DNA from: Escherichia phage Pollock
Length of the DNA stretch: 64,000 nt
Direction: 5' to 3' (one strand)
Sequence record: NC_027381.1
Shown: piece by piece, positions 1 to 64,000 of the stretch
Layout: every line of letters begins with the position of its first letter
How positions within the stretch are numbered: the stretch's first letter is position 1
Position numbers and translations under genes: made by a program
Notes under the pieces: generated by a model
What the model saw: only the letters and a program-made list of their open reading frames with translations
What the model was told of the DNA's origin: nothing
Databases searched by the model: none

Positions 1-60
1 AATGCACACAATCATTCTGTAAGCAAAGTACTCCCCCCCCCCCATACTTCACACATTGAT

Positions 61-85
61 GAGTCTTCGACTCTAGTGGAGCAAT
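61..85 (+). promoter_or_regulatory. Hairpin promoter-like motif copy 1 (candidate virion-RNAP early promoter)
   Basis: Inverted repeat gagtc-TTC-gactc (5-bp stem, 3-nt loop) followed by tagtggagcaat; same architecture recurs at 1501, 1551 and 3828; lies about 45 nt upstream of ORF 119..454. N4 vRNAP promoters are small DNA hairpins with 3-nt loops. Confidence 0.5.
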
Positions 86-118
86 GGTGCTCTACTTAAT
101 CATGATTAGGAGTATGTT

Positions 119-454
119 ATGAAACCTGTTAACTCTATCGGTATCTTTGGTGCTGTATCTTCCTCTACTGTATCTGCATTGAATGCAATTGAACGTGGTG
201 CAGTAGCTGTAGCTAATACTGCTAACATGGCAGTAGCTCTTACTGAATGGGGTAATGAGGAGATTGAGAACCTTCGTCATCATCGTGCTATGAAGCGTGA
301 AGTAGAAGGTGAAATCTTCCGAACCAAGTATGTAATGGAAGCAGCTAAAGAAGTAGCTGAAGTACATGCAGAAGCCAATAAAGCTATGGAGAGTGCATCT
401 CCCGAAGTTAAAGCAGTATTTGATGCATTAGTAGCTAAGCATCTCAACAAGTAA
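119..454 (+). CDS. Early hypothetical protein, Ala-rich, 111 aa
   Basis: ORF directly downstream of hairpin motif copy 1; followed by hairpin plus T-run terminator at 463..487; no recognisable domain. Confidence 0.5.
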   Translation: MKPVNSIGIFGAVSSSTVSALNAIERGAVAVANTANMAVALTEWGNEEIENLRHHRAMKREVEGEIFRTKYVMEAAKEVAEVHAEANKAMESASPEVKAVFDALVAKHLNK

Positions 455-462
455 TTACTAAG

Positions 463-487
463 CCTACTCTTCGGAGTAGGTTTAAAA
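463..487 (+). terminator. Rho-independent terminator
   Basis: cctactc-ttcg-gagtagg stem-loop followed by TTT, immediately after the stop of ORF 119..454. Confidence 0.6.
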
Positions 488-696
488 ATTCTAATTCACA
501 CATTACACATCAGATAGATAGTATGTACATAAACACATGTGTATCCATACATATCGCTATAACGCTCTAGGAAGCTCTACAATGAGATTAAGGGTAGAGG
601 TAATAGGGTAACTCATGTTGATTTAATTCAATTGATTCTAGCTATGCTAGAAGACTTATACATTACTTACTTCTTAAGCTTCTCACTTCGTGAGTA

Positions 697-1035
697 ATGG
701 GTAGAAGTAAAAGGAGTATTTCAATGGCTATCATCAAATCAATCATAGGTTCTAATACAGAACCAGAAACACTTGTAGTAAACAAATACAAAGAGCCATA
801 CGATGTATACATCGGTAGAGGTTCAATATGGGGGAATCCCTTTACAATTCAAGAATATGGTAGAGGCAGATGTATAGCCATGTATGAGCAATACATACGT
901 CAAAGACTACATCAAGAACCAGACCTATACCTTCAATTACTTGAGCTTAAAGGTAAGCGATTAGGATGCTTCTGCAAACCTAAAGCATGTCATGGAGACA
1001 TACTTATTAAGCTTATCCAAGAGTACTCAAACTAA
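697..1035 (+). CDS. DUF4326-like protein
   Basis: Motifs YDVYIGRGSIWGNPF and C-terminal GCFCKPKACHGD resemble the DUF4326 family signature. Confidence 0.5.
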   Translation: MGRSKRSISMAIIKSIIGSNTEPETLVVNKYKEPYDVYIGRGSIWGNPFTIQEYGRGRCIAMYEQYIRQRLHQEPDLYLQLLELKGKRLGCFCKPKACHGDILIKLIQEYSN

Positions 1036-1500
1036 TATCCTAATTTTCCTTATTTTCAATAAATATACTATAGAACACCTAAAGACTATCTAGATATTTA
1101 AAAGGGTTATTTATGGTTACTCAAATCACAGTAGCTGAATGCGTTCGATTGGAATGGGAAAGTCATTATTACTTACCATTTATTGAACGTTACAAACTAA
1201 TCTCATTAATCAAAAGAATACTGGAGAACTAAATGGAATGGTGGAAAGCAGAACTAATCCAGTCAGTAATTGGAGCAATTATTGGTTTAGTTGTTGTCTA
1301 TGCAATGGTTAAGTTTGGAGGAGATGAAGATGCGTAAATCATTAATCATGGGTACTAAAGCTGATGTTATTAAGATGAAAGCTAAACGTCAGATGTATAA
1401 AACAGTGACTTTTGCAGAACGTTATAGTACATCTGAACCAGTGAATCGTATTGTTACTTTCAATCATCCAATCCTTAAAACTATGTAACCCTTTTCATCA

Positions 1501-1525
1501 CCGTCTTCGACGGTGGTGGAGTAAT
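1501..1525 (+). promoter_or_regulatory. Hairpin promoter-like motif copy 2
   Basis: ccgtc-TTC-gacgg followed by tggtggagtaat. Confidence 0.5.
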
Positions 1526-1550
1526 CCTCAAGATTCTCCTTCGTTTGTAA

Positions 1551-1577
1551 GAGCGACTTCGTCGCTGGTGGAATAAT
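1551..1577 (+). promoter_or_regulatory. Hairpin promoter-like motif copy 3
   Basis: agcgac-TTC-gtcgct followed by ggtggaataat; about 40 nt upstream of ORF 1607..2020. Confidence 0.5.
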
Positions 1578-1606
1578 CCAATTAATTAACTATCGAGGTA
1601 TATATC

Positions 1607-2020
1607 ATGGCTATTCTGAATGGAAATAACGCTTCTTCTATCATCGGTGCTGCTCTGAATGGTAAAGCTACAAACAATACTCAACGTCCTCAAGCTGAAA
1701 TCTTTCTGAATGTAGGTATTACTGTTCAGTTACCTAACGAAGAAGGAGAAATGGTTGATACTTTCCTGTCTCTGCCATTTGGTTTACCACTGGATACTAT
1801 GAATGAATTAGTAATTCGCGGTAGTAACGCTCAATGGAATGGGCAAGCTGCTGCTCGTAATGAGTTACTGAAGGCTTTGATGAAAATGGGTGAATCTCTG
1901 GAAGCTGGTAGTGGTACAGAGTTACCTAAACTTCAGGTTCAATTATATCGTCGTAAAGCACAGGAAGAACATATTGCAAGCAACAATGCAATGTCTCAAA
2001 TCCTTGCTGCATTAAGCTAA
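1607..2020 (+). CDS. Early hypothetical protein, 137 aa
   Basis: ORF downstream of tandem hairpin motifs; codon choice (CTG, CGT, GGT) differs from neighbouring AT-rich ORFs, suggesting high expression; terminator follows. Confidence 0.5.
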   Translation: MAILNGNNASSIIGAALNGKATNNTQRPQAEIFLNVGITVQLPNEEGEMVDTFLSLPFGLPLDTMNELVIRGSNAQWNGQAAARNELLKALMKMGESLEAGSGTELPKLQVQLYRRKAQEEHIASNNAMSQILAALS

Positions 2021-2028
2021 TACTAATC

Positions 2029-2053
2029 GGGGAGCCTTCGGGTTCCCCTTTTA
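2029..2053 (+). terminator. Rho-independent terminator
   Basis: ggggagcc-ttcg-ggttcccc stem-loop followed by TTTT. Confidence 0.7.
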
Positions 2054-2055
2054 AA

Positions 2056-2250
2056 TTGGAGGTAGGTATGAAGATATTAGCAGTGTTTCTATTGTTCTTA
2101 TTACTGCTTAGTAATGTATTACTGGAAGTACTTGATAAGGATACAGTGCAATATCAACAACAAATGGAATGCATTAAGAAGAAAATATCTCATGGCATTC
2201 CACGTAGTTCAATCCAGTTAACAGACAGTTCTTGTAAGGTGATTAAATGA
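2056..2250 (+). CDS. Small membrane or secreted protein, 64 aa
   Basis: N-terminal hydrophobic stretch ILAVFLLFLLLLSNVLL. Confidence 0.35.
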   Translation: MEVGMKILAVFLLFLLLLSNVLLEVLDKDTVQYQQQMECIKKKISHGIPRSSIQLTDSSCKVIK

Positions 2251-2426
2251 GTATCTTTATTGTAGTTTTATTTTTCTTTCTTCTTCTCCCTTCTTTTAGA
2301 AGATTAGTATTTAAAGCACTTCGTGCTCTTCTCAGAGTATTTGGATTTGTTTTATTTATTCCAGTAATTATATGTACTGTTATTTATGCATCAATAAAAG
2401 AAGCAAATCATAAAAGAAGATATTAA
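2247..2426 (+). CDS. Small hydrophobic protein, 59 aa (hand-called, below ORF-track cutoff)
   Basis: ATG overlapping the upstream stop (ATGA); product largely hydrophobic (IFIVVLFFFLLLP, FGFVLFIPVIICTVIY). Confidence 0.3.
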   Translation: MSIFIVVLFFFLLLPSFRRLVFKALRALLRVFGFVLFIPVIICTVIYASIKEANHKRRY

Positions 2427-2476
2427 ATAACAGCTCCCAATTAAGGGAGCTTATTAAACTATTAAAGAGATAGTCG

Positions 2477-2722
2477 ATGAATAAAGAATTAATATTTATT
2501 CTTAGTTGCATACGTGAATCAATGTGTGATTACACAGAAGATGAATATGAAAATGATACATCTCAATATACGAAAACAGATGACTTATGTCTTGAAGTAA
2601 TGCTCCATAAATGTTCTTCCTTTCCTAAAGAAGAAAAAAATTGTAATGCTTGCCTATTAACTTATAAAAATAATATTGGGTATTCATCTCAAATAACAAT
2701 AGTTATTCAAAAATTAATCTAA
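2477..2722 (+). CDS. Small Cys-rich protein, paralog family member (MNKELIxIL N-terminus)
   Basis: N-terminus MNKELIFILSCI shared with ORFs at 3044, 3214, 3387, 3599, 4381, 5732 and 5923; several Cys in C-x(n)-C ... C-x2-C spacing. Confidence 0.45.
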   Translation: MNKELIFILSCIRESMCDYTEDEYENDTSQYTKTDDLCLEVMLHKCSSFPKEEKNCNACLLTYKNNIGYSSQITIVIQKLI

Positions 2723-2795
2723 AGATTATCAATATTGGTAGTCCAATATTAATGTCTCTTTAGATAGTTACTCGTTAATCCAAAAGGATATCAAT

Positions 2796-3035
2796 ATGTC
2801 AAAGAAACCTAAATCACTTAAACTGCAAGAAGTTAAATTAGGAGATGTTCCTGATTATTTAGTTACTTATAGTCGTGTAGACCGTATCTGGGGAGTACAT
2901 ATTAATGGTACTTCTGTATATATTCTTAAACGATTAGTAGGTAAAAAGTACATGTATTATGTAGGTAGTCGTTATTTTAAGACACTACGTAATGCAATAT
3001 TTAGTGTTGTATTAGGAAATTCACTTCCTTTCTAG
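2796..3035 (+). CDS. Hypothetical protein, 79 aa
   Basis: ORF with AAGGA upstream; no recognisable domain. Confidence 0.35.
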   Translation: MSKKPKSLKLQEVKLGDVPDYLVTYSRVDRIWGVHINGTSVYILKRLVGKKYMYYVGSRYFKTLRNAIFSVVLGNSLPF

Positions 3036-3043
3036 GAGAAGTA

Positions 3044-3217
3044 TTGAACCAAGAATTAATACTTATTCTCTCATCTATAAGTAAATCAAAACTTTGGTGT
3101 AATTGTTATCCTATAGCATGTACTGGAGTACATTGTTTTCATTGCGTTTTGTATGAGGATATCCAACCTAGTATGTATATTGCTAAAATTTTAAAAATAG
3201 GTGAGAGAATACTATGA
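3044..3217 (+). CDS. Small Cys-rich protein, paralog family member (TTG start, hand-called)
   Basis: Translation LNQELILILSSISKSKLWCNCYPIACTGVHCFHCVLYED; AGGAG about 7 nt upstream of the TTG; stop overlaps the next paralog start. Confidence 0.4.
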   Translation: MNQELILILSSISKSKLWCNCYPIACTGVHCFHCVLYEDIQPSMYIAKILKIGERIL

Positions 3218-3390
3218 ATAAAGAATTGATAGCTATTCTTAATTATATAGAATCATGTCCAAATTTGTGTATTCACCTAACTCCACATATTGCTTGTAAT
3301 AATATTTCATGTACTTGTTGTCCTATGTTTAGAGTAATTAGAAGAACTTACTTTAAAGACATAGCAAAAGTAGTAGAAAGAATAGTATGA
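3214..3390 (+). CDS. Small Cys-rich protein, paralog family member (hand-called, 58 aa)
   Basis: Translation MNKELIAILNYIESCPNLCIHLTPHIACNNISCTCCPMF...; ATGA overlaps with both neighbours. Confidence 0.45.
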   Translation: MNKELIAILNYIESCPNLCIHLTPHIACNNISCTCCPMFRVIRRTYFKDIAKVVERIV

Positions 3391-3602
3391 ATCAGGAATT
3401 AATACTTATTCTTAAATCTCTGTGTAATATAGAAGATTACTCAATAAGAGGAATTCTATGTACAGTCATAATAGCAAAACCAAATGAAATAGGATGTGAA
3501 CACATATCATGTAGTAATTGTTATTTTGTTAGAACAGGGCCTGTAAAACACGAATATAAATTAAAAATTAGAGAAACAATTGAGAACTTTAAAACAATAT
3601 GA
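3387..3602 (+). CDS. Small Cys-rich protein, paralog family member
   Basis: MNQELILILKSL N-terminus; CEHISCSNCYF Cys cluster; 4-nt overlap with the next paralog. Confidence 0.5.
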   Translation: MNQELILILKSLCNIEDYSIRGILCTVIIAKPNEIGCEHISCSNCYFVRTGPVKHEYKLKIRETIENFKTI

Positions 3603-3805
3603 ATAAGGAATTATTATTAATAATTCAATCACTAGTTAATTTAATTTATCTTTATCATAAGAATATGCTTTGTAAAGAAATAAGAGGAAAAGCTCCGAAA
3701 TTACACTGTATCGGTGTAGAGTGCGCTAATTGCTATTATTCTTTGTCTTCTCCTGTAGAAAAAAGATATGGCTTAAAGATAGAAACCACCATTAAACAAT
3801 TCTAA
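3599..3805 (+). CDS. Small Cys-rich protein, paralog family member
   Basis: MNKELLLIIQSL N-terminus; CIGVECANCYY Cys cluster. Confidence 0.5.
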   Translation: MNKELLLIIQSLVNLIYLYHKNMLCKEIRGKAPKLHCIGVECANCYYSLSSPVEKRYGLKIETTIKQF

Positions 3806-3827
3806 TTCTCTTTGTCGCTTCGCTCCT

Positions 3828-3852
3828 CTGCCTTCGGCAGTTCTGGGGTAAT
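3828..3852 (+). promoter_or_regulatory. Hairpin promoter-like motif copy 4
   Basis: ctgcc-TTC-ggcag followed by ttctggggtaat; about 30 nt upstream of macro-domain ORF 3870. Confidence 0.45.
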
Positions 3853-3869
3853 TTCATTTAGAGGTACTT

Positions 3870-4373
3870 ATGTTAGAAGCTCGCGGTAATATGCTTGAGA
3901 TGGATTGTGATGCTCTATGCATTACTACTAATGGATTTGTTAAAAGCAATGGTGCATCAGTTATGGGTGCAGGTATTGCTAAACAAGTTCGAATAGCTAT
4001 TCCGGGAATTGATAAGATTTTAGGACAGAAAATTGCTCGTGAAGGCAATAACGTTCATCCAATCATTAACCATAATAATATCTGGATAGTATCCTTTCCT
4101 GTTAAACCAATAACTGAAATCAGTAATGGGAGTAACTTCGTAAAACATAAATATTTCCCTGAAGGGACAACAGTTCCGGGATGGGCATGTAAAGCGAATA
4201 TCAACTTGATAGTACGTTCCTGTCATCAGTTAGTAAAACTAGCTAATCAGTATGGTTGGCAGAAAGTATTACTACCTAGACCGGGATGTGGTGCTGGAGA
4301 ACTTAACTGGAATTATGTGAAAAAGGTTATCGAACCTTTATTAGATGACAGATTTATTGTCTGTACTTATTAA
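3870..4373 (+). CDS. Macro-domain-like protein (putative ADP-ribose binding or hydrolysing)
   Basis: N-terminal DALCITTNGFVKSNGASVMGAGIAKQ resembles the macro-domain DA-x-V-N-A-A-N ... G-G-G-V motif region; C-terminal LLPRPGCGAGEL resembles the second glycine-rich loop. Confidence 0.5.
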   Translation: MLEARGNMLEMDCDALCITTNGFVKSNGASVMGAGIAKQVRIAIPGIDKILGQKIAREGNNVHPIINHNNIWIVSFPVKPITEISNGSNFVKHKYFPEGTTVPGWACKANINLIVRSCHQLVKLANQYGWQKVLLPRPGCGAGELNWNYVKKVIEPLLDDRFIVCTY

Positions 4374-4380
4374 AATATTT

Positions 4381-4587
4381 ATGAAAGATGAATTAATCAT
4401 CATTTTAAATGAAATATGGTCATTACCAGAATACCAAAATATACGTGGTCCTAAGGAAGAATTATGTAGAAGAATAACATGTACCGGAGTTCACTGTACA
4501 AATTGTCCTCTTGGTTATTTCTTAAAAGACGAAGATTACGTCTCTCAAATCCATAAAATATTGGAAGTCATTAATCATGAAATATGA
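4381..4587 (+). CDS. Small Cys-rich protein, paralog family member
   Basis: MKDELIIILNEI N-terminus; CTGVHCTNCPLGYF Cys cluster (same CTGVHC as ORF 3044). ORF track begins at 4345; ATG 4381 after the macro-domain stop is the likelier start. Confidence 0.5.
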   Translation: MKDELIIILNEIWSLPEYQNIRGPKEELCRRITCTGVHCTNCPLGYFLKDEDYVSQIHKILEVINHEI

Positions 4588-5500
4588 AACTCAACTCCTG
4601 ATTGAATCTATGTTCAACCGTCATCAAGAACGTGAACTCATTAGAAATGAATTAAGAAGTTCACCTGAAATTATGGAGTTAGTTAATGCTGCTGTTAGTA
4701 AAGCATTGGAATGGGTTAAAGGAGATTACTTTGAAAGTAAGAATAAACGTTTAGCTTTATTAGATACCAATATTTTAGAAGATTTTTATATTGATGTTGC
4801 TGGTTCATTGGCTCAGTTTGGTAAAGCTAAGTATACCCAAGTAGTAGGTATGGTGTCTGGGATGATAACTACTATGTCTCAGAAAGAGGCTATACGTACT
4901 GCTGGCGAGTTAATTTCATTAGCAGCTATGGTAGACCTAGTTGATGTGATTCCTGCGTCTATGAGCATTACAGGCTCTATGGAATTGGTTTCTCGTATTC
5001 AACTTGAACCAAAAACATTAGAACTGATTGACCAGTATCAGTATCTTCCTCCAATGATTGTTCCACCTGAACCAGTTAAATCAAATACTGGTAGTGGATA
5101 CCTGTCTATTAAATGGGATTCGTTAATTCTTAAAAAGAATCATCATGAACATGATATCTGTTTAGATAATATCAATAGATTCAATTCTGTAGCATTTTGT
5201 CTGAATGAACGAGTTATCCGTAATATTCGAGATAATCGTAAACATCTGGATAGTGCTAAAGCAGATGAGACTGCTGATGAGTTTAAAGCACGAGTAGAGT
5301 CATTCCTAAAAATGGAAAAAGAATCTATGAAAGTATTTGCAATGCTCATCAATGAAGGAAATAGATTTTATCTAACTCATAAATATGACAAACGAGGACG
5401 TACTTACTGTCAAGGTTACCATGTCTCCTACCAAGGTAATACGTATCGTAAAGCTATTCTTGAATTAGCTGATAAAGAAATAGTACCTATTGAGGAATAA
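4577..5500 (+). CDS. Phage RNA polymerase II subunit 1 (N-terminal portion of a T7-like RNAP; N4 RNAP II small-subunit analog)
   Basis: C-terminal DKRGRTYCQGYHVSYQGNTYRKAILELADKE aligns with T7 RNAP DWRGRVYAVSMFNPQGNDMTKGLLTLAKGK; upstream of the catalytic subunit ORF as in N4-like phages. Confidence 0.7.
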   Translation: MKYETQLLIESMFNRHQERELIRNELRSSPEIMELVNAAVSKALEWVKGDYFESKNKRLALLDTNILEDFYIDVAGSLAQFGKAKYTQVVGMVSGMITTMSQKEAIRTAGELISLAAMVDLVDVIPASMSITGSMELVSRIQLEPKTLELIDQYQYLPPMIVPPEPVKSNTGSGYLSIKWDSLILKKNHHEHDICLDNINRFNSVAFCLNERVIRNIRDNRKHLDSAKADETADEFKARVESFLKMEKESMKVFAMLINEGNRFYLTHKYDKRGRTYCQGYHVSYQGNTYRKAILELADKEIVPIEE

Positions 5501-5502
5501 TT

Positions 5503-5739
5503 ATGGCTGAATTATCTAAACCAGAACAACTCATTAAGATTACGTTATTACTCCGTAATATTCCAAATGAGTTAGATACGCATTTTTGTAGTACTCATCC
5601 TGCATGTGAAAAATTATGTGGACCTAAACATGATAAAAGTAAATGTGCTTTATTTACATGCTCTGAAGAAGAGATTAAGAAAACTATCTTTGGATTAGAT
5701 GCAGCAGGGAGAATGTTAGGAATTATCCCTGATGAATAA
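5503..5739 (+). CDS. Small Cys-rich protein, 78 aa (divergent)
   Basis: Multiple Cys (CSTHPAC, CGPKHDKSKC, FTC); lies between the two RNAP subunit genes. Confidence 0.4.
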   Translation: MAELSKPEQLIKITLLLRNIPNELDTHFCSTHPACEKLCGPKHDKSKCALFTCSEEEIKKTIFGLDAAGRMLGIIPDE

Positions 5740-5926
5740 AGAATTAGTTTTAATCCTTAAAGAAATAAAAAGAGTATCTGAAACTTCTAAACATGGATGT
5801 ACTGGTAGTAAATTTAAAGAATTATTTCGTTGTTTAAATGTATCTTGTGGAGTATGTATATTAAATAATATACAAAATCCAAAAAAGTATAATTATCAAA
5901 TATTCTCTATTCCAATAAATCTATGA
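5732..5926 (+). CDS. Small Cys-rich protein, paralog family member
   Basis: MNKELVLILKEI N-terminus; CLNVSCGVC cluster. Confidence 0.5.
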   Translation: MNKELVLILKEIKRVSETSKHGCTGSKFKELFRCLNVSCGVCILNNIQNPKKYNYQIFSIPINL

Positions 5927-6135
5927 ATAAACAATTTATTCTTATATTGGATTCAATTAGGGATTGGGCAAAATCAGAATTTTCTTGTAAGGGTGGACTG
6001 TTAACTATACGCGATACATATATAAATGAACATTTATGTGGGTATTTATGTACCTCATGCCCTATTGTTCAAGTAAGAAGTAAACAACTTTATCCCGACC
6101 AAATCATTCAAACTTCCTCTCAACTAATTAAGTGA
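5923..6135 (+). CDS. Small Cys-rich protein, paralog family member
   Basis: MNKQFILILDSI N-terminus; CGYLCTSCP cluster; 4-nt overlap with the RNAP catalytic subunit start. Confidence 0.5.
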   Translation: MNKQFILILDSIRDWAKSEFSCKGGLLTIRDTYINEHLCGYLCTSCPIVQVRSKQLYPDQIIQTSSQLIK

Positions 6136-7370
6136 GACTCAATATGCAACAGTTTACAGCTTTCCAATATATCAAATTAGATATTGCTAACTCTTTTGGT
6201 TTAGATAAAGAACTGTTTGATGACCGTATCAAATGGTTTGAAGAAAACAAAAATAATTTAGCTAATTTGGTAAATGATGCAGATGAACCTGCTCAATTCT
6301 ACGCAGGTATGTTGGCATACCAAGATGTACTGGAAGGTAAACCAATTGGTTATTTAGTAGGTATGGATGCTACTGCATCTGGATTGCAGTGTATGGCTGC
6401 ATTAACTGGCTGTAAGACTACCGCTGAAACAGTAAATCTTATTGACCCTAATTGTCGTAAAGATGCTTATACCGATGGCTATAAAGTCATGGGAGAACTA
6501 CTTAATGGCAAGATTGATAAGATTGACCGTAAGGATTTGAAGGGAGCTATTATGACTCACTTCTATGGTTCTCAAGCAAATCCTAGAAGTGTATTTGGTG
6601 AAAATACTATAGAACTACAAAAGTTCTATGAAACTGTTCAAACCATTGCTCCCGGTGCAAATATGCTACGAGATGATTTAATCAATCTCTGGCAACCAAA
6701 AGCACTTCAACATTTATGGGAATTACCAGATGGCTTTACTGCTGTCGTTAAAGTAATGACCATGAAAGAAGAAAGCTTTGAAGTAAATGAATTAAATAGT
6801 TCCTTTACTCATCGTTATTGGGTTAATGAGGGTCAGGATTTTGGTTTATCACTTGCTGCTAATGTTGTTCACTCTGTAGATGGGATGGTAGTACGTGAGA
6901 TGAATCGTCGTGCTAACTACGATGAAACCAAAATACAGCGTGTATATGAGCTTCTGACTGGTTCAAACAATACAGGTATTGTGGACTATACAGTAGATGA
7001 TAAACAGCTTAAGAGAGCTATTGAGCTTGCTGAAAGACATCGTTTTGTTTCTACTGTGATGATTGAGTTCATTAACCATGAGAATGTACATATGATTCCT
7101 TTATGGATTAAGAACCAACTCATCGAAATTATTGAGAAGATGTTGGCTCATAAACCATATGCATTAATTGCAATTCATGATTGCTTTAAATGCCATCCTC
7201 TGTATATGAATAACGTGCGTCAGAACTACATTGATATCTTTGCTCAGATTGCAGATAGCACAATGCTTCAAGCAATTGCATCTCAAATCTCTGGTAAACG
7301 TATTCCAGTAACTAAACTGTCTAATGACCTTTCAACATACATTCGTAAATCCAACTACATGCTTAGTTAA
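6132..7370 (+). CDS. Phage RNA polymerase II catalytic subunit (T7-like single-subunit RNAP palm and fingers)
   Basis: Motif A-like GMDATASGLQC (T7 DGSCSGIQH), motif B-like RKDLKGAIMTHFYGS (T7 KRSVMTLAYGS), NVVHSVDGMVVRE (T7 NFVHSQDGSHLRK), motif C-like IAIHDCF (T7 LIHDSF). Confidence 0.85.
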   Translation: MRLNMQQFTAFQYIKLDIANSFGLDKELFDDRIKWFEENKNNLANLVNDADEPAQFYAGMLAYQDVLEGKPIGYLVGMDATASGLQCMAALTGCKTTAETVNLIDPNCRKDAYTDGYKVMGELLNGKIDKIDRKDLKGAIMTHFYGSQANPRSVFGENTIELQKFYETVQTIAPGANMLRDDLINLWQPKALQHLWELPDGFTAVVKVMTMKEESFEVNELNSSFTHRYWVNEGQDFGLSLAANVVHSVDGMVVREMNRRANYDETKIQRVYELLTGSNNTGIVDYTVDDKQLKRAIELAERHRFVSTVMIEFINHENVHMIPLWIKNQLIEIIEKMLAHKPYALIAIHDCFKCHPLYMNNVRQNYIDIFAQIADSTMLQAIASQISGKRIPVTKLSNDLSTYIRKSNYMLS

Positions 7371-7379
7371 GGAACTTCT

Positions 7380-7760
7380 ATGTCCATTTTCACTAATGTA
7401 ACTATTACCATTGACCCATTAGGTCATTACGTATCTATACCTCGTGACCGTATCCGTGATTCTTTAGGATACATTCCTCAAATTGTGGAACGTGGAGTAC
7501 GTCAAGCCAAAGATGAAAAAGATGCTGGTTTCTGGATTTGGACAATTTATCAGTATGGTAATCCTCTAAATCCACCTGAAACCAAATTGAAATTTAAAGA
7601 TGGTATTCTGACCTATCCAAAAGAAGAACCAAAATATCCAATAGCTGTTTATCACCTTAATAATGTTGCCGGATTAGATATCCGGTTTTGGCAATATGAA
7701 CATGCTATGACTGTATATACAGTTAATGGTAAAGCAATTTTATTCGGGAGAATGGATTAA
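7380..7760 (+). CDS. Hypothetical protein, 126 aa
   Basis: ORF only; no recognisable motif. Confidence 0.45.
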   Translation: MSIFTNVTITIDPLGHYVSIPRDRIRDSLGYIPQIVERGVRQAKDEKDAGFWIWTIYQYGNPLNPPETKLKFKDGILTYPKEEPKYPIAVYHLNNVAGLDIRFWQYEHAMTVYTVNGKAILFGRMD

Positions 7761-8101
7761 TGATTAAAGTAGGTAATATGGTCAGAATGGTCTTTACTAA
7801 AGACCCAGAACAACATACATCCAATGTAATAATCAAAGGGTTATACATGGATAAAGCATGGGTAATGTATGAACAGTCAGGTAAAGATGAAATTATTGAT
7901 TTAGCTGACGTAAGCTTTGGCAACCCTATTCCAGAAGAACCTGCAAATCATTCTTTTGTAGCCAGAGACTATAGTGGTAATTGGCTATATTGGGACCATA
8001 AAAAAGGTTACTGGTATGAATGCAATGACCCAACACAACACGAAGAACAAGAAGTCTCTTTACCGATTAATCAAAGCAAGCCAACTCAACCCATTTACTA
8101 A
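7760..8101 (+). CDS. Hypothetical protein, 113 aa
   Basis: ORF with ATGA overlap to the upstream gene. Confidence 0.45.
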   Translation: MIKVGNMVRMVFTKDPEQHTSNVIIKGLYMDKAWVMYEQSGKDEIIDLADVSFGNPIPEEPANHSFVARDYSGNWLYWDHKKGYWYECNDPTQHEEQEVSLPINQSKPTQPIY

Positions 8102-8224
8102 AATCTGGTTAAATGGGCGTCATTATGACGTCCATAATGTCTTTGATAAAGGGGAATATATTCAAGCTTACTTATGGACAGGCTGGGTATATTCCCCCTG
8201 CTTATTTAATAAAGAGGATTATAT

Positions 8225-8476
8225 ATGGCATTTAGTAAATTATGGAAAGCTATCCTAGTATTCACTTTTTTGTTAATTGGTAGTGCTTATAGTAAGGAAC
8301 ACACATTAAATCCTATATCTGAAGAAATGGATGTTCAAAGAATCCATGATGATGAAGCAGGCGTTACTTGCTGGATTTTATATGTTCCTAATACATCTAG
8401 ATATCAAATGCCTGACCATTACAGTATGAGTTGTTTACCTAATACTGTAATCAAACCAGAAGCAATTAAAAAATAA
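8225..8476 (+). CDS. Small secreted protein, 83 aa
   Basis: N-terminal signal-peptide-like stretch AILVFTFLLIGSAYS. Confidence 0.4.
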   Translation: MAFSKLWKAILVFTFLLIGSAYSKEHTLNPISEEMDVQRIHDDEAGVTCWILYVPNTSRYQMPDHYSMSCLPNTVIKPEAIKK

Positions 8477-8502
8477 ATAATTAAAACTTATAACTTCATA
8501 CT

Positions 8503-8532
8503 AAGCCTCCTTTTATGGAGGCTTTTAGTTTT
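8503..8532 (+). terminator. Rho-independent terminator
   Basis: aagcctcc-ttttat-ggaggctt stem-loop followed by a T-rich run. Confidence 0.65.
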
Positions 8533-8579
8533 ATACAAATGCTTCTTATACAGGAGCATCTTTATAAAACTATGTAGGA

Positions 8580-9035
8580 TTGGATATGAAAGTTAAACTG
8601 AAAGTACTTCCATTTAATAACACCAATATGAGCTTACCTAAACCAGCAACAGATGGTTCTGCTGGTATTGATTTACGAGCCAATACAGTTATGCCATTCG
8701 AACTTAAACCGGGAGAAACTACTCTGGTAAATACTGGTTTAGCTATCCATCTGGATGATGTTCACTATGCAGGTATGATTTTACCTCGTTCTGGGTTAGG
8801 GCATAAACATGGTATTGTGCTTGGAAATCTTACAGGTCTCATTGATAGTGATTATCAAGGGGAACTGATGGTAAGCCTCTGGAATCGCTCTACAAAGCCT
8901 TTTACTATTAATCCAGGTGACCGTATTGCTCAGTTAGTTATTGTGCCTGTAATGCAGCCTGAATTTGTTATAGTAGACTCTTTTGAAGCTACTGAAAGAG
9001 GCGAAGGTGGTTTCAACTCTACTGGAGTTAAGTGA
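8580..9035 (+). CDS. dut: dUTP pyrophosphatase (dUTPase)
   Basis: Conserved trimeric dUTPase motifs: [33 protein letters not shown], and C-terminal glycine-rich motif. Confidence 0.85.
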
Positions 9036-9208
9036 TGACTGAACCAATGAGTAAGTTTGAGCTAGAAAGACATATCCATAATCTTAAGGAATATGATTCC
9101 AAGATTGCTGGTCATGAATCTGAAGTAGTTCGTCTACAAGAAGAACGTCGAGAGTACATTAATCGACACAATCTTAACAAGATTGCAGAGAAGGTATTTC
9201 CTGCTTAA
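9035..9208 (+). CDS. Small hypothetical protein, 57 aa (hand-called)
   Basis: ATG overlapping the dUTPase stop; charged helical sequence. Confidence 0.3.
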   Translation: MTEPMSKFELERHIHNLKEYDSKIAGHESEVVRLQEERREYINRHNLNKIAEKVFPA

Positions 9209-9234
9209 GCGCCTACGGCGCTCTCTTTGGTTAT
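9209..9234 (+). promoter_or_regulatory. Second-class hairpin motif (TAC loop plus TCTCTTTGG)
   Basis: gcgcc-TAC-ggcgc followed by tctctttggttat; similar elements at 10011 and 18161; function unknown. Confidence 0.3.
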
Positions 9235-9263
9235 AGCTACCTTCGGGTAGCTTTTTATTTTTT
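9235..9263 (+). terminator. Rho-independent terminator
   Basis: agctacc-ttcg-ggtagct stem-loop followed by TTTTTATTTTTT. Confidence 0.75.
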
Positions 9264-9582
9264 GGGGAAAATGATGGCTAAAGAACCAATCTCCAAACTA
9301 TGTATTCCTATTGGAGATAAATATGAAATTACCTCTAATGGGTATTCATATGTATTAGTTGAGAAAAGAACTGTTCAATCAGGAGTTAAAGCTGGGACTA
9401 CTGCTTCCAGTAATGTTGGTTATTTTCAGACTTTAGGTTCTCTTGCTAAACAGTTAATTAATAAAGAAGTATGTGAAACTAACATTACTTCTTTACAACA
9501 ATTAAATGAGCGTATCGAAGAACTAGGTATTGGTATAGCTCAGTTACTTGAACAACTTGTTAAACAAAATGAAGGTAAATGA
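9262..9582 (+). CDS. Hypothetical protein (likely true start ATG at 9271)
   Basis: ORF after a terminator; C-terminal coiled-coil-like sequence. Confidence 0.4.
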   Translation: MGKMMAKEPISKLCIPIGDKYEITSNGYSYVLVEKRTVQSGVKAGTTASSNVGYFQTLGSLAKQLINKEVCETNITSLQQLNERIEELGIGIAQLLEQLVKQNEGK

Positions 9583-10006
9583 AATGGCACTAACCAATGA
9601 ACAAAAGCAAGCACTTGAAATTGTAGCTGACTTGATTAAACAACAAGAGAATCCTCTAGTTGTTTCGGCTGGATTGGCTTTGCTGTTTAAATTGGAAATT
9701 TCCAATATGTCTCCTCGTGAAGTATTGGAACAGATTGGTAAAGAACTTAAAGCTGAACATGACCATGATTCAGGATGTACTTGTCTTGAACGTCATCATT
9801 TCTTATTGAACGTTCTGAACAATCTGGAAAAACAGAAGTTCAATGATGAAGTTACTTATAAATTGTTGAGTACTGCTGAAGATGCTTGGGACACGTTTGA
9901 AGAACGTTATGAACGTATTCCTACTGTTACCTATACACCTTCGCAATTCACCATTCAAACTGGTGTACCGGGTATTTATTTTATTCACCCTGCTGTACAG
10001 AAGTAA
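9548..10006 (+). CDS. Hypothetical protein, about 140 to 152 aa
   Basis: ORF; the start may be the downstream in-frame Met (MALTNEQ). Confidence 0.45.
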   Translation: MNNLLNKMKVNEMALTNEQKQALEIVADLIKQQENPLVVSAGLALLFKLEISNMSPREVLEQIGKELKAEHDHDSGCTCLERHHFLLNVLNNLEKQKFNDEVTYKLLSTAEDAWDTFEERYERIPTVTYTPSQFTIQTGVPGIYFIHPAVQK

Positions 10007-10010
10007 TTCT

Positions 10011-10030
10011 CGCACTTCGTGCGTCTCTTA
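10011..10030 (+). promoter_or_regulatory. Second-class hairpin motif (TTC loop plus TCTCTT)
   Basis: cgcac-TTC-gtgcg followed by tctcttagg, then a terminator-like hairpin. Confidence 0.3.
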
Positions 10031-10053
10031 GGAGTCATTTTGGCTCCTTTTTA
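10031..10053 (+). terminator. Rho-independent terminator
   Basis: ggagtca-ttt-tggctcc stem-loop followed by TTTTT. Confidence 0.6.
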
Positions 10054-10078
10054 TTAACATCTGAAAGAGGAATTTATT

Positions 10079-10528
10079 ATGGGTTTATTTGGTTTTGGTA
10101 AGAAAAAAGTTAGTCAGAAAGTAGAACAAATGCGAGCTACCGCTGGAAAGATGGAAAATAAAGATATCGTTGAAGCAGGTATCGCTGTAATGGTTGGTGT
10201 AGCATTTGCAGATAAATCTTGCTCTGATGAAGAAATTGAAATTCTGGAAAATATCATTGAATCTGATGACACCTTTGCAGAATGGCGTTCTGAAACTCAG
10301 GCAATGACTAATAAATGGATAAGCAAATTCCAGAAATTCCATCGTGGTGCAATGATGGATTTGGAAAAAGAATTTAACGACCTGAAAGGAGACCCTGCTG
10401 GTCAGAAACGTGCTTTGCTGTGTGGTATTGCCGTAGCAGAAGATGATGAAGGCATGGGTGCAGAAGAAAAAGCTTTTCTTGAAAAAGTTGCAGGTTGGGC
10501 AGGCATCCGTTTGGATACTTTACTGTAA
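10079..10528 (+). CDS. TerB-like protein (tellurite-resistance TerB domain)
   Basis: Two-repeat architecture comparable to TerB: AGIAVMVGVAFADKSCSDEEIEILENII and ALLCGIAVAEDDEGMGAEEKAFLEKVA, length about 150 aa. Confidence 0.55.
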   Translation: MGLFGFGKKKVSQKVEQMRATAGKMENKDIVEAGIAVMVGVAFADKSCSDEEIEILENIIESDDTFAEWRSETQAMTNKWISKFQKFHRGAMMDLEKEFNDLKGDPAGQKRALLCGIAVAEDDEGMGAEEKAFLEKVAGWAGIRLDTLL

Positions 10529-10690
10529 ATGGCACTGAAATTACGAGGAATAATAGTAGCCGTATTATTGTTCCTTGTAGTTGCTATCGACTTCACTAGT
10601 AAGGTGATGTCGATACTAGCAGACGGTGTATTAGTTGCTGCTGTAATAGCAATAATGTGGCCTGTATTTAAAAGGACTAACAATGAGTAA
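10529..10690 (+). CDS. Small membrane protein, 53 aa (hand-called)
   Basis: Start overlaps the TerB-like stop; hydrophobic IIVAVLLFLVVAI and VLVAAVIAIMW segments. Confidence 0.3.
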   Translation: MALKLRGIIVAVLLFLVVAIDFTSKVMSILADGVLVAAVIAIMWPVFKRTNNE

Positions 10691-11015
10691 ACCAAAAATT
10701 GAAATTGAAAAGATTGATGCTTTACGTAATGCATTTAATGCAATGTACGTATCTCATCAAGAAATATCTGTAGGTGATATTGTTATTCTACACCCTTCAG
10801 TTCCGGGAATTTTTAAAGTTCCTACTGAAGAACGTCCGGGTATCGTTACTAAATTTCTACCAAAACCAATGTATGCGTATGAAATGGCTGACGATACACG
10901 TCCAAGCCATCCTTCTTCAGCAATACAATATGATTGTGTAATCAATATCATTAATGACGATGGTGAAATTGTTCCATTCTTAATGGATTCTCGTCGCCTC
11001 CTTAAAGTTAATTAA
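10683..11015 (+). CDS. Hypothetical protein, 110 aa
   Basis: ORF; terminator follows at 11021..11050. Confidence 0.45.
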   Translation: MSKPKIEIEKIDALRNAFNAMYVSHQEISVGDIVILHPSVPGIFKVPTEERPGIVTKFLPKPMYAYEMADDTRPSHPSSAIQYDCVINIINDDGEIVPFLMDSRRLLKVN

Positions 11016-11020
11016 TCTAT

Positions 11021-11050
11021 AAGCCTACTTAGTAGTAGGCTTTCATTTTT
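11021..11050 (+). terminator. Rho-independent terminator
   Basis: aagcctact-tagt-agtaggctt stem-loop followed by a T-rich run. Confidence 0.7.
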
Positions 11051-11069
11051 CATCTGTAAAGGTAATCCT

Positions 11070-11153
11070 ATGCGTCCTACAGCTATTAAAAAAGCTATTG
11101 AAAGAGCTTTTGCAGCAGGACTTGTTCCTTTTATTAAAGGTAGTCCGGGTATT
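11070..11153 (+). CDS. MoxR-like AAA+ ATPase, exon 1 (N4 gp24-like)
   Basis: Encodes MRPTAIKKAIERAFAAGLVPFIKGSPGI, ending in the first half of a Walker A motif (GSPGI) right before an in-frame TGA. Confidence 0.65.
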
Positions 11154-11543
11154 TGATTTTACAAGATACCCTAAGCAGTGATGCTTAGTAAAAAATCCCT
11201 TGAATTGCTGGAAACCCTTAAAGCTGAATTAACTACTGCGAGTTGAAAAACAAAGCCAATGTTTAAAAATAATTCAGATATGTAGGCAATCAGCAGCCAA
11301 GCTCCTAAGGTTTAGGATATTAAGCTATGGAGAAGGTTCAACGACTAGGCGTAAGCCGTACACTCAAGTGAGTGGAAGTGGGGGACTCTTTACAAACTTA
11401 CCACCATGGAATACCTTTTGTATTTGCAAAGAAAGGTCTATGTCGTAAATGTAGTAAAGATGAAGATATAGTCTCGTCTTATGTGAAAGCATAAGCTGTT
11501 TAATAAACAGAGGGTAGCTTAACGAACTACCCTGAAGATTACG
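11154..11543 (+). ncRNA. Group I intron, ORF-less (intron 1 of the MoxR-like ATPase gene)
   Basis: Contains td-type core elements: P-like AATTGCTGGAAA, Q-like AATCAGCAGCC, R-like GTTCAACGACTAG, S-like AAGATATAGTCT; 5-prime exon ends in U and intron ends in G; splicing restores Walker A GSPGIGKS. Confidence 0.7.
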
Positions 11544-11786
11544 GGTAAATCTGCAATTATTCGTCAAATTGCAAAAGAAGCTAAATTATTGGTTATTGAC
11601 CTTCGTTTAGGTCAATGTGACCCAACTGATTTATTGGGATTTCCAAATATTGAGAATGGACGGTCTGTATATCATCCACCAAAAGATATTCCAATTATTG
11701 GGGATGAAATTCCTAAAGGATATAACGGTTGGCTGTTATTCCTTGATGAAATGAATACAGCACCTAAAGCTGTTCAGGCTGCTGCT
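11544..11786 (+). CDS. MoxR-like AAA+ ATPase, exon 2
   Basis: Encodes GKSAIIRQIAKEAKLLVIDLRL...GWLLFLDEMNTAPKAVQAAA: Walker A completion plus Walker B LLFLDEMN, matching MoxR LLADEINRAPPKTQSALLE. Confidence 0.7.
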
Positions 11787-12630
11787 TAAATTAATAGGCA
11801 TTTATGGGGGAAACCTCATATCTAAAGCTACTTAAAACGGGGAACTCTTAGTAGTGTATATACACTAAAGACAATCCGTTGCTAAATAGGAATTAAGATG
11901 CAAGAAGTTTGGAAAGCTATTCCCGGATATGAGAAAGAATATGAAATTTCTACTCATGGACGGATTAAGAGTTTAGATAGAGTCGTTCCTTGTAAACATG
12001 GCACTCGCCTTGTTAAAGGAAAATTATTAAAAACCTATATTAATCGAAAAGGGTATTTAATTGTTACTTTATCTAAAGAAAATAAACTGAAAACATATAC
12101 CGTACATCAGTTAGTTGCTCTTACATTTATTCCAAATTTCATTAAAGGCACAGAAATTAATCATAAAGACGGTAATAAATCCAATCCAGTATTAGATAAT
12201 TTAGAAATTAGCAACCCTAGCCATAACCAGTTACATGCTATAGCTACAGGTCTTAAAGCAAAGGTTGGTAAGAGTAAATACCACAATGTAACTTACATTA
12301 AAAACCCACGGGCTAAGAAAAAGTGGGCTGCAAGTATAAGTTATAATGGGGAAAAATCTTTTGGATGGAAAACATTTATGACAGAAGAAGAAGCTGCAAG
12401 ATATGTAGATAAACTTCTTGATGAAATAGGTGATACTTCCCGTTTAAGAAATTTCTAATTAATTCCTTAAATGCCCAACGACTAGTCGAAAGACGTAGGC
12501 TCAAGTGAGTCGAAAAAGTAGCTCCCCAAACAAGTAAAGTTGTGGGGATTGATATAGTCTGCTCTATATAGAAATATATAGCTGGATTAATTATCCGGGT
12601 AATGATTAACGACCATTACTGAACATAAGG
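11787..12630 (+). mobile_element. Group I intron carrying an HNH homing endonuclease (intron 2 of the MoxR-like ATPase gene)
   Basis: R-like CAACGACTAG and S-like GATATAGTCT elements downstream of the HNH ORF; exon ends in U, intron ends in G; splicing yields AVQAAAYKLLDRMVGQT, matching MoxR QSALLEAMQERQVTIGGQT. Confidence 0.7.
11898..12458 (+). CDS. Intron-encoded HNH homing endonuclease
   Basis: N-terminal WKAIPGYEKEYEISTHGRIKS (NUMOD4-like), HNH core HQLVALTF...NHKDGNKSNPVLDNLE...HNQLH, C-terminal AP2-like WAASISYNGEKSFGWKTFMTEEEAARYVD. Confidence 0.8.
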   Translation: MQEVWKAIPGYEKEYEISTHGRIKSLDRVVPCKHGTRLVKGKLLKTYINRKGYLIVTLSKENKLKTYTVHQLVALTFIPNFIKGTEINHKDGNKSNPVLDNLEISNPSHNQLHAIATGLKAKVGKSKYHNVTYIKNPRAKKKWAASISYNGEKSFGWKTFMTEEEAARYVDKLLDEIGDTSRLRNF

Positions 12631-13320
12631 TATAAACTGTTGGACCGTATGGTAGGACAAACCAAATTACATCCTAGTGTTTATATTGCTGCTGCTGGTA
12701 ACAAAGATACAGATGGAGCAATTACTACTACTATGAGTAGTGCAACTCTATCTCGTATTGTTAGTATGGAACTAGAAGTTAACTTTAATGATTGGGCTGT
12801 ATGGGCATTAGCCAATAACATTGACCATCGCATCATGGGATATCTTCAGTTCAAACCAGAAGCATTCCATAAATTTGACCCTAAAAATCTTAAAGAACCT
12901 TTTCCATGCCCACGTACATGGGAGTTCATTAACCGTGCTATTAATGGATTAGATGTATCTTTAAATTCTGATTTGGGTTTATTGTCTGGAATTATTGGTA
13001 ATGGCACTGCTCGTGAATTTATTGAGTATTGTGCTATCTATGGTGAGATTGCTTCCTTTGAAGAAATTATGTCTAATCCAGAAAGCATTGTCATCAAAGA
13101 CAGACCAGACATTAAGTATGCATATGCTGGTTTTGTAGCTTCTCGCATTACCCCTGAAAATGCATCTCAATTAATGAAATTCATTAATCGACTGCCCGTT
13201 GAATTTCAGATTGTAACTTTGAGTAATGCTTTTAAAGCTAAACCTCTCATTTCTCAAGTTCCAGAAATAATGGAATGGATTACTCGTTATGCCAACGAGT
13301 CAGGTGAAGGGATGCTCTAA
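12631..13320 (+). CDS. MoxR-like AAA+ ATPase, exon 3
   Basis: Encodes YKLLDRMVGQTKLHPSVYIAAAGNKDTDGA..., the sensor and C-terminal region of an AAA_5/MoxR ATPase; an in-frame stop lies a few codons upstream of 12631. Confidence 0.7.
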   Translation, partial: YKLLDRMVGQTKLHPSVYIAAAGNKDTDGAITTTMSSATLSRIVSMELEVNFNDWAVWALANNIDHRIMGYLQFKPEAFHKFDPKNLKEPFPCPRTWEFINRAINGLDVSLNSDLGLLSGIIGNGTAREFIEYCAIYGEIASFEEIMSNPESIVIKDRPDIKYAYAGFVASRITPENASQLMKFINRLPVEFQIVTLSNAFKAKPLISQVPEIMEWITRYANESGEGML

Positions 13321-14434
13321 TAAGGAGTTTCCTATGGATAAGAATAAAGCACTGGATTTAGCCAAAGTAGATTTATTTGCCCGTAAACAAAATACTTTTA
13401 TTTGTTCCATCTTTTGCTCACTTCAGCTTAAGTGGGACGATACCATCCCTACAGCTTGTACTGATGGTTTGAGTATCTTGATAAATCCAGATTATTTTAT
13501 GGATTTACCACGTCCAATGCGAGTGACACTTCTTGCTCATGAGACGTGGCATGTTGCTTTAAAACATGTCTTAAGGGTTACGGGAAGAAATCCAAAATTA
13601 TGGAATTATGCTTGTGATTATTACATCAATAATATGCTTGATGATGCTAAGTATGTTATTGGTACTGGTTGGCTATTAGACCATCAGTATGATGGCATGA
13701 GTGCTCCAGAAATCTATAACAAGCTACAAAAATCCAGTAAAAACCTGCCTCAAAATTTATTAGGTATGGATATTAAACCCTGTCCTTCTTCATCAGAAGA
13801 AGCTATTGAATCACAAATTGATTCTATGCTTATTCGTGGCTCTATTGCTGCAAAGCAAGGAGGACAAGCTGGAAGTATCCCCGGAGATATCCAAGCATAT
13901 ATTGATGAGCTTCTGAATCCTAAATTACCTTGGAACGATATTCTCAGAAATTTTATTAATGAGATGACTCGTAATGACTACACTTGGGCTAAACCTAATA
14001 AACGGTATTTGCCTGATATTTATTTACCTTCTCTAAATTCTGAAGGTCTAGAACATATCATTTTTTATACTGATATTTCTGGTTCAGTATCTGATACACA
14101 ATTTGGTGTGTATATCAGTGAAATTCATGCAATTAAAACAACATTGAATCCAAAACGAATTACAGTATGTACGTTCGATACAAAGATTCATGAAGTGTAT
14201 GAATTAGAAGAAGGAGATGATATTAGTAAGTGTACGTTTACAGGTAGAGGAGGTACATCTCTTACTTGTGTGTATGAACATGCTAAGAAAGAGAAACCAG
14301 AACTCATCGTAATATTTTCTGATTTGGATTGTGCTCCAATGAAGGAACAACCTACACCTAATGTCATTTGGGTATGTTTGGACAATCCAACAAAAACAGT
14401 TGATTTTGGTCAACTGATTCATGTGAAAAGTTAA
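13289..14434 (+). CDS. VWA-domain protein with HExxH motif (MoxR partner; N4 gp25-like)
   Basis: HExxH-like LLAHETWHVALKH in the N-terminal half; MIDAS-like FYTDISGSVSD in the C-terminal half; sits directly downstream of the MoxR-like ATPase. Confidence 0.65.
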   Translation: MPTSQVKGCSNKEFPMDKNKALDLAKVDLFARKQNTFICSIFCSLQLKWDDTIPTACTDGLSILINPDYFMDLPRPMRVTLLAHETWHVALKHVLRVTGRNPKLWNYACDYYINNMLDDAKYVIGTGWLLDHQYDGMSAPEIYNKLQKSSKNLPQNLLGMDIKPCPSSSEEAIESQIDSMLIRGSIAAKQGGQAGSIPGDIQAYIDELLNPKLPWNDILRNFINEMTRNDYTWAKPNKRYLPDIYLPSLNSEGLEHIIFYTDISGSVSDTQFGVYISEIHAIKTTLNPKRITVCTFDTKIHEVYELEEGDDISKCTFTGRGGTSLTCVYEHAKKEKPELIVIFSDLDCAPMKEQPTPNVIWVCLDNPTKTVDFGQLIHVKS

Positions 14435-14477
14435 TCTGCATGAGTAGGTAAATTTTAATTTACCTTTCAGATGTTTT

Positions 14478-14506
14478 TGCCCTCTTTGTGAGGGCATCTT
14501 TTTTTG
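14478..14506 (+). terminator. Rho-independent terminator
   Basis: tgccctc-tttgtg-agggca stem-loop followed by TCTTTTTTT. Confidence 0.75.
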
Positions 14507-14516
14507 GAGTTGTCTC

Positions 14517-14921
14517 ATGTTTAATATTCATAAAGCTGTACGTGATGCAGCTAATTCTATGTACCCAAAGAAAATTAAAATGGAAGTACCAAGTAATCTT
14601 CCTTTATCTAATAACCGTTGTCATTACAACGCTGTACAAGCAGTTAAAAATAATTTAGCTGCTGGAATATTAGAAGTAGTTATTATTTATAAAAATGACT
14701 GTACAGTTCATTATGTAAATGTATTACCTAATGGTACTTGTGTAGATTTCACATTAGGAGTCATGTGTATAAATGATGATTATCGTTTTATACGTCATGT
14801 TTCTCCTAATGAATATGACACCATTAATAAAACTTTAAAAAATGCTAAGGATAAGTTATATGCTTCAACCCCTTGGTACATACAGAAATTAATAAAACTT
14901 TCTGGTAAAGATTGGTGTTAA
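14517..14921 (+). CDS. Hypothetical protein, 134 aa
   Basis: ORF; Cys-containing; no recognisable family. Confidence 0.45.
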   Translation: MFNIHKAVRDAANSMYPKKIKMEVPSNLPLSNNRCHYNAVQAVKNNLAAGILEVVIIYKNDCTVHYVNVLPNGTCVDFTLGVMCINDDYRFIRHVSPNEYDTINKTLKNAKDKLYASTPWYIQKLIKLSGKDWC

Positions 14922-15736
14922 TAATGAAAGAACAAGAACAACTTAGAAAAGATATTTCTCGTATCTTTTCAATCTTTAAAGCCAGTGAATGTAAATTACG
15001 TCCTCATTTCATTCTTACTGGAGAAAGTGGTACTGGAAAAACTTTCTTAATTAAGTCTTTAACTGAACAGCATAAAATGGATTATATTGAAATTAATGCT
15101 GCTCAGCTAACTAAAGAAGGTTTATCGGGAAATAGCTTAAGTAAGGCACTTGCTCCTTTACGCCAAGCTAATGGTAATCCTGTCATCTGTTTTGTAGATG
15201 AATTCGATAAATTATTTATCGCAGGGAATAACAATAGTGAATTAGCTCATGAATCTACCAATGGAGTTCAAAACGAATTCCTTAAGATTCTTGAATCTGA
15301 ATGTACTTCTGTATTTGGTGATTATGGTAAATATGTAGATGTTCCTGTAAATAATGTTCTATTTGTATTTGCAGGAGCATTCAATGGTGAACCAAATATC
15401 ACTTTAGATAAGCTACGTACTTTTGGTGTTAAAACTGAATTTTTAGGTCGTGTGGGTTTAGTTTATAACACTGTCAAAATTAGCTTAGAAAGTCTTATTC
15501 AAGTCTTAAAAGATTCAGACACTCTCACTATGTATCTGGATTTATTTCCAGAAGTTAAACGAGAGAAAGCCATCAAAGATATCTCAGCATTTATCAAAGA
15601 TAATTATGAGATGAATACTTTGGGTATTCGTATGGTTAATACGTTAATTACTCAATATTTCATTCAAGATGGAAAACTCACCCGAGATGAAGTTAAAACC
15701 AGTACTTTCCAAAATAAACTTAAATTTGGTGAGTAG
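14912..15736 (+). CDS. AAA+ ATPase, ClpX/HslU-like nucleotide-binding domain
   Basis: Walker A GESGTGKT; TKEGLSGNSL resembles ClpX TEAGYVGEDV; Walker B ICFVDEFDK resembles ClpX IDEIDK. Confidence 0.55.
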   Translation: MVLIMKEQEQLRKDISRIFSIFKASECKLRPHFILTGESGTGKTFLIKSLTEQHKMDYIEINAAQLTKEGLSGNSLSKALAPLRQANGNPVICFVDEFDKLFIAGNNNSELAHESTNGVQNEFLKILESECTSVFGDYGKYVDVPVNNVLFVFAGAFNGEPNITLDKLRTFGVKTEFLGRVGLVYNTVKISLESLIQVLKDSDTLTMYLDLFPEVKREKAIKDISAFIKDNYEMNTLGIRMVNTLITQYFIQDGKLTRDEVKTSTFQNKLKFGE

Positions 15737-15871
15737 TACGTCTAAATCTCCTATTGCATGGGATATCTTTCGTATCCCTTCAAAACATGTATGTCGAACC
15801 AAGAAACGCACTGTAGCCACTATTGCTCGTAATAAGGGTTATCGTGTGATTCCTGTGTTCGGAAGAAGTTA

Positions 15872-15888
15872 AAGCCCCTTCGGGGCTT
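15872..15888 (+). terminator. Hairpin, possible terminator or RNA processing site
   Basis: aagcccc-ttcg-gggctt perfect stem-loop but no clear T-run. Confidence 0.35.
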
Positions 15889-15966
15889 GCCTCGGAAAGA
15901 AAGAGGAATTAATCCTCTTCAAATTAAACTCTATTTTTAATCCCAATCTGAAAAGGTAAATGAAAA

Positions 15967-17409
15967 ATGGCTAAGACTCTTGAAAATGAAGAAAAGAAAG
16001 TTCACGTTGCTGACGTTGTTAAACACGGTGAGAAACTGATTCTCCCTGAAAACATGTCTATGTCTGATGCAATTGATTTGCTGAAGCGTCGTCAGAAGTA
16101 CGAAGAAGAAGAAGTAATTGTTCGTCGTACTTATAACGTATTCCCATGGGATGGTGCTCATGCACTGATGCTGGCTCTGACTGAACGTTATGGTTGGGCT
16201 GCTGCTGAAGCAACTCCGGGATTCTTTGGTTCTAACCCTCCGCAAATGCTGGATGTTCAGGTTGGTTATGGTCAAACCAAGAAAGTACCTTGGGGTCGTT
16301 TCTCTTTGCCTCAAGTAGATGGATTTGTTCAGTGCTCTGCACAGAAGAAAGATGGTCGTATTAGCTTTGAACTAGTTGGTAAAGTTCTGCGTAAAGACGA
16401 AAAGACCATCGAACTGCTATTTGATACTGTAGAAAAAACTCTGCGTACTAATTCCATTTATATGGGTCAGGCTATCAAAATTCGTTTCCGTGATAACGAT
16501 GGTGAACTGTTGGAAATGCCTGAACCAGAATTTATGGATTTACGTGGTATCAGCCGTAATTCTCTGGTTTATTCTGATGATGTTCAAAATCTGATTGAAA
16601 CTAATCTGTTTACTCCGATTGAGCGTGTAGCAGATTGCATCATCAATGAAATTCCAGTTAAACGTGGTGTACTGCTTGGTGGACCATATGGTACTGGTAA
16701 AACTATGGCTGCAACTGTTGCTGCTTCTCTGGCTACCAGCGTTGGTGTTACTTACGTATATGTACCTCGTTGTGATGAACTGTCTGATGCAATTCAGTTT
16801 GCTAAGCAGTATAGCGATAAAGCGTGTGTAATCTTCTGCGAAGATATTGACCGTGCTGTATCTGGTGAACGTAGTGTTAAGATGGATGACATCCTGAATA
16901 TTCTGGATGGTATTGATACTAAAACGTCTCGCATCATCACTGTTCTGACTACTAACCATCTGGAAAATATTAACCCAGCAATGCTGCGTCCGGGTCGTCT
17001 GGATGCAATCATTGATGTTACTCCGCCAGATGCTAAAGCAGTTGAAAAACTGGTACGTCTGTATGGTCGTGATACCATTGCTGCTGATGCAGACCTGACT
17101 CTGGTTGGTGAAGCTCTGGCAGGTACTATCCCTGCGGTAATTGCAGAAGTTGTTAAACGTGCTAAGTTGCACCAACTTCAGTATCAAGAGCCGGGTACTA
17201 TGATTAAAGAAATCAGTGGTCAAGCTCTGCTGGATTCTGCTCTGACTATTCAAGCACAGCGTAAGCTGCTGGAAGAACAGTCTAAACCAAAAGTTAAAGA
17301 ACCTACCTTTAACGAAACTATTGCTTCTGCCGTTGCTCCTGCAATTGAAGCTGCGGTAAGCAAAGTTACTAATCAGGTATCTGAACTGCACGAGCGCATC
17401 TGCGACTGA
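15967..17409 (+). CDS. AAA-family ATPase, 480 aa, codon usage suggests high expression
   Basis: Walker A GGPYGTGKT; Walker B VIFCEDIDR; second region of homology NPAMLRPGRLD typical of classic AAA proteins; strong preference for CTG, CGT and GGT codons unlike most neighbours. Confidence 0.65.
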   Translation: MAKTLENEEKKVHVADVVKHGEKLILPENMSMSDAIDLLKRRQKYEEEEVIVRRTYNVFPWDGAHALMLALTERYGWAAAEATPGFFGSNPPQMLDVQVGYGQTKKVPWGRFSLPQVDGFVQCSAQKKDGRISFELVGKVLRKDEKTIELLFDTVEKTLRTNSIYMGQAIKIRFRDNDGELLEMPEPEFMDLRGISRNSLVYSDDVQNLIETNLFTPIERVADCIINEIPVKRGVLLGGPYGTGKTMAATVAASLATSVGVTYVYVPRCDELSDAIQFAKQYSDKACVIFCEDIDRAVSGERSVKMDDILNILDGIDTKTSRIITVLTTNHLENINPAMLRPGRLDAIIDVTPPDAKAVEKLVRLYGRDTIAADADLTLVGEALAGTIPAVIAEVVKRAKLHQLQYQEPGTMIKEISGQALLDSALTIQAQRKLLEEQSKPKVKEPTFNETIASAVAPAIEAAVSKVTNQVSELHERICD

Positions 17410-17435
17410 ATCATATTCGTTAAGTGATTCTCTAA

Positions 17436-17460
17436 TAGCCCTTCAATGAGGGGCTATTTT
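17436..17460 (+). terminator. Rho-independent terminator
   Basis: tagccc-ttcaatga-ggggcta stem-loop followed by TTTT. Confidence 0.6.
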
Positions 17461-17479
17461 AGTTATCACTGGAGGAATC

Positions 17480-18160
17480 ATGAAAAATCTTTATCAGAAG
17501 ATTAATGGAAGCCAGTACAACCGAATCTTCGTTGTGGGAGATTTACATGGTTGTTTCGATGCTCTTCAAAAAGAAATGTGGGCTGTTCAATTTAATACTG
17601 AAACAGACCTTATTATATCTGTAGGTGATTTAATTGACCGTGGTACTCAAAACGTAGAGTGTTTACGTCTATTAAAAGAACCTTGGTTTAAAGCTGTTTT
17701 AGGTAATCATGAAGTAATGGCATTGAATGCCTTATCTTCTGAACTTGACAGTGAAGAATCCAACTTAGCCTATTATAACTGGTTTAGTAATGGGGGTAGT
17801 TGGATTATGGATATTACGGAAGAACAGAAACCAGAAGTATTAGAGTTATTTGGTCTGGTAGCTGAATTACCGGGAATCATCGAAATCTCTGTAGATGATA
17901 AAACTATTGTTGTTTGTCATGCAGACTACCCTTCAAATCAGTATGAATTCAATAAACCTATTGATGAAAATACCCTTATTTGGGGAAGAGGACGTATTGT
18001 TCTAAACCAAAATAAAAAAGGTACTGTTATTGAAGGTGCTGATGAATTCTATTTTGGACATACCCCAGTTAAAGAACCTACTAAATTCTATAATCAAAAC
18101 TATATTGATACAGGAGCAGTATTTCCTGTTGGTCAATTAAGTATGATTCAAATCAAATAA
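17480..18160 (+). CDS. Ser/Thr protein phosphatase (calcineurin-like metallophosphoesterase)
   Basis: Motifs GDLHG, GDLIDRG, GNHE and a later histidine motif, as in lambda-type phosphatases. Confidence 0.8.
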   Translation: MKNLYQKINGSQYNRIFVVGDLHGCFDALQKEMWAVQFNTETDLIISVGDLIDRGTQNVECLRLLKEPWFKAVLGNHEVMALNALSSELDSEESNLAYYNWFSNGGSWIMDITEEQKPEVLELFGLVAELPGIIEISVDDKTIVVCHADYPSNQYEFNKPIDENTLIWGRGRIVLNQNKKGTVIEGADEFYFGHTPVKEPTKFYNQNYIDTGAVFPVGQLSMIQIK

Positions 18161-18187
18161 CTGCCTACGGCAGTTTCTTTGGTTAAT
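18161..18187 (+). promoter_or_regulatory. Second-class hairpin motif (TAC loop plus TTTCTTTGG)
   Basis: ctgcc-TAC-ggcag followed by tttctttggttaat, upstream of ORF 18203. Confidence 0.3.
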
Positions 18188-18202
18188 TTCACATCTGTAT
18201 AG

Positions 18203-18517
18203 GTGCTCAATATGAATATTCAAAAATTTGGGGAGATTACATTTATTGGTAAATCTAATTTACCTGCAATGACTAACTTTGTTTTTGAAGTAGAAAACAA
18301 AGCAGAATCTGAAATGATTGAAAATCATCAAGTTAAAACATTGCTTATGTTAACTGCTGTACGAAATCATTTCGATAGTGTAATCAGTATGGTTCAAAAC
18401 AAGCTTGATAAAGCTTCTATAAGTGATTTTGAGGACTTTTCTGTACCAGTAGGTAAAAGTGATAAGTCTCCTAAAGAAATCGTATTAGAGAGCCTCTCAC
18501 GAATTATGAATAAGTAG
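18203..18517 (+). CDS. Hypothetical protein, 104 aa
   Basis: ORF only. Confidence 0.4.
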   Translation: MLNMNIQKFGEITFIGKSNLPAMTNFVFEVENKAESEMIENHQVKTLLMLTAVRNHFDSVISMVQNKLDKASISDFEDFSVPVGKSDKSPKEIVLESLSRIMNK

Positions 18518-18545
18518 TATTGAGCCTCTATAGTTAAGGGGGTTT

Positions 18546-18809
18546 ATGTCAGATTCTTCAAACAATACATATCGTGGAAACATGATGTGTATTAAGTTTT
18601 CCTATGACTTTAAGATAATCCTCCCTATTGAAGATGGTAAAGCCTTACTAGAATTATTGAGTAAAGCTGAACTCTTCAAAGAAGAGTATCAAAAAGAACC
18701 TCATATTGAACCAATGGATAAAGACATTGATATTAGGTTCTTAGCAAGAACTACATATGAACGTCTTAAACTTAACTTTTTAAGGTCTGATAATAATGAG
18801 CCTGACTAG
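18546..18809 (+). CDS. Hypothetical protein, 87 aa
   Basis: ORF only. Confidence 0.4.
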   Translation: MSDSSNNTYRGNMMCIKFSYDFKIILPIEDGKALLELLSKAELFKEEYQKEPHIEPMDKDIDIRFLARTTYERLKLNFLRSDNNEPD

Positions 18810-20040
18810 TTGCCAAGAGCAAGCAGCTAAACAGTTCTTATCGTTTCTTTGTACTTCAGAGAAACATATGGTTATTTCAGGTCCTCCCGGAGTAGGCAAA
18901 ACATTCATGCTTAATCACATGATTGAGATGTTGCCTAGTAGCAGGCGTATTACAACTATTATGGGAGCAGAACCTCTTCATAATATTGCTATAACAGCTA
19001 CTACTAATAAAGCTGCTGAAGTACTTCAGGAAAGATTCCCTGATAGACAAGTAACAACAATTCATTCAAAGCTAGGGCTTACAGTAAGAGATGATTACCG
19101 TACAGGTAAAACATTTACTGATAAGAGTAAAGGCTTTACACCTCTATCCGACACTCTCGTCTTAATGGACGAATCTTCAATGGCGGATACTCAATTACTG
19201 AAATTGATTGATGAAGGTACTTCTAAAAACTGTAAGATAGTTTTTATTGGAGACCATTGTCAGTTAGCTCCAGTGTCAGAAACAATGAGTCCAGTCTTCA
19301 ACTCGGGCTACATTACTTCATATCTAAATACCCAAATGCGTACTAGTAATAGTCCTGCATTAACTTTGCTGAATGAACAATTGCGTCAAACAGTAGAAAC
19401 GGGTGTCTTCAGACCAATTACTCCTGTTCCCGGTACTATCGAATTCGTTGATGACGATACGATGAGACAATTGATGAATGCTAATTTCATCTCACAGGAA
19501 ACTCCCGGTCACAAAATCCTTGCATACACAAACAATGGGGTTCAAGAATACAACACGTATATTCGAACCAAAAAGAATCTACCTCCGACATTAATAGTTG
19601 GTGATACTGTTGTATCAAACAATAGTATTGAGACTGCTGGTTCTCGAACAATTATTGAAAAAGCATACAATGTATATCATGTATCTGAAATCCAATATGA
19701 TGATGTAATTCCTTATTACTTAGTTGATATTGGAGTTGGTGGTTTAGTAAAACAACCAGTTAACTTTTCACAGCTACAAACTCATATCAGAGAAGAAGCC
19801 AGTGAAAAGAATTGGGTAGAGTATTTCCGTTTAAAGAATGAATTTGCTGACCTACGGTTTGCATATGCATCAACGGTTCATAAATCTCAAGGTTCAACCT
19901 TTGATACTGTATATATAGATTTAACTGATTTATGTATCTGTAAAGACATGAATCAATTAGCCCGTATGCTTTATGTAGCTGTAAGTCGTGCTACTACTCG
20001 TGTTGTGTTCTATGGTAATCCTCCTCATTTTATGAGGTGA
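18796..20040 (+). CDS. SF1 DNA helicase (Dda/RecD-like)
   Basis: Walker A GPPGVGKT, Walker B LVLMDESSM, C-terminal ASTVHKSQGSTFDTVYID and YVAVSRATTRV motifs typical of Dda/RecD-type helicases. Confidence 0.8.
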   Translation: MSLTSCQEQAAKQFLSFLCTSEKHMVISGPPGVGKTFMLNHMIEMLPSSRRITTIMGAEPLHNIAITATTNKAAEVLQERFPDRQVTTIHSKLGLTVRDDYRTGKTFTDKSKGFTPLSDTLVLMDESSMADTQLLKLIDEGTSKNCKIVFIGDHCQLAPVSETMSPVFNSGYITSYLNTQMRTSNSPALTLLNEQLRQTVETGVFRPITPVPGTIEFVDDDTMRQLMNANFISQETPGHKILAYTNNGVQEYNTYIRTKKNLPPTLIVGDTVVSNNSIETAGSRTIIEKAYNVYHVSEIQYDDVIPYYLVDIGVGGLVKQPVNFSQLQTHIREEASEKNWVEYFRLKNEFADLRFAYASTVHKSQGSTFDTVYIDLTDLCICKDMNQLARMLYVAVSRATTRVVFYGNPPHFMR

Positions 20041-20516
20041 TTATGTCTTCATATACAGAACCAACAAAATTACAGAAAGAGATTCTTATAGATTGGTTAT
20101 TAAACTCAATTACAGATAGTTTCTGTACTTTTGTTTATAACAGGGAAAAACAACTCTGTATTGATAATGATGCTCCTAATGGATTTATGTTTAATAACAT
20201 GGTCTTTAGGGAATCATCTAATATGGTTTTTTACTGTAAACCAGAATTAGTTGAAACAGCTAAAGAAGTGTGGAAACTCAAACAAAAAGTTAAAAGAGAT
20301 TGGTTATATCTCGAAAACTATTTTAGAAAAGTTTTTGCACGAATAACTCACTACGGTCAGTTGTATTGTTATGTTCCTTCATTCATGCATAAAAACTTAG
20401 ATAAAGTATTCTCTACTACTGTTTTAGGGGAGAAGACTATTATCGAAGGATTAATGCCTGATGAATCTATGCATAAGTTAATCTCTTTCTATGTAATGAC
20501 ACGATTGGTTATTTAA
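20037..20516 (+). CDS. Hypothetical protein, 159 aa
   Basis: ORF with start overlapping the helicase stop. Confidence 0.45.
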   Translation: MIMSSYTEPTKLQKEILIDWLLNSITDSFCTFVYNREKQLCIDNDAPNGFMFNNMVFRESSNMVFYCKPELVETAKEVWKLKQKVKRDWLYLENYFRKVFARITHYGQLYCYVPSFMHKNLDKVFSTTVLGEKTIIEGLMPDESMHKLISFYVMTRLVI

Positions 20517-20761
20517 TGGATATCGCATTTGTAGTTTCCAAATTGATTGTTACAGAGTACACGTTGCTTAGACAATGGTGGCCTGAACAATTACGTCAAT
20601 CCAGATATGTAGATAATGGAATGACTAGAACTTACTTCTTAGATACACATCCATCCCCTGAACTTCAAGAACTCATAGAAGAGTTACATAAGTTTGGGAG
20701 AGAGTATCGACTTATAGATTTAAGAGGAGTGGAAATAGATAATGCGTCATATAATCTTTGA
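20516..20761 (+). CDS. Hypothetical protein, 81 aa
   Basis: ORF only. Confidence 0.4.
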   Translation: MDIAFVVSKLIVTEYTLLRQWWPEQLRQSRYVDNGMTRTYFLDTHPSPELQELIEELHKFGREYRLIDLRGVEIDNASYNL

Positions 20762-22688
20762 ACAAAATCAAAGATATCCAATCGCCATTCTTATTAAACC
20801 TCAACAACTAAAGAAGAAAGAGATATTAGAAGCTTATATCAATCCTACTGGAATCAAGCCAAATCAATTTATTGCATTTGACCTTGAGTACAATGGGAAA
20901 AAAGCTCCTGTATCTATGCAGAAAGACTATCTTAAAGTCTTACTACCAGAGCTTTGTAATTTAAGAACAGAATATATTCTGTGCTGTGATAGTGCATATT
21001 TCAAAACCTTAACCAAGCAATCTAAAGCAGAACCTCATTGTGGTTATGTATTGCCTTGTGTCATTCCTGGTTTTGAACATCTAAATATTATTTTCTGTCC
21101 TAATTATGCTCAGATTTTCTATGACCCTTCTGTACAGGATAAAGTTAATCTGGCTCTCAAAGTTCTAGTAGATAAGGTAAATGGTCAATACCAAGAGATT
21201 GGTAAGAACATTATCCATACTGCTTACTATCCTTCTACAGTTGAAGAAATTGAAGCTTGGCTTGAATCTCTACATCAATATCCAATTCTAGCTTCAGATA
21301 TAGAGGCATTTAGTCTTAAATTCTATAAAGCAGGTGTAGGTACTATTGGATTTGCATGGGACCAACACAATGGAGGAGCATTCGCTGTTGATTATACGAA
21401 TGAACCAGACAAGGCTGAAAGAATTAGGCAGGCTCTTAAGAAGTTTTTTGAAACTTATGAAGGCAAACTGATTTGGCATAACTCAAGTTATGACTTAACA
21501 GTGCTTATTTACCAGCTTTGGATGAATGGTTTAGTAGACCAAAAAGGATTGCTTAAGGGTTTGCACATCATGTGTCGTAATTTTCACGATACTAAGATTG
21601 TGACATATCTGGCTACAAACTCTTGTGCAGGTAATGAGTTAGGGCTAAAAGCTCAAGCTCATGAATTTGCAGGAAACTATGCACAAGAAGATATTGATGA
21701 TATTACTAAAATCCCATTACCAGACCTTCTGGAGTACAACTTAATTGACTGTCTAAGTACTTGGTATGTTGCAGACAAACATGCAGATACTATGGTATTG
21801 GATGAACAATGGGAAATTTATAATACTCTGATGTTACCTTCGCTGAAGAATATTATTCAGATGCAATTAACTGGTATGCCTATTGATATGGCAGAGGTTA
21901 AGAAGGTTAAAGCAGAAATGATTAAAGAGCGAGATGGTTATCTTAGAGCCATCAAGTCATTTGCAGTAGTAGATTTGTTAGTTAACAACCTACGTAAACA
22001 ACATGTTGCTACTAGAAATGCTACGCTCAAAACCAAGCAAATTACAATGTCTGATGAGGAGACATTAGCAATAGAGTTTAATCCAAACTCTAACCCTCAA
22101 ATGCAGGAACTTTTGTATGAAATTATGGGATTACCTGTAATTGATTTAACTGATTCTAAGCAGCCTGCTACTGGTGCAGATACTCTAGAAAAGTTAATTC
22201 ATCATACAGATGATGATAGACAGAAAAAGATTCTTGAATGCCTTATTAAATATTCTAAGGTAGAAAAAATTCTTTCTGCATTTATACCTGCATTCGAAGA
22301 AGCACCTTTAGCTGAAGATGGTACTCATTATTTATTCGGAAGCTATAACTTAGGTGGTACTGTATCTGGTCGTTTGAGTTCATCAAAACCAAACATGCAA
22401 CAAATTCCTTCCTCTAAGAGTCCTTACGCCAAACCTATAAAACGATGTTTTAAAGCTGGTAAAGGTTGGCTTCTTATTGGATTAGATTTTGCATCTCTTG
22501 AAGACCGTATTTCTGCTCTAACAACCAAAGACCCTAATAAATTGAAAGTGTATATGGGGGTGAATGTTTATACGGTTACTATAGAGGGGGTTGACCATCA
22601 TATTCGAGATGACGATACAATCATTTATGATGGTAAAACTTACACTGGTGAAGAGTTCTATGATGCTTTTACCTGTGGCCTTCTATGA
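20742..22688 (+). CDS. Family A DNA polymerase, N-terminal segment (3-prime to 5-prime exonuclease domain through polymerase motif A)
   Basis: Pol I-type motifs SGRLSSSKPNMQQIP and motif A LDFASLEDR; the ORF then runs about 45 codons further to a stop; motifs B and C lie in a different frame downstream of an HNH ORF. Confidence 0.8.
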   Translation: MRHIIFEQNQRYPIAILIKPQQLKKKEILEAYINPTGIKPNQFIAFDLEYNGKKAPVSMQKDYLKVLLPELCNLRTEYILCCDSAYFKTLTKQSKAEPHCGYVLPCVIPGFEHLNIIFCPNYAQIFYDPSVQDKVNLALKVLVDKVNGQYQEIGKNIIHTAYYPSTVEEIEAWLESLHQYPILASDIEAFSLKFYKAGVGTIGFAWDQHNGGAFAVDYTNEPDKAERIRQALKKFFETYEGKLIWHNSSYDLTVLIYQLWMNGLVDQKGLLKGLHIMCRNFHDTKIVTYLATNSCAGNELGLKAQAHEFAGNYAQEDIDDITKIPLPDLLEYNLIDCLSTWYVADKHADTMVLDEQWEIYNTLMLPSLKNIIQMQLTGMPIDMAEVKKVKAEMIKERDGYLRAIKSFAVVDLLVNNLRKQHVATRNATLKTKQITMSDEETLAIEFNPNSNPQMQELLYEIMGLPVIDLTDSKQPATGADTLEKLIHHTDDDRQKKILECLIKYSKVEKILSAFIPAFEEAPLAEDGTHYLFGSYNLGGTVSGRLSSSKPNMQQIPSSKSPYAKPIKRCFKAGKGWLLIGLDFASLEDRISALTTKDPNKLKVYMGVNVYTVTIEGVDHHIRDDDTIIYDGKTYTGEEFYDAFTCGLL

Positions 22689-23205
22689 ACAACGGTATAA
22701 GATTTTTGATGAAGGTTTCATCTTAAATCTTGCAAACAATCAACTCCTAAAACCAATTCTCAATTCTAATGGATACCTTAAAGTTGGATTAGCTAATGGT
22801 GATGGTACTCATCATCAAGAGCTACTTCATATTCTGGTAGCTAAACACTTCATTCTAAATCCTTATGGCTACAAACAGGTAAACCATAAAGATGGTAATA
22901 AACTGCATTGCCATAAGGACAATCTGGAATTGTGTTCTGCTACTCAGAACGTCAAACATGCATTTAAAACAGGACTACGCCCCGGTTATATGTCTGCTGA
23001 TGATAAAGAGAAATATCTCTTTGAGGTACTAGCAGGCAAGCAAGTTAAGGACATTGCTTTTGAAATAGGCAGACGTCCTGAAACTCTGCACAAGATGCTT
23101 AGAATCACTGCTGACCGACTTGGTATCCGAAATGAATGGGACGATGTTATGAGGAGAAATAGAAAAGATGTTGCTTTACGACAGCTTGCCAAAATCAACT
23201 CATGA
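22591..23205 (+). CDS. HNH homing endonuclease inserted in the DNA polymerase gene (true start probably downstream of 22591)
   Basis: HNH_3-type core NGYLKVGLANGDGTHHQELLHILVAKHF...VNHKDGNKLHCHKDNLE...NVKH; paralogous to the intron-encoded HNH at 11898. Confidence 0.7.
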   Translation: MTIIFEMTIQSFMMVKLTLVKSSMMLLPVAFYEQRYKIFDEGFILNLANNQLLKPILNSNGYLKVGLANGDGTHHQELLHILVAKHFILNPYGYKQVNHKDGNKLHCHKDNLELCSATQNVKHAFKTGLRPGYMSADDKEKYLFEVLAGKQVKDIAFEIGRRPETLHKMLRITADRLGIRNEWDDVMRRNRKDVALRQLAKINS

Positions 23206-24028
23206 CTTCACTGGCAAGAAAATTGACAACGTAGTCAAGGCTGGTAATTCGTCAGGGTATGATGGTCATAGTTTGAGGGCATTTGCTTACTTTGGCGACC
23301 AGATGCCTGATATTGTAGATACTGTGGAAAGTATCAATAGTATTCAGGAATTATATAAGGACTTTAGACAAGACTCTAAAGCTCCTACTTTTGCATTAAC
23401 TTATCAAGGTACTTATCACACATTAATGGCTAACTGTGGTTTCCCAGAGGATAAAGCCAAAATGGTTGAGAAGAGGTATCACGAACTCTACTTCGTATCT
23501 GACCAATGGGTAAACGCTAAATTAACTCAAGCCAGTAAAGATGGATATATCACTGCTGCATTTGGATTAAGAATCCGTACTCCATTACTTAAAAATGTTG
23601 TCTGGGGAATTAAACAAACTCCTTATGAAGCTAAAGCTGAAGGCAGAACTGCTGGAAATGCTTTAGGTCAATCATGGTGTTTATTAAATAACAGGGCAGC
23701 AAATGAATTTATGGAACGAGTATGGAATTCTCCATACGCATATGTAATTAAACCATGTGCTCAAATCCATGATGCTCAATATTATCTGGTTCCAGATAAC
23801 ATCGACATTGTTCATTGGGTTAATGAAAATTTAGTCGAATGTATTGAGTGGCAAAACCATCCTGATATTTATCACGATAAAGTGAAATTAGGAGGGGAAT
23901 TAAGCGTCTTTTATCCATCATGGGCTAATGATATTTCATTGAAAAATGGAGCCTCTAAAGAGGAAATCTTAAGCACATGTGAAATTGGATTAGATAAGTA
24001 TCTTTACCCGGAGAAATATAAAAAATGA
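23168..24028 (+). CDS. Family A DNA polymerase, C-terminal segment (motifs B and C)
   Basis: DGHSLRAFAYFG (Pol I DIHRATAAEVFG), motif B RQDSKAPTFALTYQG (Pol I RRSAKAINFGLIYG), motif C CAQIHDAQ (Pol I VHDE); GAGGAG lies about 10 nt upstream of ATG 23168. Confidence 0.8.
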   Translation: MLLYDSLPKSTHDFTGKKIDNVVKAGNSSGYDGHSLRAFAYFGDQMPDIVDTVESINSIQELYKDFRQDSKAPTFALTYQGTYHTLMANCGFPEDKAKMVEKRYHELYFVSDQWVNAKLTQASKDGYITAAFGLRIRTPLLKNVVWGIKQTPYEAKAEGRTAGNALGQSWCLLNNRAANEFMERVWNSPYAYVIKPCAQIHDAQYYLVPDNIDIVHWVNENLVECIEWQNHPDIYHDKVKLGGELSVFYPSWANDISLKNGASKEEILSTCEIGLDKYLYPEKYKK

Positions 24029-24402
24029 ATATCTTACAGTCACCTATTGATAATGCTCCTGCAATTTTACAGGAAGCAAGTCGTTGTATTGCTGCCAGAG
24101 CACATGAACGAGATAAAGAATCTGAACGTTCAATGTCTCGTTGTGTAGCGGCTTTTAATGCCATGTATGATTTAAATTTAACAGAAGAACAAGGTTGGAT
24201 GTTCATGGTTTTTTTGAAAGCTGCTAGAGCATCAGGAGGTGCATTTAAACTTGATGATTATGTTGATGGTTCTGCTTACTTTGCATTAGCTGGTGAAGCT
24301 GCTATCCCACATCCTCAAATGAAATTATCTCTATCTACCTCAGAATTAGTTAAAAAACATATGGAACATTTTGGTATTCCAGCAAGTAAGGAACAAATTT
24401 AA
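24025..24402 (+). CDS. Hypothetical protein, 125 aa
   Basis: ORF only. Confidence 0.45.
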   Translation: MNILQSPIDNAPAILQEASRCIAARAHERDKESERSMSRCVAAFNAMYDLNLTEEQGWMFMVFLKAARASGGAFKLDDYVDGSAYFALAGEAAIPHPQMKLSLSTSELVKKHMEHFGIPASKEQI

Positions 24403-25034
24403 TGCAAGTTAAATTAATTACTGTAACTCCTGATGCAGAAAAAATCATTGGTTATATTGCTCGTGTATCCAATCCAGATAACCAAGATAATCCATCTGTA
24501 GCTGGTTTACTTCGTTACTGTATTAAACATGCTCATTGGAGTGTGTTTGAACAAGCAGACATGACTCTTGAGATTGAAACTACTCGTGCTATTTCTGCAC
24601 AAATTATTCGTCATCGTAGTTTTACTTTCCAAGAATTTAGTCAGCGATATGCAGAAGTTAAACAAATTCCTGCTGTTTTTGATTTACGTTCTCAGGATGA
24701 AAAGAATCGTCAAAATTCTATCGACAATATTCCTGCCGATTTAAAAGCTGACCTTCAAACCAAGATTCAAACTCACATTGTAGAAACTCAACGTTTGTAT
24801 GAAGAGTTATTGGCTCAAGGTGTAGCTAAAGAATGTGCTCGTATGATTCTGCCAATGTGTACTCCAACTAAGATTTACATGAAAGGTAATATTCGTAGCT
24901 GGATTACATATATTCAATTACGTAGTGCAAATGGTACTCAGAAAGAACATATGGAAATTGCTTTAGCTGCTAAAGAAATTTTCAAAACACAATTCCCAAT
25001 TATCTCTGAAGCCCTAGGATGGGATAAGGATTAA
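24402..25034 (+). CDS. thyX: Flavin-dependent thymidylate synthase ThyX
   Basis: ThyX signature RHR-x7-S motif (IRHRSFTFQEFSQRY); length about 210 aa. Confidence 0.85.
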   Translation: MQVKLITVTPDAEKIIGYIARVSNPDNQDNPSVAGLLRYCIKHAHWSVFEQADMTLEIETTRAISAQIIRHRSFTFQEFSQRYAEVKQIPAVFDLRSQDEKNRQNSIDNIPADLKADLQTKIQTHIVETQRLYEELLAQGVAKECARMILPMCTPTKIYMKGNIRSWITYIQLRSANGTQKEHMEIALAAKEIFKTQFPIISEALGWDKD

Positions 25035-25037
25035 TTT

Positions 25038-25670
25038 ATGTCTGTACGCTTAACTAATGCTGCTCGTGATGAAATTATAAAAGCTGCCCTAGATAAATCT
25101 GGTTTTCCTGAACGTCTCAAAGAAGCCCGAGATGAAGTAGAAAAAGTTAAAATGGAATGTCTGATTGCATCTTTTGGTGGGTTAAAAGCATATCGTCGTA
25201 TTTGCGATAAATTTAAAACTATTGAAGATAAAATTGATGCTCTCTCTAAAGAAGGAATCTTAGTTAAATCTTCTCGTGATTACAGTACTTGGAATGCAGA
25301 TAAAATGAATTTGGGGGGTATGAATGTGTACTATCCAAATCATTCTGCATTAAGTGGTGAGTTTGAAGATTTGATGATAATCCATTTAAGTAATGGAGTA
25401 AAACCAACTTTACCTGCTGATAATTCTTTGGTTCAAAAATTTCTTGATGCAGAAGCAAAAGTAAAAGAACTGGATTCTAGTATTAAAACTATTAGAGAAA
25501 ACGTAAGAGCAGTAGTTTATTCAGTAACTACTGTTAAACGTTTAATTGAAGTATGGCCTGAATCTGCGGAATTAATCCCAAAGGAAGTTGAAGTAGTCCG
25601 TGCAGGACTACCAGCAATTAATTTCGAAAGTCTTAATGCTGCTATCGGTATTCCCTCTAAAAAGGCTTAA
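25038..25670 (+). CDS. Hypothetical protein, 210 aa
   Basis: ORF only. Confidence 0.45.
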   Translation: MSVRLTNAARDEIIKAALDKSGFPERLKEARDEVEKVKMECLIASFGGLKAYRRICDKFKTIEDKIDALSKEGILVKSSRDYSTWNADKMNLGGMNVYYPNHSALSGEFEDLMIIHLSNGVKPTLPADNSLVQKFLDAEAKVKELDSSIKTIRENVRAVVYSVTTVKRLIEVWPESAELIPKEVEVVRAGLPAINFESLNAAIGIPSKKA

Positions 25671-25672
25671 TC

Positions 25673-26659
25673 ATGAAGTTAACCAATAACACTAACATCG
25701 CATTGTCGATGGCAGTATGGTTAGCTCAAGATGATTATGACTATATTGAAAAACCTAACTACATCTCTGCTACCAGTCTATTAAAGAGTGTTCGACAGTT
25801 AGTTCTAATGAAACGTCTTACAAGCGTTTCTAACGCATCAACTGATGTAGCTGACCGAATCTCTAATCGTATGGGTTCTGCCTTTCATGATGCGATTGAA
25901 AGAGCGTGGAAGGGTAATTATCAACAGTCTCTTAATGCTCTTGGTTATCCAAAAAGGGTTATTGAATCAATTCGTATTAACCCAACTCCTGAAGAGTTAA
26001 ATGAAGATGTAATTCCTATTTGGTTAGAACAGCGGGTTGAAAAGGAATTCAAAGGATGGATTATCGGAGGAAAGTTCGACATGGTTATGGAATATCGCTT
26101 AAGAGATGTTAAGTCTACTAGCGTATTCACATACATGAACAAATCCAATGATGAAAAATTCCGTATACAAGGAAGTATTTATCGTTGGCTCAATCCAGAA
26201 AAAATCAAACATGATTACATGTACATAGATTATCTCTTTACTGATTGGTCAGCTAATCAAGCCAAAAGTAATAAGGATTACCCACAGCAGAAGATTTTAG
26301 AATACCCCTTACAGTTGAAATCAGTACATGAAACGGAGCAGTATATTGCCTCCAAACTTGCTGCTTTGGAGAAGTATAAAGACTCTCCTGAACCAGAGTT
26401 ACCTGAATGTACAGAAGAAGAGTTATGGCGTGCTAAACCAGTTTATAAGTACTACAAAAATCCTAATTCAACGGGACGTAGTACAAAGAACTTTGACAAC
26501 CTGCACGATGCCAATTTGAGATTAGCTCAGGATGGTGGAGTAGGAATTGTTGTTACAGTTCCGGGTGAAGTTAAAGCTTGTAAACACTGTCCTGTCTATT
26601 CTCTTTGTACACAAAAAGATAGGTATCTGGCATCAGGAGAACTTGTCATTTCAGATTGA
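25673..26659 (+). CDS. Putative PD-(D/E)XK-type nuclease with C-terminal Cys cluster
   Basis: D...E-x-K-like segment GGKFDMVMEYRLRDVKS; C-terminal CKHCPVYSLC plus upstream PECTEEE Cys; placement in the replication module. Family assignment uncertain. Confidence 0.35.
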   Translation: MKLTNNTNIALSMAVWLAQDDYDYIEKPNYISATSLLKSVRQLVLMKRLTSVSNASTDVADRISNRMGSAFHDAIERAWKGNYQQSLNALGYPKRVIESIRINPTPEELNEDVIPIWLEQRVEKEFKGWIIGGKFDMVMEYRLRDVKSTSVFTYMNKSNDEKFRIQGSIYRWLNPEKIKHDYMYIDYLFTDWSANQAKSNKDYPQQKILEYPLQLKSVHETEQYIASKLAALEKYKDSPEPELPECTEEELWRAKPVYKYYKNPNSTGRSTKNFDNLHDANLRLAQDGGVGIVVTVPGEVKACKHCPVYSLCTQKDRYLASGELVISD

Positions 26660-28830
26660 GGAATCCAATGTTTGACCTATCATCAGCCACATACCATCCA
26701 ATCTCAGAAGAGATTGTAGATGTGCTATGTAAAAAAACCCTTAATAGTAATCGCTTGTTCTTTAGAGTTCAGGTTAGTTACTTTCTGGCTAAGATGGCAT
26801 CCAGTATGCGTTGTACTCTGGATACATTAGACAGAGGAAAGATTCCTGTTAATGTTTATGCCCTTAACTTAGCTCCATCAGGTTCAGGTAAAGGGCATTC
26901 CACTAATATCATTGAAGGTCAGTTCCTGAATCAATTTAAGGGTACTTTCCTTCAGGATACATTTCCATATATAGCTAAACAGAATCTTATAGATGTAGCT
27001 GCTAAAAGAGCAGGTAAAAATGGTACAGACCCAGCAGATGAACTTGTTAAGGTAGAAAAGGAATTTGCTAGTACGGGTGCTTTAGCATTTTCGTTTGATA
27101 GTGGTACTGTTCCTGCCCTTAAACAATTACGTCATAAGTTACTTTTAGCAGGAATTGGTGCTGCATCTTTTGAATGTGATGAGTTAGGTAAAAACTTAAT
27201 TGCAAACATGGATTTGTTAACAGCTTTTTTAGAGTTGTATGACCAAGGACTTATCAAACAAAAGTTAACCAAAAATACAGCAGACTCTCAACGAATGGAG
27301 GAATTAGAGGGGAAAACCCCAACTAATATGCTTCTGTTTGGTACTCCAAATAGTTTGCTGAATGGTGGTAAAGAAGAAGATGAATTCTATGCATTGTTAA
27401 TAGCAGGCTATGCAAGACGTTGTTTATTTGGATATTCTCGTAAAGAGGATTTTCAAAAAGACATGTCTCCTGAAGAAGTCTTCGATATGCTTACCGATTC
27501 TACGTCTAATGCTACTGTAGCTAGACTATCTCAGCATTTTGGTATGTTGGCTGATGTAGCCAAATATAACCAACATATAGCAGTTAACAGAGATGTAAGT
27601 ATTAAACTTATTGCTTATAAACTTCACTGCGAACAAATAGCTGATAAGCTTCCTGACCATGAAGAAATTCGTAAAGCTGAATTACGACACCGTTATTTCA
27701 AAGCATTGAAGTTAGCAGGCGTATATGCATTTGTAGATGAAACTCCAGAAGTAACTGAAACTCAATTACTATCTGCAATTAAATTAGTTGAAGAGTCTGG
27801 TGAAGCTTTTAATAAAATTCTCAGTCGTGAGAAGAATTATGTGAAGCTTGCTAATTATATTGCAGAAATAGGAAAAGAAGTTACTCATGTAGATTTGGTA
27901 GAAGACTTACCATTCTATAAAGGGAGTAATGCACAGAAGCAAGAGCTTATGAATTTGGCTATTGCTTATGGGTATAAGCATCACATTATTATTAAGAAAA
28001 CATATATTGATGGTATTGAGTTCTTTAAAGGTGAAGCTCTTAAACCAACTGACCTCAATAAACTTATTGTTTCTTATAGTAATCATATAGCCTATAACTA
28101 TCTCTCAGAGACGATATCCTTTAGTAACCTAGAATCCTTATGCAAGATGGAAGACATGCATTGGATTAATCATGCATTGGTTAAAGGTGCTAGTGGGGAT
28201 GGTCACAGAGAAGGTGGAAATATCATTCCTGGTTTTAATGTTATCGTCATTGATGTTGATGGAGGAACATCTCTGGATGAAGTTAGAGTATTGATGAAAG
28301 ACTATACGTATATCATCCATACTACTAAACGGCATCAAACAGAAGGATATGGCGATAGATTCAGATTAATTATACCTATCAACTATCATCTAAAATTAGA
28401 TGAGAATGAATTCAAAGAATTTATGTCAAATATCTTTGAATGGCTTCCATTTAAAGTAGATGAACAGACTAGTCAACGTGCTCGTAAATGGGCAACACAT
28501 CCGGGTATTTCATTTTCTAATGAAGGTGAAATCTTAGATGCTTTAGCTTTCATTCCAAAAACCAGTAAGAATGATGAGCTAAAGAAAACTATGGTTGATT
28601 TAGGTAATCTGGATAATCTTGAACGTTGGTTTGCTCAACGTATGGGCAACGGAAACCGAAACAATCAACTGCTAAAATTTGCTATGATGCTTGCAGATAC
28701 TGGTATGAATTATCAAGATATTCTGCATAAGGTAATTGATTTCAATTCTAAATTGAGTAATAGCCTTCCAGAGATTGAAATCCATAACACTATCATGCGT
28801 AGCGTCAGCAAAAAGTTATCAGAAAAATAA
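26656..28830 (+). CDS. Replication protein with primase-polymerase (AEP)-like C-terminal domain
   Basis: C-terminal NVIVIDVDGG ... YIIHTTKRH ... motifs resemble AEP primase-polymerase motifs I and II; 724 aa; in the replication module. Confidence 0.45.
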   Translation: MRNPMFDLSSATYHPISEEIVDVLCKKTLNSNRLFFRVQVSYFLAKMASSMRCTLDTLDRGKIPVNVYALNLAPSGSGKGHSTNIIEGQFLNQFKGTFLQDTFPYIAKQNLIDVAAKRAGKNGTDPADELVKVEKEFASTGALAFSFDSGTVPALKQLRHKLLLAGIGAASFECDELGKNLIANMDLLTAFLELYDQGLIKQKLTKNTADSQRMEELEGKTPTNMLLFGTPNSLLNGGKEEDEFYALLIAGYARRCLFGYSRKEDFQKDMSPEEVFDMLTDSTSNATVARLSQHFGMLADVAKYNQHIAVNRDVSIKLIAYKLHCEQIADKLPDHEEIRKAELRHRYFKALKLAGVYAFVDETPEVTETQLLSAIKLVEESGEAFNKILSREKNYVKLANYIAEIGKEVTHVDLVEDLPFYKGSNAQKQELMNLAIAYGYKHHIIIKKTYIDGIEFFKGEALKPTDLNKLIVSYSNHIAYNYLSETISFSNLESLCKMEDMHWINHALVKGASGDGHREGGNIIPGFNVIVIDVDGGTSLDEVRVLMKDYTYIIHTTKRHQTEGYGDRFRLIIPINYHLKLDENEFKEFMSNIFEWLPFKVDEQTSQRARKWATHPGISFSNEGEILDALAFIPKTSKNDELKKTMVDLGNLDNLERWFAQRMGNGNRNNQLLKFAMMLADTGMNYQDILHKVIDFNSKLSNSLPEIEIHNTIMRSVSKKLSEK

Positions 28831-28855
28831 CCCCTTAATTGGGGTTTTCTTATTT
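28829..28855 (+). terminator. Rho-independent terminator
   Basis: aacccc-ttaatt-ggggtt stem-loop followed by a T-rich run. Confidence 0.7.
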
Positions 28856-28869
28856 AAGCAGGAGATACA

Positions 28870-29598
28870 ATGTCAGAACCAATTAAAGATTTGGTATTGA
28901 TTGCAGGTGCATCCTCTTCAGGTAAATCATCTTCATTGATGAATTTGCCAGACCATCCGGGAGTGATGTATTTAAACTGTGAATCAGGTAAACGTCTGCC
29001 ATTTCCAAACAAGTTTGATAAATATGTAATCACTGACCCACTTCAAGTATACGAAGCATTTGATGCTGCTGAACAGATGCCTCATATTCATACCATTGTT
29101 GTAGATTCACTTACATTCTTGATGGATATGTTTGAATCTCTTTATGTAGTTGGTTCTACCAATACCATGAAGGGATGGGCAGATTATAACCAATATTTTA
29201 AAAACTTGATGCAGGATAAAGTAGCTAAGTCTACTAAACGTGTAATTTTCACTGCTCATACTCTATCTCAATTAAATGAGAATGAGATGATTATTGAAAC
29301 TAAAATTCCGATTAAAGGTGCTTTAAAGAACCAAGGAATTGAAGCGTATTTTACCTGCATTGTTTATGCCAAGAAGATGCAGCTTAAGCATCTGAAACCA
29401 TATGAAAATGACTTATTAGTCATTACTCCTGAAGAGGAAATTCTTGGCTATAAGCATGTATTTCAAACATGTATCACTAAAGATACTGTGCATGAACGTA
29501 TTCGTTCTCCACGCTTTATGTGGAAGATGAATGAAAGTTTCATTGATAATGATGTAACTAAAGTATTGGACCGTATTAAAGAATTCTACGAAGAGTAA
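28870..29598 (+). CDS. RecA-fold P-loop NTPase (AAA_24/Sak4-like)
   Basis: Walker A AGASSSGKSS near the N-terminus, Walker B-like IVVDSLTFLMD; about 240 aa as typical for phage Sak4-type ATPases. Confidence 0.5.
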   Translation: MSEPIKDLVLIAGASSSGKSSSLMNLPDHPGVMYLNCESGKRLPFPNKFDKYVITDPLQVYEAFDAAEQMPHIHTIVVDSLTFLMDMFESLYVVGSTNTMKGWADYNQYFKNLMQDKVAKSTKRVIFTAHTLSQLNENEMIIETKIPIKGALKNQGIEAYFTCIVYAKKMQLKHLKPYENDLLVITPEEEILGYKHVFQTCITKDTVHERIRSPRFMWKMNESFIDNDVTKVLDRIKEFYEE

Positions 29599-29607
29599 GG
29601 AATAAAT

Positions 29608-30348
29608 ATGTCTCTGTTAAAAAATCTGGAAACTAAAGCTGGTGTTGAAGGTGAAAAGGATACCCTAGGTGGAGGTGGTGTACTTGACTCTGGTCTGTAT
29701 GACCTGATTGTAAAAGTAGCTTATATCTCTGCTTCTAGTGGTGGTGCTTTAGCTCTAAATACTATCTTTGATTATGATGGTAAAGAAGTACGTCAGCAGT
29801 TCTGGATGACTTCTGGCAATGATAAAGGCAATAAGAACACCTATATCGGTAAAGATAATAAAGAACATTATCTACCGGGTTTCTTAGCTGCTAATAGTTT
29901 GGCTCTTTTGACTGTTGGTAAAGAAATTAGCCAACTGGAATTGGAAGAGAAAACTATCAAGCTGTATGACTATGAGGCTAAAGCTGAAGTACCTACTAAG
30001 GTACAGGTATTTGTTGAATTAACTGGTCAAAAAATTACTGCTGGTATTCAGAAACAGACCGTTGATAAGAACATTGATTCTGGTCAGGTTGACGGTAATG
30101 GTAGAAAAATTTATGTAGCATCTGGTGAAACTCGTGATATTAACGAAGTAGTTAAATTCTTCCGTCACGATGATGGTTTGACTGTACCTGAAATTGAAGC
30201 TGGTAAAACTGAGGCTCAATTTAAAAATGATTGGGATGCTAAATTTACTGGTAAAACCATCAATAAAGCTAAAGGCTCTAAGGATGGTGTAACAGCAGGT
30301 GCTCCATCAGCAACAGCAAAACCAACTAAATCCCTATTTGCTAAATAA
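29608..30348 (+). CDS. Putative single-stranded DNA-binding protein (by position; N4 SSB analog)
   Basis: Gly/Lys-rich 246-aa protein between replication genes and the vRNAP gene; ends in tail KPTKSLFAK shared with ORF 31002; strong terminator follows. No direct OB-fold motif recognised. Confidence 0.4.
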   Translation: MSLLKNLETKAGVEGEKDTLGGGGVLDSGLYDLIVKVAYISASSGGALALNTIFDYDGKEVRQQFWMTSGNDKGNKNTYIGKDNKEHYLPGFLAANSLALLTVGKEISQLELEEKTIKLYDYEAKAEVPTKVQVFVELTGQKITAGIQKQTVDKNIDSGQVDGNGRKIYVASGETRDINEVVKFFRHDDGLTVPEIEAGKTEAQFKNDWDAKFTGKTINKAKGSKDGVTAGAPSATAKPTKSLFAK

Positions 30349-30352
30349 AAAA

Positions 30353-30377
30353 GAAGCCCTCTACGGAGGGCTTTTTA
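30353..30377 (+). terminator. Rho-independent terminator
   Basis: aagccctc-tac-ggagggctt stem-loop followed by TTTT. Confidence 0.75.
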
Positions 30378-30389
30378 ATAGGTATTTTT

Positions 30390-30623
30390 ATGACAATCAA
30401 AGTAAGAATGTTCCAAAATGTCTCTGGTACAGCTTATCAGAAAGTGTCATATAAAATCATTCAAGGGATTATAGAAAATCCTAATGATAAAGAAATTGAT
30501 GTTCTTCTTACTGGTTGGGAACATGCTAGTTCTAAATCAGTAATGAGAACTAAAATTTTACAACAACTAGAGTGGTTTAAGTCTCAAGGGTACACTGTCA
30601 TTTTTAATAATGAGAGACTTTAA
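30390..30623 (+). CDS. Hypothetical protein, 77 aa
   Basis: ORF only. Confidence 0.4.
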   Translation: MTIKVRMFQNVSGTAYQKVSYKIIQGIIENPNDKEIDVLLTGWEHASSKSVMRTKILQQLEWFKSQGYTVIFNNERL

Positions 30624-30625
30624 TC

Positions 30626-31009
30626 ATGTATAAACTTATTGCCCCTCTTCGAGTACACAAATCTAAAAATAAGTTATTTAGTCTCAATTTGAATGCATAC
30701 AGGAATGAGAATAGATTTGCTTTGGACAATGCCAAAGTTAATTTTAAAAAGGTTATGGAAGAACAAATTAGTGAGTTACCTGAGTTCACTAAAGTTCATA
30801 TTACATATGTCTTTTATCCTGGAACCAAACATTTAAGTGATATTGGTAATGCGTGCTCGATAGTTGATAAGTTTTTTGCAGATGCTTTAGTTGAACTAGG
30901 GAAACTCCCAGATGACAATTATCTTTATATTCCTGAATTGGTTTTTCGGTTTGGGGCTGTAGACCAAAAAAATCCACGAGTAGAAATCTTTATTAAGGAA
31001 ATTGAATAA
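30626..31009 (+). CDS. RusA-like Holliday junction resolvase
   Basis: SDIGNACSIVDKFFADALVELGKLPDDNYL aligns with the RusA catalytic region [25 protein letters not shown]; about 125 aa. Confidence 0.6.
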   Translation: MYKLIAPLRVHKSKNKLFSLNLNAYRNENRFALDNAKVNFKKVMEEQISELPEFTKVHITYVFYPGTKHLSDIGNACSIVDKFFADALVELGKLPDDNYLYIPELVFRFGAVDQKNPRVEIFIKEIE

Positions 31010-31433
31010 TATGCAAATTACTCTGAACCAAGATGAAATTCTTGAAGCTCTGAAGAACTATGCTTTCTCTGTTATCAACGTAGCTCCGGGTAATGATATT
31101 ACTATCGACCTGAAAGCTGGTCGTGGTGAGAACGGATATTCTGCTACTTTAGAAATTACTCCTCAACGTAAAGAAGTAAAAACTTCCAACGTACATACAG
31201 GTTCTACTGAAAATACTGTAGGACTTCGTACAGAAGTTGTAGAACGTACTGTTGAATCTGATAAAAGAGTTATGCATGAAGTAACTCCAGAACTTCCAGT
31301 AGAAGGAGTAGACATTATAGATACTGAAGCTAAAGACCCTGCTGCAGACATGACTGAAGAAGAAGTTGATGCAGAAGTAGATGCATTTATGGCTACCCAG
31401 AATCCAACTAAATCACTCTTCGCTCGTAATTAA
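31002..31433 (+). CDS. Acidic hypothetical protein with SSB-like C-terminal tail
   Basis: Asp/Glu-rich; C-terminus NPTKSLFARN nearly identical to the C-terminus of ORF 29608. Confidence 0.45.
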   Translation: MNNMQITLNQDEILEALKNYAFSVINVAPGNDITIDLKAGRGENGYSATLEITPQRKEVKTSNVHTGSTENTVGLRTEVVERTVESDKRVMHEVTPELPVEGVDIIDTEAKDPAADMTEEEVDAEVDAFMATQNPTKSLFARN

Positions 31434-31446
31434 TTAAGGAGCTAAA

Positions 31447-31596
31447 ATGAAAGCACTTAAAGCTGCTTTCATTACTGCTCTCATAGTAGGGGTCTTTTTT
31501 ACATGGCCCCTAGTATTAACAGTAGCTGTGATAGCAGGATTATTTTGGTTTATCTATATGGCTCTGATTCAAACAGAAGAGGAAGAAGATAATTGA
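31447..31596 (+). CDS. Small membrane protein, 49 aa (hand-called)
   Basis: Hydrophobic ALIVGVFFTWPLVLTVAVIAGLFWFIYMAL followed by an acidic tail. Confidence 0.3.
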   Translation: MKALKAAFITALIVGVFFTWPLVLTVAVIAGLFWFIYMALIQTEEEEDN

Positions 31597-31823
31597 TTGT
31601 TTGGATTGTAATTGGATTAATTGTAGTCATTTGTCGTCTATCAATTTTTAGACAAAATGACCCAAAAGTAAAGAAAACTATGAGGAATGTTAAAATAGCC
31701 TTTGAAGATGAAAGACTTTATTGGGCTATCATTACTCCTTCTTTAATATTTTGGAGCATTATACTAGCTATATTTTGGCCTGTTGTAGTGTATACAAGAT
31801 TTTTCTACAAACAGAAAAAATAA
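31593..31823 (+). CDS. Small membrane protein, 76 aa
   Basis: Two hydrophobic segments (IVWIVIGLIVVI and IITPSLIFWSIILAIFWPVVV). Confidence 0.35.
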   Translation: MIVWIVIGLIVVICRLSIFRQNDPKVKKTMRNVKIAFEDERLYWAIITPSLIFWSIILAIFWPVVVYTRFFYKQKK

Positions 31824-31828
31824 ATAAT

Positions 31829-31855
31829 AAGCCTCTTCCATGAGGCTTTTTCTTT
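31829..31855. terminator. Bidirectional terminator between convergent transcription units
   Basis: aagcctc-ttccatg-aggctt stem-loop flanked by an A-run upstream and a T-run downstream; sits between the plus-strand block and the minus-strand vRNAP gene. Confidence 0.7.
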
Positions 31856-34800
31856 TAGTACAGACTTACTAAAGGATGGATAGTAAATCCATTTAGTGCT
31901 GTACCCATTCCAACGTTATAACTTAAGCTACCTGTTGCTAAGTTTGCTTCCATGATATTAGGTAATCCAGATTCAGCAGTATTACCAAACATAAGGAATA
32001 ATGCTCTTAATGGGTTTTCCCTAATCGTTCTTAAGATAATTTTCTGAATACGAATCTTATAGTTTAAGAACCATGTTAAACCAATAGCATCCAAATAGAA
32101 TCTGGTGCGACTAGGTAATATGTCATAGTTCACAAACTCATCCATTACTCTATTCAATGCACTATCTTTATCCATTGGATTACGAGAACGAGTAGTTAAA
32201 TGCTTATATAGAGAGTATTTAGCAACGAAGTCACCATACTGAATTGAACGATTCAATAAGAAGTACACATTACTATCTCTAGATAAAGTGATTTCTTTAG
32301 CAACACGTTTAACACTATCTGGAATACCAGAAGTGTACTCATCCATTTTAGTAAGTAGTTTATCCTTCAAAGAGTAATCATCCTGCTGACCTAAATCTTC
32401 TGCGATAGTTGGTAACAAACCAGCTTTAATTAAATCAGCTACTGGGTTACGAGCTTGAGAATCTTTAAGTTCAGATATTTTTCTCTGATACTCTTCAGCC
32501 ATTCTTGGATTATGGTTTACAGCCAGATAATGAGAATACTCGTTAATTAATTTCTCATTTCTTCTGTACTCCTCAGCAGCCAGTACAGCAGTAGACATAT
32601 CTTTAGCCATAGTAATTGGGCTAATACCTACCGTAGCCAAATGTACCATGTTAGATAAGATATTCCCTGCGGATACAACTACTGAACGAACTACAATCCA
32701 GTCCTTCATTTCCTTCACAAATTCCATCAAACCACGTTCACCAAGTCTTAGATAGCGTGCAGCATTCTTACCTAAGAATGTTTCTGCAATGTTTACAAAT
32801 GCTTTCTGAAACTCTTTAGAGAAATTGGTTTGACCAGTCCATAGATTCAGTACAGAAGGTTCACGATAACCAAATGCATTATTCAGTAAATCCTTACGTA
32901 CTTTAATTTTCCCATTAGGCCAAATACGTTTGGCTGCTTCTTTCATCTCAATAGGCATCAGTTCATAGATTTCTTTTAACTGATGGTCTGTAGAGTTTTC
33001 ATCTATAGTGATGTATTGATATGCTTTTCCTTCTCTAGCATCCTTCTTATAGATTTCACCAAGTCTTTCTAAAAGCATCTCATTGTATTTGGCAGCCTGA
33101 ATCTCTTCAGCAATACGACCTTCCCAAGCAGCTAATACTTTAGTGAAGTCATTATCTACATTTAATTGAGCTTCTCTATTAGCTCTTGGCATTTGGTACG
33201 AGTATCCCATTATTGAACCAGCGCGGTTTAAAACAGGCTGCATCTGTCCATCATAGTTCTGAGGCATTGGTTTAGAAGCATCAAATAAATCATTGATAGC
33301 AGCTTGTTTATTAGCTGATACCTTGTTCTTTTCTGATGTCTTCCATGCACCCGGGGTCATAGAACCATTAACACTTCTGCCTGTAATTGGGTTTACTCCA
33401 CCTACGGTGCTTTGCAGGGTACTCATTACACCAGCAATCCAACGAGGTTCACCACCATTGTTAGAATGGTAGTAGTACATTGGAGTTTTATCTGTATCTG
33501 CTGGGTCACGTTTAACTTGAGCACCTCTGGTATAGCCTCTACGAGATAAGCTTGGTTCATCCTTAATGGATGCAATAATTACTTTTTTGTTTGGGTCAGT
33601 GATAGTAGGAGTAAATCCTTTAACTGCTGCCAAAGAATAGTTATTACCAGATTTAGCTAACTCAGCGCCTTTAAGGCTTTCATAGTATTTGAGAGTAAAA
33701 GTCATACCATTATTATCTGGTTCACCTTTAGTCATCTCTCTACTGATTACATTACTTACTGTTTCTTTATCTGCTTGAGATAATTCAGTAAGAGCACTCA
33801 ATGAAGCCAAGGTATCAATTAACTGAGTAGCTATTTCAACAGCATCATTTGATGGTCTTTCTCTACCAGTACCAATCAAACGTGCAATAGCAGCAGCATT
33901 TGATAATTGGTATGCCAGTGGAGATACTCCATGCACCATCTGTTTAGCTAAACCATGAGCAGATTTAATATAGAATGCAGAGTTTTGAGCACCTGCTTTT
34001 TGTAACTGAGATTCTATTAAATCTATCTCTTTAGCTAACTCATTTGGATTAGTTAATAATTCATTTAAACGAACCAAGTCATACCCATTAGCAAACAGGT
34101 ATGCCATATCTGTATTGGCAACTACTCTCTGAATAGCCTCTTTCTCATTTTGGTTTAAAGAAACAAACGTTTTTTCAATCATACCCGGAACCATCTCACG
34201 AATAATCTGACGTGCTCTATCAGCAGCCATATTTTTCTGAGTTAATAAGGTATGAATACTACTGTTGGTTTCATTAGAACCAATAAATTCATTAATGAGT
34301 TCAGCGATAGTACCTAGTTTTCCATCCTGATGAATGGTCATATAAATGTGAGTTATAGCCTCACGTACATCATGAGCATCTTGTTCATTAAATACTGCTG
34401 CTCCAACAGTAATACCAAATGCTACAGACTTAGGTACTTTCTTCTCTACTTTGCTTAACTGCTTACGAATAGAGTTACCAAAAGCTCTCAACCTATCTTG
34501 AGTAGCTTCAGTGATTTCTTCTGTACCTCTACCAATTCTGGTAAAGAGATTATCTCTTGCCTGACTATCTACATGACTAATGTTCTTAGCCAGTTTAGAT
34601 AAACGAGAAGCAATATTTGTATCTCTTAAAGATTTAGTAGCTAAGCCAGATAACCAAGTAAGAATCATATTAGTTAAATCACCAATACGTTCTCTAAGAG
34701 ATGTAGCCTGATTCTGTCTGGTACGTTTAACACTAATTTGAGACAGCTTATTTCTTAATTGTTCATTGGTTTCAGCCAATGCAATAAAGTTAGCAAGTCT

Positions 34801-37800
34801 GTTAGTACGACCAGTAGCATCAGTAGTAATAGCTGTATTGCCAAATACTGCATCATATCTTTGTTTAGCTAATGCCATTTCATTAGCAGAACGATTGTTA
34901 GGGTCAGTTAAGAAATCTTCTACTTTTAAGTTTTCTCTGGCTTGCGAGTACAAACTACGTGCAACCAGAACACTTGGAGAAAAGTTCTCTAACCCATATT
35001 TCATAGATACTTGCAGCATCTTGAATACAAATGCTTCTTTCTCACTCATGTTAAAACCATGAGCAATTAATGCATTTGGTGAGTCATCAATTTCTGGGTC
35101 AATGCTATCTACCAAAAGTTTATCTTGGTAATGCTCTAAACCAGATATTTGCTGACCAGTATTTTTAATTACTTTAATGATATTGGATTGTAAGTAATCC
35201 AGAGTATCTGTTAGATGATTTACATGTTCCTGAGATGCTTTACCTGCATCCAATTTATTAAATAATGTTTCTGCATCTAATCTATTAATGTTGTTAGCAT
35301 TTTGCTGAGCATAGCTTGTTGTATCTCTGGATTTAACAGGATTGGTAGCATCAGCCAAAGCAACGGTATGGCCTAACAAACGAGTCCAGTAAGAAGTAAT
35401 GTCTGGATTAGAGCCAATAGCAAACAGACGTTTAATAGATTCAGCTAATTGCTTAAGTACCTTTGTTACAGTTCCTGTAATAGTTTTTTTAGTCATTGCA
35501 TCAATCATCCTTGGGTTAACAAGACCCCATGCAATGAATTCAGCAGTAGCCTGAGCCATATCACCAGAAGCAATATGATTATTAATCAAGTCTACAACAC
35601 TATCTGTTTCAGGATTCGTACTAGAATACTCATTAACAAATTTAGTCATGAGTGCTTCTATTGAAGCAATCTCTACTTTTTGAGCAGGAGTTAATGCTTC
35701 TGGATTACTGTAATAATTGTGAACAGCATTAGCAGTAGCAGCATGAATTAACTCATGCATTACAGTCTCAATAGACTGAGAACCAATATAGATATTCTGT
35801 CCCTGTGTAAGCCCTAAGAATGAGTTATTAAACTCAACCTTAGTATCAGGTGTCATTTCCTGTTGAACGGCTGAGAGAGCTTCTGGAGAGCCTACATACA
35901 CATTAATATCTTCAGGAATAGAGTTAGCAATCTTATCTAATACGAAGCTAGTAATTCTATTTTGACGAGAAGGTAAAGATTTAGCTGCTTCTTTAATAGC
36001 AGCAATCACATCACCTTTAGACAGTACTTTAATTCCATCATGTCCTGATACATTTCTTCCATTTTTAGCCAATGCTTCAATCATTTGACGAGTAGGAGGA
36101 ATAGTTACTCTACCTTTAGGGAGAGATACTGATTCCATAGTAGGAAGTTCTGTATTAGCAATTAACTGTTCTAAAGGAGTTCTGGTATCAATTGCTTCTT
36201 TATCAGTCTGCTTACCATTCTGAACATTGAATGGAATATTAGCCCCGGTCATTTGGTTAATAGAAGTAACTGCTTCTCCTCCTAATAAACCTTGTTTAAT
36301 AGCAGTTTGAGTAGCAGCTTCTTTTTTAAGAAGTGTAGTAAATGCTTCTAACACTTCTGGGCTAGTAGGTGAATTGGTTTCATCTGCTCCAATCATTTCC
36401 ATAATTCCACGGAAAGATTGTTCCAAACGTGTATCTGCATCTGGACCTAATTCTTCAGTTAGATTTACTCCTTCCATCGCTTGCTCAAAACGATTAGTAA
36501 AATCTTGAAGTAAATCAAATTCATTCCAACTTTGCAGAACACCTTGGTTAATAGCTTGAGAACCAGTATCTAAATGAGCTACAGCATTAATATAACCATC
36601 AAATACGTTAAGGGCATTGTTAGGGTTAATATCACGAGCAATAGCCTGCATAGCTGCTTCTACAGATTGAACCAATAAAGGCATTACACGAGTACCTGGT
36701 TCAGTATAAGTAGGAGTATCTACACCAAAAGTAGCACGACGCATTTTACCATCCAGATTTCTACGTCCTCTGGATTCCATACGATAAATATCAAATGTGA
36801 CTCTACCTTCTTCACTCAGAAGAATACCTTCATTTAATTTAGCTGCATCAGTATTACCAGCAGTAAACCAAGAGTTAAAGATAGGCATCTGAGTAATCAG
36901 TTCTCTCTTAATCTCGTTATATTGCTGCTGAGAAAGAGATTCATACTTAGATAATTTACCTGCTTCTCTAAGTTCTTTTTCTTTAGCTTCTACTACTTTA
37001 TTCCAACGAGACATGAATACTTCATGCATTACAGCAGCAGCATAAACCATCATCTTGCCGCGATTGATTACAGTACCAAATTCATTAGCAATTGATTCAT
37101 TTACTGCTGCACCAATACCAATTTTGATGTTTTGGGTAATTGCTTCAATCTGCTCGCTAGTAAACTCAAATTTAGTTACATCTTTTCCTAAATTGATAGG
37201 AGCACCAATTTTTACCCAAGAACCATTACGAAATACTTGAGCAGTAGTTAATTCATTAGTTGTATTGGTCAAATCATTAATATGAGCAATTGCAGCATCT
37301 CTATCTTCCTGATTAGTAGCTGAATCTACTGCTCTTAATGCTTCTGTGATTGCTTCGTAATAACCATTAGCAATACCCATAGCAATCTTTCTATTGATTG
37401 CATTAGCACCACCAGAATAAACAGTAACTGTTACTGGATTTTTAAGTAATCCTCGACCTATTTGGATTGGATGTTCTACATCCTCTCCTTCAACAATATT
37501 TACATCACCAATTAGTTTTGATGCAGCAAGAGTTACCCTTACCTGATTTTTCAAGCGTTCAATATCTCTCATCTCTTTTTGTTGGAATTGTCGAGATTTA
37601 TTTTTAAGGGCAGCTAACCTGTTAGGGATATTACTGTAAGCATCCATCATGTTGTTGATGTATTGCTGTGAGCCAGCAGCAGCAGTTTTATACAGGTCTA
37701 AGAATCCCGGTTCTTCAGCAGCATCATTGTATAGACGGTCTGATTGCCCATAGAACAAACCACCTTTCTCTAACTTATTCAGTAAATCTTGGTTCACGTC

Positions 37801-40800
37801 TTTTAAACCAAGCTGAACAATAGAGTTAAATGGTCCATTAGTTACACCATCAAGCTCCAGCATCACATGAGTCTGGAATGAGGATTTACCTTGTTCTACT
37901 GCTAATTCATATTGAGCTTGTGCATATAAAGCATGGAGTGTTTTAGTTTTCTCCTTACCTGCTTTTACAGCTTCTAAAAGAACCTCTGCATCAGCATCAC
38001 TAATTGAATCTTGGTTTTCAGCAGCTTTTAGAATATTGATAGCATCTCTAAATAAACCAGTACTGATAGCTTTATTTAGCTTATCTCTGGCAGTCTCAGA
38101 AGAGAGTTTATCAACAGCAATATCCAATCCTTGAGCAATAGCATAATCAAGAAATGCACCATGTTGAGGATTGTTGAGTTCAATAGTAGAAGGTTCAACA
38201 GTAATTAATTCACGATGTAATTTAGCTGACTGAGGGTTTAAATCCCCTGAGTTAAGCATCATACGGAAGTTACTAATTACGTTATATGCAAAATAAATAG
38301 GTGTATTAGCCAGAGGTAATCCAGCTTCTGACATACGAGTTAAACCGTTAATCAGAGTATTAATATCTCTTTCAATAGTACGGTTAGAACCTTGAATGGA
38401 TTTCAGATGAGCACCATTAGCATTCTCTTCTGATTGAATGCCTAACATTCTACCAATCCATTCTGTACCTAATTTATCCAGCATAAGGTCATGAAGACCC
38501 ATGTTGATATAATGAGGTTGTTTACTGGCTTTGTTACGTGCAGCAAGCATCTTTTCAGGAATATCCTGACCACCACCATTTTTAACTTTAGTGCTCTGAC
38601 CTTTTGGTGGAGTACCAAAGTATGCTCCTGCTTTTTCTCTCTGAGGATTAGTTAATTGACCTAAGAGGTCATTGGAATCCTTCATTAAGTCTACTAAACG
38701 TTTAGCAGCTTCAGATTCTTCATTCATACGAATGAATATACGAGAGTTTTTAATGTTGGATTCATTTACTTTAGTAGAACCAACAGCAGCTAATTCACTG
38801 TTTTTAACAACAGATTCTTGAACCAGATTAGCATTAATCATTACGTTCAATACTTCAGTTGCTAGTGCTTTAGATACAGCATCACGAACAGAGATAGGAG
38901 TATTAGGGTCAGCATTAATACCTAAGATTCCAAAAATCTCTCTGCTTAAATAATCAATAACATTTTGCCGGTCTGTACCTACATTACGTAATAAATCTGT
39001 TTGCTCTACAGTAGGTTTAGTTTTGTTATCTAAACCAAGAATATCCATTACTGTACGGTCATCATTGAATGTAGTTTCAACTGCATTACGTACAAACCAC
39101 TGCATCATACCAGCAGTCATTGCTTCAATTACTGGCTGAGGTAAGAAGTAAACATTTTCACCATTGATATTTCTTACTTCACTAAAATATTCGACAGGGT
39201 ATGTTTCCCAGAAGATACGTTGACCTTCAGGAGTTAATTTACCCCAAGATTGAATTAACGATTGTTCAATAGCAGGGACTAAACCAGCAAATTGACGTAG
39301 TACTTTTACTTCTTTCTCTGTTACTTGTTCTGGTTTAATAAATCCTTTAAACAGATTTTGAATCTGAGTAATAGGATTAGAACCATTGGTAAAAATGTTA
39401 TTAAGTCTTCCAGAGAAATTAGAAGTTCTCAGGAATGCAGAACGTTTACCTGTAGGTTTAAACCATTTTTTAACTTGGTTAGTAGCCTGATAGTTCTTAT
39501 CTGCTTCTGAAGTAGATTTAGCATCAGAACGTACAGTTTCTGATTGCAGACTACTCAGAATATCGAAATTAACACCTTTATCTAAACCAAGTTCTAATTG
39601 AGACTCATCCATTAAATCAGTCTCAACTTCAGTTGGTTTTTCCTGAATCTGAATTTCAGATTCAACTACATCTGGTTTCTCAAATAGTTCTCCTTGAACT
39701 GGAGTACTAGTAGGAGCTTCTGTAACAGCTTCTGGCTGTGTTTCTACAGTCTCAGAAGGTGTTTGTACCTGTTCTTCAGAAACCTGTGCAGAAGCCTCTA
39801 TAGGAGCTTCTGATTCTTGAGTTGAGACTAATTCCTCTGTAGCAACTGGAGCAGATTGTGCTGGCACAGATACAGGTTTACCATCTACTAATTGACTAGT
39901 AATGGTATGTGCTTGACGAACAGCATTAGCATCATTACGAATTTCTTTGATTAATCCTTTAGAACGTACCGGATGATACGTCATAGGATTTCCATCTAAA
40001 GATAAATATGGTTGTCCTGTAGTTGGATTAATTACTTCTACAGGTTGATTACCAGTAAAGTTTTGAGCAGCCTGTTCAAATGCATTAGCTTTAGTTTCCA
40101 TGTGCTCTGCAAAACGGTTTAAATGGTCTAATAAACCTTGAGCACGAGCAGTATCCCCTAAAGATAATGCACGGAAGATACCTTGCTGATACTGTTGAAT
40201 ACCAATAAATCCATCAGAACCTTTACGTACATCTTCTCCTACTTGGCTCATTGCTTTACCAGTAGCAGAGATAATTTTTAATTTATCTACATCCTGCTGG
40301 TTCAAACCAATGGTTTCTGCTGAATTAACTAAACGGTCAGCAACTTCTGGAGTAATAGAAGATGCATCTAAATTCATTTGAGCCAGAACAGATTTAATGT
40401 TCTTTTGTACTTCAGGAGATTTATAAGTTTCTGGAGTAATTTCAGAAGGTAAAGACTCCATAATCTTATTCATTTCTTCTGGAGTCAGTCTGAAGCTTTC
40501 AGCAGTAGTTTTAACTGCTTGTACATCAGGATGGTTCAGCACAGCATTGATATTATCAATAGCTGTTTGATACTGAGCTTTCTCTTCTTCTGGTGCAACT
40601 TCCATCTGTGCTTGAATTTGAGGTAAAGCTTCCTCATAAGCAGAGATAACATTATTACCTACAACAGCTAAATCTCTACGAGAAGCTTCATCCAAATTAC
40701 GTTCTTTAATTGCACGGGAAATTCTCAAAATAGAATCTGGAGAACTAATTTCCTCTTCAGGAATAGCTTTAAATACTTCTTTAGCAGCAGGTTCAGTAAC

Positions 40801-42468
40801 AGCATCAACAGCTTTAACTACAGTTGGTTCTGCTACTGCTTCAGCATCTGTTTGTTGTACTGTTTGTTTAACTGATTCATTAGCAGCAGATACAGTATTC
40901 CTAAAAGATTGTGCTCTGGATTCTGCTTTACGGGCTTCTCTTGCTTCAAATGCTTCACGACCTTGTTGAGCACCTTCTTGAATTGCTCTAGGTGTTTCAC
41001 TGATAGCCGAGCCAAAAGCACCCATACCCGCACCAGCAATAGCAGACTCAACAGCGTTTGAACCAATGTCTTCAGCAAGGGACTGAGATTCATCAGCAGA
41101 AGTCCGTATGCCGAGGTTAGAAGCAAATTGACCAGTAATCCCTTGGGAGGTTTCTTCAATAGTTTCTTTGAAAGCATTGTTAAGAACTCGTGAGGAAGCA
41201 CTAAAGAATCCCGTACCTTCAAGTAAGGAAGGAGTGAATATACGAGATTCAAATGGAGCAGCAACCTTACCAGTCAGAGCACCAAGAGTACCTGCTACCA
41301 AAGCAGTGACATTACCTGTTTGAGTACGTACTTGTCTTCTGGCTTGCTCTGGAGACATACCATCAGCAATTAAATCACGATACATAGGTGATTTTTCTGC
41401 TAATTGCTTATCAGTCATTCCATCAATCTGGTCTAATGTTTGTTGGGCATTAGAACCTGCTTCTTGGAAACCTACATAACCAACCAATGCTCTTTCAGCA
41501 GCATCCTGAAGACGTTTTCTACCATACTGAGTTGAAGCTAGCTTGGTAGCAAAATCTGCACCATATTCTTCAGCTAATTGTTTAAATGCTCCACGAGAAG
41601 CAATCTTACCTACTAAACCACCAGTTAATATATCTGGAGCAGATTCAGCAATAAGTGTAGTTAATGCTCCCGGAGCACCACCATATTGTTCAGCAGTATT
41701 AACAAACTGACGTAATTGTTCTTTAGCCCCTGCAACTAAAGGATTATCACCTTTAGCTATATCAGCAGCTTCACGAGCTTCAGCACCTTGTTTAAATCTC
41801 TCTTTTTCTGCTTCAATTACAGATTGTTCATATTGAACACGCGGAGAATATTGAGAACGTTGTTCTTCAACATACTGTTTTAATGGTACATCAATACCCA
41901 CTTGTTCTAATAAAGTAGGTTGTCCTAATTGTTCTTCTTGACCAGTAACATTAGCAATTAAATCTTGAGTATTTTGTAATGCTAAGTTACCCAAACCAGT
42001 AACAAATCTAGCTGTATTACCTGCCCATATCTGTGCAGCATTACCTACATCAGATAATTCTATAGGAGCATTTTCAAATATATCTGTATTGGCTTGAGCA
42101 ATATTTAAAGACAGTTTGTCTCTAGCTGCCTGAGGACCATATTTCTGCTGTAATGCAGATAAAGGCATATCTCTTAAATCAGCCAAATATTGCTCAGAAG
42201 GATTAGTTTGAGTAGCAGTAGTAGTAGTTCTTTGTCCAGATAGCATCTGATTCATCTGTTCTCTTGTATATTTAGGACCAGATTCTGCTAACTGGATTGC
42301 TTGCTGTGCTCTTTGATACTGTGGAGAACCTACAGCAAAGTCTATTTCTACCCCGGGTACTGGAGTACCTAACTCTAATTTCTTCTGTTGAGTAGCTATA
42401 TTTAATTGTTGTGTTTTTTGTAAGGCAGCATTAGCTAATTCTTGCTGTTTCTCAAATCCGGTGGCCAT
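31855..42468 (-). CDS. Virion-encapsidated RNA polymerase (vRNAP; N4 gp50-like), 3537 aa
   Basis: Single 10.6-kb ORF; a protein of about 3500 aa adjacent to the virion-protein block is the hallmark of N4-like podophages; synteny with the downstream late genes matches N4. Confidence 0.85.
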   Translation of the reverse strand: MATGFEKQQELANAALQKTQQLNIATQQKKLELGTPVPGVEIDFAVGSPQYQRAQQAIQLAESGPKYTREQMNQMLSGQRTTTTATQTNPSEQYLADLRDMPLSALQQKYGPQAARDKLSLNIAQANTDIFENAPIELSDVGNAAQIWAGNTARFVTGLGNLALQNTQDLIANVTGQEEQLGQPTLLEQVGIDVPLKQYVEEQRSQYSPRVQYEQSVIEAEKERFKQGAEAREAADIAKGDNPLVAGAKEQLRQFVNTAEQYGGAPGALTTLIAESAPDILTGGLVGKIASRGAFKQLAEEYGADFATKLASTQYGRKRLQDAAERALVGYVGFQEAGSNAQQTLDQIDGMTDKQLAEKSPMYRDLIADGMSPEQARRQVRTQTGNVTALVAGTLGALTGKVAAPFESRIFTPSLLEGTGFFSASSRVLNNAFKETIEETSQGITGQFASNLGIRTSADESQSLAEDIGSNAVESAIAGAGMGAFGSAISETPRAIQEGAQQGREAFEAREARKAESRAQSFRNTVSAANESVKQTVQQTDAEAVAEPTVVKAVDAVTEPAAKEVFKAIPEEEISSPDSILRISRAIKERNLDEASRRDLAVVGNNVISAYEEALPQIQAQMEVAPEEEKAQYQTAIDNINAVLNHPDVQAVKTTAESFRLTPEEMNKIMESLPSEITPETYKSPEVQKNIKSVLAQMNLDASSITPEVADRLVNSAETIGLNQQDVDKLKIISATGKAMSQVGEDVRKGSDGFIGIQQYQQGIFRALSLGDTARAQGLLDHLNRFAEHMETKANAFEQAAQNFTGNQPVEVINPTTGQPYLSLDGNPMTYHPVRSKGLIKEIRNDANAVRQAHTITSQLVDGKPVSVPAQSAPVATEELVSTQESEAPIEASAQVSEEQVQTPSETVETQPEAVTEAPTSTPVQGELFEKPDVVESEIQIQEKPTEVETDLMDESQLELGLDKGVNFDILSSLQSETVRSDAKSTSEADKNYQATNQVKKWFKPTGKRSAFLRTSNFSGRLNNIFTNGSNPITQIQNLFKGFIKPEQVTEKEVKVLRQFAGLVPAIEQSLIQSWGKLTPEGQRIFWETYPVEYFSEVRNINGENVYFLPQPVIEAMTAGMMQWFVRNAVETTFNDDRTVMDILGLDNKTKPTVEQTDLLRNVGTDRQNVIDYLSREIFGILGINADPNTPISVRDAVSKALATEVLNVMINANLVQESVVKNSELAAVGSTKVNESNIKNSRIFIRMNEESEAAKRLVDLMKDSNDLLGQLTNPQREKAGAYFGTPPKGQSTKVKNGGGQDIPEKMLAARNKASKQPHYINMGLHDLMLDKLGTEWIGRMLGIQSEENANGAHLKSIQGSNRTIERDINTLINGLTRMSEAGLPLANTPIYFAYNVISNFRMMLNSGDLNPQSAKLHRELITVEPSTIELNNPQHGAFLDYAIAQGLDIAVDKLSSETARDKLNKAISTGLFRDAINILKAAENQDSISDADAEVLLEAVKAGKEKTKTLHALYAQAQYELAVEQGKSSFQTHVMLELDGVTNGPFNSIVQLGLKDVNQDLLNKLEKGGLFYGQSDRLYNDAAEEPGFLDLYKTAAAGSQQYINNMMDAYSNIPNRLAALKNKSRQFQQKEMRDIERLKNQVRVTLAASKLIGDVNIVEGEDVEHPIQIGRGLLKNPVTVTVYSGGANAINRKIAMGIANGYYEAITEALRAVDSATNQEDRDAAIAHINDLTNTTNELTTAQVFRNGSWVKIGAPINLGKDVTKFEFTSEQIEAITQNIKIGIGAAVNESIANEFGTVINRGKMMVYAAAVMHEVFMSRWNKVVEAKEKELREAGKLSKYESLSQQQYNEIKRELITQMPIFNSWFTAGNTDAAKLNEGILLSEEGRVTFDIYRMESRGRRNLDGKMRRATFGVDTPTYTEPGTRVMPLLVQSVEAAMQAIARDINPNNALNVFDGYINAVAHLDTGSQAINQGVLQSWNEFDLLQDFTNRFEQAMEGVNLTEELGPDADTRLEQSFRGIMEMIGADETNSPTSPEVLEAFTTLLKKEAATQTAIKQGLLGGEAVTSINQMTGANIPFNVQNGKQTDKEAIDTRTPLEQLIANTELPTMESVSLPKGRVTIPPTRQMIEALAKNGRNVSGHDGIKVLSKGDVIAAIKEAAKSLPSRQNRITSFVLDKIANSIPEDINVYVGSPEALSAVQQEMTPDTKVEFNNSFLGLTQGQNIYIGSQSIETVMHELIHAATANAVHNYYSNPEALTPAQKVEIASIEALMTKFVNEYSSTNPETDSVVDLINNHIASGDMAQATAEFIAWGLVNPRMIDAMTKKTITGTVTKVLKQLAESIKRLFAIGSNPDITSYWTRLLGHTVALADATNPVKSRDTTSYAQQNANNINRLDAETLFNKLDAGKASQEHVNHLTDTLDYLQSNIIKVIKNTGQQISGLEHYQDKLLVDSIDPEIDDSPNALIAHGFNMSEKEAFVFKMLQVSMKYGLENFSPSVLVARSLYSQARENLKVEDFLTDPNNRSANEMALAKQRYDAVFGNTAITTDATGRTNRLANFIALAETNEQLRNKLSQISVKRTRQNQATSLRERIGDLTNMILTWLSGLATKSLRDTNIASRLSKLAKNISHVDSQARDNLFTRIGRGTEEITEATQDRLRAFGNSIRKQLSKVEKKVPKSVAFGITVGAAVFNEQDAHDVREAITHIYMTIHQDGKLGTIAELINEFIGSNETNSSIHTLLTQKNMAADRARQIIREMVPGMIEKTFVSLNQNEKEAIQRVVANTDMAYLFANGYDLVRLNELLTNPNELAKEIDLIESQLQKAGAQNSAFYIKSAHGLAKQMVHGVSPLAYQLSNAAAIARLIGTGRERPSNDAVEIATQLIDTLASLSALTELSQADKETVSNVISREMTKGEPDNNGMTFTLKYYESLKGAELAKSGNNYSLAAVKGFTPTITDPNKKVIIASIKDEPSLSRRGYTRGAQVKRDPADTDKTPMYYYHSNNGGEPRWIAGVMSTLQSTVGGVNPITGRSVNGSMTPGAWKTSEKNKVSANKQAAINDLFDASKPMPQNYDGQMQPVLNRAGSIMGYSYQMPRANREAQLNVDNDFTKVLAAWEGRIAEEIQAAKYNEMLLERLGEIYKKDAREGKAYQYITIDENSTDHQLKEIYELMPIEMKEAAKRIWPNGKIKVRKDLLNNAFGYREPSVLNLWTGQTNFSKEFQKAFVNIAETFLGKNAARYLRLGERGLMEFVKEMKDWIVVRSVVVSAGNILSNMVHLATVGISPITMAKDMSTAVLAAEEYRRNEKLINEYSHYLAVNHNPRMAEEYQRKISELKDSQARNPVADLIKAGLLPTIAEDLGQQDDYSLKDKLLTKMDEYTSGIPDSVKRVAKEITLSRDSNVYFLLNRSIQYGDFVAKYSLYKHLTTRSRNPMDKDSALNRVMDEFVNYDILPSRTRFYLDAIGLTWFLNYKIRIQKIILRTIRENPLRALFLMFGNTAESGLPNIMEANLATGSLSYNVGMGTALNGFTIHPLVSLY

Positions 42469-42513
42469 TTGAAATCCTCTAAAGGAATGTAACTGGATAG
42501 GAGTGTACTAAAA

Positions 42514-42537
42514 GAAATCCCTCACTAGGAGGGATTT
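42514..42537 (-). terminator. Hairpin between virion gene and vRNAP gene (possible terminator or attenuator)
   Basis: aaatccctc-n5-gagggattt inverted repeat with a T-rich run on the minus strand. Confidence 0.4.
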
Positions 42538-42542
42538 TGTCA

Positions 42543-43958
42543 TTATCTCGTAGATTTATTCACTTTTGGATTACCTAATGTATCCTCAAGGAACTTTCTT
42601 AACTGTTGTCGTTGTCCACTGTAATCAGGAACAACTGGTTGGAATGATTCCACAGGAGTACCAGAAATATTAGCTCTAGGTAGTTTTCTCTGAAACTCAA
42701 TTAAAGGAGCATTTGCTTCTTTAAGAAGTGATTCTTGAGATTTATCTACCAGTCTTAATGCATCAGTTAAAGCTTGTTTAGCAGCAGCATTACTTGCTGT
42801 TTTCTTAGCTTGTTCTGCATTTCTTTCTACAGTACCAAATGAAATAGATACCCCATCTGTAAACCAATTAGGAGATAACGATTGTTCCATGATATACCCA
42901 ACAGTGGCTGGCGTAGCATTGGGGTATTTTTTCTTAATACGAGTATATGCTTCTGTAGCTTCATCTGGGTCTGATAATCTAGACTGAAAGCTTTTGATAA
43001 CATCATCTGCTTTAGTCTTCTTATCATCCTGTAGATTGAATACAGTAGGGTCAATACCAGAACTAAGAAATGCAGCATTAACTTCCTGTATTGCATCCTG
43101 CTTGTATTGGTCTGCTGCTTCTTTATTAAGAACACTTTGGTTCTGAATAATAGTTGCTTGTTCAGGAGTAGGAGCACCTAATGTACTAATGTTCTGGGAT
43201 ACAGCAGTAGCAACCTGATTACCAGTAACAGGGTTAACATTAAATTTCTTCTGCAATTCAGCAGCTTTAGCCCCAATAGGTTTATCTGGATTATCCAATA
43301 CCCATTGGTTTAATTCCTGAGCATAATTTCTTAAACCAATACGTTCTTCAGCAGCAAGCTTTCTTTCTGCATTTGCAGATGCTCTGGTAGCACGAGATTC
43401 AGCTAGTTGTGCCTGTCTTAAACCAAGCTCTGCTAATTGCTGTCTACGATTAGTTAAATCACCATATAGTTGACGAGCATTAGCAAAATTAGCTTCATTT
43501 TGTCTAAGGAATGCTTCTGCCTGATTAGGATTACTAGCCAATAAAGAATAGAACTGGTTCTCATATGGTTGAGATGCCTGTTCTTTCTGTAGATTCTCTA
43601 ATTGAATCTGACCAGAAATATCTTGTCTTAACTGCCCCGGTCTTGTAGCTAAAATTTGGTTAATAGCTGATTGGTCTACAGCAGCACCAAATCTACTTCT
43701 TAAATTATCAGCAGCAAACTGTTGTCTGGCTGCTTCTAATGAAGCAGGGTCAGTAAAACCAAGTAATTCATTTTGTAATGCAGCAGTGTTTTGAGTACGT
43801 GCAGTATTAAAATTGATATTACTTAGTTCTTGCTGTCGTTGGACAGGAGCCAATAAACCAGAAAGAGCATCTCTGATGCTTTGAGCACCTACTTGTTGGA
43901 GTCTTGCTATTCCTGTTAAATCAGGAGCATCAATATTTCTCCATGTTATCTGAGCCAT
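42543..43958 (-). CDS. Virion structural protein (N4 gp51 position)
   Basis: Gln/Ala-rich 471-aa ORF in the late block upstream of the vRNAP gene. Confidence 0.45.
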   Translation of the reverse strand: MAQITWRNIDAPDLTGIARLQQVGAQSIRDALSGLLAPVQRQQELSNINFNTARTQNTAALQNELLGFTDPASLEAARQQFAADNLRSRFGAAVDQSAINQILATRPGQLRQDISGQIQLENLQKEQASQPYENQFYSLLASNPNQAEAFLRQNEANFANARQLYGDLTNRRQQLAELGLRQAQLAESRATRASANAERKLAAEERIGLRNYAQELNQWVLDNPDKPIGAKAAELQKKFNVNPVTGNQVATAVSQNISTLGAPTPEQATIIQNQSVLNKEAADQYKQDAIQEVNAAFLSSGIDPTVFNLQDDKKTKADDVIKSFQSRLSDPDEATEAYTRIKKKYPNATPATVGYIMEQSLSPNWFTDGVSISFGTVERNAEQAKKTASNAAAKQALTDALRLVDKSQESLLKEANAPLIEFQRKLPRANISGTPVESFQPVVPDYSGQRQQLRKFLEDTLGNPKVNKSTR

Positions 43959-43967
43959 GATTACTCC

Positions 43968-44432
43968 TTAGAGACGATTTTTATTTAAGTAGGCTTGAAC
44001 GTCTTCTTCTTTACCAGCGTAATCAGAAGTACGTCCTCTGATTCTGTCTTCAAGGGCTGTGTTATATGCTTGTCTTTGGTTTGCTAGATTAGTGTTATAT
44101 GCGTTTCTTTGGAAATTTAACTGGTCTTTAGCTAAACCAAGATTCTGCATACCTGACCATGCTTGGAATATAGAACCTAATCCTTGTAAGGTAGGGGAGA
44201 TGATTCCTTGACTCTGAAATCCAGTTGACGGGTCAGTACCACCAAATAAAGTGCGTGCAGTATCCCCATTCAACCAATCAGAGAATGCAGAAAACATTCC
44301 TGAATTACCTAATGCAGAAGTATCTACAGTAGATAAAGGTGTGTTTAATATACTACTTTGTGTTGGATTATAGTTTTGGTAAACCAAAGGTAATTGCTGT
44401 TGGTTCATACCAAAGTTTAAATCAAAAGCCAT
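43968..44432 (-). CDS. Virion structural protein (N4 gp52 position)
   Basis: Late-block ORF; position only. Confidence 0.45.
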   Translation of the reverse strand: MAFDLNFGMNQQQLPLVYQNYNPTQSSILNTPLSTVDTSALGNSGMFSAFSDWLNGDTARTLFGGTDPSTGFQSQGIISPTLQGLGSIFQAWSGMQNLGLAKDQLNFQRNAYNTNLANQRQAYNTALEDRIRGRTSDYAGKEEDVQAYLNKNRL

Positions 44433-44434
44433 AG

Positions 44435-46810
44435 TTAACTCCTCATAGAATTTAAGTCAGTAGGTAATGTTAAAGCATAATCAACATAATTCTCTATACT
44501 TTCTAAGGTAACAACACCTGGATTTGTACTTAAAGTTCTAGTAAAGAATTCATCTGGCTGTTCAAATAAATTAAAGAATGCAGAGTTAATTAATGCATCT
44601 ATATCAATATTAGGATTTATAGTTCCTAAAGCATCCATAGCATCTTCAATCTCTTCCATCTGCTTCTTATAGTTTTCAGCATTCTTCTGCATCTCTTTAA
44701 CGATATTTTGTAAATCTTGCTGTAGACGCATTTGAGCACCCTTAGCAACTGAAGGTACTAAATTCATTACTTCAGTAGCATAAGGGAGTCCTTTGTTACC
44801 TGTAGTACCATACGATTGATATGCAGATACTGCTCCATAGGTAAGCATTGCAATAGTAGCAATGAACATAATATTTGGACTAACAAACTTAGCTAAAATA
44901 GAAACACCAAAACTAATAGCTAAACCAATAGCTACTTGAGTAGTGATGTATACAGCTACAGCAGCAGCAACAGAAGTACCAGCAGCAGTAGCAGCACTTG
45001 CAGCAGCAGTAATACCAGCAGATAAAGTACCCAATGAATACACAGCAATTACTACAGCAATAGCTATAGTAACTACTTTAAATATTCCAGATTGATACCA
45101 CTTAGCTTTAGTAACTTGATATGAGTTAACTACAATATGTAAGCAGTCATATGTCATCTGAGTACGATGAACAATTTGTTGTGCATCTACAATATTTGCA
45201 CATAAGGGAATAAGAAATCCTTCATTATCTGGGTCAGATAAACTAGCTTCTCCAGTAATATTTACTGAATGCCCTTTGTATATATAGTTGATATGTTCTA
45301 ATCCACATATCTCTACTTCTTCATATTGAGTTTCAGATATCTGTTTTCTGAACAAGATAGTAGAAACATCAGCAGTCATTTCTACTGATGCATTAAGTAT
45401 GTTTACTACATTGATTGTAGCCTTATTACCTACGCTTCTAGTTACAGTACCAATACTGCCAATGCTTCCATTTTTTACAGTAAGGTCTGAATATTGATAT
45501 GCAATGGTAATATCATAAGGGTCTTGTCTTAGGCTTAATCTGTTAACAGGAGGTTTGCTATCAGTGTTAGAAATAGTACCTTCTTCATTAACATTCTCTG
45601 TATACCATTTAATATAATTTTCTTTATCGTTAGGAGATACCTGAGCCAGATATTTAAAGAACTCATGTAAGTAATCTATGGAAGATTCATACTTTGAATT
45701 TAAAGAAATACCCATTACAAAGAATGCATGGTCTATATCTTTAATATCTGGATTCTCATTTAAGGTATCCCCTAAATCTGTAAATCTGAGATTCAATTTA
45801 TTAAGTAGAGTTTTACTGGTTTTGAATTGTTCTGCACTGACATTATTTGGGTCAGTTAAATCTGTATTATTTACTCTTAAAGGTACAACAGGATAATAGG
45901 CAGAATCCCTAACTACATCAGTTAAGATTTTATCCAGTATAGGATAAGTTCCTGAACCAGCTTCATAAATAAAATATTTTTTACGAGATAGAGTACTTAC
46001 AACAACTGTAGTTGTAATAGTGGTTTCAGTCTTATCTTCATTAATAGTTGCCTGTACTGTAGTAACAGTTGAAGTTATTAAACCAAAATTATTATTAATG
46101 GTTTCATCAGTAGTAGTACCTTCTTCATCTCCTTCTTCATATGCTCTGGTTTCTGTAGTTACTTCAGGAGTACCCGGAGTACGTACACGATAAATTACCT
46201 GATAGTATTCAGAACCATAGTTAATATCTGAGAAGGAAACTTGTTCTGTAAAATCAATTTCAGAACCAGTACCCATTGTAATGGTGACTACACCATTATT
46301 ATCAATAGACCAGTCAATGGTAGCTGTAGAAGCTACTCCTGCTGGTGGATTACCCATACCACCATAGTCTGCATCCCAATCATATGTATTAGTCAGATAC
46401 CGTTCTATCCAATAAGATAGGTCAGCTACGTTATAATCTGACATTACAATAGATACTTCTTTTCCTTCATTTAATGAAGAAAGTACAGTCATCAAATCAT
46501 CGTAGTTAGGTACAACATAAAAAATAGAACCATCTGGTAATCCTAATGAATAATAATCTCTACCATATCTATATGCTTGTCTAATCTGAGTACCCATACC
46601 ATTCAAGTATGCTTGGTTTAAAGTACTTCCAATACCACTACCATTCATAACAGCAGTGGTAATAGTTTTCTGTAAAAAGTTTTCAGCATCATCTCCAGCT
46701 AAATTAACTGTAACTGAAGATACTGAAATAATTTTCTTTCTACTAAATAATCCCATATACATTAAAGGGGGCTTTCGCCCCCTCTCCTTAATATGTAACA
46801 CTAACTCCAT
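44435..46810 (-). CDS. Large virion protein with long hydrophobic segment (N4 gp53 position)
   Basis: 791 aa; contains an extended Ala/Val/Ile-rich hydrophobic stretch (VVTIAIAVVIAVYSLG...VAIGLAISFGVSILAKF). Confidence 0.45.
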   Translation of the reverse strand: MELVLHIKERGRKPPLMYMGLFSRKKIISVSSVTVNLAGDDAENFLQKTITTAVMNGSGIGSTLNQAYLNGMGTQIRQAYRYGRDYYSLGLPDGSIFYVVPNYDDLMTVLSSLNEGKEVSIVMSDYNVADLSYWIERYLTNTYDWDADYGGMGNPPAGVASTATIDWSIDNNGVVTITMGTGSEIDFTEQVSFSDINYGSEYYQVIYRVRTPGTPEVTTETRAYEEGDEEGTTTDETINNNFGLITSTVTTVQATINEDKTETTITTTVVVSTLSRKKYFIYEAGSGTYPILDKILTDVVRDSAYYPVVPLRVNNTDLTDPNNVSAEQFKTSKTLLNKLNLRFTDLGDTLNENPDIKDIDHAFFVMGISLNSKYESSIDYLHEFFKYLAQVSPNDKENYIKWYTENVNEEGTISNTDSKPPVNRLSLRQDPYDITIAYQYSDLTVKNGSIGSIGTVTRSVGNKATINVVNILNASVEMTADVSTILFRKQISETQYEEVEICGLEHINYIYKGHSVNITGEASLSDPDNEGFLIPLCANIVDAQQIVHRTQMTYDCLHIVVNSYQVTKAKWYQSGIFKVVTIAIAVVIAVYSLGTLSAGITAAASAATAAGTSVAAAVAVYITTQVAIGLAISFGVSILAKFVSPNIMFIATIAMLTYGAVSAYQSYGTTGNKGLPYATEVMNLVPSVAKGAQMRLQQDLQNIVKEMQKNAENYKKQMEEIEDAMDALGTINPNIDIDALINSAFFNLFEQPDEFFTRTLSTNPGVVTLESIENYVDYALTLPTDLNSMRS

Positions 46811-47432
46811 CCGCTACCTTTTTGGTAAATGCATCAACTGCACTTGTATCAAATCCTGTAGGTAGAGGAGTGCCATCATCAACCGTCTTACGAGTAATCC
46901 AAGTATCAGCAATTATCTTCAGAGCTTTCTGTTCAGCATCTCGTAAGAAACCTTCTTTCTGCTGTTTATATAAAGCTACCTGAGCACCAATAATTCCTGT
47001 TACTGAAGTACCATCAACTGTATCAGATATTTGAGCTATCTCAGTTTTAACCTTTTGAGCAATAAGGTCAGCATTAAGCTGTTGAAGTTCAATTTGTTTA
47101 TCTAACAATTGAAGTTCTTTATCTGCTTTCTCAAGTTCTTTATCTGCTAATTCAATTTGTTTATTAGCCAGATTAATTTGAGATTCAACTAAAAGGTTAT
47201 TGAGATAGGTCTTATCCTTTTCAATAAGAAAAGTGACAGCTTGAGCTAGTACTGCTGTTAACTGGCCTAAATATACTTCTGCATATTGAGTACCAGTAAT
47301 TCTGTCTTTATCCCACTGGTTATCTAGATGAGCATTGGCTGCTGACATCAACTCATCAAAGATACCAGAACCACCAACTACCTTAGTAGTTAGGTCTTCA
47401 TTTGTAATTGGATTGATAACAACAGCCATCAT
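46788..47432 (-). CDS. Virion structural protein with coiled-coil region (N4 gp54 position)
   Basis: Heptad-like repeat region LANKQIELADKELEKADKELQLLDKQIELQQ. Confidence 0.45.
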   Translation of the reverse strand: MMAVVINPITNEDLTTKVVGGSGIFDELMSAANAHLDNQWDKDRITGTQYAEVYLGQLTAVLAQAVTFLIEKDKTYLNNLLVESQINLANKQIELADKELEKADKELQLLDKQIELQQLNADLIAQKVKTEIAQISDTVDGTSVTGIIGAQVALYKQQKEGFLRDAEQKALKIIADTWITRKTVDDGTPLPTGFDTSAVDAFTKKVADGVSVTY

Positions 47433-47439
47433 CTATTCC

Positions 47440-47991
47440 TTAGTCAATAGACTTAGCAGCAGCTTGTTTAGCTTTAAGGTCAGCAAGCTCTTGTGCAGTC
47501 AGTTGAGGGAGTACCTGAATGCTGTATGCATTGGCTTGGATGTTCTGTTGAGTATCACCTTTAGGACCTTTAATGGTTTTAATAGATGAATACTTACGGT
47601 CTCTCAGGAATTTATAAATGATGTTTGGTACATGGTAACCATCTTCATAGAACTCTTCACGATACGGTACAAAGACTTTAACGTTACCTACTACGTCATT
47701 ACCTACAGTAATGATTTCACCATGATAATCAGCTTTAGATGGGTCCATACAGGTAAGACGAATACGTACAAGCTTCATAGCTTCACTATAGGCTTCAGCA
47801 CGTAATTGAGAAGCAGTTTTAGCTTTAGTAATAAACTCAGAATTATCAGCTTCTTCTGTTACATTGGCTTGACCTGACAATTTAGCTTGTACTTTTTCAC
47901 GTAATTTATCTACACCAATATTTGGATGGTAAGAAATACCTAATTGGTCAGCACGTTGTTTCAGTAAATCAAGTTCATTTAATTCGGACAT
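47440..47991 (-). CDS. Virion structural protein (N4 gp55 position)
   Basis: Late-block ORF; position only. Confidence 0.45.
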   Translation of the reverse strand: MSELNELDLLKQRADQLGISYHPNIGVDKLREKVQAKLSGQANVTEEADNSEFITKAKTASQLRAEAYSEAMKLVRIRLTCMDPSKADYHGEIITVGNDVVGNVKVFVPYREEFYEDGYHVPNIIYKFLRDRKYSSIKTIKGPKGDTQQNIQANAYSIQVLPQLTAQELADLKAKQAAAKSID

Positions 47992-48064
47992 AAATATTTT
48001 CCTTTTAACTTTCTGGGTGGAACCAGTTTTATATGGTCTCGGTAAGTTTACCGTATTTTAAGGA

Positions 48065-48092
48065 TAAAAAAAGAGTGGGTTTCCCCACTCTC
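48065..48092 (-). terminator. Rho-independent terminator after the major capsid gene
   Basis: On the minus strand agagtggg-gaaa-cccactct stem-loop followed by TTTTTTT, immediately downstream of the capsid stop. Confidence 0.7.
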
Positions 48093-48107
48093 TTTGCACT
48101 TACTGCA

Positions 48108-49295
48108 TTACATCTGAGCTACAGTTTTGTACAAACCAATCCACTCAGGACGCAGAATCAGAGAACCGTAGTACCACTTGATAGAAGTGAAACCTAATTC
48201 ACCGAATGGGTCAGAGTAAGATGCAGTAGCTTCACCCGGTTTTTTAGTGTAGGTAACAAACTTAACAGTCTTACCATCAGTCTGGAAGCCAATAGTAGTA
48301 AAGGAACCAGAACCAACACACAGCATTGGGAATACGTCATACTTATCATCAGTAGCGTAGTAACCCGGATTGATAGTTACAGAATCACCTGCACCTGCCC
48401 ATTTCATCATCTTAGGTACAACGATGATACGGAAAGAAGCAATAGAACCAATCTCACCTTTTAACAGATTACCTGCATCTGCATAATGCTGTACTGGAAT
48501 GAATGCTGCATTACCAAATGGGTCTTGCATCTTACGTAACATCAGTTCCAGTTCAGAACCAATATACAGAGCACGAGCACCTGGGATAACACGAGTATCA
48601 GTCATTAGAGAACCTTTAATCATCTTCGTCTGAAGAGGACACAGGTTATCGTTTAAAGTGATACCTAACTTAACCAGACCATCATAGGTAACTACGTTAG
48701 GAGAATTACCTTCACCAGTCATTTCACTGTTTTCTGTAGCTGTACCCGGATAGCGGATAACACCAGCACCATTCAACAGGTCAATCTGTAACTGGTCTTC
48801 AGTGATTTCATTAGCACCTTTAACAGCTTCCTGAATCAAATGCATATCCAATTCTTCATCAGAATCGAAATCCATTGATTCTTGGGTCCATTCATAGAAG
48901 AAACCAAATTTCTTAATAGTGCCTTCTAATTGAATACGTGTAAAACCAACACGGTTAACACGACCACCATTCTCAGTCAGAGTTGGTAGTTTACCCGGAA
49001 TAGTACCAATGTCTTTACTAGAGCCGTACAGGTTACCTTTATTATCAGAGGTAGTACCATCAGCATTAATACCTTGGTCATTCATGTTACGGTCATCCAG
49101 TAACGGAACATAATGGTACATCTTAATTTTTTTACCCATATGCTTTGGCATAGCAGTGACATCAGCAAGCTGGCTGAAGTACATTTCTTTTGCTGCATCT
49201 ACCAAAGCCTTCTTATAGTAATAATCCAGACGAATCTGAGGACCAATGGTAGAAGCCTTTGGACTGGAATCAGCTCCGGGGGTATTGTACTGCAT
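48108..49295 (-). CDS. Major capsid protein (N4 gp56 position)
   Basis: 395-aa ORF with highly-expressed codon usage, followed by a strong terminator, preceded by an acidic scaffold-like gene and the portal gene. Confidence 0.6.
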   Translation of the reverse strand: MQYNTPGADSSPKASTIGPQIRLDYYYKKALVDAAKEMYFSQLADVTAMPKHMGKKIKMYHYVPLLDDRNMNDQGINADGTTSDNKGNLYGSSKDIGTIPGKLPTLTENGGRVNRVGFTRIQLEGTIKKFGFFYEWTQESMDFDSDEELDMHLIQEAVKGANEITEDQLQIDLLNGAGVIRYPGTATENSEMTGEGNSPNVVTYDGLVKLGITLNDNLCPLQTKMIKGSLMTDTRVIPGARALYIGSELELMLRKMQDPFGNAAFIPVQHYADAGNLLKGEIGSIASFRIIVVPKMMKWAGAGDSVTINPGYYATDDKYDVFPMLCVGSGSFTTIGFQTDGKTVKFVTYTKKPGEATASYSDPFGELGFTSIKWYYGSLILRPEWIGLYKTVAQM

Positions 49296-49311
49296 AGATT
49301 ATCATCCTATT

Positions 49312-50385
49312 TTAACGAAATTTTAATTTAAACGTTTTTTCAAACTCTTCATCATCCATAGCCAAAGGACTTACTTCTTGCTCTTTAGCTTTGTTTGAAG
49401 GTTTGGTTGGACTTGCAGCTTTACGCTTTGCAGCCCTCTCAGAGTCTTCTTGCGTTGGAATACGAGGTTTAACTTCTACAGGTTGTTTAGGAGTTGCTTT
49501 ATTAAAGGCTCCTTTAGCTGCTAGTTCTTTACCTACATATTCATACGCTTGTAAATCTGAAAGACCACTCAAATTACCCAATGCTCTTTGCTTCGTTATT
49601 TCCGTAGCGATTGTATCAAAGATTCCATTTGCTACATGCTCGTTAATAAGTGGAATAAGAGTTGGTTCATTTGCAAGTGCACGTTTACTATTATCATCCC
49701 ATTCGTCAAGAATGACGGTCATTGTCCGATTGTATGTTGGAGTATGTTCAATACTATCCAACACCATATCTAGATTAACCTGTGCATCTGGAACAGAATA
49801 ATCTCTAGGTGTGTACTTTGGTTCTTCCTGAGTATTTACATCTAGTGGGTCAATCCCACTTTCACGAATAAGTTTACTAATTGCTTCAGGATTCTTCTTA
49901 TCTAAATCTATTAAATAAGAAAGTTTCTGTTCATCTAATAAACCATTATTTTCAAGCATCTTAAGAACTTTCAAAGATGGTTTCAAGGCTTCCATCTTCT
50001 TATTATAGTTTGCTCCTTTTTGCATGAGCTTAATAGCGTCATCAACATTATCAATTTGAATGTCTCGACCATTAGCTTTAAAAGGAGAAAACAGTTTCTT
50101 AAGCTGTTCCTCTGCATTAGTAATTTTTACTTCTTCAGTCTGATTTTCTTCAGACTCTTCAGTAGATTCTGTTTCTTTATTTTCTTCTACTGATTCATCA
50201 GAAGTATTAATTTCTTCTTCAGAAGTATTTTCTTCAGTAGTTAATGCTTCTTCTTCAGTATCTTGTTCCTGAGTATTTTCCTGTTGCTCAAATGAAGATG
50301 CCGACTCGAAAGTCGGCATTGGAGCATTCAGGAAATCAGCATCAGACATACCAAGAATAGATTGTTCAACACTGTTTCCAGACAT
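49312..50385 (-). CDS. Scaffolding-like acidic protein
   Basis: Highly acidic Glu-rich N-terminal half (EEEALTTEENTSEEEINTSDESVEENKETESTEESEEN); directly upstream of the capsid gene. Confidence 0.45.
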   Translation of the reverse strand: MSGNSVEQSILGMSDADFLNAPMPTFESASSFEQQENTQEQDTEEEALTTEENTSEEEINTSDESVEENKETESTEESEENQTEEVKITNAEEQLKKLFSPFKANGRDIQIDNVDDAIKLMQKGANYNKKMEALKPSLKVLKMLENNGLLDEQKLSYLIDLDKKNPEAISKLIRESGIDPLDVNTQEEPKYTPRDYSVPDAQVNLDMVLDSIEHTPTYNRTMTVILDEWDDNSKRALANEPTLIPLINEHVANGIFDTIATEITKQRALGNLSGLSDLQAYEYVGKELAAKGAFNKATPKQPVEVKPRIPTQEDSERAAKRKAASPTKPSNKAKEQEVSPLAMDDEEFEKTFKLKFR

Positions 50386-50391
50386 AAGCTA

Positions 50392-50730
50392 TTACTCCTG
50401 TACTTCTTCTTCTAACAGTTCGACCTGAGTCTCTTCATCTGCTGGCAAGGAATTACGTGCCTGTTCAGCAAACATTTCAGTACGACCTAAGAAGTTACGG
50501 AAATATGCAATAGCTAACATCTGATTGCGAATTTCAGTCTGGGAAACTTCATCCTGCATATTTGGATGAGCCAACAGAGATACAAGACGCTTAGGTTCAT
50601 TCTCAAAGAACTCAGTATCAATTAGACGTTTCCAATCACGGTTCTTAGTGAGACGTGATACAGAATCACCTAAAGCAATCATCTCTTTTTTTTGTTCGAT
50701 AGTAATACGAATTTGTTCAATCTGACTCAT
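50392..50730 (-). CDS. Hypothetical virion-associated protein, 112 aa
   Basis: ORF between the portal and scaffold-like genes. Confidence 0.4.
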   Translation of the reverse strand: MSQIEQIRITIEQKKEMIALGDSVSRLTKNRDWKRLIDTEFFENEPKRLVSLLAHPNMQDEVSQTEIRNQMLAIAYFRNFLGRTEMFAEQARNSLPADEETQVELLEEEVQE

Positions 50731-50753
50731 ACGTGTGTCCTCATAATGAGATA

Positions 50754-52874
50754 TTAAATTTCACTTAATGGCTTACCAGATTTAAGAATGTAATCAACAA
50801 TCTTAGTTTGAGTTTGACTTTCAGCTTGTGCAGAAATCTTCTCAACATCTCTGGCTTGTTTAACCCCAGACTCTTGTTCAATATAATCCAAGTTTTTAAG
50901 GTCTGTATCACTTTGAACATTTTGAGCTTGGGTAGCTTTATACCCTGCATTAGCTCTGTTTTCAATTGCTTTAGATTGCTTCTCAGCGATTTCAGCTTCT
51001 AAAAGTGCAATTTCTAGTTCAGCTTTACGTTGTGCTAATGGGTCAGGTTGTGGCTGATAGGATTCAATTCTTTTAGCTAAGTCAGGCATATTTCTTAAAC
51101 GAGCAATATCACTTAATACCATTTGAGTCATTTCAAAAGGCATACTATTACCCATTGTTTGTAGCATAAATGCCAATTCTTGAGCTTTTTGGTTATCAGC
51201 TTCAGCAGTAGAGATACTTAGTTTAAGGTCAAAATCACCAGCTAATTCATCTCTTCGTACTCTAACAAATTCATCATTAGTAATACGTACTACTTCTTCC
51301 TCAGATAAGAACTCAGCATTCATAGAAACAAACTTACGTCCAATTTCTATAATACCTTGAGCCAATCTACGTAAAATTCCTAATTCACGTTTAGAAGCTG
51401 CATCTAATGCACCACGAATACCAGCAGCAACATCACCTAATGCTTGTGATGCAATACCTTGAGAGAAGGATTTAACACCTGTAAGAGATTCTGCTTCATT
51501 ATTCTGATACTGAATCATTACAGCAGCAGATTGAGGAATCTCAGGGGCTGTATGCATGTAGATACCTTGTCTTGGGTCTACGTTAGCATTGAACTCATAA
51601 TCCTCACCCTTATCAAACTTACGTCTGTTGGTAATATCCAGCATGTCTTTACGAATACCAGTTTGACCGTTAGCACTACGAGCCAAGATATCAATCATTG
51701 CTCTAGTAGTAGCTCCAATAATCTTCTGGTTATCTTCCAGTAATGCACCATCTGGTTCACCATATACAGAACGAGTAACAGGTAAATATGGAACCACAAT
51801 AAATGGAATTTGTTTATCTGGATAAGGATTCTCTTCAAGACGAATCATAGTATTACCTACAAAAGTAGCTACTATAGGTACAGTCTTACCATTACCTGAA
51901 ATATCCCACCAACCCCAATACTCATAAGCTACAAATTTCTTACGAGGTTCATCTTTAAAATTAAAACCAGATGAATCTTCAGTTTCATGGTCAGGGGTAT
52001 TTAAAGGGCTAGTTGAAGATACAGAAATCTTATCCAGATTCTTATATCTACCATCTTTCTCTAAATCGGATTTAGAAGTTTCAAAACTATAGATAACAAA
52101 CTGTGCCTGAGAAATATCACCATTACATGTTGGGTCAATTACTACGTTTTGAGGATTAACTACTTCAACAGTAGGATGGTTTTTAATAACTTTCTCATAC
52201 TCAATTTCTTCAGTACCAGTTTGTACTGCTACATATGCACCATTGTTCTCATATGAGTAATCTACTGAAGCAATAATATCATCAGGAAGATTATGATATT
52301 CATTTGGATTATTAACTTTAAGTTGTAGAGCTTCTTGAATAGCCTGTACTTGGTCTTCATTCTCAGCAGGATAATAAGCATATACAGGTACAGTTTCTTT
52401 AACTGTTTCTGTTTGACTTACCCAACCAACTCTAGCAATAACAGTCCCTTCATTAACAGCAGCACGTACATACTCATCAATGAAACGAACCTTATTTATC
52501 TTTATATTGAATTGGTAATTAAGAACTAACTGGTTTTGAATAGCAGCATCTCTGTCTTCCCATGTAGCAGGAGAAACAGTAAATAATTCATCAGTACTTA
52601 AGAAGGGTTCTGTAAGAGCAGAGTATCTCCACTCAGCTTGCTTACGAATAAGCATAGGTTGAACAGAAGAACGTCCCGGACTTTTCTTTGGTTTGGCTGA
52701 ACCTTCAATCTTTAGGTTATTAAGCCAAGTAGTGATTTGGGACATCTGAGCACTATGAGAGCTATATGCAGCATTATAGTCTGCCCTCAAATCTGAGACT
52801 GTAGGTTCATTTTTCCAGTCTGTTAGATTGCTGGTTTCTTCTGGGTTTACTATACGTAAATCGTCTTTAGACAT
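50754..52874 (-). CDS. Portal protein (N4 gp59 position)
   Basis: 706-aa ORF at the head of the capsid-assembly gene order portal, scaffold, capsid. Confidence 0.55.
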   Translation of the reverse strand: MSKDDLRIVNPEETSNLTDWKNEPTVSDLRADYNAAYSSHSAQMSQITTWLNNLKIEGSAKPKKSPGRSSVQPMLIRKQAEWRYSALTEPFLSTDELFTVSPATWEDRDAAIQNQLVLNYQFNIKINKVRFIDEYVRAAVNEGTVIARVGWVSQTETVKETVPVYAYYPAENEDQVQAIQEALQLKVNNPNEYHNLPDDIIASVDYSYENNGAYVAVQTGTEEIEYEKVIKNHPTVEVVNPQNVVIDPTCNGDISQAQFVIYSFETSKSDLEKDGRYKNLDKISVSSTSPLNTPDHETEDSSGFNFKDEPRKKFVAYEYWGWWDISGNGKTVPIVATFVGNTMIRLEENPYPDKQIPFIVVPYLPVTRSVYGEPDGALLEDNQKIIGATTRAMIDILARSANGQTGIRKDMLDITNRRKFDKGEDYEFNANVDPRQGIYMHTAPEIPQSAAVMIQYQNNEAESLTGVKSFSQGIASQALGDVAAGIRGALDAASKRELGILRRLAQGIIEIGRKFVSMNAEFLSEEEVVRITNDEFVRVRRDELAGDFDLKLSISTAEADNQKAQELAFMLQTMGNSMPFEMTQMVLSDIARLRNMPDLAKRIESYQPQPDPLAQRKAELEIALLEAEIAEKQSKAIENRANAGYKATQAQNVQSDTDLKNLDYIEQESGVKQARDVEKISAQAESQTQTKIVDYILKSGKPLSEI

Positions 52875-53035
52875 TTCAAATATCCTTTAGTTACTTTGCA
52901 AGCAGTATATATGTTTATCCTCTTTCTAAACATACTTTGTCTTCTTGCGTAAGAATTATCTAATATTTCTTTGGATTTCTATTGTATTCTTGACGAACTT
53001 CTAGAGAAGTATTTCTTATTTACTGGAGGATTCTT

Positions 53036-53410
53036 ATGCATGAACCAGTTTCTGGTACAGCTATTACATCAGGACTATGGGCTACTACTCTACTATCCTA
53101 TTGGGCTGGTATACCTTCTGGGGTAATCATTGGTTCTTTTGCAGGTGCAGTTGTCTATGTGTTAACTAACTCTGATGTTCCTATCTTTAAGAGATTAACT
53201 TTTTTCTTAATTTCTTTTCTTGTAGGGATAATAGGAGCAGGATATACAGCTAAAGTTATTGAGGGATTTACTCGTGTATGGACTCAATCAGATGTTCATG
53301 TAGACCACTCTATAGGGGCACTCATAGCAGCAGCACTAGCTATTAAAGTACTATTCAATTTAATAGCTAAAGCTAAGGTTCCCAATGTTTCAGCAGGGGG
53401 AAACCAGTAA
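53036..53410 (+). CDS. Holin-like membrane protein
   Basis: Multiple predicted transmembrane segments; first gene of the plus-strand cassette ending in endolysin and spanins. Confidence 0.45.
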   Translation: MHEPVSGTAITSGLWATTLLSYWAGIPSGVIIGSFAGAVVYVLTNSDVPIFKRLTFFLISFLVGIIGAGYTAKVIEGFTRVWTQSDVHVDHSIGALIAAALAIKVLFNLIAKAKVPNVSAGGNQ

Positions 53411-53700
53411 TGACAATCATAGAGTATTTTGCTTCTTTTTCTCCAATGGAGTTAGTCAATGCATTTGTCTGTATAAGCATTGCTCTAAGATTAATGGTAT
53501 TTAGACAAGGAAATGCCAAACATAAACTAAGTTATTCAATTTTTGCTTATGTTCTTACAGTATCATCTGTTGCAATTGCTATACGTATAATTATGAAGCA
53601 CTATACAAATATTGACCCTTGGGAAGTATTTCTCAACTCGTCAATTTTAATTGGTGTATTTTGTGCTAAAGGTAATGTAGCAAAGTTACTAAGGGTATAA
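53410..53700 (+). CDS. Small membrane protein (holin or antiholin candidate)
   Basis: Hydrophobic segments (FVCISIALRLMVF, LTVSSVAIAIRII, SILIGVFCA); ATGA-coupled between the holin-like gene and the endolysin. Confidence 0.4.
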   Translation: MTIIEYFASFSPMELVNAFVCISIALRLMVFRQGNAKHKLSYSIFAYVLTVSSVAIAIRIIMKHYTNIDPWEVFLNSSILIGVFCAKGNVAKLLRV

Positions 53701-53702
53701 GT

Positions 53703-54203
53703 ATGTCTCGTGATATTTCAAATAATGGATTGAAATTTACTGCTGCTTGGGAACAGTTAAGAACCAAAGCATATAGAGCTACACAAAATGAGAAGTACCT
53801 AACGATAGGGTATGGTCACTACGGTCCTGATGTTAAACCGGGTGACACTATCACTGCTGATGGTGCTTTAAATTTACTGTACAAGGATATGGCTAAAGCT
53901 GTTCGTAAAGCATCAGAATTAGTTCATCCATCTTTTAATCAAGCTCAATTCGATGCCATTGTAGACCTATGTTTTAACGTAGGTATTGGTGTTATCGAAA
54001 AAGATAATGTTCTTGGTGATTTCGATGATGCTGTTCGTTTAGGGGATATTCCCAAAGCCAGAGAAATCATGGGGCAATTTATCTATCAAAATAAAAAACC
54101 ATTATTAGGATTAAAAAGACGAGCAGTAGGACGTATTGCTCTGTTTGATGGTAAGTCTTGGTTAGAAGCAGAAGCTATCGGGAGAGGAGTTAAATCTCTA
54201 TGA
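53703..54203 (+). CDS. Endolysin, GH24 (T4-type lysozyme family)
   Basis: GLKFTAAWEQLRTKAYRATQNEKYLTIGYGH and QAQFDAIVDLCFNVG match lysozyme-family conserved regions (catalytic Glu region, TIGYGH, DALvs.aFN.G). Confidence 0.8.
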   Translation: MSRDISNNGLKFTAAWEQLRTKAYRATQNEKYLTIGYGHYGPDVKPGDTITADGALNLLYKDMAKAVRKASELVHPSFNQAQFDAIVDLCFNVGIGVIEKDNVLGDFDDAVRLGDIPKAREIMGQFIYQNKKPLLGLKRRAVGRIALFDGKSWLEAEAIGRGVKSL

Positions 54204-54748
54204 TAAATAAAACCAAGTTATTAATGCTTGGTTTGACTGCTATAGCTCTCACTTCGGTGGGAGCTTTTTTATCTTGGTATATAGCCAGTAATAAGTATGA
54301 ATATGAAATAGCTATATTAAAGTCAGATTACAGTCTGAAATTAAAAGCTATATCAGATGAAGCAGCATTCAAACTAGGTAATGAAATAGTACGTAATAAC
54401 CAACTACAACAAGAATTGAATGAATTAGATTCTAAATATTATAGAGATTTAGAGTATGAAAAAGAACGTAATAAACAACTTAGCATTGATGTTAGTAATG
54501 GTACTCGTAGGGTGCAATTCGCAGAAACAAGTCTTGCAACCTGTAAGCAATCCAGAAATACAGGAACAATCTCCCCCAGCATGGGTAATGGAACCACCAT
54601 CGAACTCTCTCCAATTGCTGGACAAAACATTCTCAATATCCGAGAAGGAATTATTGCAGACCAAATTAAATTGAGATATTTACAAGATTACATTCGTAAA
54701 GTAGAGGCATCCAGATATGGCAAAACTAACATCCAAACAAAGAAATAA
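54200..54748 (+). CDS. i-spanin (Rz-like)
   Basis: N-terminal transmembrane helix LLMLGLTAIALTSVGAFLSWYIA followed by a charged coiled-coil-like periplasmic domain; directly downstream of the endolysin. Confidence 0.6.
   Translation: MINKTKLLMLGLTAIALTSVGAFLSWYIASNKYEYEIAILKSDYSLKLKAISDEAAFKLGNEIVRNNQLQQELNELDSKYYRDLEYEKERNKQLSIDVSNGTRRVQFAETSLATCKQSRNTGTISPSMGNGTTIELSPIAGQNILNIREGIIADQIKLRYLQDYIRKVEASRYGKTNIQTKK
54456..54674 (+). CDS. o-spanin (Rz1-like lipoprotein) embedded in the Rz frame
   Basis: Fully nested in an alternate frame of the Rz-like gene; signal peptide with lipobox LVGC (MKKNVINNLALMLVMVLVGCNS); Pro-rich mature part. Confidence 0.6.
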   Translation: MKKNVINNLALMLVMVLVGCNSQKQVLQPVSNPEIQEQSPPAWVMEPPSNSLQLLDKTFSISEKELLQTKLN

Positions 54749-54917
54749 ACTTCCTGATTCAGCTTTTGCTGGTCCAGATAGGAGTTATCCGGTACATGAT
54801 AAAGCTCATGCAGCTAATGCTAAAGCTAGAGCAACACAGCAATATGAAGCAGGTAATCTCTCTAAGTCACAAAGAGATAAGATTCGAGCCAGAGCTAATA
54901 AAGTTTTATATGGTTAA
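54717..54917 (+). CDS. Small basic protein, 66 aa
   Basis: ORF followed by a strong bidirectional terminator. Confidence 0.35.
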   Translation: MAKLTSKQRNKLPDSAFAGPDRSYPVHDKAHAANAKARATQQYEAGNLSKSQRDKIRARANKVLYG

Positions 54918-54920
54918 AAT

Positions 54921-54946
54921 AAGCCCCCAAATAAGGGGGCTTTTTA
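54921..54946. terminator. Bidirectional terminator between the lysis cassette and tail fiber genes
   Basis: aagccccc-aaataa-gggggctt stem-loop with an A-run upstream and a T-run downstream. Confidence 0.7.
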
Positions 54947-54950
54947 TTAC

Positions 54951-57806
54951 TTACTTATTCTCAAGTGCATCTATTCTACTAACCAATACATTAACAGTTT
55001 CTGCTAATGAATCAATTTGATTAATAGTAGCTCTCAGACACCACCAAAGAAGTTCTTCTTTTCTAAAGCGATATCGAGTACCTGCTTCTAATGCAGGACG
55101 TACTAGAACTTTTTGAGATTCTCTTACAAGTACTAAGGTTGTACCACTTAATAGCTCTCCTTCATCAGAGTAGATAGCAGGTTGTACAGGTACTTCTTCA
55201 TACTCTGCTGGAATCTCTTCATATTCTGCTTCAACAGCATCCCAAGAATCTAAACAGAAAGCACTGTATTTTCTCCAATCCAGTCCATGTTTAGTCATGA
55301 TATCAATTGCTGCTTGCACAGTAGGACCAGAATGTAATCTGGCATCATCACCTTCTTCTTCAATTCGTTGTAACCATCTCCATACAGAAGGTAAACGAGC
55401 TATTTCTGCAAATGCAGCAATCTCTGATGAATTGATATCTCTTGGTTCATCTTTCAATGTTGCATCAGATACAACAGTCGGTGAATTATTAAAGTAAGCA
55501 TTACTGAATGCTTTACTAGAAGAACCAATATTATAGGTATTGTTAGTTGAAGGTAAGAAGTTACCTTTAATATCTGTATCCATCTGCATGAATGCAGTGC
55601 CGTTACTACGGGCTGCAATTACATAAGCGTCAGCAGAATCGTCATAAATACCCAGATTCCCGGATGTTGATACCTGGAAAGCTCCCGCCTTCAGCGTGGT
55701 ACTGATAGTCATGCGCTTCTGGGTTTTGTCATCCGATTTAATATTCACGCCCTGCAGGTATGCCACATTCCAGCGATTTGGCGATGACCCCAGATTCATT
55801 GCCTTGTCCTGGTCGGGATGAAATGACGGCGAGACCGGACTCAATAATACAGACCAGGTCTCGCTGCCATCGGTACAATAAAGCCTTGTGCGCCCCGCCG
55901 ACTGAGTATCGTTCATTGAGTAAAGGTTAATCCCGCCACCGCTCAACAAATTCACGTCAGCGCGTATTTCCAGACAATCGTGCACGGCGTTCAGGCGGTG
56001 TTTCCACTGAACGAAGCGGCCTGTGTATTCTCCGGTTCGGAACGCATCCCCGAACAAACGAAAAACAGCAGCAGAAGTGTCTGTATCCGGAGCCTCCTTT
56101 CTGACCTCAAATAACGGGCGATGCGAGCGCAGATTCTGCTCATAGGCTGCCACCTGGAAGTCTTCATTGGGTGACAGGGCAATATTTACAGCATTGGGAC
56201 ATAGAAAAAGACTGGCATGACTATCAGGATAAGCTACACCAAAAATTGAATACCCAGTACCATCATAAGGTTCTACAGAGACAATAGCTTTAGTACGCTT
56301 TGTTCTTGTACCACGAGTATAAGTCTTTGTTGAATCCCATTGACTTGCATTACTTGTTCCATAAGTAGTAGGTGTCCAATAAGTTGGGTTTACTGGAGAA
56401 TACCCGGAAAAATTAGCTGTTCTTGCAGCAAAGTATTTTCCTTCAAATAAAACAACATCTGCTGTGGCATACCAAAAATCCATATCAAGCAGATATAGTT
56501 TACCTTTATATAAAGCTAATCCTTCTGGTTCTTGTAAACATGGATAACCTAATTCTGCATTACCAAGCATTTTCTCACGTCCATACTTAGCACGCACACC
56601 ATCTACATTAAACCATCTAATAATCTCACCTGTGAATAAATTATAAATAACAATACGGTGGGTTAAGAAAACACCATTGTATCCATAATATACATATAGA
56701 TATTGGTCATCACTTGCCATCCCTTGGAAAGATTGAGCCACCATAGGGATATTATTTATATGAAATCTATATTTAAATGTTAAAGAAACACGGTCAAATA
56801 CATAAATTATACGGTGGTCATCTCTGTTATACTGTACGTGAACAGGCTCACCTATAGTTTCAATAACTAATGTTTTACCACTTTCAGATAATGCAAGTGT
56901 GATAATTTCATCGTTGTTATAGAAGTCTGATTTAAATACTTCTACTCTAGTAATATTTGATGTAGTAGTATCTCTTCCTTTCCAATTAATTATATTGATA
57001 CCTTTACTGTCTTCAGTAGGTAAATACAAAATTACACCACCATTCTCATATATAGCCCCGATACTCTGATGACCTATATCTTCAAATACTGGAGAGAAAG
57101 AAATAACAGTAGGGTTTTCATTGTCCCCTTCTGGATTAAATGTTGTTTCAACAATTCTAACTCCACCTGTTACTGGTTGATGGATAAACATACGTAAACC
57201 ATCTGGAGTTTCACAAATACAGAATCCCTGACTTAAATTTTCTGCACCTTCAAAAATTCCTGAATAATCAATATCATGTACAACTTTATGTTGTAGAGCT
57301 ATATTATCAACAATAGGGTTATGTGTTGCTAAAGTTCCTACAGGAACCCATGCACCAACATGAATACCTCCACTTTTTTCTGGAGTAGAATCTGGTTCAA
57401 CTACTTTAGGTAGTTCTCCATCCCATCTATATAAACCAGAAATACTTGTAAGTACTTCATTCTTAGTAGTTATAGTAGTTCCTGTAGTAAATGAACCAGG
57501 TACAGTTATAAACTCTTCTCGTTGTGCCCCTAATTCACCTAAATCTACAGAACCTTGTGAATGTACAAGTACAGCATCAGTACCAAGACTGATGGCAGTA
57601 GTACCAGAAGAAATGTCAGTAGGTAAGGAATAAGCTCTTTGTGTTGTCTTATCATAAATAACCTTATAACCACCTAAATCTACTCCTTCTGAGAAGTAGA
57701 CTACTTCACTCTGTTTAACACCAAACTTACGAGCAATAGCTTGTTTGTTGGTTAAGATTCCAGTTGAACCTCTACCACCTTGGCTGAACATTTCGTTCAT
57801 ATACAC
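54951..57806 (-). CDS. Tail fiber or tailspike with C-terminal intramolecular chaperone (peptidase S74-like) domain
   Basis: C-terminal region contains SDATLKDE (S-D-x-x-x-K cleavage-site motif) and DDARLHSGPTVQAAIDIM (S74-like core); contains a locally GC-rich internal segment. Confidence 0.6.
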   Translation of the reverse strand: MYMNEMFSQGGRGSTGILTNKQAIARKFGVKQSEVVYFSEGVDLGGYKVIYDKTTQRAYSLPTDISSGTTAISLGTDAVLVHSQGSVDLGELGAQREEFITVPGSFTTGTTITTKNEVLTSISGLYRWDGELPKVVEPDSTPEKSGGIHVGAWVPVGTLATHNPIVDNIALQHKVVHDIDYSGIFEGAENLSQGFCICETPDGLRMFIHQPVTGGVRIVETTFNPEGDNENPTVISFSPVFEDIGHQSIGAIYENGGVILYLPTEDSKGINIINWKGRDTTTSNITRVEVFKSDFYNNDEIITLALSESGKTLVIETIGEPVHVQYNRDDHRIIYVFDRVSLTFKYRFHINNIPMVAQSFQGMASDDQYLYVYYGYNGVFLTHRIVIYNLFTGEIIRWFNVDGVRAKYGREKMLGNAELGYPCLQEPEGLALYKGKLYLLDMDFWYATADVVLFEGKYFAARTANFSGYSPVNPTYWTPTTYGTSNASQWDSTKTYTRGTRTKRTKAIVSVEPYDGTGYSIFGVAYPDSHASLFLCPNAVNIALSPNEDFQVAAYEQNLRSHRPLFEVRKEAPDTDTSAAVFRLFGDAFRTGEYTGRFVQWKHRLNAVHDCLEIRADVNLLSGGGINLYSMNDTQSAGRTRLYCTDGSETWSVLLSPVSPSFHPDQDKAMNLGSSPNRWNVAYLQGVNIKSDDKTQKRMTISTTLKAGAFQVSTSGNLGIYDDSADAYVIAARSNGTAFMQMDTDIKGNFLPSTNNTYNIGSSSKAFSNAYFNNSPTVVSDATLKDEPRDINSSEIAAFAEIARLPSVWRWLQRIEEEGDDARLHSGPTVQAAIDIMTKHGLDWRKYSAFCLDSWDAVEAEYEEIPAEYEEVPVQPAIYSDEGELLSGTTLVLVRESQKVLVRPALEAGTRYRFRKEELLWWCLRATINQIDSLAETVNVLVSRIDALENK

Positions 57807-57852
57807 CTCTTTGTTTTTCTAAAAAAATCCCCTCCGAAGAGGGGAGTAAAGC

Positions 57853-60800
57853 TTAGTAAAATTTCTTTTCAGTAGAAGATTCTAAAACAGAAAGACGTTC
57901 TTCTATTCTTTCTAATCTTCTGCGTAGATAAGCAGCCTCAAGCCATAAGCATTGGTCTGCACGTATTCCCCAACGATTACCAGCCTCTCTTACGAGAACT
58001 TTTTCACCAGTATCATATTCTTCCTCTACTTCTGTTTCCACACCATCAATAATGGTAGATACTTTTCTAGTTGCTAATACTGGCTCATAAGAGTCTTCCC
58101 ATTCGTCATAACAAAGAAGACCAAATTTAGTTCCATCTAAACCATGAGCAAGGAAAGCATCTCTTACCTGTTGAGCTATTACACCAAAATGCCAACGAGC
58201 ATCATCATTTTTAAGTTTGATAGCAGAGAGCCAACGGAAAGCTATGATTCTTACATCTTCCCAAGCATCCAGAATTGCATCTCCATCATATTCTGAAGAC
58301 AGAGATGAGCTAAGTTCACTGGTAGTTACTGGCTCTGTTTTCTCTCTTTCATCAGATGTATTTATTGTTCCAGATACAGCATAAACCTGAGTAGGTCTAT
58401 TATCTGCAACACCAAGACTATAGGAGTTATCCAGATAAGGATGCCAATGACCATTTGGACTTACTTTCCATCTCCATGTGTCATTACTTCCCAAATGTAA
58501 ATCAGCTCCATTTGCAGCCATTAAAGCTACATTGGAAGTGCTCATGTACATCTGGAAATAACCAACGCCTTTTCTCTGCCATTCATAAAGCAAGCCTGTT
58601 TCCTGTTCGTTGTTGAACTTTAATGCTTTTATAGGTGAATTTTCTCCCCATGTTGTATCACCCGAATAAATTACATGAGGAACCACCTCAGGATTATCAG
58701 AGATACATATTTCTTTAGATGGTAGAGATAGCGTTCTTTTATCTCCTGCACCAAGCGCATAAATCAGAATGGTGCGTCTGGTTGCCCCCATAACATCAGA
58801 ATGCTCAGATACTATTGTTACCGATGGATATAGAACACCATCGTAATCAACAAAATGCATTCCTTCTGATTCACGGAATGTAGGAGTAGAACCAATGATT
58901 CTAGGTAAATCAGTATCACCTAAATCAGAGATAGCTTTCCGTACATCATTACCTAACAAGTCACAACTGGATAAGTACTGGGTTTGTCCAAATGTAATAT
59001 TCCCGCAATACATATACAGATGCGAGCCATCAGAACAAAATCCACTAAGTGATGTGGTTTCATCACCACCGACTTGTGAAAGTTGAAGAGTAAACTCATG
59101 AGTACACATAGATGAATAATCACCTTGTGTATCAAAAATATCTGTAGAGAAAATGCGGAATGTTTGATTGTTGTAGTCAGCATTATCAGTAAATCTAACA
59201 ATCAACCATTTACCATCAAGAGAAATAGTAGGTGTAGTTGAGCTACCTGCTGTACGAGTTTCTTCTACAACTCTAAACAATTCAGGCGCATCAATTTCAC
59301 CGTCTGTGTTACTTCTCCAAGAAAATCTAACAATCCCGTGAGAACCGCCTACAGAAAAATCAAAATCAGTATGGGTAGTAGAACCTGCTGGTGTATCTGG
59401 TGCTGTAGTCCATAACTTAATTGCATTATTTAAATTCTGTACTGCTATACCCTGATGACCCAATCTGTCTTCAGGTAACATAAAGTCAGTAGAACTATTA
59501 ATAATTCTTGAGTCAGCAGAATACTTATTCCAGATAGAAACAGTAGTGGCATTACCATCTATTTCTGTATTGTGGTTAGAGTAATAAGCCCTATCTACAG
59601 GGTCATATGTGAATGTCTGTAGTGTTCTTATTTGTCCACGACCCTGAGCAATAGGAATGAATCTTACTGCTGAATTAGATTCTCGACCTATAGTATAAAC
59701 ATCCCATGCTGGCTTCTTATTAGTAAGAAGCTCCCCATTCATAGGAATGGATTTTCCGTTTATAAGCCAAGTACCATTAATATAGATATTTTTAAAGAAG
59801 GTTTTAGTAGTGGCATATACTTTGCCATCCATATCTATAACCTTGGATGTAACATCTGATTCTAGTTGCTCAAATGCACTAGTATCATCAGTAACACCAT
59901 TACCTACTATTCCCCATGCACGAGGGTCATACTCATCTTTCCAACGAGCTATCTGTAAATCAGGATATAAAGTAGCACCATCAGGATTACTAATTTTATC
60001 CTGAAGGTCTAAACCAGTAATTACTTCATCTAAGATAACTACTACGTTACCGGGAGTATAAGTAAGTTTTCCATCTGCTACTGTAGAGATATAAACATTT
60101 CTTAAAGCAGTAGGTAACCTATAGATTTTCTGTTCATCTACAGAATAGATAATAGTTTTATTATCTAATGCCTGACTGGTATTAGTACTTAAAATTACTT
60201 CTGAATTTTTTACATTAGTGGCTCTTGCTACCTCTTGAATAGTACGGTCAGCAATCTCAATAACTTCTTGCTCACCTCCAATCTGAATAATCAAACGGTC
60301 ATTAGCAACCAATGGTTCAGTAAGAGTAATGGTTTGAGCATTAGCATCTACAAAGTAGGATTGAGTTTGTAATCCCTTATAGAATCTCAAACCATTCTTA
60401 AATACCGCAGGAATATCCTGAAAGGTATATGGAATATTGATAGTAGTTTCACCACCAACAGCAGCACCTTCATTGTATAACCAGTTAAAAATAGTCCAGT
60501 TATCAATATTTGGATTATCAGGTACAGCAGGAGTACCACTAAGAAGTAAAACTACTTCATCTCCTTCCTCTAAAGCTTGAGATAATGTAACCAAGTTATT
60601 GGAAATAGAGAATTGAAATCCATAACCAACAGATTGCATGTAGCCATTAACAATAATAAATGGAACACTTACAGTTCCATTGGGTACTGTAATAGTAGTT
60701 TCTCCACCTAAAGCAAAGCCACTCTTATAAACATAAGGAATGTAGGAACCACCACCATTTCCACCAGACGAGGATGTACCTACAACAATCCAACTACCTG

Positions 60801-61119
60801 TAGCTCCAGATTCATTAGGAATGATTCCAGAAGTATCGTTTTCTACATACAAATAATCTGTATAGATTATGTAACTAGAATCAAAAGTATTATAGATACG
60901 TGCATACTTGACAGATACAGGAAGTGCTTTTAATTCATCTTCTGAAGTAACACAAATAAGTACTCCATACTTATTTAGAAATTCATAGATAAAGTGAATT
61001 TCTCCTAAGCTATCATATACAGCTTTAACTACGTCATATGCTGTACCAATAAACTTTTCTACTAATGGAGCATTGTTACCACAACAAGTATTAGTAGTTC
61101 TGATTGACATTATACCCAT
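57853..61119 (-). CDS. Tail fiber or tailspike with C-terminal intramolecular chaperone (peptidase S74-like) domain
   Basis: C-terminal SDEREKTE motif and DDARWHFGVIAQQVRDAF (matches the G-x-IAQEV core of S74 chaperone domains); 1088 aa, Gly/Thr/Ser-rich. Confidence 0.65.
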   Translation of the reverse strand: MGIMSIRTTNTCCGNNAPLVEKFIGTAYDVVKAVYDSLGEIHFIYEFLNKYGVLICVTSEDELKALPVSVKYARIYNTFDSSYIIYTDYLYVENDTSGIIPNESGATGSWIVVGTSSSGGNGGGSYIPYVYKSGFALGGETTITVPNGTVSVPFIIVNGYMQSVGYGFQFSISNNLVTLSQALEEGDEVVLLLSGTPAVPDNPNIDNWTIFNWLYNEGAAVGGETTINIPYTFQDIPAVFKNGLRFYKGLQTQSYFVDANAQTITLTEPLVANDRLIIQIGGEQEVIEIADRTIQEVARATNVKNSEVILSTNTSQALDNKTIIYSVDEQKIYRLPTALRNVYISTVADGKLTYTPGNVVVILDEVITGLDLQDKISNPDGATLYPDLQIARWKDEYDPRAWGIVGNGVTDDTSAFEQLESDVTSKVIDMDGKVYATTKTFFKNIYINGTWLINGKSIPMNGELLTNKKPAWDVYTIGRESNSAVRFIPIAQGRGQIRTLQTFTYDPVDRAYYSNHNTEIDGNATTVSIWNKYSADSRIINSSTDFMLPEDRLGHQGIAVQNLNNAIKLWTTAPDTPAGSTTHTDFDFSVGGSHGIVRFSWRSNTDGEIDAPELFRVVEETRTAGSSTTPTISLDGKWLIVRFTDNADYNNQTFRIFSTDIFDTQGDYSSMCTHEFTLQLSQVGGDETTSLSGFCSDGSHLYMYCGNITFGQTQYLSSCDLLGNDVRKAISDLGDTDLPRIIGSTPTFRESEGMHFVDYDGVLYPSVTIVSEHSDVMGATRRTILIYALGAGDKRTLSLPSKEICISDNPEVVPHVIYSGDTTWGENSPIKALKFNNEQETGLLYEWQRKGVGYFQMYMSTSNVALMAANGADLHLGSNDTWRWKVSPNGHWHPYLDNSYSLGVADNRPTQVYAVSGTINTSDEREKTEPVTTSELSSSLSSEYDGDAILDAWEDVRIIAFRWLSAIKLKNDDARWHFGVIAQQVRDAFLAHGLDGTKFGLLCYDEWEDSYEPVLATRKVSTIIDGVETEVEEEYDTGEKVLVREAGNRWGIRADQCLWLEAAYLRRRLERIEERLSVLESSTEKKFY

Positions 61120-61814
61120 CCTCTCATTTCAGGCTTCATATTAGATTGACCAATGTAAGCATTGTTCAAATCCAAATCCTCTATTCTCTTACACTCTGCT
61201 TCATATCTTTGAGACCATTCAACACCTTTAGCAGCAGTCTCTTGATTTGGTGAGTTAGAGTACAGTTGAGATGCAATGTAATAAGTAAGAGCTTTTTCAT
61301 GACTAGCAGGAATACGAATATCAGTATTTAAATCTGTAGTATCCAAAGGAATCTTTGGATGATTGGCTCTATACGTAACAAACAATGCATTAGTTTCGAT
61401 AGGAGATACTATCTGAATACAATCAAATGATGGAGTCATGATTGAACCACATTGAGGTTCATCATTTAAATAGAGGCAACAACCTACTTCACTAAAAACA
61501 CTCTCTACTCTAATTACATCCTCAGAGAATCTGTCAAAAGGAGTATCTTTAATGTATTTATATGGTTCAGTAGATTCAGTATTCATTTCAGCATACTGAA
61601 CTCTTAGATAGTATTTACTAATGTGTTCATACTGCTGAATGATTACTTCCTTTTCTAGTAAAGGAAATCTTGTATGTAATGCAGTTAAGCCTGCATTAAG
61701 TTGAGCAATAATTTTAGGATAATCTTGTTCACGAATACCCTCTCCATTATTACCTACCCTAATCAGGCTTAACTCACCTACAGACAGCATCTGGAATAGT
61801 TCAGATAATTTCAT
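61110..61814 (-). CDS. Hypothetical virion or assembly protein, 234 aa
   Basis: ORF between the terminase and tail fiber genes; position only. Confidence 0.4.
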   Translation of the reverse strand: MKLSELFQMLSVGELSLIRVGNNGEGIREQDYPKIIAQLNAGLTALHTRFPLLEKEVIIQQYEHISKYYLRVQYAEMNTESTEPYKYIKDTPFDRFSEDVIRVESVFSEVGCCLYLNDEPQCGSIMTPSFDCIQIVSPIETNALFVTYRANHPKIPLDTTDLNTDIRIPASHEKALTYYIASQLYSNSPNQETAAKGVEWSQRYEAECKRIEDLDLNNAYIGQSNMKPEMRGWV

Positions 61815-61857
61815 AATGTAGTCCCATAAATTAATGTCGCTACATTATATGCTTAAC

Positions 61858-63480
61858 CTAAACCAGATAACTATCAATTCCATTGGTTTGATGAGGTGTA
61901 GACATATCCCATATACTATCTTCTTGTACGGCTCCTGAGATGCCCTGAGATGGTTTCCACACCTTCAAACAAGACAACATACTGATGGTATCAATGAAGT
62001 CATCATGCTTACTTTTAAAGCCTTCTACAGTAGCCATACGAAGTTCATCCATAGCTTCAAGCATGATTTTTTCTTCCTTCATTTCTTCAGGGAAGTAAAA
62101 CTTACCTGTTTTAAACCAAGGAAGTACTGTATTGAATCTCACCATCTTATTGGTATTAGGTCTAATACCCGGTCTATTGTTATTGCCTTCAGAAGCAAAG
62201 TTAAACCAGATATTACGTCTCATCATCTCATCCTGAAGTAGAGGGATGAATCCACCTTGTTGACCTGTAACTTCAATACCTACAGATTGAGGTTGGTATT
62301 CAACTACCAATCTAAATAAATCATCGAAGTTTTTATCCATAAGCTGACGTCTACAGATACCATCAACCCAGAACCAGTCACCATTACTATTGATAGCCCA
62401 TACAGATATTACAGAGAAGTCTGCTGATTGCTTATCAGAGGTAGCAAAGTCAGTAGTGATATAAAAATTAAAATGCCCTCTATTCAGTAGTAGAGATTTA
62501 CGTTTATACCACTGAATATCTGACTCAAGAATTAGTCGTTCTTCATCAGAAGTAATACGTAACATCAATTCTTGGTTAAATGCAGCTACCTGTCCTGTAG
62601 ATACAGCAAGGTCATACTGACCTTTAACAAAGTCATAAGAGAATCTGTCTTCCCATGCTCCTACAAATTCTTCTCTCGTACATGGGAATTTCTCACATAT
62701 TGGGAATACGTTGACGTACCAACCCCCAGACTCAACAGCTTCATAAAGAATATCGTTCTTGTTAAAGGGTGTGCCACTGAAAACAATTTTTCTACGAGTA
62801 GGGTCAAGAGCATAGTCTACTCCTTTATACACAGTATCTTTAATTGCCTGCATTGTGCTCTTAGATTTAGCATCATCATCACTAACCAAATCATCAAGCA
62901 CAGCTAAAACAGGACGTTTACCAAAGATTTTAGTACCACGTAAACCAGTTTTAGCACCAAACATACGAACACCTAACTTATGTCCATCAGCATTAGTAAA
63001 TTCTAAGTAGGCATCAGTGAATTTAGCTTCAGGAATGTACTTCTGAAGAAATTCAGAGTTGTTATAGCGATATTCGATGTTTTTTCTTAATGATTTAACC
63101 CCGTTTTCCATAGAATCCGAGATATAAATCATACCCTCGATTTCACCAAATCCATCAATTTCACCATAAAGTGCTATGTATAAAACTAGATACTCACCAA
63201 ATAGAGTAGTTTTAGCCATACCACGAGAACATAGATTAGCTAATCGAGTACGTTTACCTGCTAATTCATCTAACATCTTAAGATGAACTACAGGAGTTAG
63301 ATTTGACTCTCCTGCTTCACCATTAACTAACTTAATAAAGTTAACGTAATTAAGTGCGAATACAGAAGGAACATAATTTCCAGAGTTCAAGGAAGCATAA
63401 TCGACAGAATTAAGCCATTCCTCTACTGTCTTTTTAACCATTGGGTCTTCTTTAATCGACACGTTCTGATTCCCCATCAA
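61858..63480 (-). CDS. Terminase large subunit
   Basis: Walker A-like CSRGMAKTT, Walker B-like VLAVLDDL, C-terminal RNase H-like nuclease acidic residues (ITTDFATSD, KHDDFIDT). Confidence 0.75.
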   Translation of the reverse strand: MMGNQNVSIKEDPMVKKTVEEWLNSVDYASLNSGNYVPSVFALNYVNFIKLVNGEAGESNLTPVVHLKMLDELAGKRTRLANLCSRGMAKTTLFGEYLVLYIALYGEIDGFGEIEGMIYISDSMENGVKSLRKNIEYRYNNSEFLQKYIPEAKFTDAYLEFTNADGHKLGVRMFGAKTGLRGTKIFGKRPVLAVLDDLVSDDDAKSKSTMQAIKDTVYKGVDYALDPTRRKIVFSGTPFNKNDILYEAVESGGWYVNVFPICEKFPCTREEFVGAWEDRFSYDFVKGQYDLAVSTGQVAAFNQELMLRITSDEERLILESDIQWYKRKSLLLNRGHFNFYITTDFATSDKQSADFSVISVWAINSNGDWFWVDGICRRQLMDKNFDDLFRLVVEYQPQSVGIEVTGQQGGFIPLLQDEMMRRNIWFNFASEGNNNRPGIRPNTNKMVRFNTVLPWFKTGKFYFPEEMKEEKIMLEAMDELRMATVEGFKSKHDDFIDTISMLSCLKVWKPSQGISGAVQEDSIWDMSTPHQTNGIDSYLV

Positions 63481-63988
63481 TTATTAGTTTAGTATGAGCA
63501 ACTTCTTTAGCGGAATACAAACCACCTTCAATGAGTTGTTGCTGCTTCGCAGCTAATCTTGAAGTTATTTCTCTTAATTCATTAATAACTCCACCTTCCT
63601 GAATACCAACATTGAGTTCAATCTTACTGGCTTCAGGACGTTTAAGATGATTAAGCAATGAGTTGGCTGCATCACATCTAACTTTTTCACTTTTAGCTGT
63701 CAACATTAAATCAGCTTGTACATTAATAGCTTTCTGGAATATGTCAGCATTAAGTACATGAGTTGGAACCAAAGTTTGCTCATAAATTAAATTAACTAAT
63801 TTATTTTTATTATATGCAGATACATAACAATGAATGTCCTTAGTAGGAGTATTGTTATTTAAGAAGTTCTGATATCTATCAGGGAATGTTTTTATGTAAG
63901 CTTCAAAGTTAGTGTGTCCCATCAGTTTAAAACTTACGTACTTAACAGCAGAGATATAGTCTTCAATCTTAAACCTACCTTCTTTCAT
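63452..63988 (-). CDS. Hypothetical protein upstream of large terminase (possible small terminase; may extend beyond called start)
   Basis: ORF immediately upstream of and overlapping the terminase large subunit start; near the window edge. Confidence 0.35.
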   Translation of the reverse strand: MKEGRFKIEDYISAVKYVSFKLMGHTNFEAYIKTFPDRYQNFLNNNTPTKDIHCYVSAYNKNKLVNLIYEQTLVPTHVLNADIFQKAINVQADLMLTAKSEKVRCDAANSLLNHLKRPEASKIELNVGIQEGGVINELREITSRLAAKQQQLIEGGLYSAKEVAHTKLIIDGESERVD

Positions 63989-64000
63989 GACATGGGTATA

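Follow-up and report, generated by a model that had tools for sequence, protein, structure and literature searches.

The question raised by this locus is what purpose is served by the short GC-rich hairpins that stand between genes at 9209, 10011 and 18161. A sequence-only reading had offered three options for them, namely middle promoters, sites where early transcription ends or pauses, and RNA processing sites. The window, that is, the whole 64 kb stretch of DNA that was analysed, comes from an N4-like phage of the Schitoviridae, near Ithacavirus. It carries the genes of both subunits of a heterodimeric, T7-like RNAPII (4577-5500 and 6132-7370), a gene for a single-strand-binding cofactor with 37% identity to N4 gp2 (1607-2020) and, on the - strand, the gene of a virion polymerase of 3537 aa.

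A hairpin class distinct from early hairpins and terminators

The three hairpins were located together with the downstream boxes that had been ascribed to them, and a fourth member, overlooked before, was found at 15874-15886 (sites A to D, Table 1). All four of these class 2 hairpins are intergenic, on the + strand, and begin 0-4 nt past the upstream stop codon. They have the same build, consisting of a Watson-Crick stem of 5-7 bp, a T-N-C loop, seven mostly pyrimidine bases and GG. The 5-bp stem described earlier holds as a core, but at three of the four sites flanking A:T pairs extend it to 6-7 bp. Similarly, both TAC and TTC loops occur as claimed, but the rule is T-N-C, since TCC is also seen in relatives, where the central loop base of the template strand is A, G or T. 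The predicted fold of the template-strand DNA has an energy of -5.9 to -6.9 kcal/mol, and the folds predicted at the RNA level are also stable.

Table 1: Class 2 hairpins and adjoining elements in the window; scores are those of covariance model R1.
Feature	Position	Strand	Elements	Upstream ORF	Orthologues	Score (bits)
Class 2 site A	9208..9230	+	GCGCC-TAC-GGCGC 9209-9221; stem 9209-9213/9217-9221, 6 bp with A9208:T9222; loop TAC 9214-9216; spacer TCTCTTT 9222-9228; GG 9229-9230	ORF 9032-9208; begins on final base of its TAA stop	UTK0001, SP-058, SP-076, TR2, KpCHEMY26, Pylas	38.8
Class 2 site B	10011..10032	+	CGCAC-TTC-GTGCG 10011-10023; stem 10011-10015/10019-10023, 5 bp; loop TTC; spacer TCTCTTA from 10024; GG 10031-10032	ORF 9548-10006; starts 4 nt past its TAA stop	Only Klebsiella phages KpCHEMY26 and Pylas; stem 7 bp in Klebsiella orthologue	29.6 (weakest member)
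Class 2 site C	15872..15895	+	GCCCC-TTC-GGGGC 15874-15886; stem 15874-15878/15882-15886, 7 bp with AA/TT; loop TTC; spacer TTGCCTC; GG 15894-15895	ORF 15669-15872; comes after its TAA stop	With sequence TTGCTTTGG	35.9
Class 2 site D	18159..18182	+	CTGCC-TAC-GGCAG 18161-18173; stem 18161-18165/18169-18173, 7 bp with AA/TT; loop TAC; spacer TTTCTTT from 18174; GG 18181-18182	NinI-like phosphatase gene 17480-18160; overlaps its TAA stop	All relatives examined	40.1
Possible fifth member, divergent	2315..2337	+	AGCAC-TTC-GTGCT then CTTCTCA G; inside ORF 2247-2426		L002 3054, L005 6195, L006 3350	11.2
Canonical intrinsic terminator	9235..9265	+	AGCTAC-CTTCGG-GTAGCT (hairpin 9235-9252) then TTTTTATTTTTT; directly behind site A
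Terminator-like stem-loop	10030..10056	+	AGGAGTC-ATT-TTGGCTCCT (10030-10048) then TTTTTATT; overlaps GG of site B
Stem-loop after site C	15902..15920 (approximate, +/-2 nt)	+	AGAGGA-ATTAA-TCCTCT; conserved; a few nt past GG

The class 2 pattern, observed four times, never appeared in 200 dinucleotide-preserving shuffles of the window. C-TNC-G hairpins in general were observed 11 times on the + strand and 0 times on the - strand, with a shuffle mean of 0.1. The motif scan of the full genome that had been suggested was carried out over the 64 kb with covariance model R1, built from 15 orthologous class 2 copies. It picked exactly sites A to D, at 29.6-40.1 bits, the next-best matches being the early hairpins with at most 17 bits. 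The four sites all fall within the ORF-free 8.1% of the + strand gene block.

Salmonella and Klebsiella relatives carry the element at corresponding positions, with the exception of site B, which is restricted to the Klebsiella phages; at this position Ithacavirus has an unrelated hairpin. Among relatives compensatory substitutions alter the stems but leave untouched the GG, the C:G closing pair and the first and third positions of the loop. All 16 distinct copies have the coding-strand C-T-N-C-G, equivalent to G-N-A on the template strand. Across the 15 orthologous copies 94% of the cells are paired and 20 cells are altered on both sides, a level of covariation that was reached in 0 of 500 shuffles; slid controls gave only 25-45% pairing. 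G-U is absent from the five core pairs in every orthologous copy. T23 and G25 are invariant, and G26 nearly so, at a constant distance even though the stems differ.

In the early (class 1) hairpins of the window, at 61, 682, 1501, 1553 and 3828, the loop is TTC and its centre lies 11 nt from the GG. These hairpins are promoters of the N4 type for the virion polymerase, equivalents of N4 P1-P3, and the same scan recovered N4 P1, P2 and P3 at 90, 559 and 4548 with identical spacing. All 20 distinct class 1 copies in the clade have the TTC loop, the +11 spacing and a central coding T (template A). The downstream box of class 2 does differ from that of the early hairpins, as had been claimed: the spacer is 3 nt longer, GG stands at +14/+15 from the loop centre at all four sites, with T or C at position +11, and the central loop base is free, the coding strand having A, T or C there.

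By comparison with the early promoters of N4, class 2 shares the template-strand hairpin with a stem of 5-7 bp and a 3-nt loop, whose 5' G and 3' A are closed by C:G. In N4 these loop ends and this closing pair are needed for DNA hairpin extrusion and stability (PMC4496689). The pyrimidine followed by GG is also common to both, and the end of the class 2 box, CTTTGG, resembles positions -4 to +2 in N4 (TTTTGG or TTATGG). The differences lie in spacing, loop centre and location. GG is 14 instead of 11 nt out at all four sites; the template loop is GTA at sites A and D, so that the purine which N4 needs at the loop centre (-11) is replaced by T at two of the four sites; and the class 2 sites are found at 9.2-18.2 kb, past the RNAPII genes, not at the left end.

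Candidate middle promoters for RNAPII

Taking into account these features, we lean towards the reading that class 2 hairpins are probably, by analogy, middle promoters of the LUZ7 kind, at which the heterodimeric RNAPII would recognise a DNA hairpin of the template strand. None of the three options offered at the outset is proven, but the evidence favours the middle promoter because the sites are confined to the region past the RNAPII genes and combine a G-N-A loop and its C:G closing pair with a fixed pyrimidine-G-G and a LUZ7-like architecture (PMC9163698). They are situated ahead of the replication and nucleotide-metabolism genes.

The hairpin would form on the template (bottom) strand under negative supercoiling or local opening, as in N4 early promoters. 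This strand would present 5'-CC-R-A-R-G-M-N-A, stem, G-N-A loop, stem-3', where the G-N-A loop and the C:G closing pair may give an unusually stable mini-hairpin and the single-stranded stretch 3' of the hairpin would offer a fixed start site. We infer that RNA begins at GG, 14-15 nt from the loop centre, with a pyrimidine before it on the coding strand. Given the 3 nt added to the spacer and the unconstrained centre of the loop, the reader would be the phage-made RNAPII, aided by the gp2-like cofactor, and not the injected virion polymerase. The units driven would begin at 9271, 10079, 15967 and 18203; the one at 18203 is the replication module. An FtsH/AAA-like gene (15967-17409) is located downstream of site C, and the NinI-like phosphatase gene that ends at site D is followed by a helicase, DNA polymerase and primase block.

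Hairpin middle promoters have been proven by experiment only in LUZ7, a distant Pseudomonas relative. There, ONT-cappable-seq and primer extension defined GC-rich hairpins with a stem of at least 6 bp and loops of 3-4 nt, with transcription starting at a G some 15 bp further downstream (Putzeys et al. 2022, PMC9163698). The class 2 hairpins are likewise GC-rich, with 3-nt loops, in the middle-gene region on the early/middle-gene strand past the RNAPII genes, and have G about 14-15 nt from the centre. With their flanking A:T pairs the stems reach 6 bp at A and 7 bp at C and D, and site B has 5. When LUZ7 was scanned, hairpins of its middle region were seen directly after stop codons with G at +14 from the loop centre, and one of them had a terminator-like stem-loop right behind it, an arrangement also found at sites A and B. 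The link is one of architecture and not of sequence, since model R1 has no match to LUZ7. The cofactor of LUZ7 is Drc, whereas the phage of the window has the N4 gp2 homologue and no Drc. The class 2 box, T-N-K-C-Y-T-Y-G-G, is conserved at strictly fixed spacing, whereas in the LUZ7-related Pa2 the position of G varies. Promoter function was measured for the LUZ7 hairpins and is deduced for those of the window.

Several observations speak against middle promoters. RNA starting from GG at sites A and B would meet a strong hairpin and T-run within about 35 nt, a layout that would be odd in a promoter, except in the case of readthrough by RNAPII or attenuation of the unit. The position abutting the stop codon is classic for a terminator or a 3' stabiliser, and the tail is U-rich at three sites. 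About 22 kb of middle genes would depend on just four sites. Finally, N4, whose gp2 is the closest homologue studied, has middle promoters used by RNAPII with gp2 and gp1 that lack a hairpin, start at T and consist of a short AT-rich region from -7 to +2 (PMC9163698). By these descriptions, the proposed job, the genome region, the polymerase type and the gp2-type cofactor are alike, and the GC-rich hairpin and the GG candidate start are different. A scan of N4 and its relative EC1-UPM gave no such hairpins beyond the three early promoters.

Termination, the virion polymerase and RNA-level roles

Roles in termination, in pausing or at the RNA level are possible for class 2. As the sequence-only reading had noticed, two of the hairpins (A and B) are directly followed by a canonical terminator (Table 1). 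This order is conserved across genera, and the terminator at 9235 is kept in relatives with compensatory changes; the GenBank record of Pylas annotates the terminator adjoining site A but not the class 2 hairpin. The hairpins could make the phage single-subunit polymerases (RNAPII or virion polymerase) terminate or pause at gene ends, the GC-rich RNA hairpin and the U/C-rich tract slowing or stopping the polymerase and the canonical terminator at A and B acting as a fail-safe. We judge this unlikely. Like intrinsic (rho-independent, T7 class I) terminators, class 2 presents a GC-rich stem-loop after a stop codon, at all four sites, with a pyrimidine-rich tract and a stable predicted RNA hairpin; a generic terminator scan also flags 9208-9222 and 18159-18175 as terminator-like. 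T7-like polymerases have sequence-specific (class II) termination signals, and for this reason the invariant tail of class 2 is compatible with termination.

When the intrinsic-terminator criterion is applied, the tails at A, B and D contain 4-5 U in 8 nt, broken by C, and that of site C, UUGCCUCGG, has no U run; read as RNA tail, UUGCCUCGGAAAG is not U-rich, yet site C is a conserved member of the class. A hairpin terminator has no role for a GG at fixed distance or for a T-N-C loop with a C:G closing pair. The strand has its own set of separate hairpin and T-run terminators (2029, 8503, 9235, 10030, 11021, 14478, 17434, 28829 and 31829), so the class 2 hairpins are not needed as terminators, and those right behind A and B would be redundant. 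These ordinary terminators show varied loops, UUCG-type tetraloops and G-U (G-T) pairs, whereas in class 2 the triloop follows a fixed rule, the stems are strictly Watson-Crick, the GG never varies and one member, site C, is free of a T-run. The earlier suggestion that early transcription ends here is also unlikely: the sites at 15.9 and 18.2 kb, 8-11 kb past the RNAPII genes, are too distant downstream, and the + strand block is closed by the ordinary terminators at 28829 and 31829 and not by class 2.

It is rather improbable that class 2 serves the virion RNA polymerase instead of RNAPII, either as a second promoter type or as a site of priming or binding, for example delayed-early promoters used as the DNA enters, or replication priming by newly made virion polymerase. 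The N4 virion polymerase is reported to be required for N4 DNA replication, a point in favour, and class 2 agrees with virion-polymerase promoters in hairpin size, in the G-N-A loop of the template and in the C:G pair that closes it. In addition, at the early promoters of LUZ7, which a virion polymerase reads, the loop is TAC and transcription starts at a G 13-14 nt from the centre of the hairpin (PMC9163698), so the +14 spacing and the central template T are compatible with some virion polymerases. In this clade, however, the constancy of +11 and TTC in the 20 class 1 copies argues for a fixed geometry of the virion polymerase, which class 2 violates. For the N4 enzyme, -11 has to be a purine and +1 a template C, at a set distance; only about four molecules are injected, and it has been argued that hairpin promoters occur at the left end alone (PMC4496689).

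Least probable is that class 2 works at the level of the RNA, where it would bind a protein or lend stability, as either a nut/boxB-like antitermination signal, which the conserved hairpin-then-terminator order at A and B resembles, or a 3' stem-loop protecting upstream messages after processing, which fits the placement right behind coding regions; the fixed loop positions 1 and 3 with a free centre could equally be explained by an RNA-binding protein reading the triloop, but the downstream GG is then left without explanation, the loop family is that of class 1, template-strand DNA by homology to N4, and core pairs free of G-U are expected for DNA or both-strand folding and unusual in RNA stems. 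Moreover, this strand is transcribed by single-subunit phage polymerases, for which we know of no RNA-based antitermination of the nut/boxB kind. An Rfam search of the window gave no family match at or above the gathering score at the class 2 hairpins.

Divergent and neighbouring elements

It is uncertain whether the hairpin at 2315 belongs to class 2. Its score with model R1 is only that of Table 1, and in its three orthologues the hairpin is kept with compensatory stem changes. The stem-loop after site C has no T-run behind it; its TR2 version, AGAGAA...TTCTCT, is changed on both sides. The sole Rfam match in the window was a group I intron at 11143-11495.

Two hairpin classes in the window

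The window was scanned systematically for hairpins with a perfect 5-bp stem and a 3-nt loop, and the GC-rich ones having a T-N-C loop closed by a C:G pair were retained. Two groups stand out among these, class 1 and class 2, all on the + strand (see the table). The sequence-only reading had described three of the class 2 hairpins, sites A, B and D, with canonical terminators behind A and B; the three hairpins are present exactly as described and both terminators are real, but a fourth hairpin, site C, had been missed. C-TNC-G hairpins numbered 11 on the + strand and none on the - strand, against a shuffle mean of 0.1 per strand, and 200 dinucleotide-preserving shuffles held no class 1 or class 2 match. 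All nine hairpins of the two classes lie in the ORF-free 8.1% of the + strand gene block.

Hairpins and genes referred to in the text; positions are those of the window unless another phage is named
Feature	Position	Strand	Description
Class 1 hairpins	61-73, 682-694, 1501-1513, 1553-1565, 3828-3840	+	loop TTC, then N-N-N-T-G-G
Class 2 hairpins (sites A to D)		+	loop T-N-C, then seven mostly pyrimidine bases, GG
Site A	9209	+	after small ORF that follows dUTPase gene
Site B	10011	+	upstream of TerB-like gene
Site C	15874	+	upstream of FtsH/AAA-like gene
Site D	18161	+	after NinI-like phosphatase gene; heads helicase / DNA polymerase / primase block
Rightward gene block	1 to ~31.8 kb	+
Homologue of N4 RNAPII cofactor gp2	1607-2020	+	37% identity
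T7-like RNAPII, two subunits	4577-5500 and 6132-7370	+
Virion RNA polymerase gene	from 31855	-	3537 aa
TCC-loop hairpins, LUZ7	8238, 9521
TCC-loop hairpins, Ka3	21254, 22290
TCC-loop hairpins, Pa2	9545, 12342
TCC-loop hairpins, Ab2712	15573, 16813

The GG lies at +14/+15 from the loop centre in class 2 and at +11 in class 1, irrespective of stem length; the idea that stem length accounts for the longer class 2 spacer was rejected, since N4 P2 and P3 have 7-bp stems and yet start at +11. The central loop base of the coding strand is A, T or C in class 2 and always T in class 1. Class 2 is located at 9-18 kb, past the genes of RNAPII (the phage-made heterodimeric T7-like RNA polymerase), unlike class 1. 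Common to class 2, class 1 and N4 is the coding-strand C-T-N-C-G, which corresponds to a G-N-A loop with a C:G closing pair in the template. The ordinary terminators of this genome, with UUCG-type or longer loops, G-T pairs and T-runs, are unlike class 2.

In the N4 genome the scan picked up the three early promoters already known, located at 90, 559 and 4548. N4 early promoters consist of a hairpin, T-T-(A/T)-T and GG, the G being 11 nt away from the centre of the loop, and this is the class 1 geometry in 20 of 20 distinct copies. The placement of class 1 is also N4-like, with copies at the left end, two in tandem ahead of the gp2 homologue and one before the RNAPII region. Considering that geometry and location are both shared, the class 1 hairpins are, as judged from sequence, the early promoters of this phage for the virion polymerase (the injected N4-type enzyme). 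The tandem copies at 1501 and 1553 are 52 nt apart; in LUZ7, a Pseudomonas N4-like phage, a comparable tandem hairpin pair precedes Drc. As reviewed, supercoil-driven extrusion in N4 requires the C:G closing pair and the 5' G and 3' A of the loop, the same loop determinants are required for the unusual stability that a sheared G:A pair gives to the template hairpin, and the virion polymerase has two further requirements, a purine at position -11 and C as the template base at +1 (PMC4496689). Compared with these rules, class 2 keeps the structural determinants of an extrudable hairpin and breaks two polymerase-specific ones.

The hairpin GCTGC-TTC-GCAGC at 63541-63553 (+) shares the promoter type of loop but falls within an ORF of the - strand (63452-63988) and has GG at neither +11 nor +14; chance may account for it, or it may be a remnant near the right genome end. 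A C-TTC-G hairpin at 2315-2337 (+), within a small early ORF (2247-2426), has a pyrimidine run downstream and a G at +13/+14. Relatives keep this hairpin with compensatory stem changes that affect the amino acid sequence of the ORF product. It may be a promoter inside the ORF or a diverged member of class 2.

Conservation of the class 2 hairpins

All four class 2 hairpins occupy orthologous positions in phages of different genera. Every relative examined carries sites A, C and D, and site B occurs in the Klebsiella phages only, the Ithacavirus phages having an unrelated hairpin at that position. In an alignment of 15 distinct copies, columns C9, T10, C12, G13, T18, T23 and G25 are invariant, pairing holds in 94% of the stem cells, and 20 cells carry changes on both sides; the observed covariation was matched by no shuffle, and slid controls pair at 25-45%. 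The five core pairs are exclusively G:C, C:G, A:T or T:A, and never G-U. The covariance model of this alignment recovered only the four sites in the window, plus the orthologous sites in relatives including Pylas, and gave no match at E <= 1 in N4, EC1-UPM, Ea9-2, Axy12 and Pa2, nor in the Ka3, Ab2712, Rhizobium, Ruegeria and Vibrio phages. Taking into account these ten outside phages, the class 2 consensus appears specific to Humphriesvirinae and Triduovirus. Among the matches listed by a degenerate pattern scan of viral contigs, the two SP-058 sites alone passed a full-stem filter; the scan is uninformative on wider distribution.

The elements are unannotated in public records, where the Pylas record marks only the canonical terminator behind site A. 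Hairpins, promoters and terminators are not mentioned in the SP-058 and TR2 papers, and no Rfam family matches the class 2 elements. Nucleotide homology to many relatives ends just past site D (~18228-18244), and the segment between sites A and B (window 9000-10057) gave no megablast alignment to Ithacavirus phages; thus hairpin sites coincide with mosaic module boundaries.

Class 2 hairpins as candidate middle promoters

Middle promoters of N4-like phages are hard to define, and those of the hairpin type have been reported, to our knowledge, for LUZ7 only. The AT-rich middle sites of N4 need gp1 and gp2. In LUZ7, four middle promoters were found by ONT-cappable-seq and primer extension; each is a GC-rich hairpin with a stem of at least 6 bp and a loop of 3-4 nt, ~15 bp upstream of a G start, and the early promoters have shorter stems (PMC9163698). 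N4 middle promoters are AT-rich, have a T start and lack hairpins (PMC9163698). Our scan of LUZ7 found matching hairpins at 8238, 9521, 35252, 39354 and 42208, directly after stop codons, which we tentatively match to the mapped middle promoters by the published description and the scan rather than by TSS coordinates. In the four with a TCC loop a G stands at +14, counted from the centre of the loop. Behind the hairpin at 8238 comes a strong terminator-like stem-loop, the arrangement of sites A and B. The likeness to class 2 is one of architecture, not of sequence. TCC-loop hairpins of 6-7 bp were seen just downstream of the RNAPII large-subunit gene in Pseudomonas and Acinetobacter N4-like phages, with a compensatory change between LUZ7 and Pa2 (AGCGTTC/GAACGCT vs AGCGTAC/GTACGCT).

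A homologue of N4 gp1, the proposed melting factor of middle promoters, was not detected in this phage (including 119-454), in its clade or in the LUZ7 group. Middle-region hairpins were found in none of the five gp1-positive lineages sampled (N4, EC1-UPM, Axy12, Ea9-2 and a Rhizobium phage); they are absent too from the gp1-negative Ruegeria V12 and Vibrio 1.097.O. As a predictor of such hairpins the absence of gp1 thus shows a weak association only, these last two phages lacking both.

By sequence and by analogy, we find it somewhat probable that class 2 hairpins are template-strand DNA promoters read by RNAPII, that is, middle promoters, which was one of the options in the sequence-only reading. 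They would belong with the N4-like hairpin promoters, specifically the middle class so far described in LUZ7. RNAPII would read them with a gp2-like single-strand-binding cofactor, transcription units would start at 9271, 10079, 15967 and 18203, and the replication module would be driven by site D, which has the highest score and the strongest conservation of the four. Our confidence is modest because the LUZ7 resemblance is architectural, N4 middle promoters differ, and two features count against promoters: the hairpins adjoin stop codons, a placement typical of terminators, and RNA begun at the GG of site A or B would reach a strong terminator within ~35 nt.

That position, together with a partly U-rich tail, suits termination or pausing by phage polymerases. 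We consider this unlikely, given that the loop rule, the strict Watson-Crick stems and the invariant GG are left unexplained, the tail of site C is not U-rich and the element would be redundant with the canonical terminators; a literature search for N4 virion-polymerase terminators found no usable description. It is quite improbable that class 2 is a second class of promoters or priming sites for the virion polymerase: LUZ7 early promoters show +13/14 spacing and a TAC loop to be suited to some such enzymes, but class 1 geometry is invariant within the clade. Least probable is an element acting in RNA by protein binding, antitermination or stability, which would account for the hairpin-then-terminator order but not for the absence of G-U pairs or for a loop family shared with class 1. 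Lambda nut/boxA-like antitermination was considered for the loose likeness of the box to boxA (GCTCTTT) and for the position of the box ahead of terminators. As this strand is not transcribed by host RNA polymerase, the idea was kept only as a low-probability form of the RNA-level element.

Returning to RNAPII promoters, a joint reading for the Salmonella and Klebsiella N4-like phages (Humphriesvirinae, Triduovirus) is tentative and rather doubtful. In it an N4-type RNAPII/gp2 would read extruded template-strand hairpins instead of AT-rich promoters, the self-opening hairpin would replace gp1, and hairpin plus terminator at sites A and B would form an insulating module, stopping incoming transcripts and launching new ones, which would read through the terminator or be deliberately attenuated into ~25-37 nt RNAs. 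On that reading hairpin promoters would be a general alternative for middle transcription in the virus family and not a LUZ7 peculiarity. If RNAPII does initiate at class 2, hairpin-directed initiation would extend beyond Pseudomonas phages to enterobacterial phages with N4-type gp2. The compact consensus (stem, G-N-A loop, 7-nt spacer, template CC) would be directly testable in vitro, and the middle operons of therapeutic Salmonella and Klebsiella phages would become open to annotation. The +11 and +14 spacings in one genome would be a natural experiment in how two related single-subunit polymerases discriminate near-identical DNA hairpins. The importance would be greater if N4-type gp2/RNAPII reads hairpins and the hairpin-plus-terminator pairs insulate or attenuate.

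Relatives and other features of the genome

The phage belongs to the N4-like podophages (family Schitoviridae). Nearest to it in the database are the Salmonella phages UTK0001, FSL SP-058 and SP-076 (all Ithacavirus) and TR2 (Triduovirus), Shigella phage B2 and the Klebsiella Pylasvirus phages. DNA identity to the nearest relatives is ~77-85% in the aligned parts. The window corresponds to 1-64000 of IMG/VR contig UViG_2706796286_000001, and a related-locus search with the NinI-like protein returned only this contig and SP-058.

A group I catalytic intron (Rfam RF00028, 101 bits, full-length model match) lies at 11143-11495 (+) within the MoxR-like ATPase gene region, and the Pylas and KpCHEMY26 records show the ATPase as intron-split. 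Sigma-70-like promoter matches are strongly depleted over both strands: positions 1-20000 hold 34 where 82.5 are expected, and positions 20001-40000 hold 33 where 75.2 are expected, which suggests avoidance of host-promoter-like sequence. Symmetric stem-loops at 28829-28846 and 31829-31848 score as terminators on both strands, the latter being at the junction of the rightward block with the leftward virion-polymerase gene.

What the first reader, a model, noticed from the sequence alone, without database searches (positions are those of the whole stretch)
10079..10528. Phage-encoded TerB-like protein
The protein has the two-repeat organisation of tellurite-resistance TerB (AGIAVMVGVAFADKSCSDEEIEILENII and ALLCGIAVAEDDEGMGAEEKAFLEKVA). 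TerB-family proteins are stress-associated and membrane-proximal; its role in a lytic phage is unclear. Its codon usage is also expression-biased.
Basis: partly seen in the sequence, partly recalled or inferred. Interest (0 to 1): 0.45.

Follow-up and report, generated by a model that had tools for sequence, protein, structure and literature searches.

The report
Phage Pollock TciA (TerB-like) gene
The gene really does encode a TerB-type protein, but it is the already-published TciA gene of the N4-like coliphage Pollock; it is always paired with a tiny membrane protein, its function is still untested, and it most likely acts at the host inner membrane.

Summary
ORF 10079-10528 (149 aa) matches Pfam TerB above the curated cutoff, aligns end to end with the solved Klebsiella TerB (2JXU), and folds into a TerB-clan helical bundle. 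Its two halves are demonstrably homologous (HHalign E 3e-8), and its codon usage is expression-biased (z = +4.6). It is not new: the window is Escherichia phage Pollock, the protein is deposited as "TciA", and the 2015 genome paper already asked what a P1 TciA/TerB homologue does in a lytic N4-like phage.

What I add:
- The gene is the first half of a two-gene module. Its stop abuts the start of a 53-aa two-helix membrane protein (TciB, DUF3927) with invariant D21/S28/D32.
- The pair recurs in P1, phage-plasmids, lambdoid prophages and other phages (78 of 79 TciB loci).
- Among near-identical Ithacavirus backbones the TerB gene alone is swapped between three allele classes (75% and 37% identity), while TciB stays 96-100% identical.
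- Within an allele class, selection is strongly purifying (dN/dS 0.04).
- Only TerB, not TciB, is codon-optimised.

Best guess, unproven: an abundant acidic, membrane-peripheral TerB-fold protein working with a scarce membrane partner as an exclusion or membrane-surveillance module. The rivals are an anti-defence decoy, metal handling, and division or lysis control.

The parts
10030..10058 (+). Terminator-like hairpin (AGGAGTC-ATT-TTGGCTCCT) plus T-run TTTTTATTAAC, 21 nt upstream of the gene. It is the upstream boundary of the TerB-TciB-orf110 block.
   Evidence: 8 pairs, 4 GC; 9 such sites in 8400-11700 against 1.6 expected from shuffles; sequence.
10067..10070 (+). Shine-Dalgarno GAGG, 8 nt before the ATG of the TerB/TciA gene.
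   Evidence: Read directly (..aaagaggaatttattATG). The downstream TciB start has no comparable SD.
10079..10528 (+). tciA: 149-aa TerB-fold protein (Pollock TciA, AIX12386.1 / YP_009152128.1).
10157..10258 (+). Repeat 1 (res 27-60): helix, acidic loop (FADKSCS), helix; near-invariant D45 and E52.
10391..10492 (+). Repeat 2 (res 105-138): helix, acidic loop (EDDEGMG), helix; near-invariant E130.
10529..10690 (+). tciB: 53-aa DUF3927 protein with two hydrophobic segments. Its ATG directly abuts the tciA stop (TAAATG). D21, S28 and D32 are invariant.
   Evidence: Pfam PF13064 E 1.1e-14; 41.5% identical to P1 TciB; hydropathy; alignment A3; 100% identical to CPT_Pollock28.
10683..11015 (+). orf110 (Pollock gp29, PHROG_22456, unknown function). 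Its start overlaps the tciB stop by 8 nt and it lies in the same terminator-bracketed block. Whether it belongs to the module is doubtful, because its allele pattern does not follow tciA or tciB.
11021..11052 (+). Terminator-like hairpin (AAGCCTACT-TAGT-AGTAGGCTT) plus TCATTTTTCA; downstream boundary of the block, just before the ATPase gene (ATG 11071).
   Evidence: sequence.

Best explanation
SHOWN: this is the tciA gene of Escherichia phage Pollock. It encodes a stand-alone 149-aa TerB-fold protein built from two homologous helix / acidic-loop / helix repeats. It is the first gene of a two-gene module whose second gene, tciB, encodes a 53-aa DUF3927 protein with two hydrophobic helices and an invariant D21-S28-D32 stripe. 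The module is shared with P1 (tciAB), P1-like and Klebsiella phage-plasmids, lambdoid prophages (in the Q-to-lysis 'moron' slot) and scattered virulent phages. It is accessory and exchangeable: three tciA allele classes sit in otherwise near-identical Ithacavirus backbones next to a constant tciB. It is nevertheless under strong purifying selection, and tciA alone is codon-optimised for high expression. INFERRED from synteny with N4: it is a middle-class gene transcribed with the replication genes. INFERRED mechanism: TciA is an abundant, acidic, cation-binding protein that associates reversibly with the cytoplasmic face of the inner membrane, as reported for TerB. There it works with the scarce integral-membrane TciB, which would act as anchor or ion-conducting effector. 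Together they would change or monitor the state of the membrane in the infected cell to the phage's benefit. The most likely benefit is excluding competing phages or channel-forming colicins (a superinfection-exclusion or 'membrane-surveillance' module), with TciA as the variable specificity component. Identity and anatomy: about 0.97. The functional part: about 0.35-0.4.
For: Identity and fold. Module: DUF3927 hit. A TerB-type ORF ends at the TciB start in 78 of 79 informative viral TciB loci (many are near-duplicates: 35 unique TerB and 48 unique TciB sequences). The stop and start overlap by 4 nt in 69 loci, by 1 nt in 9, and abut in 4. An overlapping or abutting small 2-TM ORF also follows distant family members, including ones with no Pfam DUF3927 hit. 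TciB has invariant D21/S28/D32. Accessory, exchangeable character: B2, SP-058 and SP-076 have dUTPase 96-99%, DUF5405 98-100% and TciB 96-100% identity (dS 0-0.15), but TerB at 75% and 37% (dS 0.57-2.9). DNA similarity to SP-076 starts at the tciA stop codon. The one locus without TerB keeps its last ~35 nt. tciABC is one of eight hypervariable regions of P1-like phage-plasmids, alongside res-mod, sim and tail-fibre genes (PMC9603915). Selection and expression: dN/dS 0.04 between window and B2; CAI z = +4.6 for tciA against -2.6 for tciB; SD present before tciA only. Exclusion or surveillance reading: the ter cluster gives phage inhibition and colicin resistance. TerB domains occur in the defence systems Bunzi, Shango and Dionysus, are proposed to be amphitropic membrane sensors, and in Dionysus are paired with a membrane pore-former. 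The module sits in the moron slot between Q and holin in lambdoid prophages. It is dispensable for P1 plaque formation (PMC10695390).
Against: No experiment on any TciA or TciB was found. There is no PADLOC defence-model hit. An AlphaFold2 TerB-linker-TciB fusion gave no sign of an interface: pTM fell from 0.79 to 0.58 and the TerB N-terminus stayed disordered. TerB alleles recombine freely against a constant TciB, which argues against a tightly co-adapted interface. The codon asymmetry argues against a 1:1 complex. Some family members have no small membrane ORF downstream (PMBT3, P0014 and P0053 contexts). In the ter operon, the phage-inhibition and colicin phenotypes were mapped to terZ, terC and terD rather than to terB. 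Metal binding by this protein is inferred only from conserved carboxylates.
Confidence: 0.4

Rival explanations
1. Anti-defence decoy. The phage floods the cell with a stand-alone TerB-fold protein that titrates or poisons host TerB-based immunity (the ter-operon phage-inhibition function, or Shango, Bunzi and Dionysus-type systems), for example by forming non-productive heterodimers.
For: tciA is very strongly expression-biased while tciB is not. Allele replacement among near-identical phages looks like an arms race. The ter operon and terC reduce phage growth. The Dionysus TerB protein DinB is predicted to be a homodimer and is essential for defence.
Against: All 81 nearest cluster representatives are stand-alone ~145-aa proteins; the six whose contigs were examined lie in phage-like or uninformative short contigs, and none is a domain of a larger defence protein. 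No PADLOC model matches. Operonic TerB is only distantly similar (29 bits to 2JXU; plasmid hits are 98% non-mobilizable records, mostly ~90-130 kb, consistent with phage-plasmids rather than IncHI2 ter plasmids). A decoy would not need a conserved, translationally coupled membrane partner. The module is also carried by temperate phages in moron positions.
Confidence: 0.2
2. Divalent-cation handling. TciA (carboxylate-rich loops) and TciB (membrane-embedded D/S/D stripe) form a miniature analogue of the TerB-TerC pair that buffers or moves Mn2+, Zn2+ or Ca2+ during infection, for phage enzymes or to counter metal stress.
For: Near-invariant D45/E52/E130 in TciA and invariant D21/S28/D32 in TciB. 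TerC-TerB is described as a central complex, and terC contributes to Zn and Mn resistance. The protein is acidic overall (28 D+E against 20 K+R).
Against: There are no metal-binding data for any TciA. No homology between TciB and TerC was detected (only DUF3927 at E <= 1). A housekeeping-type role fits poorly with allele swapping, patchy distribution and frequent loss.
Confidence: 0.15
3. Control of host cell division or lysis timing. The pair perturbs the division or envelope machinery (as the P1 gene name suggests) or modulates holin triggering.
For: The P1 annotation reads 'inhibition of cell division'. The Yersinia ter-operon paper's title links the operon to filamentous growth in macrophages (PMC4633105, listed; I did not read it). 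In lambdoid prophages the module lies directly upstream of the holin, endolysin and spanin genes.
Against: The name is by analogy only. In Pollock and P1 the module is nowhere near the lysis genes. CRISPRi knock-down in P1 had no effect on plaque formation.
Confidence: 0.1
4. Functionless passenger DNA picked up from temperate phages.
For: Patchy distribution; frequent loss in P1-like elements; one locus with the TerB body replaced.
Against: dN/dS 0.04 at dS 0.67 between window and B2; strong codon adaptation in an AT-rich genome with GC3 of only 0.22; invariant residues conserved across 25-30% identical homologues.
Confidence: 0.02

Closest known systems
Phage P1 TciA/TciB(/TciC) (Lobocka et al. 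2004 annotation) and the same pair in P7, D6, phage-plasmids and lambdoid prophages
   Same: Full-length homology of TciA (28.9% identity over 99% of the query; tblastn E 1e-14). It is immediately followed by a DUF3927 TciB homologue (41.5% identity), with the stop and start abutting or overlapping. Function is untested in both.
   Different: There is no TciC; the third gene is an unrelated 110-aa ORF. The host genome is a virulent N4-like podophage rather than a temperate phage. The window's TciA allele class is rare (12 clusters at 90% identity) and only ~30-34% identical to the common prophage classes, whereas its TciB is 60-75% identical to theirs.
TerB of the terZABCDE(F) tellurite / phage-inhibition / colicin-resistance operon (Klebsiella TerB, PDB 2JXU)
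   Same: Same length class (149 against 151-153 aa), collinear alignment 10-141 with 10-142, the same Pfam family and the same two-repeat acidic motif.
   Different: Only about 29 bits of similarity. There are no terC, terD or terZ neighbours; the partner is a 53-aa DUF3927 protein instead of the multi-pass TerC. The plasmid hits are 98% non-mobilizable, mostly ~90-130 kb records (consistent with phage-plasmids); no ter-operon plasmid appears among the 25 listed.
TerB-domain proteins of anti-phage systems: Bunzi BnzA, Shango SngA, Dionysus DinB
   Same: A TerB fold combined with membrane components (TM helices in BnzA; the pore-forming DinC and TM protein DinA in Dionysus), with a proposed membrane-surveillance role.
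   Different: There is no match to PADLOC models. There is no helicase or ATPase (Shango) and no MAEBL or pore-forming-toxin partner (Dionysus). The gene is encoded by phages, not by chromosomal defence islands.
TerB-clan crystal structures 2H5N (PG1108) and 2OU3 (COG3793)
   Different: 13-21% sequence identity; bacterial proteins of unknown function, so they add nothing about mechanism.
DjlA (TM helix + TerB-like domain + J domain)
   Same: A membrane-tethered TerB-like domain; weak NCBIfam hit (E 0.01) to the DjlA TerB-like region.
   Different: No J domain; tethering, if any, would be in trans through TciB; the score is far below the curated cutoff (15 against 162 bits).

Membership tests
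Pfam TerB (PF05099) / TerB-like fold | Profile match above the curated gathering score | tested here: met
   32.4 bits against 24.4, E 1.3e-7, profile positions 3-108 of 118.
Pfam TerB (PF05099) / TerB-like fold | Two internally homologous helix-loop-helix repeats carrying conserved acidic residues (A-D-G ... E) | tested here: met
   HHalign half against half: probability 95%, E 2.9e-8. D45, E52 and E130 are >=90% conserved. In the window's allele the first motif reads ADK and the second AEDDEG.
Pfam TerB (PF05099) / TerB-like fold | All-alpha TerB-clan three-dimensional fold | tested here: met
Pfam TerB (PF05099) / TerB-like fold | Divalent-metal binding by the acidic loops | not testable with these tools
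   Inferred from conserved carboxylates only; the proposal comes from Anantharaman et al. 2012, which I could not read here (one search failed).
TerB sensu stricto (terZABCDE operon component) | Encoded inside a ter operon next to terC, terD and terZ | tested here: not met
   The neighbours are dUTPase, DUF5405, orf152, DUF3927, orf110 and a MoxR-like ATPase. The same holds in B2, SP-058 and SP-076. I did not profile-scan every ORF of the window for TerC or TerD.
TerB sensu stricto (terZABCDE operon component) | Contributes to tellurite resistance | not testable with these tools
   No experiment exists for any TciA-type protein in the searched literature.
P1-type TciA/TciB module | ~140-150-aa stand-alone TerB-like protein homologous to P1 TciA over its full length | tested here: met
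   deposited name 'TciA'.
P1-type TciA/TciB module | Immediately followed by, and translationally linked to, a DUF3927 (TciB) gene | tested here: met
   PF13064 E 1.1e-14; TAAATG junction; the same arrangement in 78 of 79 TciB loci.
P1-type TciA/TciB module | Third small membrane ORF TciC | tested here: not met
   tblastn with P1 TciC finds it only in P1 itself. TciC is probably not a defining part of the module, since most loci lack it.
TerB-containing anti-phage defence systems (Shango, Bunzi, Dionysus) | Match to the system's protein models and presence of the partner genes (helicase + ATPase; TM / lipid-binding TerB; MAEBL-TM + pore-forming toxin) | tested here: not met
   PADLOC-DB: no TerB-system hit, only a chance-level AbiP2 match at E 0.027; no such partners are in the neighbourhood. 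PADLOC v2.0.0 predates Dionysus.

The most novel reading that the evidence does not exclude
TciA-TciB is a minimal, phage-borne two-component membrane system. The exchangeable TerB-fold protein would be the specificity or sensor subunit, and the constant 2-TM D/S/D microprotein the membrane effector. Temperate phages, phage-plasmids and virulent N4-like phages would all use it as a weapon in phage-versus-phage exclusion or against TerB-based host immunity. That would make it a widespread and so far uncharacterised class of phage accessory system, and a handle on what TerB domains actually sense.
Probability: 0.25. Interest if true: 0.65.

Novelty: already known. Interest (0 to 1): 0.3.

Why it matters
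TerB domains are turning up in several newly validated anti-phage systems (Bunzi, Shango, Dionysus), yet nobody knows what the domain does. The phage TciA/TciB pair is the smallest natural context for a TerB fold: one soluble protein plus one 50-aa membrane protein. It occurs in genetically tractable phages (P1, lambdoid prophages, N4-like phages) and shows natural allele swaps in isogenic backgrounds. That makes it a convenient experimental entry point. As a discovery, however, the finding is not new: it re-derives the deposited annotation and a remark in the 2015 Pollock genome paper.

Tried and rejected
1. Physical TerB-TciB contact by structure prediction. An AF2 model of a TerB-GS-linker-TciB fusion with a partly paired alignment (A4) gave pTM 0.58 against 0.79 for TerB alone. 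The disordered TerB N-terminus did not change, and TciB came out as one long helix. The result is uninformative or negative. No PAE or coordinates were available and no control run was possible.
2. Defence-system membership: no PADLOC hit.
3. TciB as a TerC fragment: Pfam finds only DUF3927 at E <= 1.
4. Rosetta-stone fusions of DUF3927 with TerB or other domains: none among the best 120 of 790 homologues; nearly all are 47-65 aa, with one of 84 aa.
5. Moron-type autonomy in prophages. A 9/12 sigma-70-like site lies upstream and a hairpin plus T-run downstream of the pair in L007, but the promoter count is at chance level (2 against 1.7). Inconclusive.
6. In-situ positive selection as the cause of TerB divergence was rejected. 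Synonymous divergence is also high (dS 0.57-2.9) while the flanks have dS 0-0.15, so the alleles were replaced by recombination.
7. Host-derived composition as the cause of the codon bias was rejected: GC3 is 0.22.
8. orf110 as a third module component is unlikely. Its two allele classes segregate independently of tciA and tciB.
9. Literature. No functional study of TciA, TciB or DUF3927 was found. The P1 genome paper and Anantharaman et al. 2012 are not held.

Full report
**1. The observation**

The ORF at 10079-10528 (+) exists as described: ATG start, TAA stop, 149 aa, preceded by a GAGG Shine-Dalgarno 8 nt upstream.

A 91-sequence family alignment was built from an exhaustive HMMER search (81 cluster representatives at E <= 1e-3, nearly all 140-155 aa single-domain proteins). 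It gives the consensus MFG..F.KK...K.ENKD..EA...LVA.ADG.....E...L ... A.ADG.I...E...L..IA..LGL.L. D45, E52 and E130 are conserved in at least 90% of sequences.

Comparing a profile of the N-terminal half with one of the C-terminal half gives HHalign probability 95% and E = 2.9e-8, aligning residues 27-60 with 105-138. The two-repeat organisation is therefore real and statistically supported.

**2. TerB family assignment**

- Pfam TerB (PF05099): 32.4 bits, above the 24.4-bit gathering score.
- PHROG_632 "tellurite resistance": E 2.2e-43 over the full length.
- The only solved TerB, Klebsiella 2JXU, aligns collinearly (10-141 with 10-142, E 8e-6).
- An AlphaFold2 model from the family alignment is confident (pLDDT 87.5, pTM 0.79). 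It has six helices, and each repeat forms a helix / acidic loop / helix unit with loops at 43-49 (FADKSCS) and 121-127 (EDDEGMG).

**3. Codon usage**

It groups with the probable major capsid and SSB genes.

Against 2000 synonymous recodings drawn from the phage's own codon usage, it lies at z = +4.6, with 0 of 2000 reaching the observed value. Its neighbours lie at z = 1.0-1.5. GC3 is only 0.22, so this is not host-like composition. It is a preference for the T- and A-ending optimal codons (GGT, CGT, GAA, AAA, GCA/GCT).

**4. Which genome, and what was already known**

The window carries a 3537-aa virion RNA polymerase ORF and is related to Ithacavirus phages. The downstream 53-aa protein is 100% identical to CPT_Pollock28. 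The TerB protein is, residue for residue, GenBank AIX12386.1 / YP_009152128.1, "TciA [Escherichia phage Pollock]". The window matches the first 64 kb of a 68,365-bp UViG. Pollock is classified as Schitoviridae, Humphriesvirinae, Pollockvirus.

[quoted passage not shown] The finding therefore re-derives a published observation and an open question that is still open. I found no functional study of TciA, TciB or DUF3927.

**5. The gene is half of a two-gene module**

Its stop codon abuts the ATG (TAAATG) of a 53-aa ORF at 10529-10690. That ORF has no Shine-Dalgarno of its own, has two hydrophobic segments, and matches Pfam DUF3927 (E 1.1e-14). DUF3927 is the family of P1 TciB, to which it is 41.5% identical.

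Evidence for the pairing:
- I searched viral contigs with TciB and inspected the 80 loci returned. A TerB/TciA-type ORF ends at the TciB start in 78 of the 79 loci with enough upstream sequence. These are not independent: there are 35 unique TerB and 48 unique TciB sequences, and two or three TerB copies are truncated.
- The stop and start overlap by 4 nt (ATGA) in 69 loci, by 1 nt in 9, and abut in 4.
- The single exception, L031, keeps the last ~35 nt of TerB and all of TciB. The TerB body has been replaced by an unrelated 82-aa Cys-rich ORF.
- Of six distant TciA-family members whose contigs I looked up, four are followed by an overlapping or abutting small 2-TM ORF. Two of these have no Pfam hit on record; one of the two carries the same motif.
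- Across TciB sequences only 25-77% identical, D21, S28 and D32 are invariant and L16 and G33 nearly so. The spacing i, i+7, i+11 puts them on one helical face.
- The reverse does not hold. Some TerB-type genes have no such partner (Pseudomonas phage PMBT3 and the P0014 and P0053 contexts). TciB appears to depend on TciA, but not the other way round.
- DUF3927 homologues (790 at E <= 0.01) are nearly all stand-alone proteins of 47-65 aa (one of 84 aa) in Enterobacteriaceae. None of the best 120 shows a second Pfam domain.

**6. Where the module occurs**

- In P1 it follows tRNA genes and precedes ban.
- In lambdoid phages (JLK-2012 and the commonest prophage type, L007) it sits between the Q antiterminator and the holin, endolysin and spanin genes, again near tRNA genes. 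This is the classic moron slot.
- It is in 527 plasmid records, 518 of them non-mobilizable; the listed records are mostly ~90-130 kb (range 51-247 kb), consistent with phage-plasmids.
- The common prophage allele's DNA matches 62 of 5426 complete E. coli genomes.
- It also occurs in Pantoea, Pseudomonas, Vibrio and jumbo Salmonella phages.
- In Pollock it lies among the replication and nucleotide-metabolism genes, downstream of the RNAP II subunit genes. By synteny with N4 this makes it a middle gene (inference). The block tciA-tciB-orf110 is bracketed by hairpin plus T-run sites at 10030 and 11021.

**7. Evolutionary behaviour**

B2, SP-058 and SP-076 are almost identical around this locus. 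dUTPase is 96-99% identical, DUF5405 98-100% and TciB 96-100%, with dS of 0.00-0.15. Their TerB genes, by contrast, are 75% (B2 against SP-058) and 37% (either against SP-076) identical, with dS of 0.57-2.9.

High synonymous divergence confined to one ORF means allele replacement by recombination, not fast in-situ evolution. The breakpoints sit at the TerB ORF: megablast similarity between the window and SP-076 begins within a few bases of the tciA stop codon.

The SP-076 allele is 66% identical to the common prophage allele. The window's allele class is rare, with only 12 clusters at 90% identity, whereas the window's TciB is 60-75% identical to prophage TciB. Within the allele class, window against B2 gives 95% amino-acid identity at dS 0.67, so dN/dS is 0.04, stronger purifying selection than on the flanking genes (0.10-0.21).

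Independent work on P1-like phage-plasmids lists tciABC among eight hypervariable regions, together with res-mod, simABC and the tail-fibre genes, with loss in about half of one subgroup (PMC9603915). CRISPRi in P1 scores tciA, tciB and tciC as non-essential (PMC10695390).

**8. Expression asymmetry**

Only tciA is codon-optimised. tciB lies at z = -2.6, though it is short, so this estimate is noisy. tciB also lacks its own SD and depends on coupling to tciA. This suggests much more TciA than TciB, which argues against a simple 1:1 complex.

**9. Mechanism**

What is shown:
- A TerB-fold protein with paired acidic loops.
- A nearly obligate, translationally coupled 2-TM partner with invariant carboxylates.
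- Accessory and exchangeable status, combined with strong purifying selection.
- High expression of TciA.

What is inferred from the literature on the family:
- TerB is membrane-associated or amphitropic, and forms a core complex with the membrane protein TerC.
- The ter cluster gives phage inhibition and colicin resistance.
- TerB domains in Bunzi, Shango and Dionysus are proposed to be membrane sensors, and in Dionysus the TerB protein works with a pore-forming membrane protein.

My best reading is that TciA is an abundant, cation-binding, membrane-peripheral protein working with scarce TciB (anchor or ion-conducting effector) to alter or monitor the inner membrane of the infected or lysogenic cell. 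The most probable pay-off is exclusion of competing phages or colicins, with TciA as the variable specificity determinant (about 0.35-0.4).

Rivals:
- An anti-defence decoy against TerB-based host immunity (0.2). High TciA dosage and allele turnover favour it. The conserved membrane partner, the lack of similarity to any defence protein, and carriage by temperate phages argue against it.
- Divalent-cation handling as a mini TerB-TerC analogue (0.15).
- Division or lysis-timing control (0.1).
- Functionless passenger DNA (0.02), contradicted by the selection and codon data.

An AlphaFold2 fusion model gave no evidence of a TerB-TciB interface (pTM 0.58; N-terminus unchanged). I treat this as inconclusive.

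**10. Comparison and verdict**

The protein is a member of the Pfam TerB family and of the P1-type TciA/TciB module; all tested defining features were met except the dispensable TciC. It is not TerB sensu stricto, because it has no ter operon context, and it is not a component of the known TerB-containing defence systems, because it has no PADLOC match and none of their partner genes.

- Novelty: already known (deposited annotation plus the 2015 paper).
- What this analysis adds: the near-obligate TciB pairing with its invariant D/S/D stripe, the allele-cassette behaviour of tciA against a constant tciB, and the codon and SD asymmetry.
- Interest: modest (0.3). The module could become a useful minimal model for TerB-domain function if someone tests it.

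Noticed in passing
window 11071-13320: The MoxR-like AAA ATPase gene just downstream is split into three exons (11071-11153, 11544-11786, 12631-13317) that together account for all 338 residues of the uninterrupted SP-076 homologue. Intervening sequence 1 (11154-11543, 390 nt) is a group I intron (Rfam RF00028, 101 bits, E 2e-26) that cuts the Walker A motif (GSPGI|GKS). Intervening sequence 2 (11787-12630, 844 nt) has two sub-threshold RF00028 hits flanking a 186-aa HNH-type ORF (11898-12458). The Pollock genome paper mentions an intron only in the DNA polymerase gene.
   Followed up: partly
window 15967-17409: This 480-aa ORF (PHROG_10440, unknown function, weak ATPase-like similarity) has the strongest codon adaptation in the window: CAI 0.546, z = +17 against the recoding null. 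That is higher than the probable major capsid gene (48108-49295, z = +11). It is an apparently very highly expressed gene of unknown function.
   Followed up: partly
window 8400-11700: Hairpin plus T-run sites are enriched (9 against 1.6 expected) and sit 20-50 nt upstream of successive gene starts (8503, 9235, 10030, 11021). Sigma-70-like promoters are strongly depleted (1 against 11.7 expected). This fits transcription by the phage's own RNA polymerase.
   Followed up: no
window 10683-11015 (orf110, Pollock gp29): The ORF overlaps the tciB stop by 8 nt and has two allele classes that segregate differently from tciA. The window is 71% identical to SP-076 but ~48% to B2 and SP-058, whereas tciA is 95% to B2 and 34% to SP-076. 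The whole block is a recombination mosaic.
   Followed up: partly
window 9548-10006 (orf152): Weak, sub-threshold Pfam hit to the C-terminal domain of DNA polymerase III delta (PF21694, E 0.005, 17 bits against a cutoff of 27). It is only ~50% identical to its Ithacavirus counterparts. From memory, N4 gp8 targets the host delta subunit, so a delta mimic would be worth a look, but this may well be chance.
   Followed up: no
L031 2564-2812 (IMGVR_UViG_2571042713_000003): In one prophage the TerB body is replaced by an 82-aa Cys-rich (zinc-ribbon-like) ORF. The last ~35 nt of TerB and an intact TciB remain, making this an orphan tciB.
   Followed up: partly
L002 (P1), L085 (JLK-2012), L007, L052: tciAB modules in temperate phages repeatedly sit next to tRNA genes: tRNA-Asn and Thr upstream and Met downstream in P1; Asn, Thr and Gly upstream in JLK-2012; tRNA-Arg(tct) immediately downstream in L007. 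This suggests the pair travels with a tRNA cassette.
   Followed up: no
L093 3450-3845: A distant TciA-family gene is followed (1-nt overlap) by a 131-aa protein made of a tandem duplication of a 2-TM unit, with a motif different from DUF3927. It may be an alternative membrane partner.
   Followed up: no

Follow-up and report, generated by a model that had tools for sequence, protein, structure and literature searches.

A MoxR-like AAA+ ATPase gene, the homologue of N4 gp24, lies in the DNA-metabolism region of an N4-like phage genome, of which we analysed a 64-kb stretch (hereafter the window). The nearest phages to this genome are members of Ithacavirus (81-85% identity; INPHARED and IMG/VR). 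The gene is broken into three exons by two group I introns, the second of which harbors an HNH homing endonuclease gene (Table 1).

Table 1 Features of the interrupted ATPase gene, its two introns and the adjoining gene (positions in the window)
Feature	Position	Strand	Description
Exon 1	11070..11153	+	28 codons, MRPTAIKK...GSPGI; alignment to intron-less orthologues
Intron 1	11154..11543	+	390 nt, ORF-less group I, td-like/IA type; Rfam RF00028
Intron 1 internal guide sequence (IGS)	11165-11171	+	
Intron 1 P2	11171-11188	+	
Intron 1 P4	11206-11211/11290-11295	+	
Intron 1 P7	11343-11347/11469-11473	+	
Intron 1 P7.1	11348-11357	+	GGC-GUAA-GCC
Intron 1 P7.2	11361-11374	+	CACUC-AAGU-GAGUG
Intron 1 P8	11387-11393/11454-11460	+	
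Intron 1 P9	11478-11495	+	
Intron 1 P9.1	11496-11510	+	
Intron 1 P9.2	11511-11533	+	
Endonuclease-gene remnant	11420..11494	+	last 24 codons + stop, VFAKKGLCRKCSKDEDIVSSYVKA*; in P8/P7'/P9 of intron 1
P element, intron 1	11203		AATTGCTGGAAA
Q element, intron 1	11288		AATCAGCAGCC
R element, both introns	11339 and 12476		CAACGACTAG
S element, both introns	11465 and 12551		GATATAGTCT
Exon 2	11544..11786	+	81 codons, GKSAII...DEMNTAPKAVQAAA; alignment to intron-less orthologues
Intron 2	11787..12630	+	844 nt
Intron 2, 5' ribozyme part	11787..11897	+	in-frame TAA at start; Rfam partial match, MFE fold
Intron 2 P1	11783-11788/11795-11800	+	U11786.G (U11786 = splice-site U)
Intron 2 P2	11803-11820	+	
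Intron 2 P3	11826-11833/12516-12523	+	
Intron 2 P4	11836-11841/11875-11880	+	
Intron 2 P5/P5a	11846-11871	+	
Intron 2 P6	11881-11882/12473-12474	+	
Intron 2 P6a	11888-11896/12459-12467	+	5' strand contains endonuclease RBS AGGA
Homing endonuclease gene	11898..12458	+	186 aa, terminal loop of P6a; NUMOD4 + HNH_3, I-HmuI-like
Intron 2, 3' ribozyme part	12459..12630	+	terminal G12630; Rfam partial match, MFE fold, covariation
Intron 2 P7	12480-12484/12555-12559	+	GACUA/UAGUC, invariant
Intron 2 P7.1	12485-12494	+	GUC-GAAA-GAC
Intron 2 P7.2	12498-12511	+	GGCUC-AAGU-GAGUC
Intron 2 P8	12524-12547	+	
Intron 2 P9	12564-12581	+	
Intron 2 P9.1	12582-12598	+	
Intron 2 P9.2	12599-12619	+	
Exon 3	12631..13320	+	229 codons + stop, YKLLDRMVGQT...GEGML*; alignment to intron-less orthologues
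Downstream partner gene (context, outside introns)	13334..14434	+	DUF2201 metallopeptidase + VWA-like domain

The three exons and their continuity

Conceptual splicing of the exons yields a CDS of 1017 nt, the same length as in intron-less orthologues, and a 338-aa ATPase that aligns with zero gaps and 85% amino acid identity to the uninterrupted ATPases of Salmonella phages FSL SP-076 and SP-058. The exon junctions coincide exactly with continuous stretches of these genes (e.g., at the second site FSL SP-076 reads GCTGCTGCA|TACAAA), and the two cuts described in an earlier note on this DNA, one within Walker A (GSPGI|GKS) and one past Walker B (AVQAAA|YK), are correct to the base. Exon 1, preceded by an RBS-like AAAGG 7 nt before its ATG, ends in GGT ATT (GSPGI) and runs into an in-frame TGA. 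Exon 2 begins with GGT AAA TCT (GKS...), completes Walker A, contains Walker B (LLFLDE), and terminates in GCT GCT GCT (AAA) before an in-frame TAA, 11 residues past Walker B, while exon 3 resumes with TAT AAA CTG (YKL...). Both insertion points are in phase 0, and the AAA+ motif set (Walker A GSPGIGKS, Walker B LLFLDE) is complete only after conceptual splicing. The MoxR-like identity also holds, with Pfam matches above cut-off to AAA_5 (26.2 bits, cut-off 22) and AAA (24.2 bits, cut-off 21.2), a match to PHROG 1297 "ATPase" at 1e-121, and the COG0714 MoxR-like annotation carried by the orthologues.

All three exons are free of frame-shifts and internal stops and together have a dN/dS of ca. 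0.1 (0.11 for exon 3 vs SP-076), a ratio that cannot prove continued expression of the interrupted gene as it integrates time preceding the arrival of the introns. The VWA-domain partner of the ATPase directly adjoins the gene (Pfam DUF2201_N 6.6e-43, DUF2201 6.7e-25); DUF2201 metallopeptidase/VWA-like genes are the usual companions of MoxR-type ATPases.

Ribozyme structure of the two introns

Intron 1 matches the Rfam group I model RF00028 over its full length (1-253) with 101.4 bits (E 4e-25), well above the curated gathering score of 50 bits, as the covariance-model search proposed in the earlier note had anticipated. For intron 2 the same search gave two partial matches of 33.5 bits (E 8.5e-5) and 28.9 bits (E 2e-3; both E-values for the whole 64-kb window), each below the gathering score, on either side of the 561-nt ORF that splits the intron, and no single match that reaches this score. 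Taken together, the two introns are far beyond chance. The ORF-containing relatives of intron 1 score lower than intron 1 itself (52-56 vs 101 bits). An annotated intron of Klebsiella phage Pylas gives zero matches at E <= 0.01, so that silence of the model does not equal absence of an ORF-bearing intron. Outside the two introns no further Rfam matches were found in the window, and a tRNA scan of the window found none.

Both introns show the expected U.G at the 5' splice site (U11153, U11786) and a G at the 3' end (G11543, G12630), and this terminal omega-G is likewise present in the homologous introns of contigs L011 and L016 (both IMG/VR), Pylas, and Vibrio phage VCO139. The td-type core elements reported earlier were recovered, R and S in both introns, P and Q in intron 1. 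A third copy of the S element at 63953 is a chance match, lying within a minus-strand coding gene that adjoins the terminase, with no Rfam signal. Hairpins P7.1 and P7.2 are present between P7 and P3' in both introns, which we assign from these features to the td-like subgroup IA; the provisional choice of IA2 over IA1/IA3 rests on similarity to td introns. In intron 1 the 5' strand of P1 consists of the last 6-7 nt of exon 1 (11147/8-11153), as the Rfam alignment shows, and exon strand and guide covary among phages (GGUAUU/GAUACC, GGAAUU/GAUUCC, and GGUGUU/GACACC). Neither P1 nor any core helix of this intron is disrupted, and compensatory changes relative to homologues are present. P1 of intron 2 is invariant among its homologues, and the P10 pairings are short (5 bp in intron 1, ill-defined in intron 2).

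With its ORF deleted and folded without constraints, intron 2 reaches a minimum free energy of z = -4.66, and the fold recovers every helix bar the pseudoknotted P7: P3 encloses P4-P6 and P7.1/P7.2, and P2, P8, P9, P9.1, and P9.2 are formed as well. When intron 2 was compared with two homologues, 93.4% of the cells across 76 pairs can pair, and 18 pairs are changed on both sides vs 6.2 in shuffled alignments (none of 500 reached 18) and 1-4 compensatory pairs in slid controls; the comparison favours these observed values, since the window sequence itself supplied the structure and just three sequences entered the count. The formal count was restricted to the three closer homologues, with the Vibrio introns left out. 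MAFFT alignments that included the Vibrio introns misplaced P3', P8, and the deletion, and pairwise alignment with hand-placed helices was used instead.

One endonuclease gene kept, one lost

The gene in intron 2 is intact and, as the earlier note recognized, encodes an HNH endonuclease, with matches to Pfam NUMOD4 (1.4e-16; 60.9 bits, cut-off 23.4) and HNH_3 (1.5e-6; 28.1 bits, cut-off 24.8), to PHROG 59 "HNH endonuclease" (3e-40), and to the solved structure of I-HmuI (PDB 1U3E; E 4e-12 over residues 5-136), with the HNH region of which its motif ...EINHKDGNKSNPVLDNLE...SHNQLH aligns. Its identity is 61% with the intron ORF of Pylas and 68% with that of contig L016; the exact sequence had no match in the assembly index. 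An AP2-type DNA-binding domain at its C-terminus was considered and rejected, since Pfam shows no such match up to E = 10.

P8 of intron 1 once housed a similar HNH gene, which was lost via a 506-nt deletion. When aligned pairwise with the intron of contig L011 (888 nt), intron 1 shows 94-97% identity on either side of a 506-nt gap (L011 2870-3375; junction 11418|11419 in the window), and the window copy lacks the RBS and start codon (ATG) of a 185-aa HNH ORF along with the bulk of its coding sequence. What remains in P8 includes a non-native loop of 60 nt, with the P8 stem (UCUUUAC/GUAAAGA) kept on either side of the deletion. Judged from what remains, intron 1 would today be a compact ribozyme unable to home alone.

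The distribution of the introns at identical codon positions is sporadic and mobile-element-like. Both sites are uninterrupted in SP-076 and SP-058 and in five contigs of IMG/VR (among them the SP-058 and KpCHEMY26 genomes), intron 1 only is found in the N4-like contig L011, intron 2 only in Pylas and the likewise N4-like contig L016, and both introns in the Vibrio cholerae N4-like phages VCO139 and JA-1. Given these occupied sites in other Schitoviridae, the earlier description of two introns as unusual for an N4-like phage was overstated, and group I introns in such phages had already been reported or suggested (PMC5746245, PMC3670811). Neither the Pylas genome announcement nor the KP8 paper mentions introns.

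Several other readings of the locus deserve consideration. Gene callers would give separate ORFs here, and the Vibrio phage records do list separate "ATPase" CDSs, which might suggest three small genes that are independent of each other, or an artefact of assembly, in no need of joining. We regard this as hardly conceivable, and it is effectively refuted by the gapless alignment to continuous orthologues. The gene is a single continuous one of 338 aa in close relatives (SP-076 and SP-058), not the three independent genes that the earlier note had named as a refuting outcome. Moreover, no start codon opens exon 2, exon 1 alone is a 28-aa peptide terminating inside the P-loop, and genomes assembled independently (Pylas, L011, and L016) show the same insertions.

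It is also highly improbable that intron 2 is a free-standing HNH cassette disrupting the ATPase gene between inactive group-I-like leftovers, even though no single Rfam match exceeds the gathering score and N4-like phages often carry free-standing HNH genes (PMC3670811). Neither half of the ribozyme lacks a part, and the two fit together, with P3, P6, P6a, and P7 each formed from one strand upstream of the ORF and another downstream. The ORF itself occupies precisely the loop of a hairpin, every homologue retains the U.G and the terminal G, and the 18 compensatory pairs are maintained in three lineages with endonucleases only 61-68% identical. A little less remote, yet still very unlikely, is that the 506-nt deletion crippled the ribozyme of intron 1 and left a splicing-dead relic, the ATPase being a pseudogene or made without its P-loop. 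The non-native insert in P8 could in principle impair folding, and the purifying-selection statistics mostly reflect the pre-deletion history of the gene. However, intron 1 outscores its ORF-containing relatives on the full Rfam model, its core helices, P1, and P8 stem are preserved, the ATPase exons bear no disabling mutation, and intron 2 and its ORF are intact.

Proposed splicing and mobility, and known relatives

We thus consider it very probable that this gp24-homologue gene carries two mobile td-like IA introns, with splicing, endonuclease activity, and mobility deduced from sequence, while exon continuity, ribozyme structure and conservation, endonuclease family, the deletion, and the same-site introns elsewhere are direct observations. 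Once transcribed, each intron would fold as a group I ribozyme in which the internal guide sequence pairs with the last 6-7 exon nucleotides to form P1, with the U.G wobble at the cleavage site. Free guanosine would be bound in P7, and two transesterifications, ending at the terminal G, would remove the intron, rejoining GSPGI-GKS (the Walker A loop) and AVQAAA-YK into one 338-aa protein. The in-frame TGA and TAA, each the first codon of its intron, would stop ribosomes from entering the ribozymes, and translation of the endonuclease is probably held back in the folded intron 2, since its Shine-Dalgarno sequence sits inside the P6a stem.

In a mixed infection, the intron-2 endonuclease is expected to nick or cut intron-less alleles near the insertion site, and repair would then copy intron 2 and flanking exon sequence into them, the process of homing. 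The insertion site of intron 1 is 243 bp upstream of that of intron 2, so that co-conversion could carry intron 1 into intron-less genomes as well. We tentatively suggest, as a possibility we hold to be rather doubtful, that the ORF-less intron 1 hitch-hikes in this way, i.e., that one endonuclease maintains two introns. The exon sequence around both sites resembles Pylas/L011-type alleles and not those of the window's closest relatives, which would fit imported co-conversion tracts, and the presence of both introns together in Vibrio phages would likewise fit a hitch-hiking pair.

These introns reveal nothing new in terms of mechanism; two introns in a phage ATPase gene are real but ordinary phage selfish DNA, at sites already occupied in related phages. 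Their practical consequence is that gene callers will report the ATPase as three ORFs and overlook exon 1 with its 28 codons, the same error that public Vibrio phage records contain, and that default Rfam thresholds miss ORF-containing introns. The window and contig L011 also provide a clean natural before/after pair for the loss of a homing endonuclease gene. Alleles with no intron, intron 1 only, intron 2 only, or both, in N4-like phages infecting Salmonella, Klebsiella, and Vibrio, offer a small, self-contained set in which to follow how introns are gained and lost, as well as co-conversion and marker exclusion when phages co-infect a cell.

A close counterpart of intron 2 is found in Pylas (NC_049444, gp35/gp36; Schitoviridae, Humphriesvirinae), where the ATPase gene has an insertion at the same AVQAAA|YK site, with a homologous ribozyme (ca. 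76% identity across non-ORF parts) and an orthologous NUMOD4/HNH endonuclease in the P6a loop. In its GenBank record the CDS is already joined, and the notes read "ATPase split by intron" and "HNH homing endonuclease encoded in intron". Unlike in the window, the Pylas P-loop has no intron and the endonuclease ORF extends into P6'/P7. Contig L011 (UViG_3300045988_020372) shares intron 1 at the P-loop site, including identical last 24 endonuclease codons, but retains the complete ORF and has no intron 2.

The Vibrio phages VCO139, JA-1, and JSF3 (Pacinivirus) split their gp24 homologue (377 aa when conceptually spliced, 37% identical to the window ATPase) at GSPGV|GKS and VQAAA|YK, with ca. 72% identity to the window in the core of intron 1. 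In contrast to the window, both of their introns retain an HNH ORF. That of intron 1 lies in P8 and is 191 aa long, and the shorter one of intron 2 (128 aa) begins 5' of the P4 3' strand, with which it overlaps; intron 2 also has a much larger P7.1/P7.2 region. Neither the first intron nor the 33-codon exon 1 of these phages is annotated or mentioned; the HNH gene splitting gp24 was said by Fouts et al. (2013) to be one that "may be carried on an intron" (PMC3670811).

Further afield, T-even td introns show ca. 69% identity across ca. 200 nt. The T4 td intron (IA2) has the P, Q, R, and S core, P7.1/P7.2, an in-frame stop near the 5' splice site, and the I-TevI ORF looped out of P6. The window shares the td-type core, the two hairpins, the early stop, and an ORF looped out of P6, whereas td differs in its host gene (thymidylate synthase) and in encoding a GIY-YIG endonuclease rather than an HNH one. 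Of the relatives with a solved structure, I-HmuI, a nicking enzyme from the DNA polymerase intron of Bacillus phage SPO1, is closest to the intron-2 endonuclease; introns of staphylococcal phages turn up among the blastn relatives of introns 1 and 2, and orf142 of Staphylococcus phage Twort is a precedent for a phage gene with several group I introns. Unlike the window, SPO1 and Twort carry their introns in other host genes and infect other host phyla.

A MoxR-like ATPase gene in three exons

The window comes from an N4-like genome (Schitoviridae) that includes a virion RNA polymerase ORF of 3537 aa and shares 79-84% nucleotide identity with Salmonella Ithacavirus phages and Klebsiella phage Pylas. 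Once two intervening blocks are removed, its ATPase gene is continuous: the joined exons (1017 nt, 338 codons) are exactly as long as the "MoxR-like ATPase" gene that runs uninterrupted in Salmonella phages FSL SP-076 and SP-058, and the spliced product aligns with their proteins with 0 gaps at 85% identity, exceeds the Pfam cut-offs for AAA_5 and AAA, and matches PHROG 1297 "ATPase" (1e-121). Both blocks are clean insertions in the DNA alignment with intron-less orthologues. The MoxR-like assignment made in the earlier note is thus borne out, and its coordinates, junctions and quoted P, Q, R and S motifs all proved correct on the sequence. Exon dN/dS is ~0.1 (against three relatives), a value that mostly predates the insertions and is therefore no proof of continued expression of the interrupted gene.

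Features of the split ATPase gene and its downstream neighbor (window coordinates)
Feature	Position	Sequence landmarks	Rfam RF00028
ATPase exon 1	11070-11153	ORF MRPTAIKK..., 28 codons; TGA directly after GGT ATT (GSPGI)	
Intron 1	11154-11543	390 nt	101.4 bits, E 4e-25, whole model matched
ATPase exon 2	11544-11786	GGT AAA TCT (GKSAII...) to GCT GCT GCT (...AVQAAA); then TAA at 11787	
Intron 2	11787-12630	844 nt	two sub-threshold pieces only, 33.5 + 28.9 bits
ATPase exon 3	12631-13320	TAT AAA CTG (YKLLDR...) to end	
Downstream gene	13334-14434	DUF2201 metallopeptidase + VWA-like domain, HExxH present; possible upstream start 13289, overlapping ATPase stop	

DUF2201/VWA-type genes are the usual partners of MoxR; orthologues of the downstream gene are labelled "HNH endonuclease" in RefSeq and PHROG 1314, an apparent propagated mis-annotation. 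In the gap separating the ATPase start from the gene upstream, a consensus scan located a terminator-like 9-bp hairpin, AAGCCTACT-TAGT-AGTAGGCTT followed by TCATTTTTC (11021-11042).

Group I ribozymes at both sites

The earlier note read both blocks as group I introns, and the Rfam group I model matched intron 1 in full and intron 2 only in part, split in two because a 561-nt ORF lies between the pieces. Both obey the proposed rule of U before and G at the end. P1 of intron 1 pairs exon GGGUAUU (11147-11153) with GAUACCC (11165-11171), with the canonical U.G wobble at U11153, and subgroup IA hairpins P7.1 (GGC-GUAA-GCC) and P7.2 (CACUC-AAGU-GAGUG) are followed by P9, P9.1, P9.2 and a terminal G11543. 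It holds no ORF in its 390 nt. An 888-nt intron at the identical position (GSPGI/GKS; slashes mark junctions) of L011, a 73-kb IMG/VR contig, is 94-97% identical to it and carries an intact 185-aa HNH gene in P8; a single 506-nt deletion took the RBS, start codon and most of this ORF, the final 24 codons (VFAKKGLCRKCSKDEDIVSSYVKA, then stop) being kept at 11420-11494. The two are the same intron, with most of the endonuclease gene gone from the window copy.

A perfect 9-bp hairpin, P6a, holds the intron 2 ORF exactly within its loop; in the stem, AGGAAUUAA (11888-11896) pairs with UUAAUUCCU (12459-12467). With the ORF swapped for a GAAA loop (283 nt plus a 4-nt linker, 287 nt), the unconstrained MFE structure has P2, an 8-bp P3 around P4-P5-P6/P6a and P7.1/P7.2, then P8, P9, P9.1 and P9.2, a predicted layout that is textbook group I (z-score -4.66 against dinucleotide shuffles). 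P7 forms the expected pseudoknot (GACUA, 12480-12484, with UAGUC, 12555-12559), P1 (UGCU/UA with UAGGCA) has its U.G pair at U11786, where the exon ends, and the last intron base is G12630.

Conservation of this architecture is accompanied by covariation at both sites. In hand-placed helices, with three homologues compared for each intron, compensatory changes affect 19 of 55 comparable positions in intron 1; the intron 2 figure is 22 of 47. Between phages, exon GGU AUU, GGA AUU or GGU GUU meets guide GAUACC, GAUUCC or GACACC in intron 1 P1, which we consider the most telling evidence that the ribozymes are under selection. When intron 2 was aligned with ORF-deleted homologues from Pylas and L016, another N4-like IMG/VR contig, 93.4% of cells paired over 76 pairs, a figure flattered by taking the structure from the window and comparing no more than three sequences. 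Both-sided changes occurred in 18 pairs against 6.2 ± 2.0 in shuffles (18 reached in 0/500) and 1-4 with slid partners, an excess of compensatory pairs for which this bias does not account.

That the ATPase pieces are independent small genes is excluded by the continuous orthologues, and P3, P6, P6a and P7, long-range pairings that span the ORF and covary, contradict the idea that intron 2 is an HNH cassette without a ribozyme. Intron 1 could have become splicing-dead, but this is unlikely, since every helix is intact, both P8 strands included, and the compact copy is a better match to the Rfam model than the relatives that carry an ORF.

The annotated Pylas intron gave no match in an Rfam scan at E <= 0.01, and window intron 2 also stayed under the gathering score; default Rfam scans systematically miss endonuclease-bearing group I introns. 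Lactococcus phage AM1 (NC_049854.1) has an unannotated ORF-less group I intron (1286-1531, on to ~1685; Rfam 87 bits) separating two "ribonucleotide reductase" CDSs, and a 32-nt P7'-P9 segment (GATATAGTCTGCTCTATATAGAAATATATAGC) is identical in it and window intron 2 (12551-12582), the hosts belonging to different phyla. The P9.2 loop UUAACGA is constant in the window (11519-11525, 12606-12612), L011, Pylas and AM1 while its stem covaries freely; Vibrio phage VCO139 and L016 have GUAACG. The core UAACG, common to all these introns, suggests that a tertiary contact or protein site is conserved here. A third S-element decamer, GATATAGTCT (63953-63962), lies in a minus-strand gene (PHROG 2109) adjoining the large terminase, has no other intron features and was judged a chance match.

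Endonuclease and possible co-conversion

Intron 1 has a deleted HNH gene and intron 2 an intact one, the endonuclease gene that the earlier note had recognized: it encodes 186 aa with NUMOD4 and HNH_3 above Pfam cut-offs, and its closest solved relative is I-HmuI (1U3E, E 4e-12), the HNH nicking endonuclease encoded in an intron of Bacillus phage SPO1. Its AGGA RBS lies within the P6a 5' strand, which suggests, on the analogy of other phage introns, that ribozyme folding and endonuclease translation may compete.

By what is established for group I introns and homing endonucleases, self-splicing initiated by guanosine would restore the mRNA, the endonuclease would attack intron-less alleles during co-infection, and repair would copy in the intron with flanking exon sequence. 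Near both sites the window exons are closer to Pylas/L011-type alleles than to the window's overall closest relatives (e.g., GCT/TAT AAA CTG TTG versus GCA/TAC AAA CTG CTA in SP-076). Such flanks are what co-conversion tracts would leave, though they are only suggestive. With only 243 bp between intron 1 and the intron 2 site, intron 1 could be co-converted together with intron 2.

The same sites in other phages

Occupation of these fixed sites is sporadic. At the identical AVQAAA/YK position Pylas carries an intron of 853 nt (joined CDS in GenBank, note "ATPase split by intron") with an orthologous endonuclease 61% identical to ours; the same intron occurs in L016 (74 kb), where the endonuclease is 68% identical and the ATPase exons only 41-65%. 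SP-076, SP-058 and several IMG/VR contigs hold intron-less alleles. In the Vibrio cholerae N4-like phages VCO139, JA-1 and JSF3, introns occupy both homologous positions, an HNH gene in each, and conceptual splicing yields a protein that is uninterrupted over 377 aa and shares 37% identity with the window ATPase. The HNH gene splitting this gp24 homologue "may be carried on an intron" (Fouts et al. 2013, PMC3670811), where the first intron and short exon 1 went unrecognized. The public VCO139 record (NC_049350.1; 891-989, 990-1929, 2260-2981) lacks the 33-codon exon 1 (...VAGSPGV) and presents gp71, the first HNH gene, as free-standing; it actually lies within a group I intron of 940 nt at the P-loop (Rfam 52 bits), so that the gene has two introns, rather than the single split of the 2013 paper.

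Other Schitoviridae genes also carry group I introns, among them td of Vibrio phage pVa5 (PMC5746245). In Pseudomonas phage Pa_WF01 one related to intron 1 (2449-2714, 82.5 bits) splits a "DNA-dependent RNA polymerase" gene; an unnamed 222-aa ORF follows it, the same sequence being present, unannotated, in many Litunavirus records. The DNA polymerase gene of Vibrio phage phi 1 (NC_028799.1, 1832-3718) consists of two CDSs that flank two HNH endonuclease genes and, judging from 163 nt that match the 3' half of intron 2 at 73% identity, probably holds one or two more. The two-intron ATPase gene is real and was correctly interpreted, but the earlier note's view that it is unusual for an N4-like phage does not hold; it is nothing categorically new, since elements of this kind are known and the sites are already occupied elsewhere.
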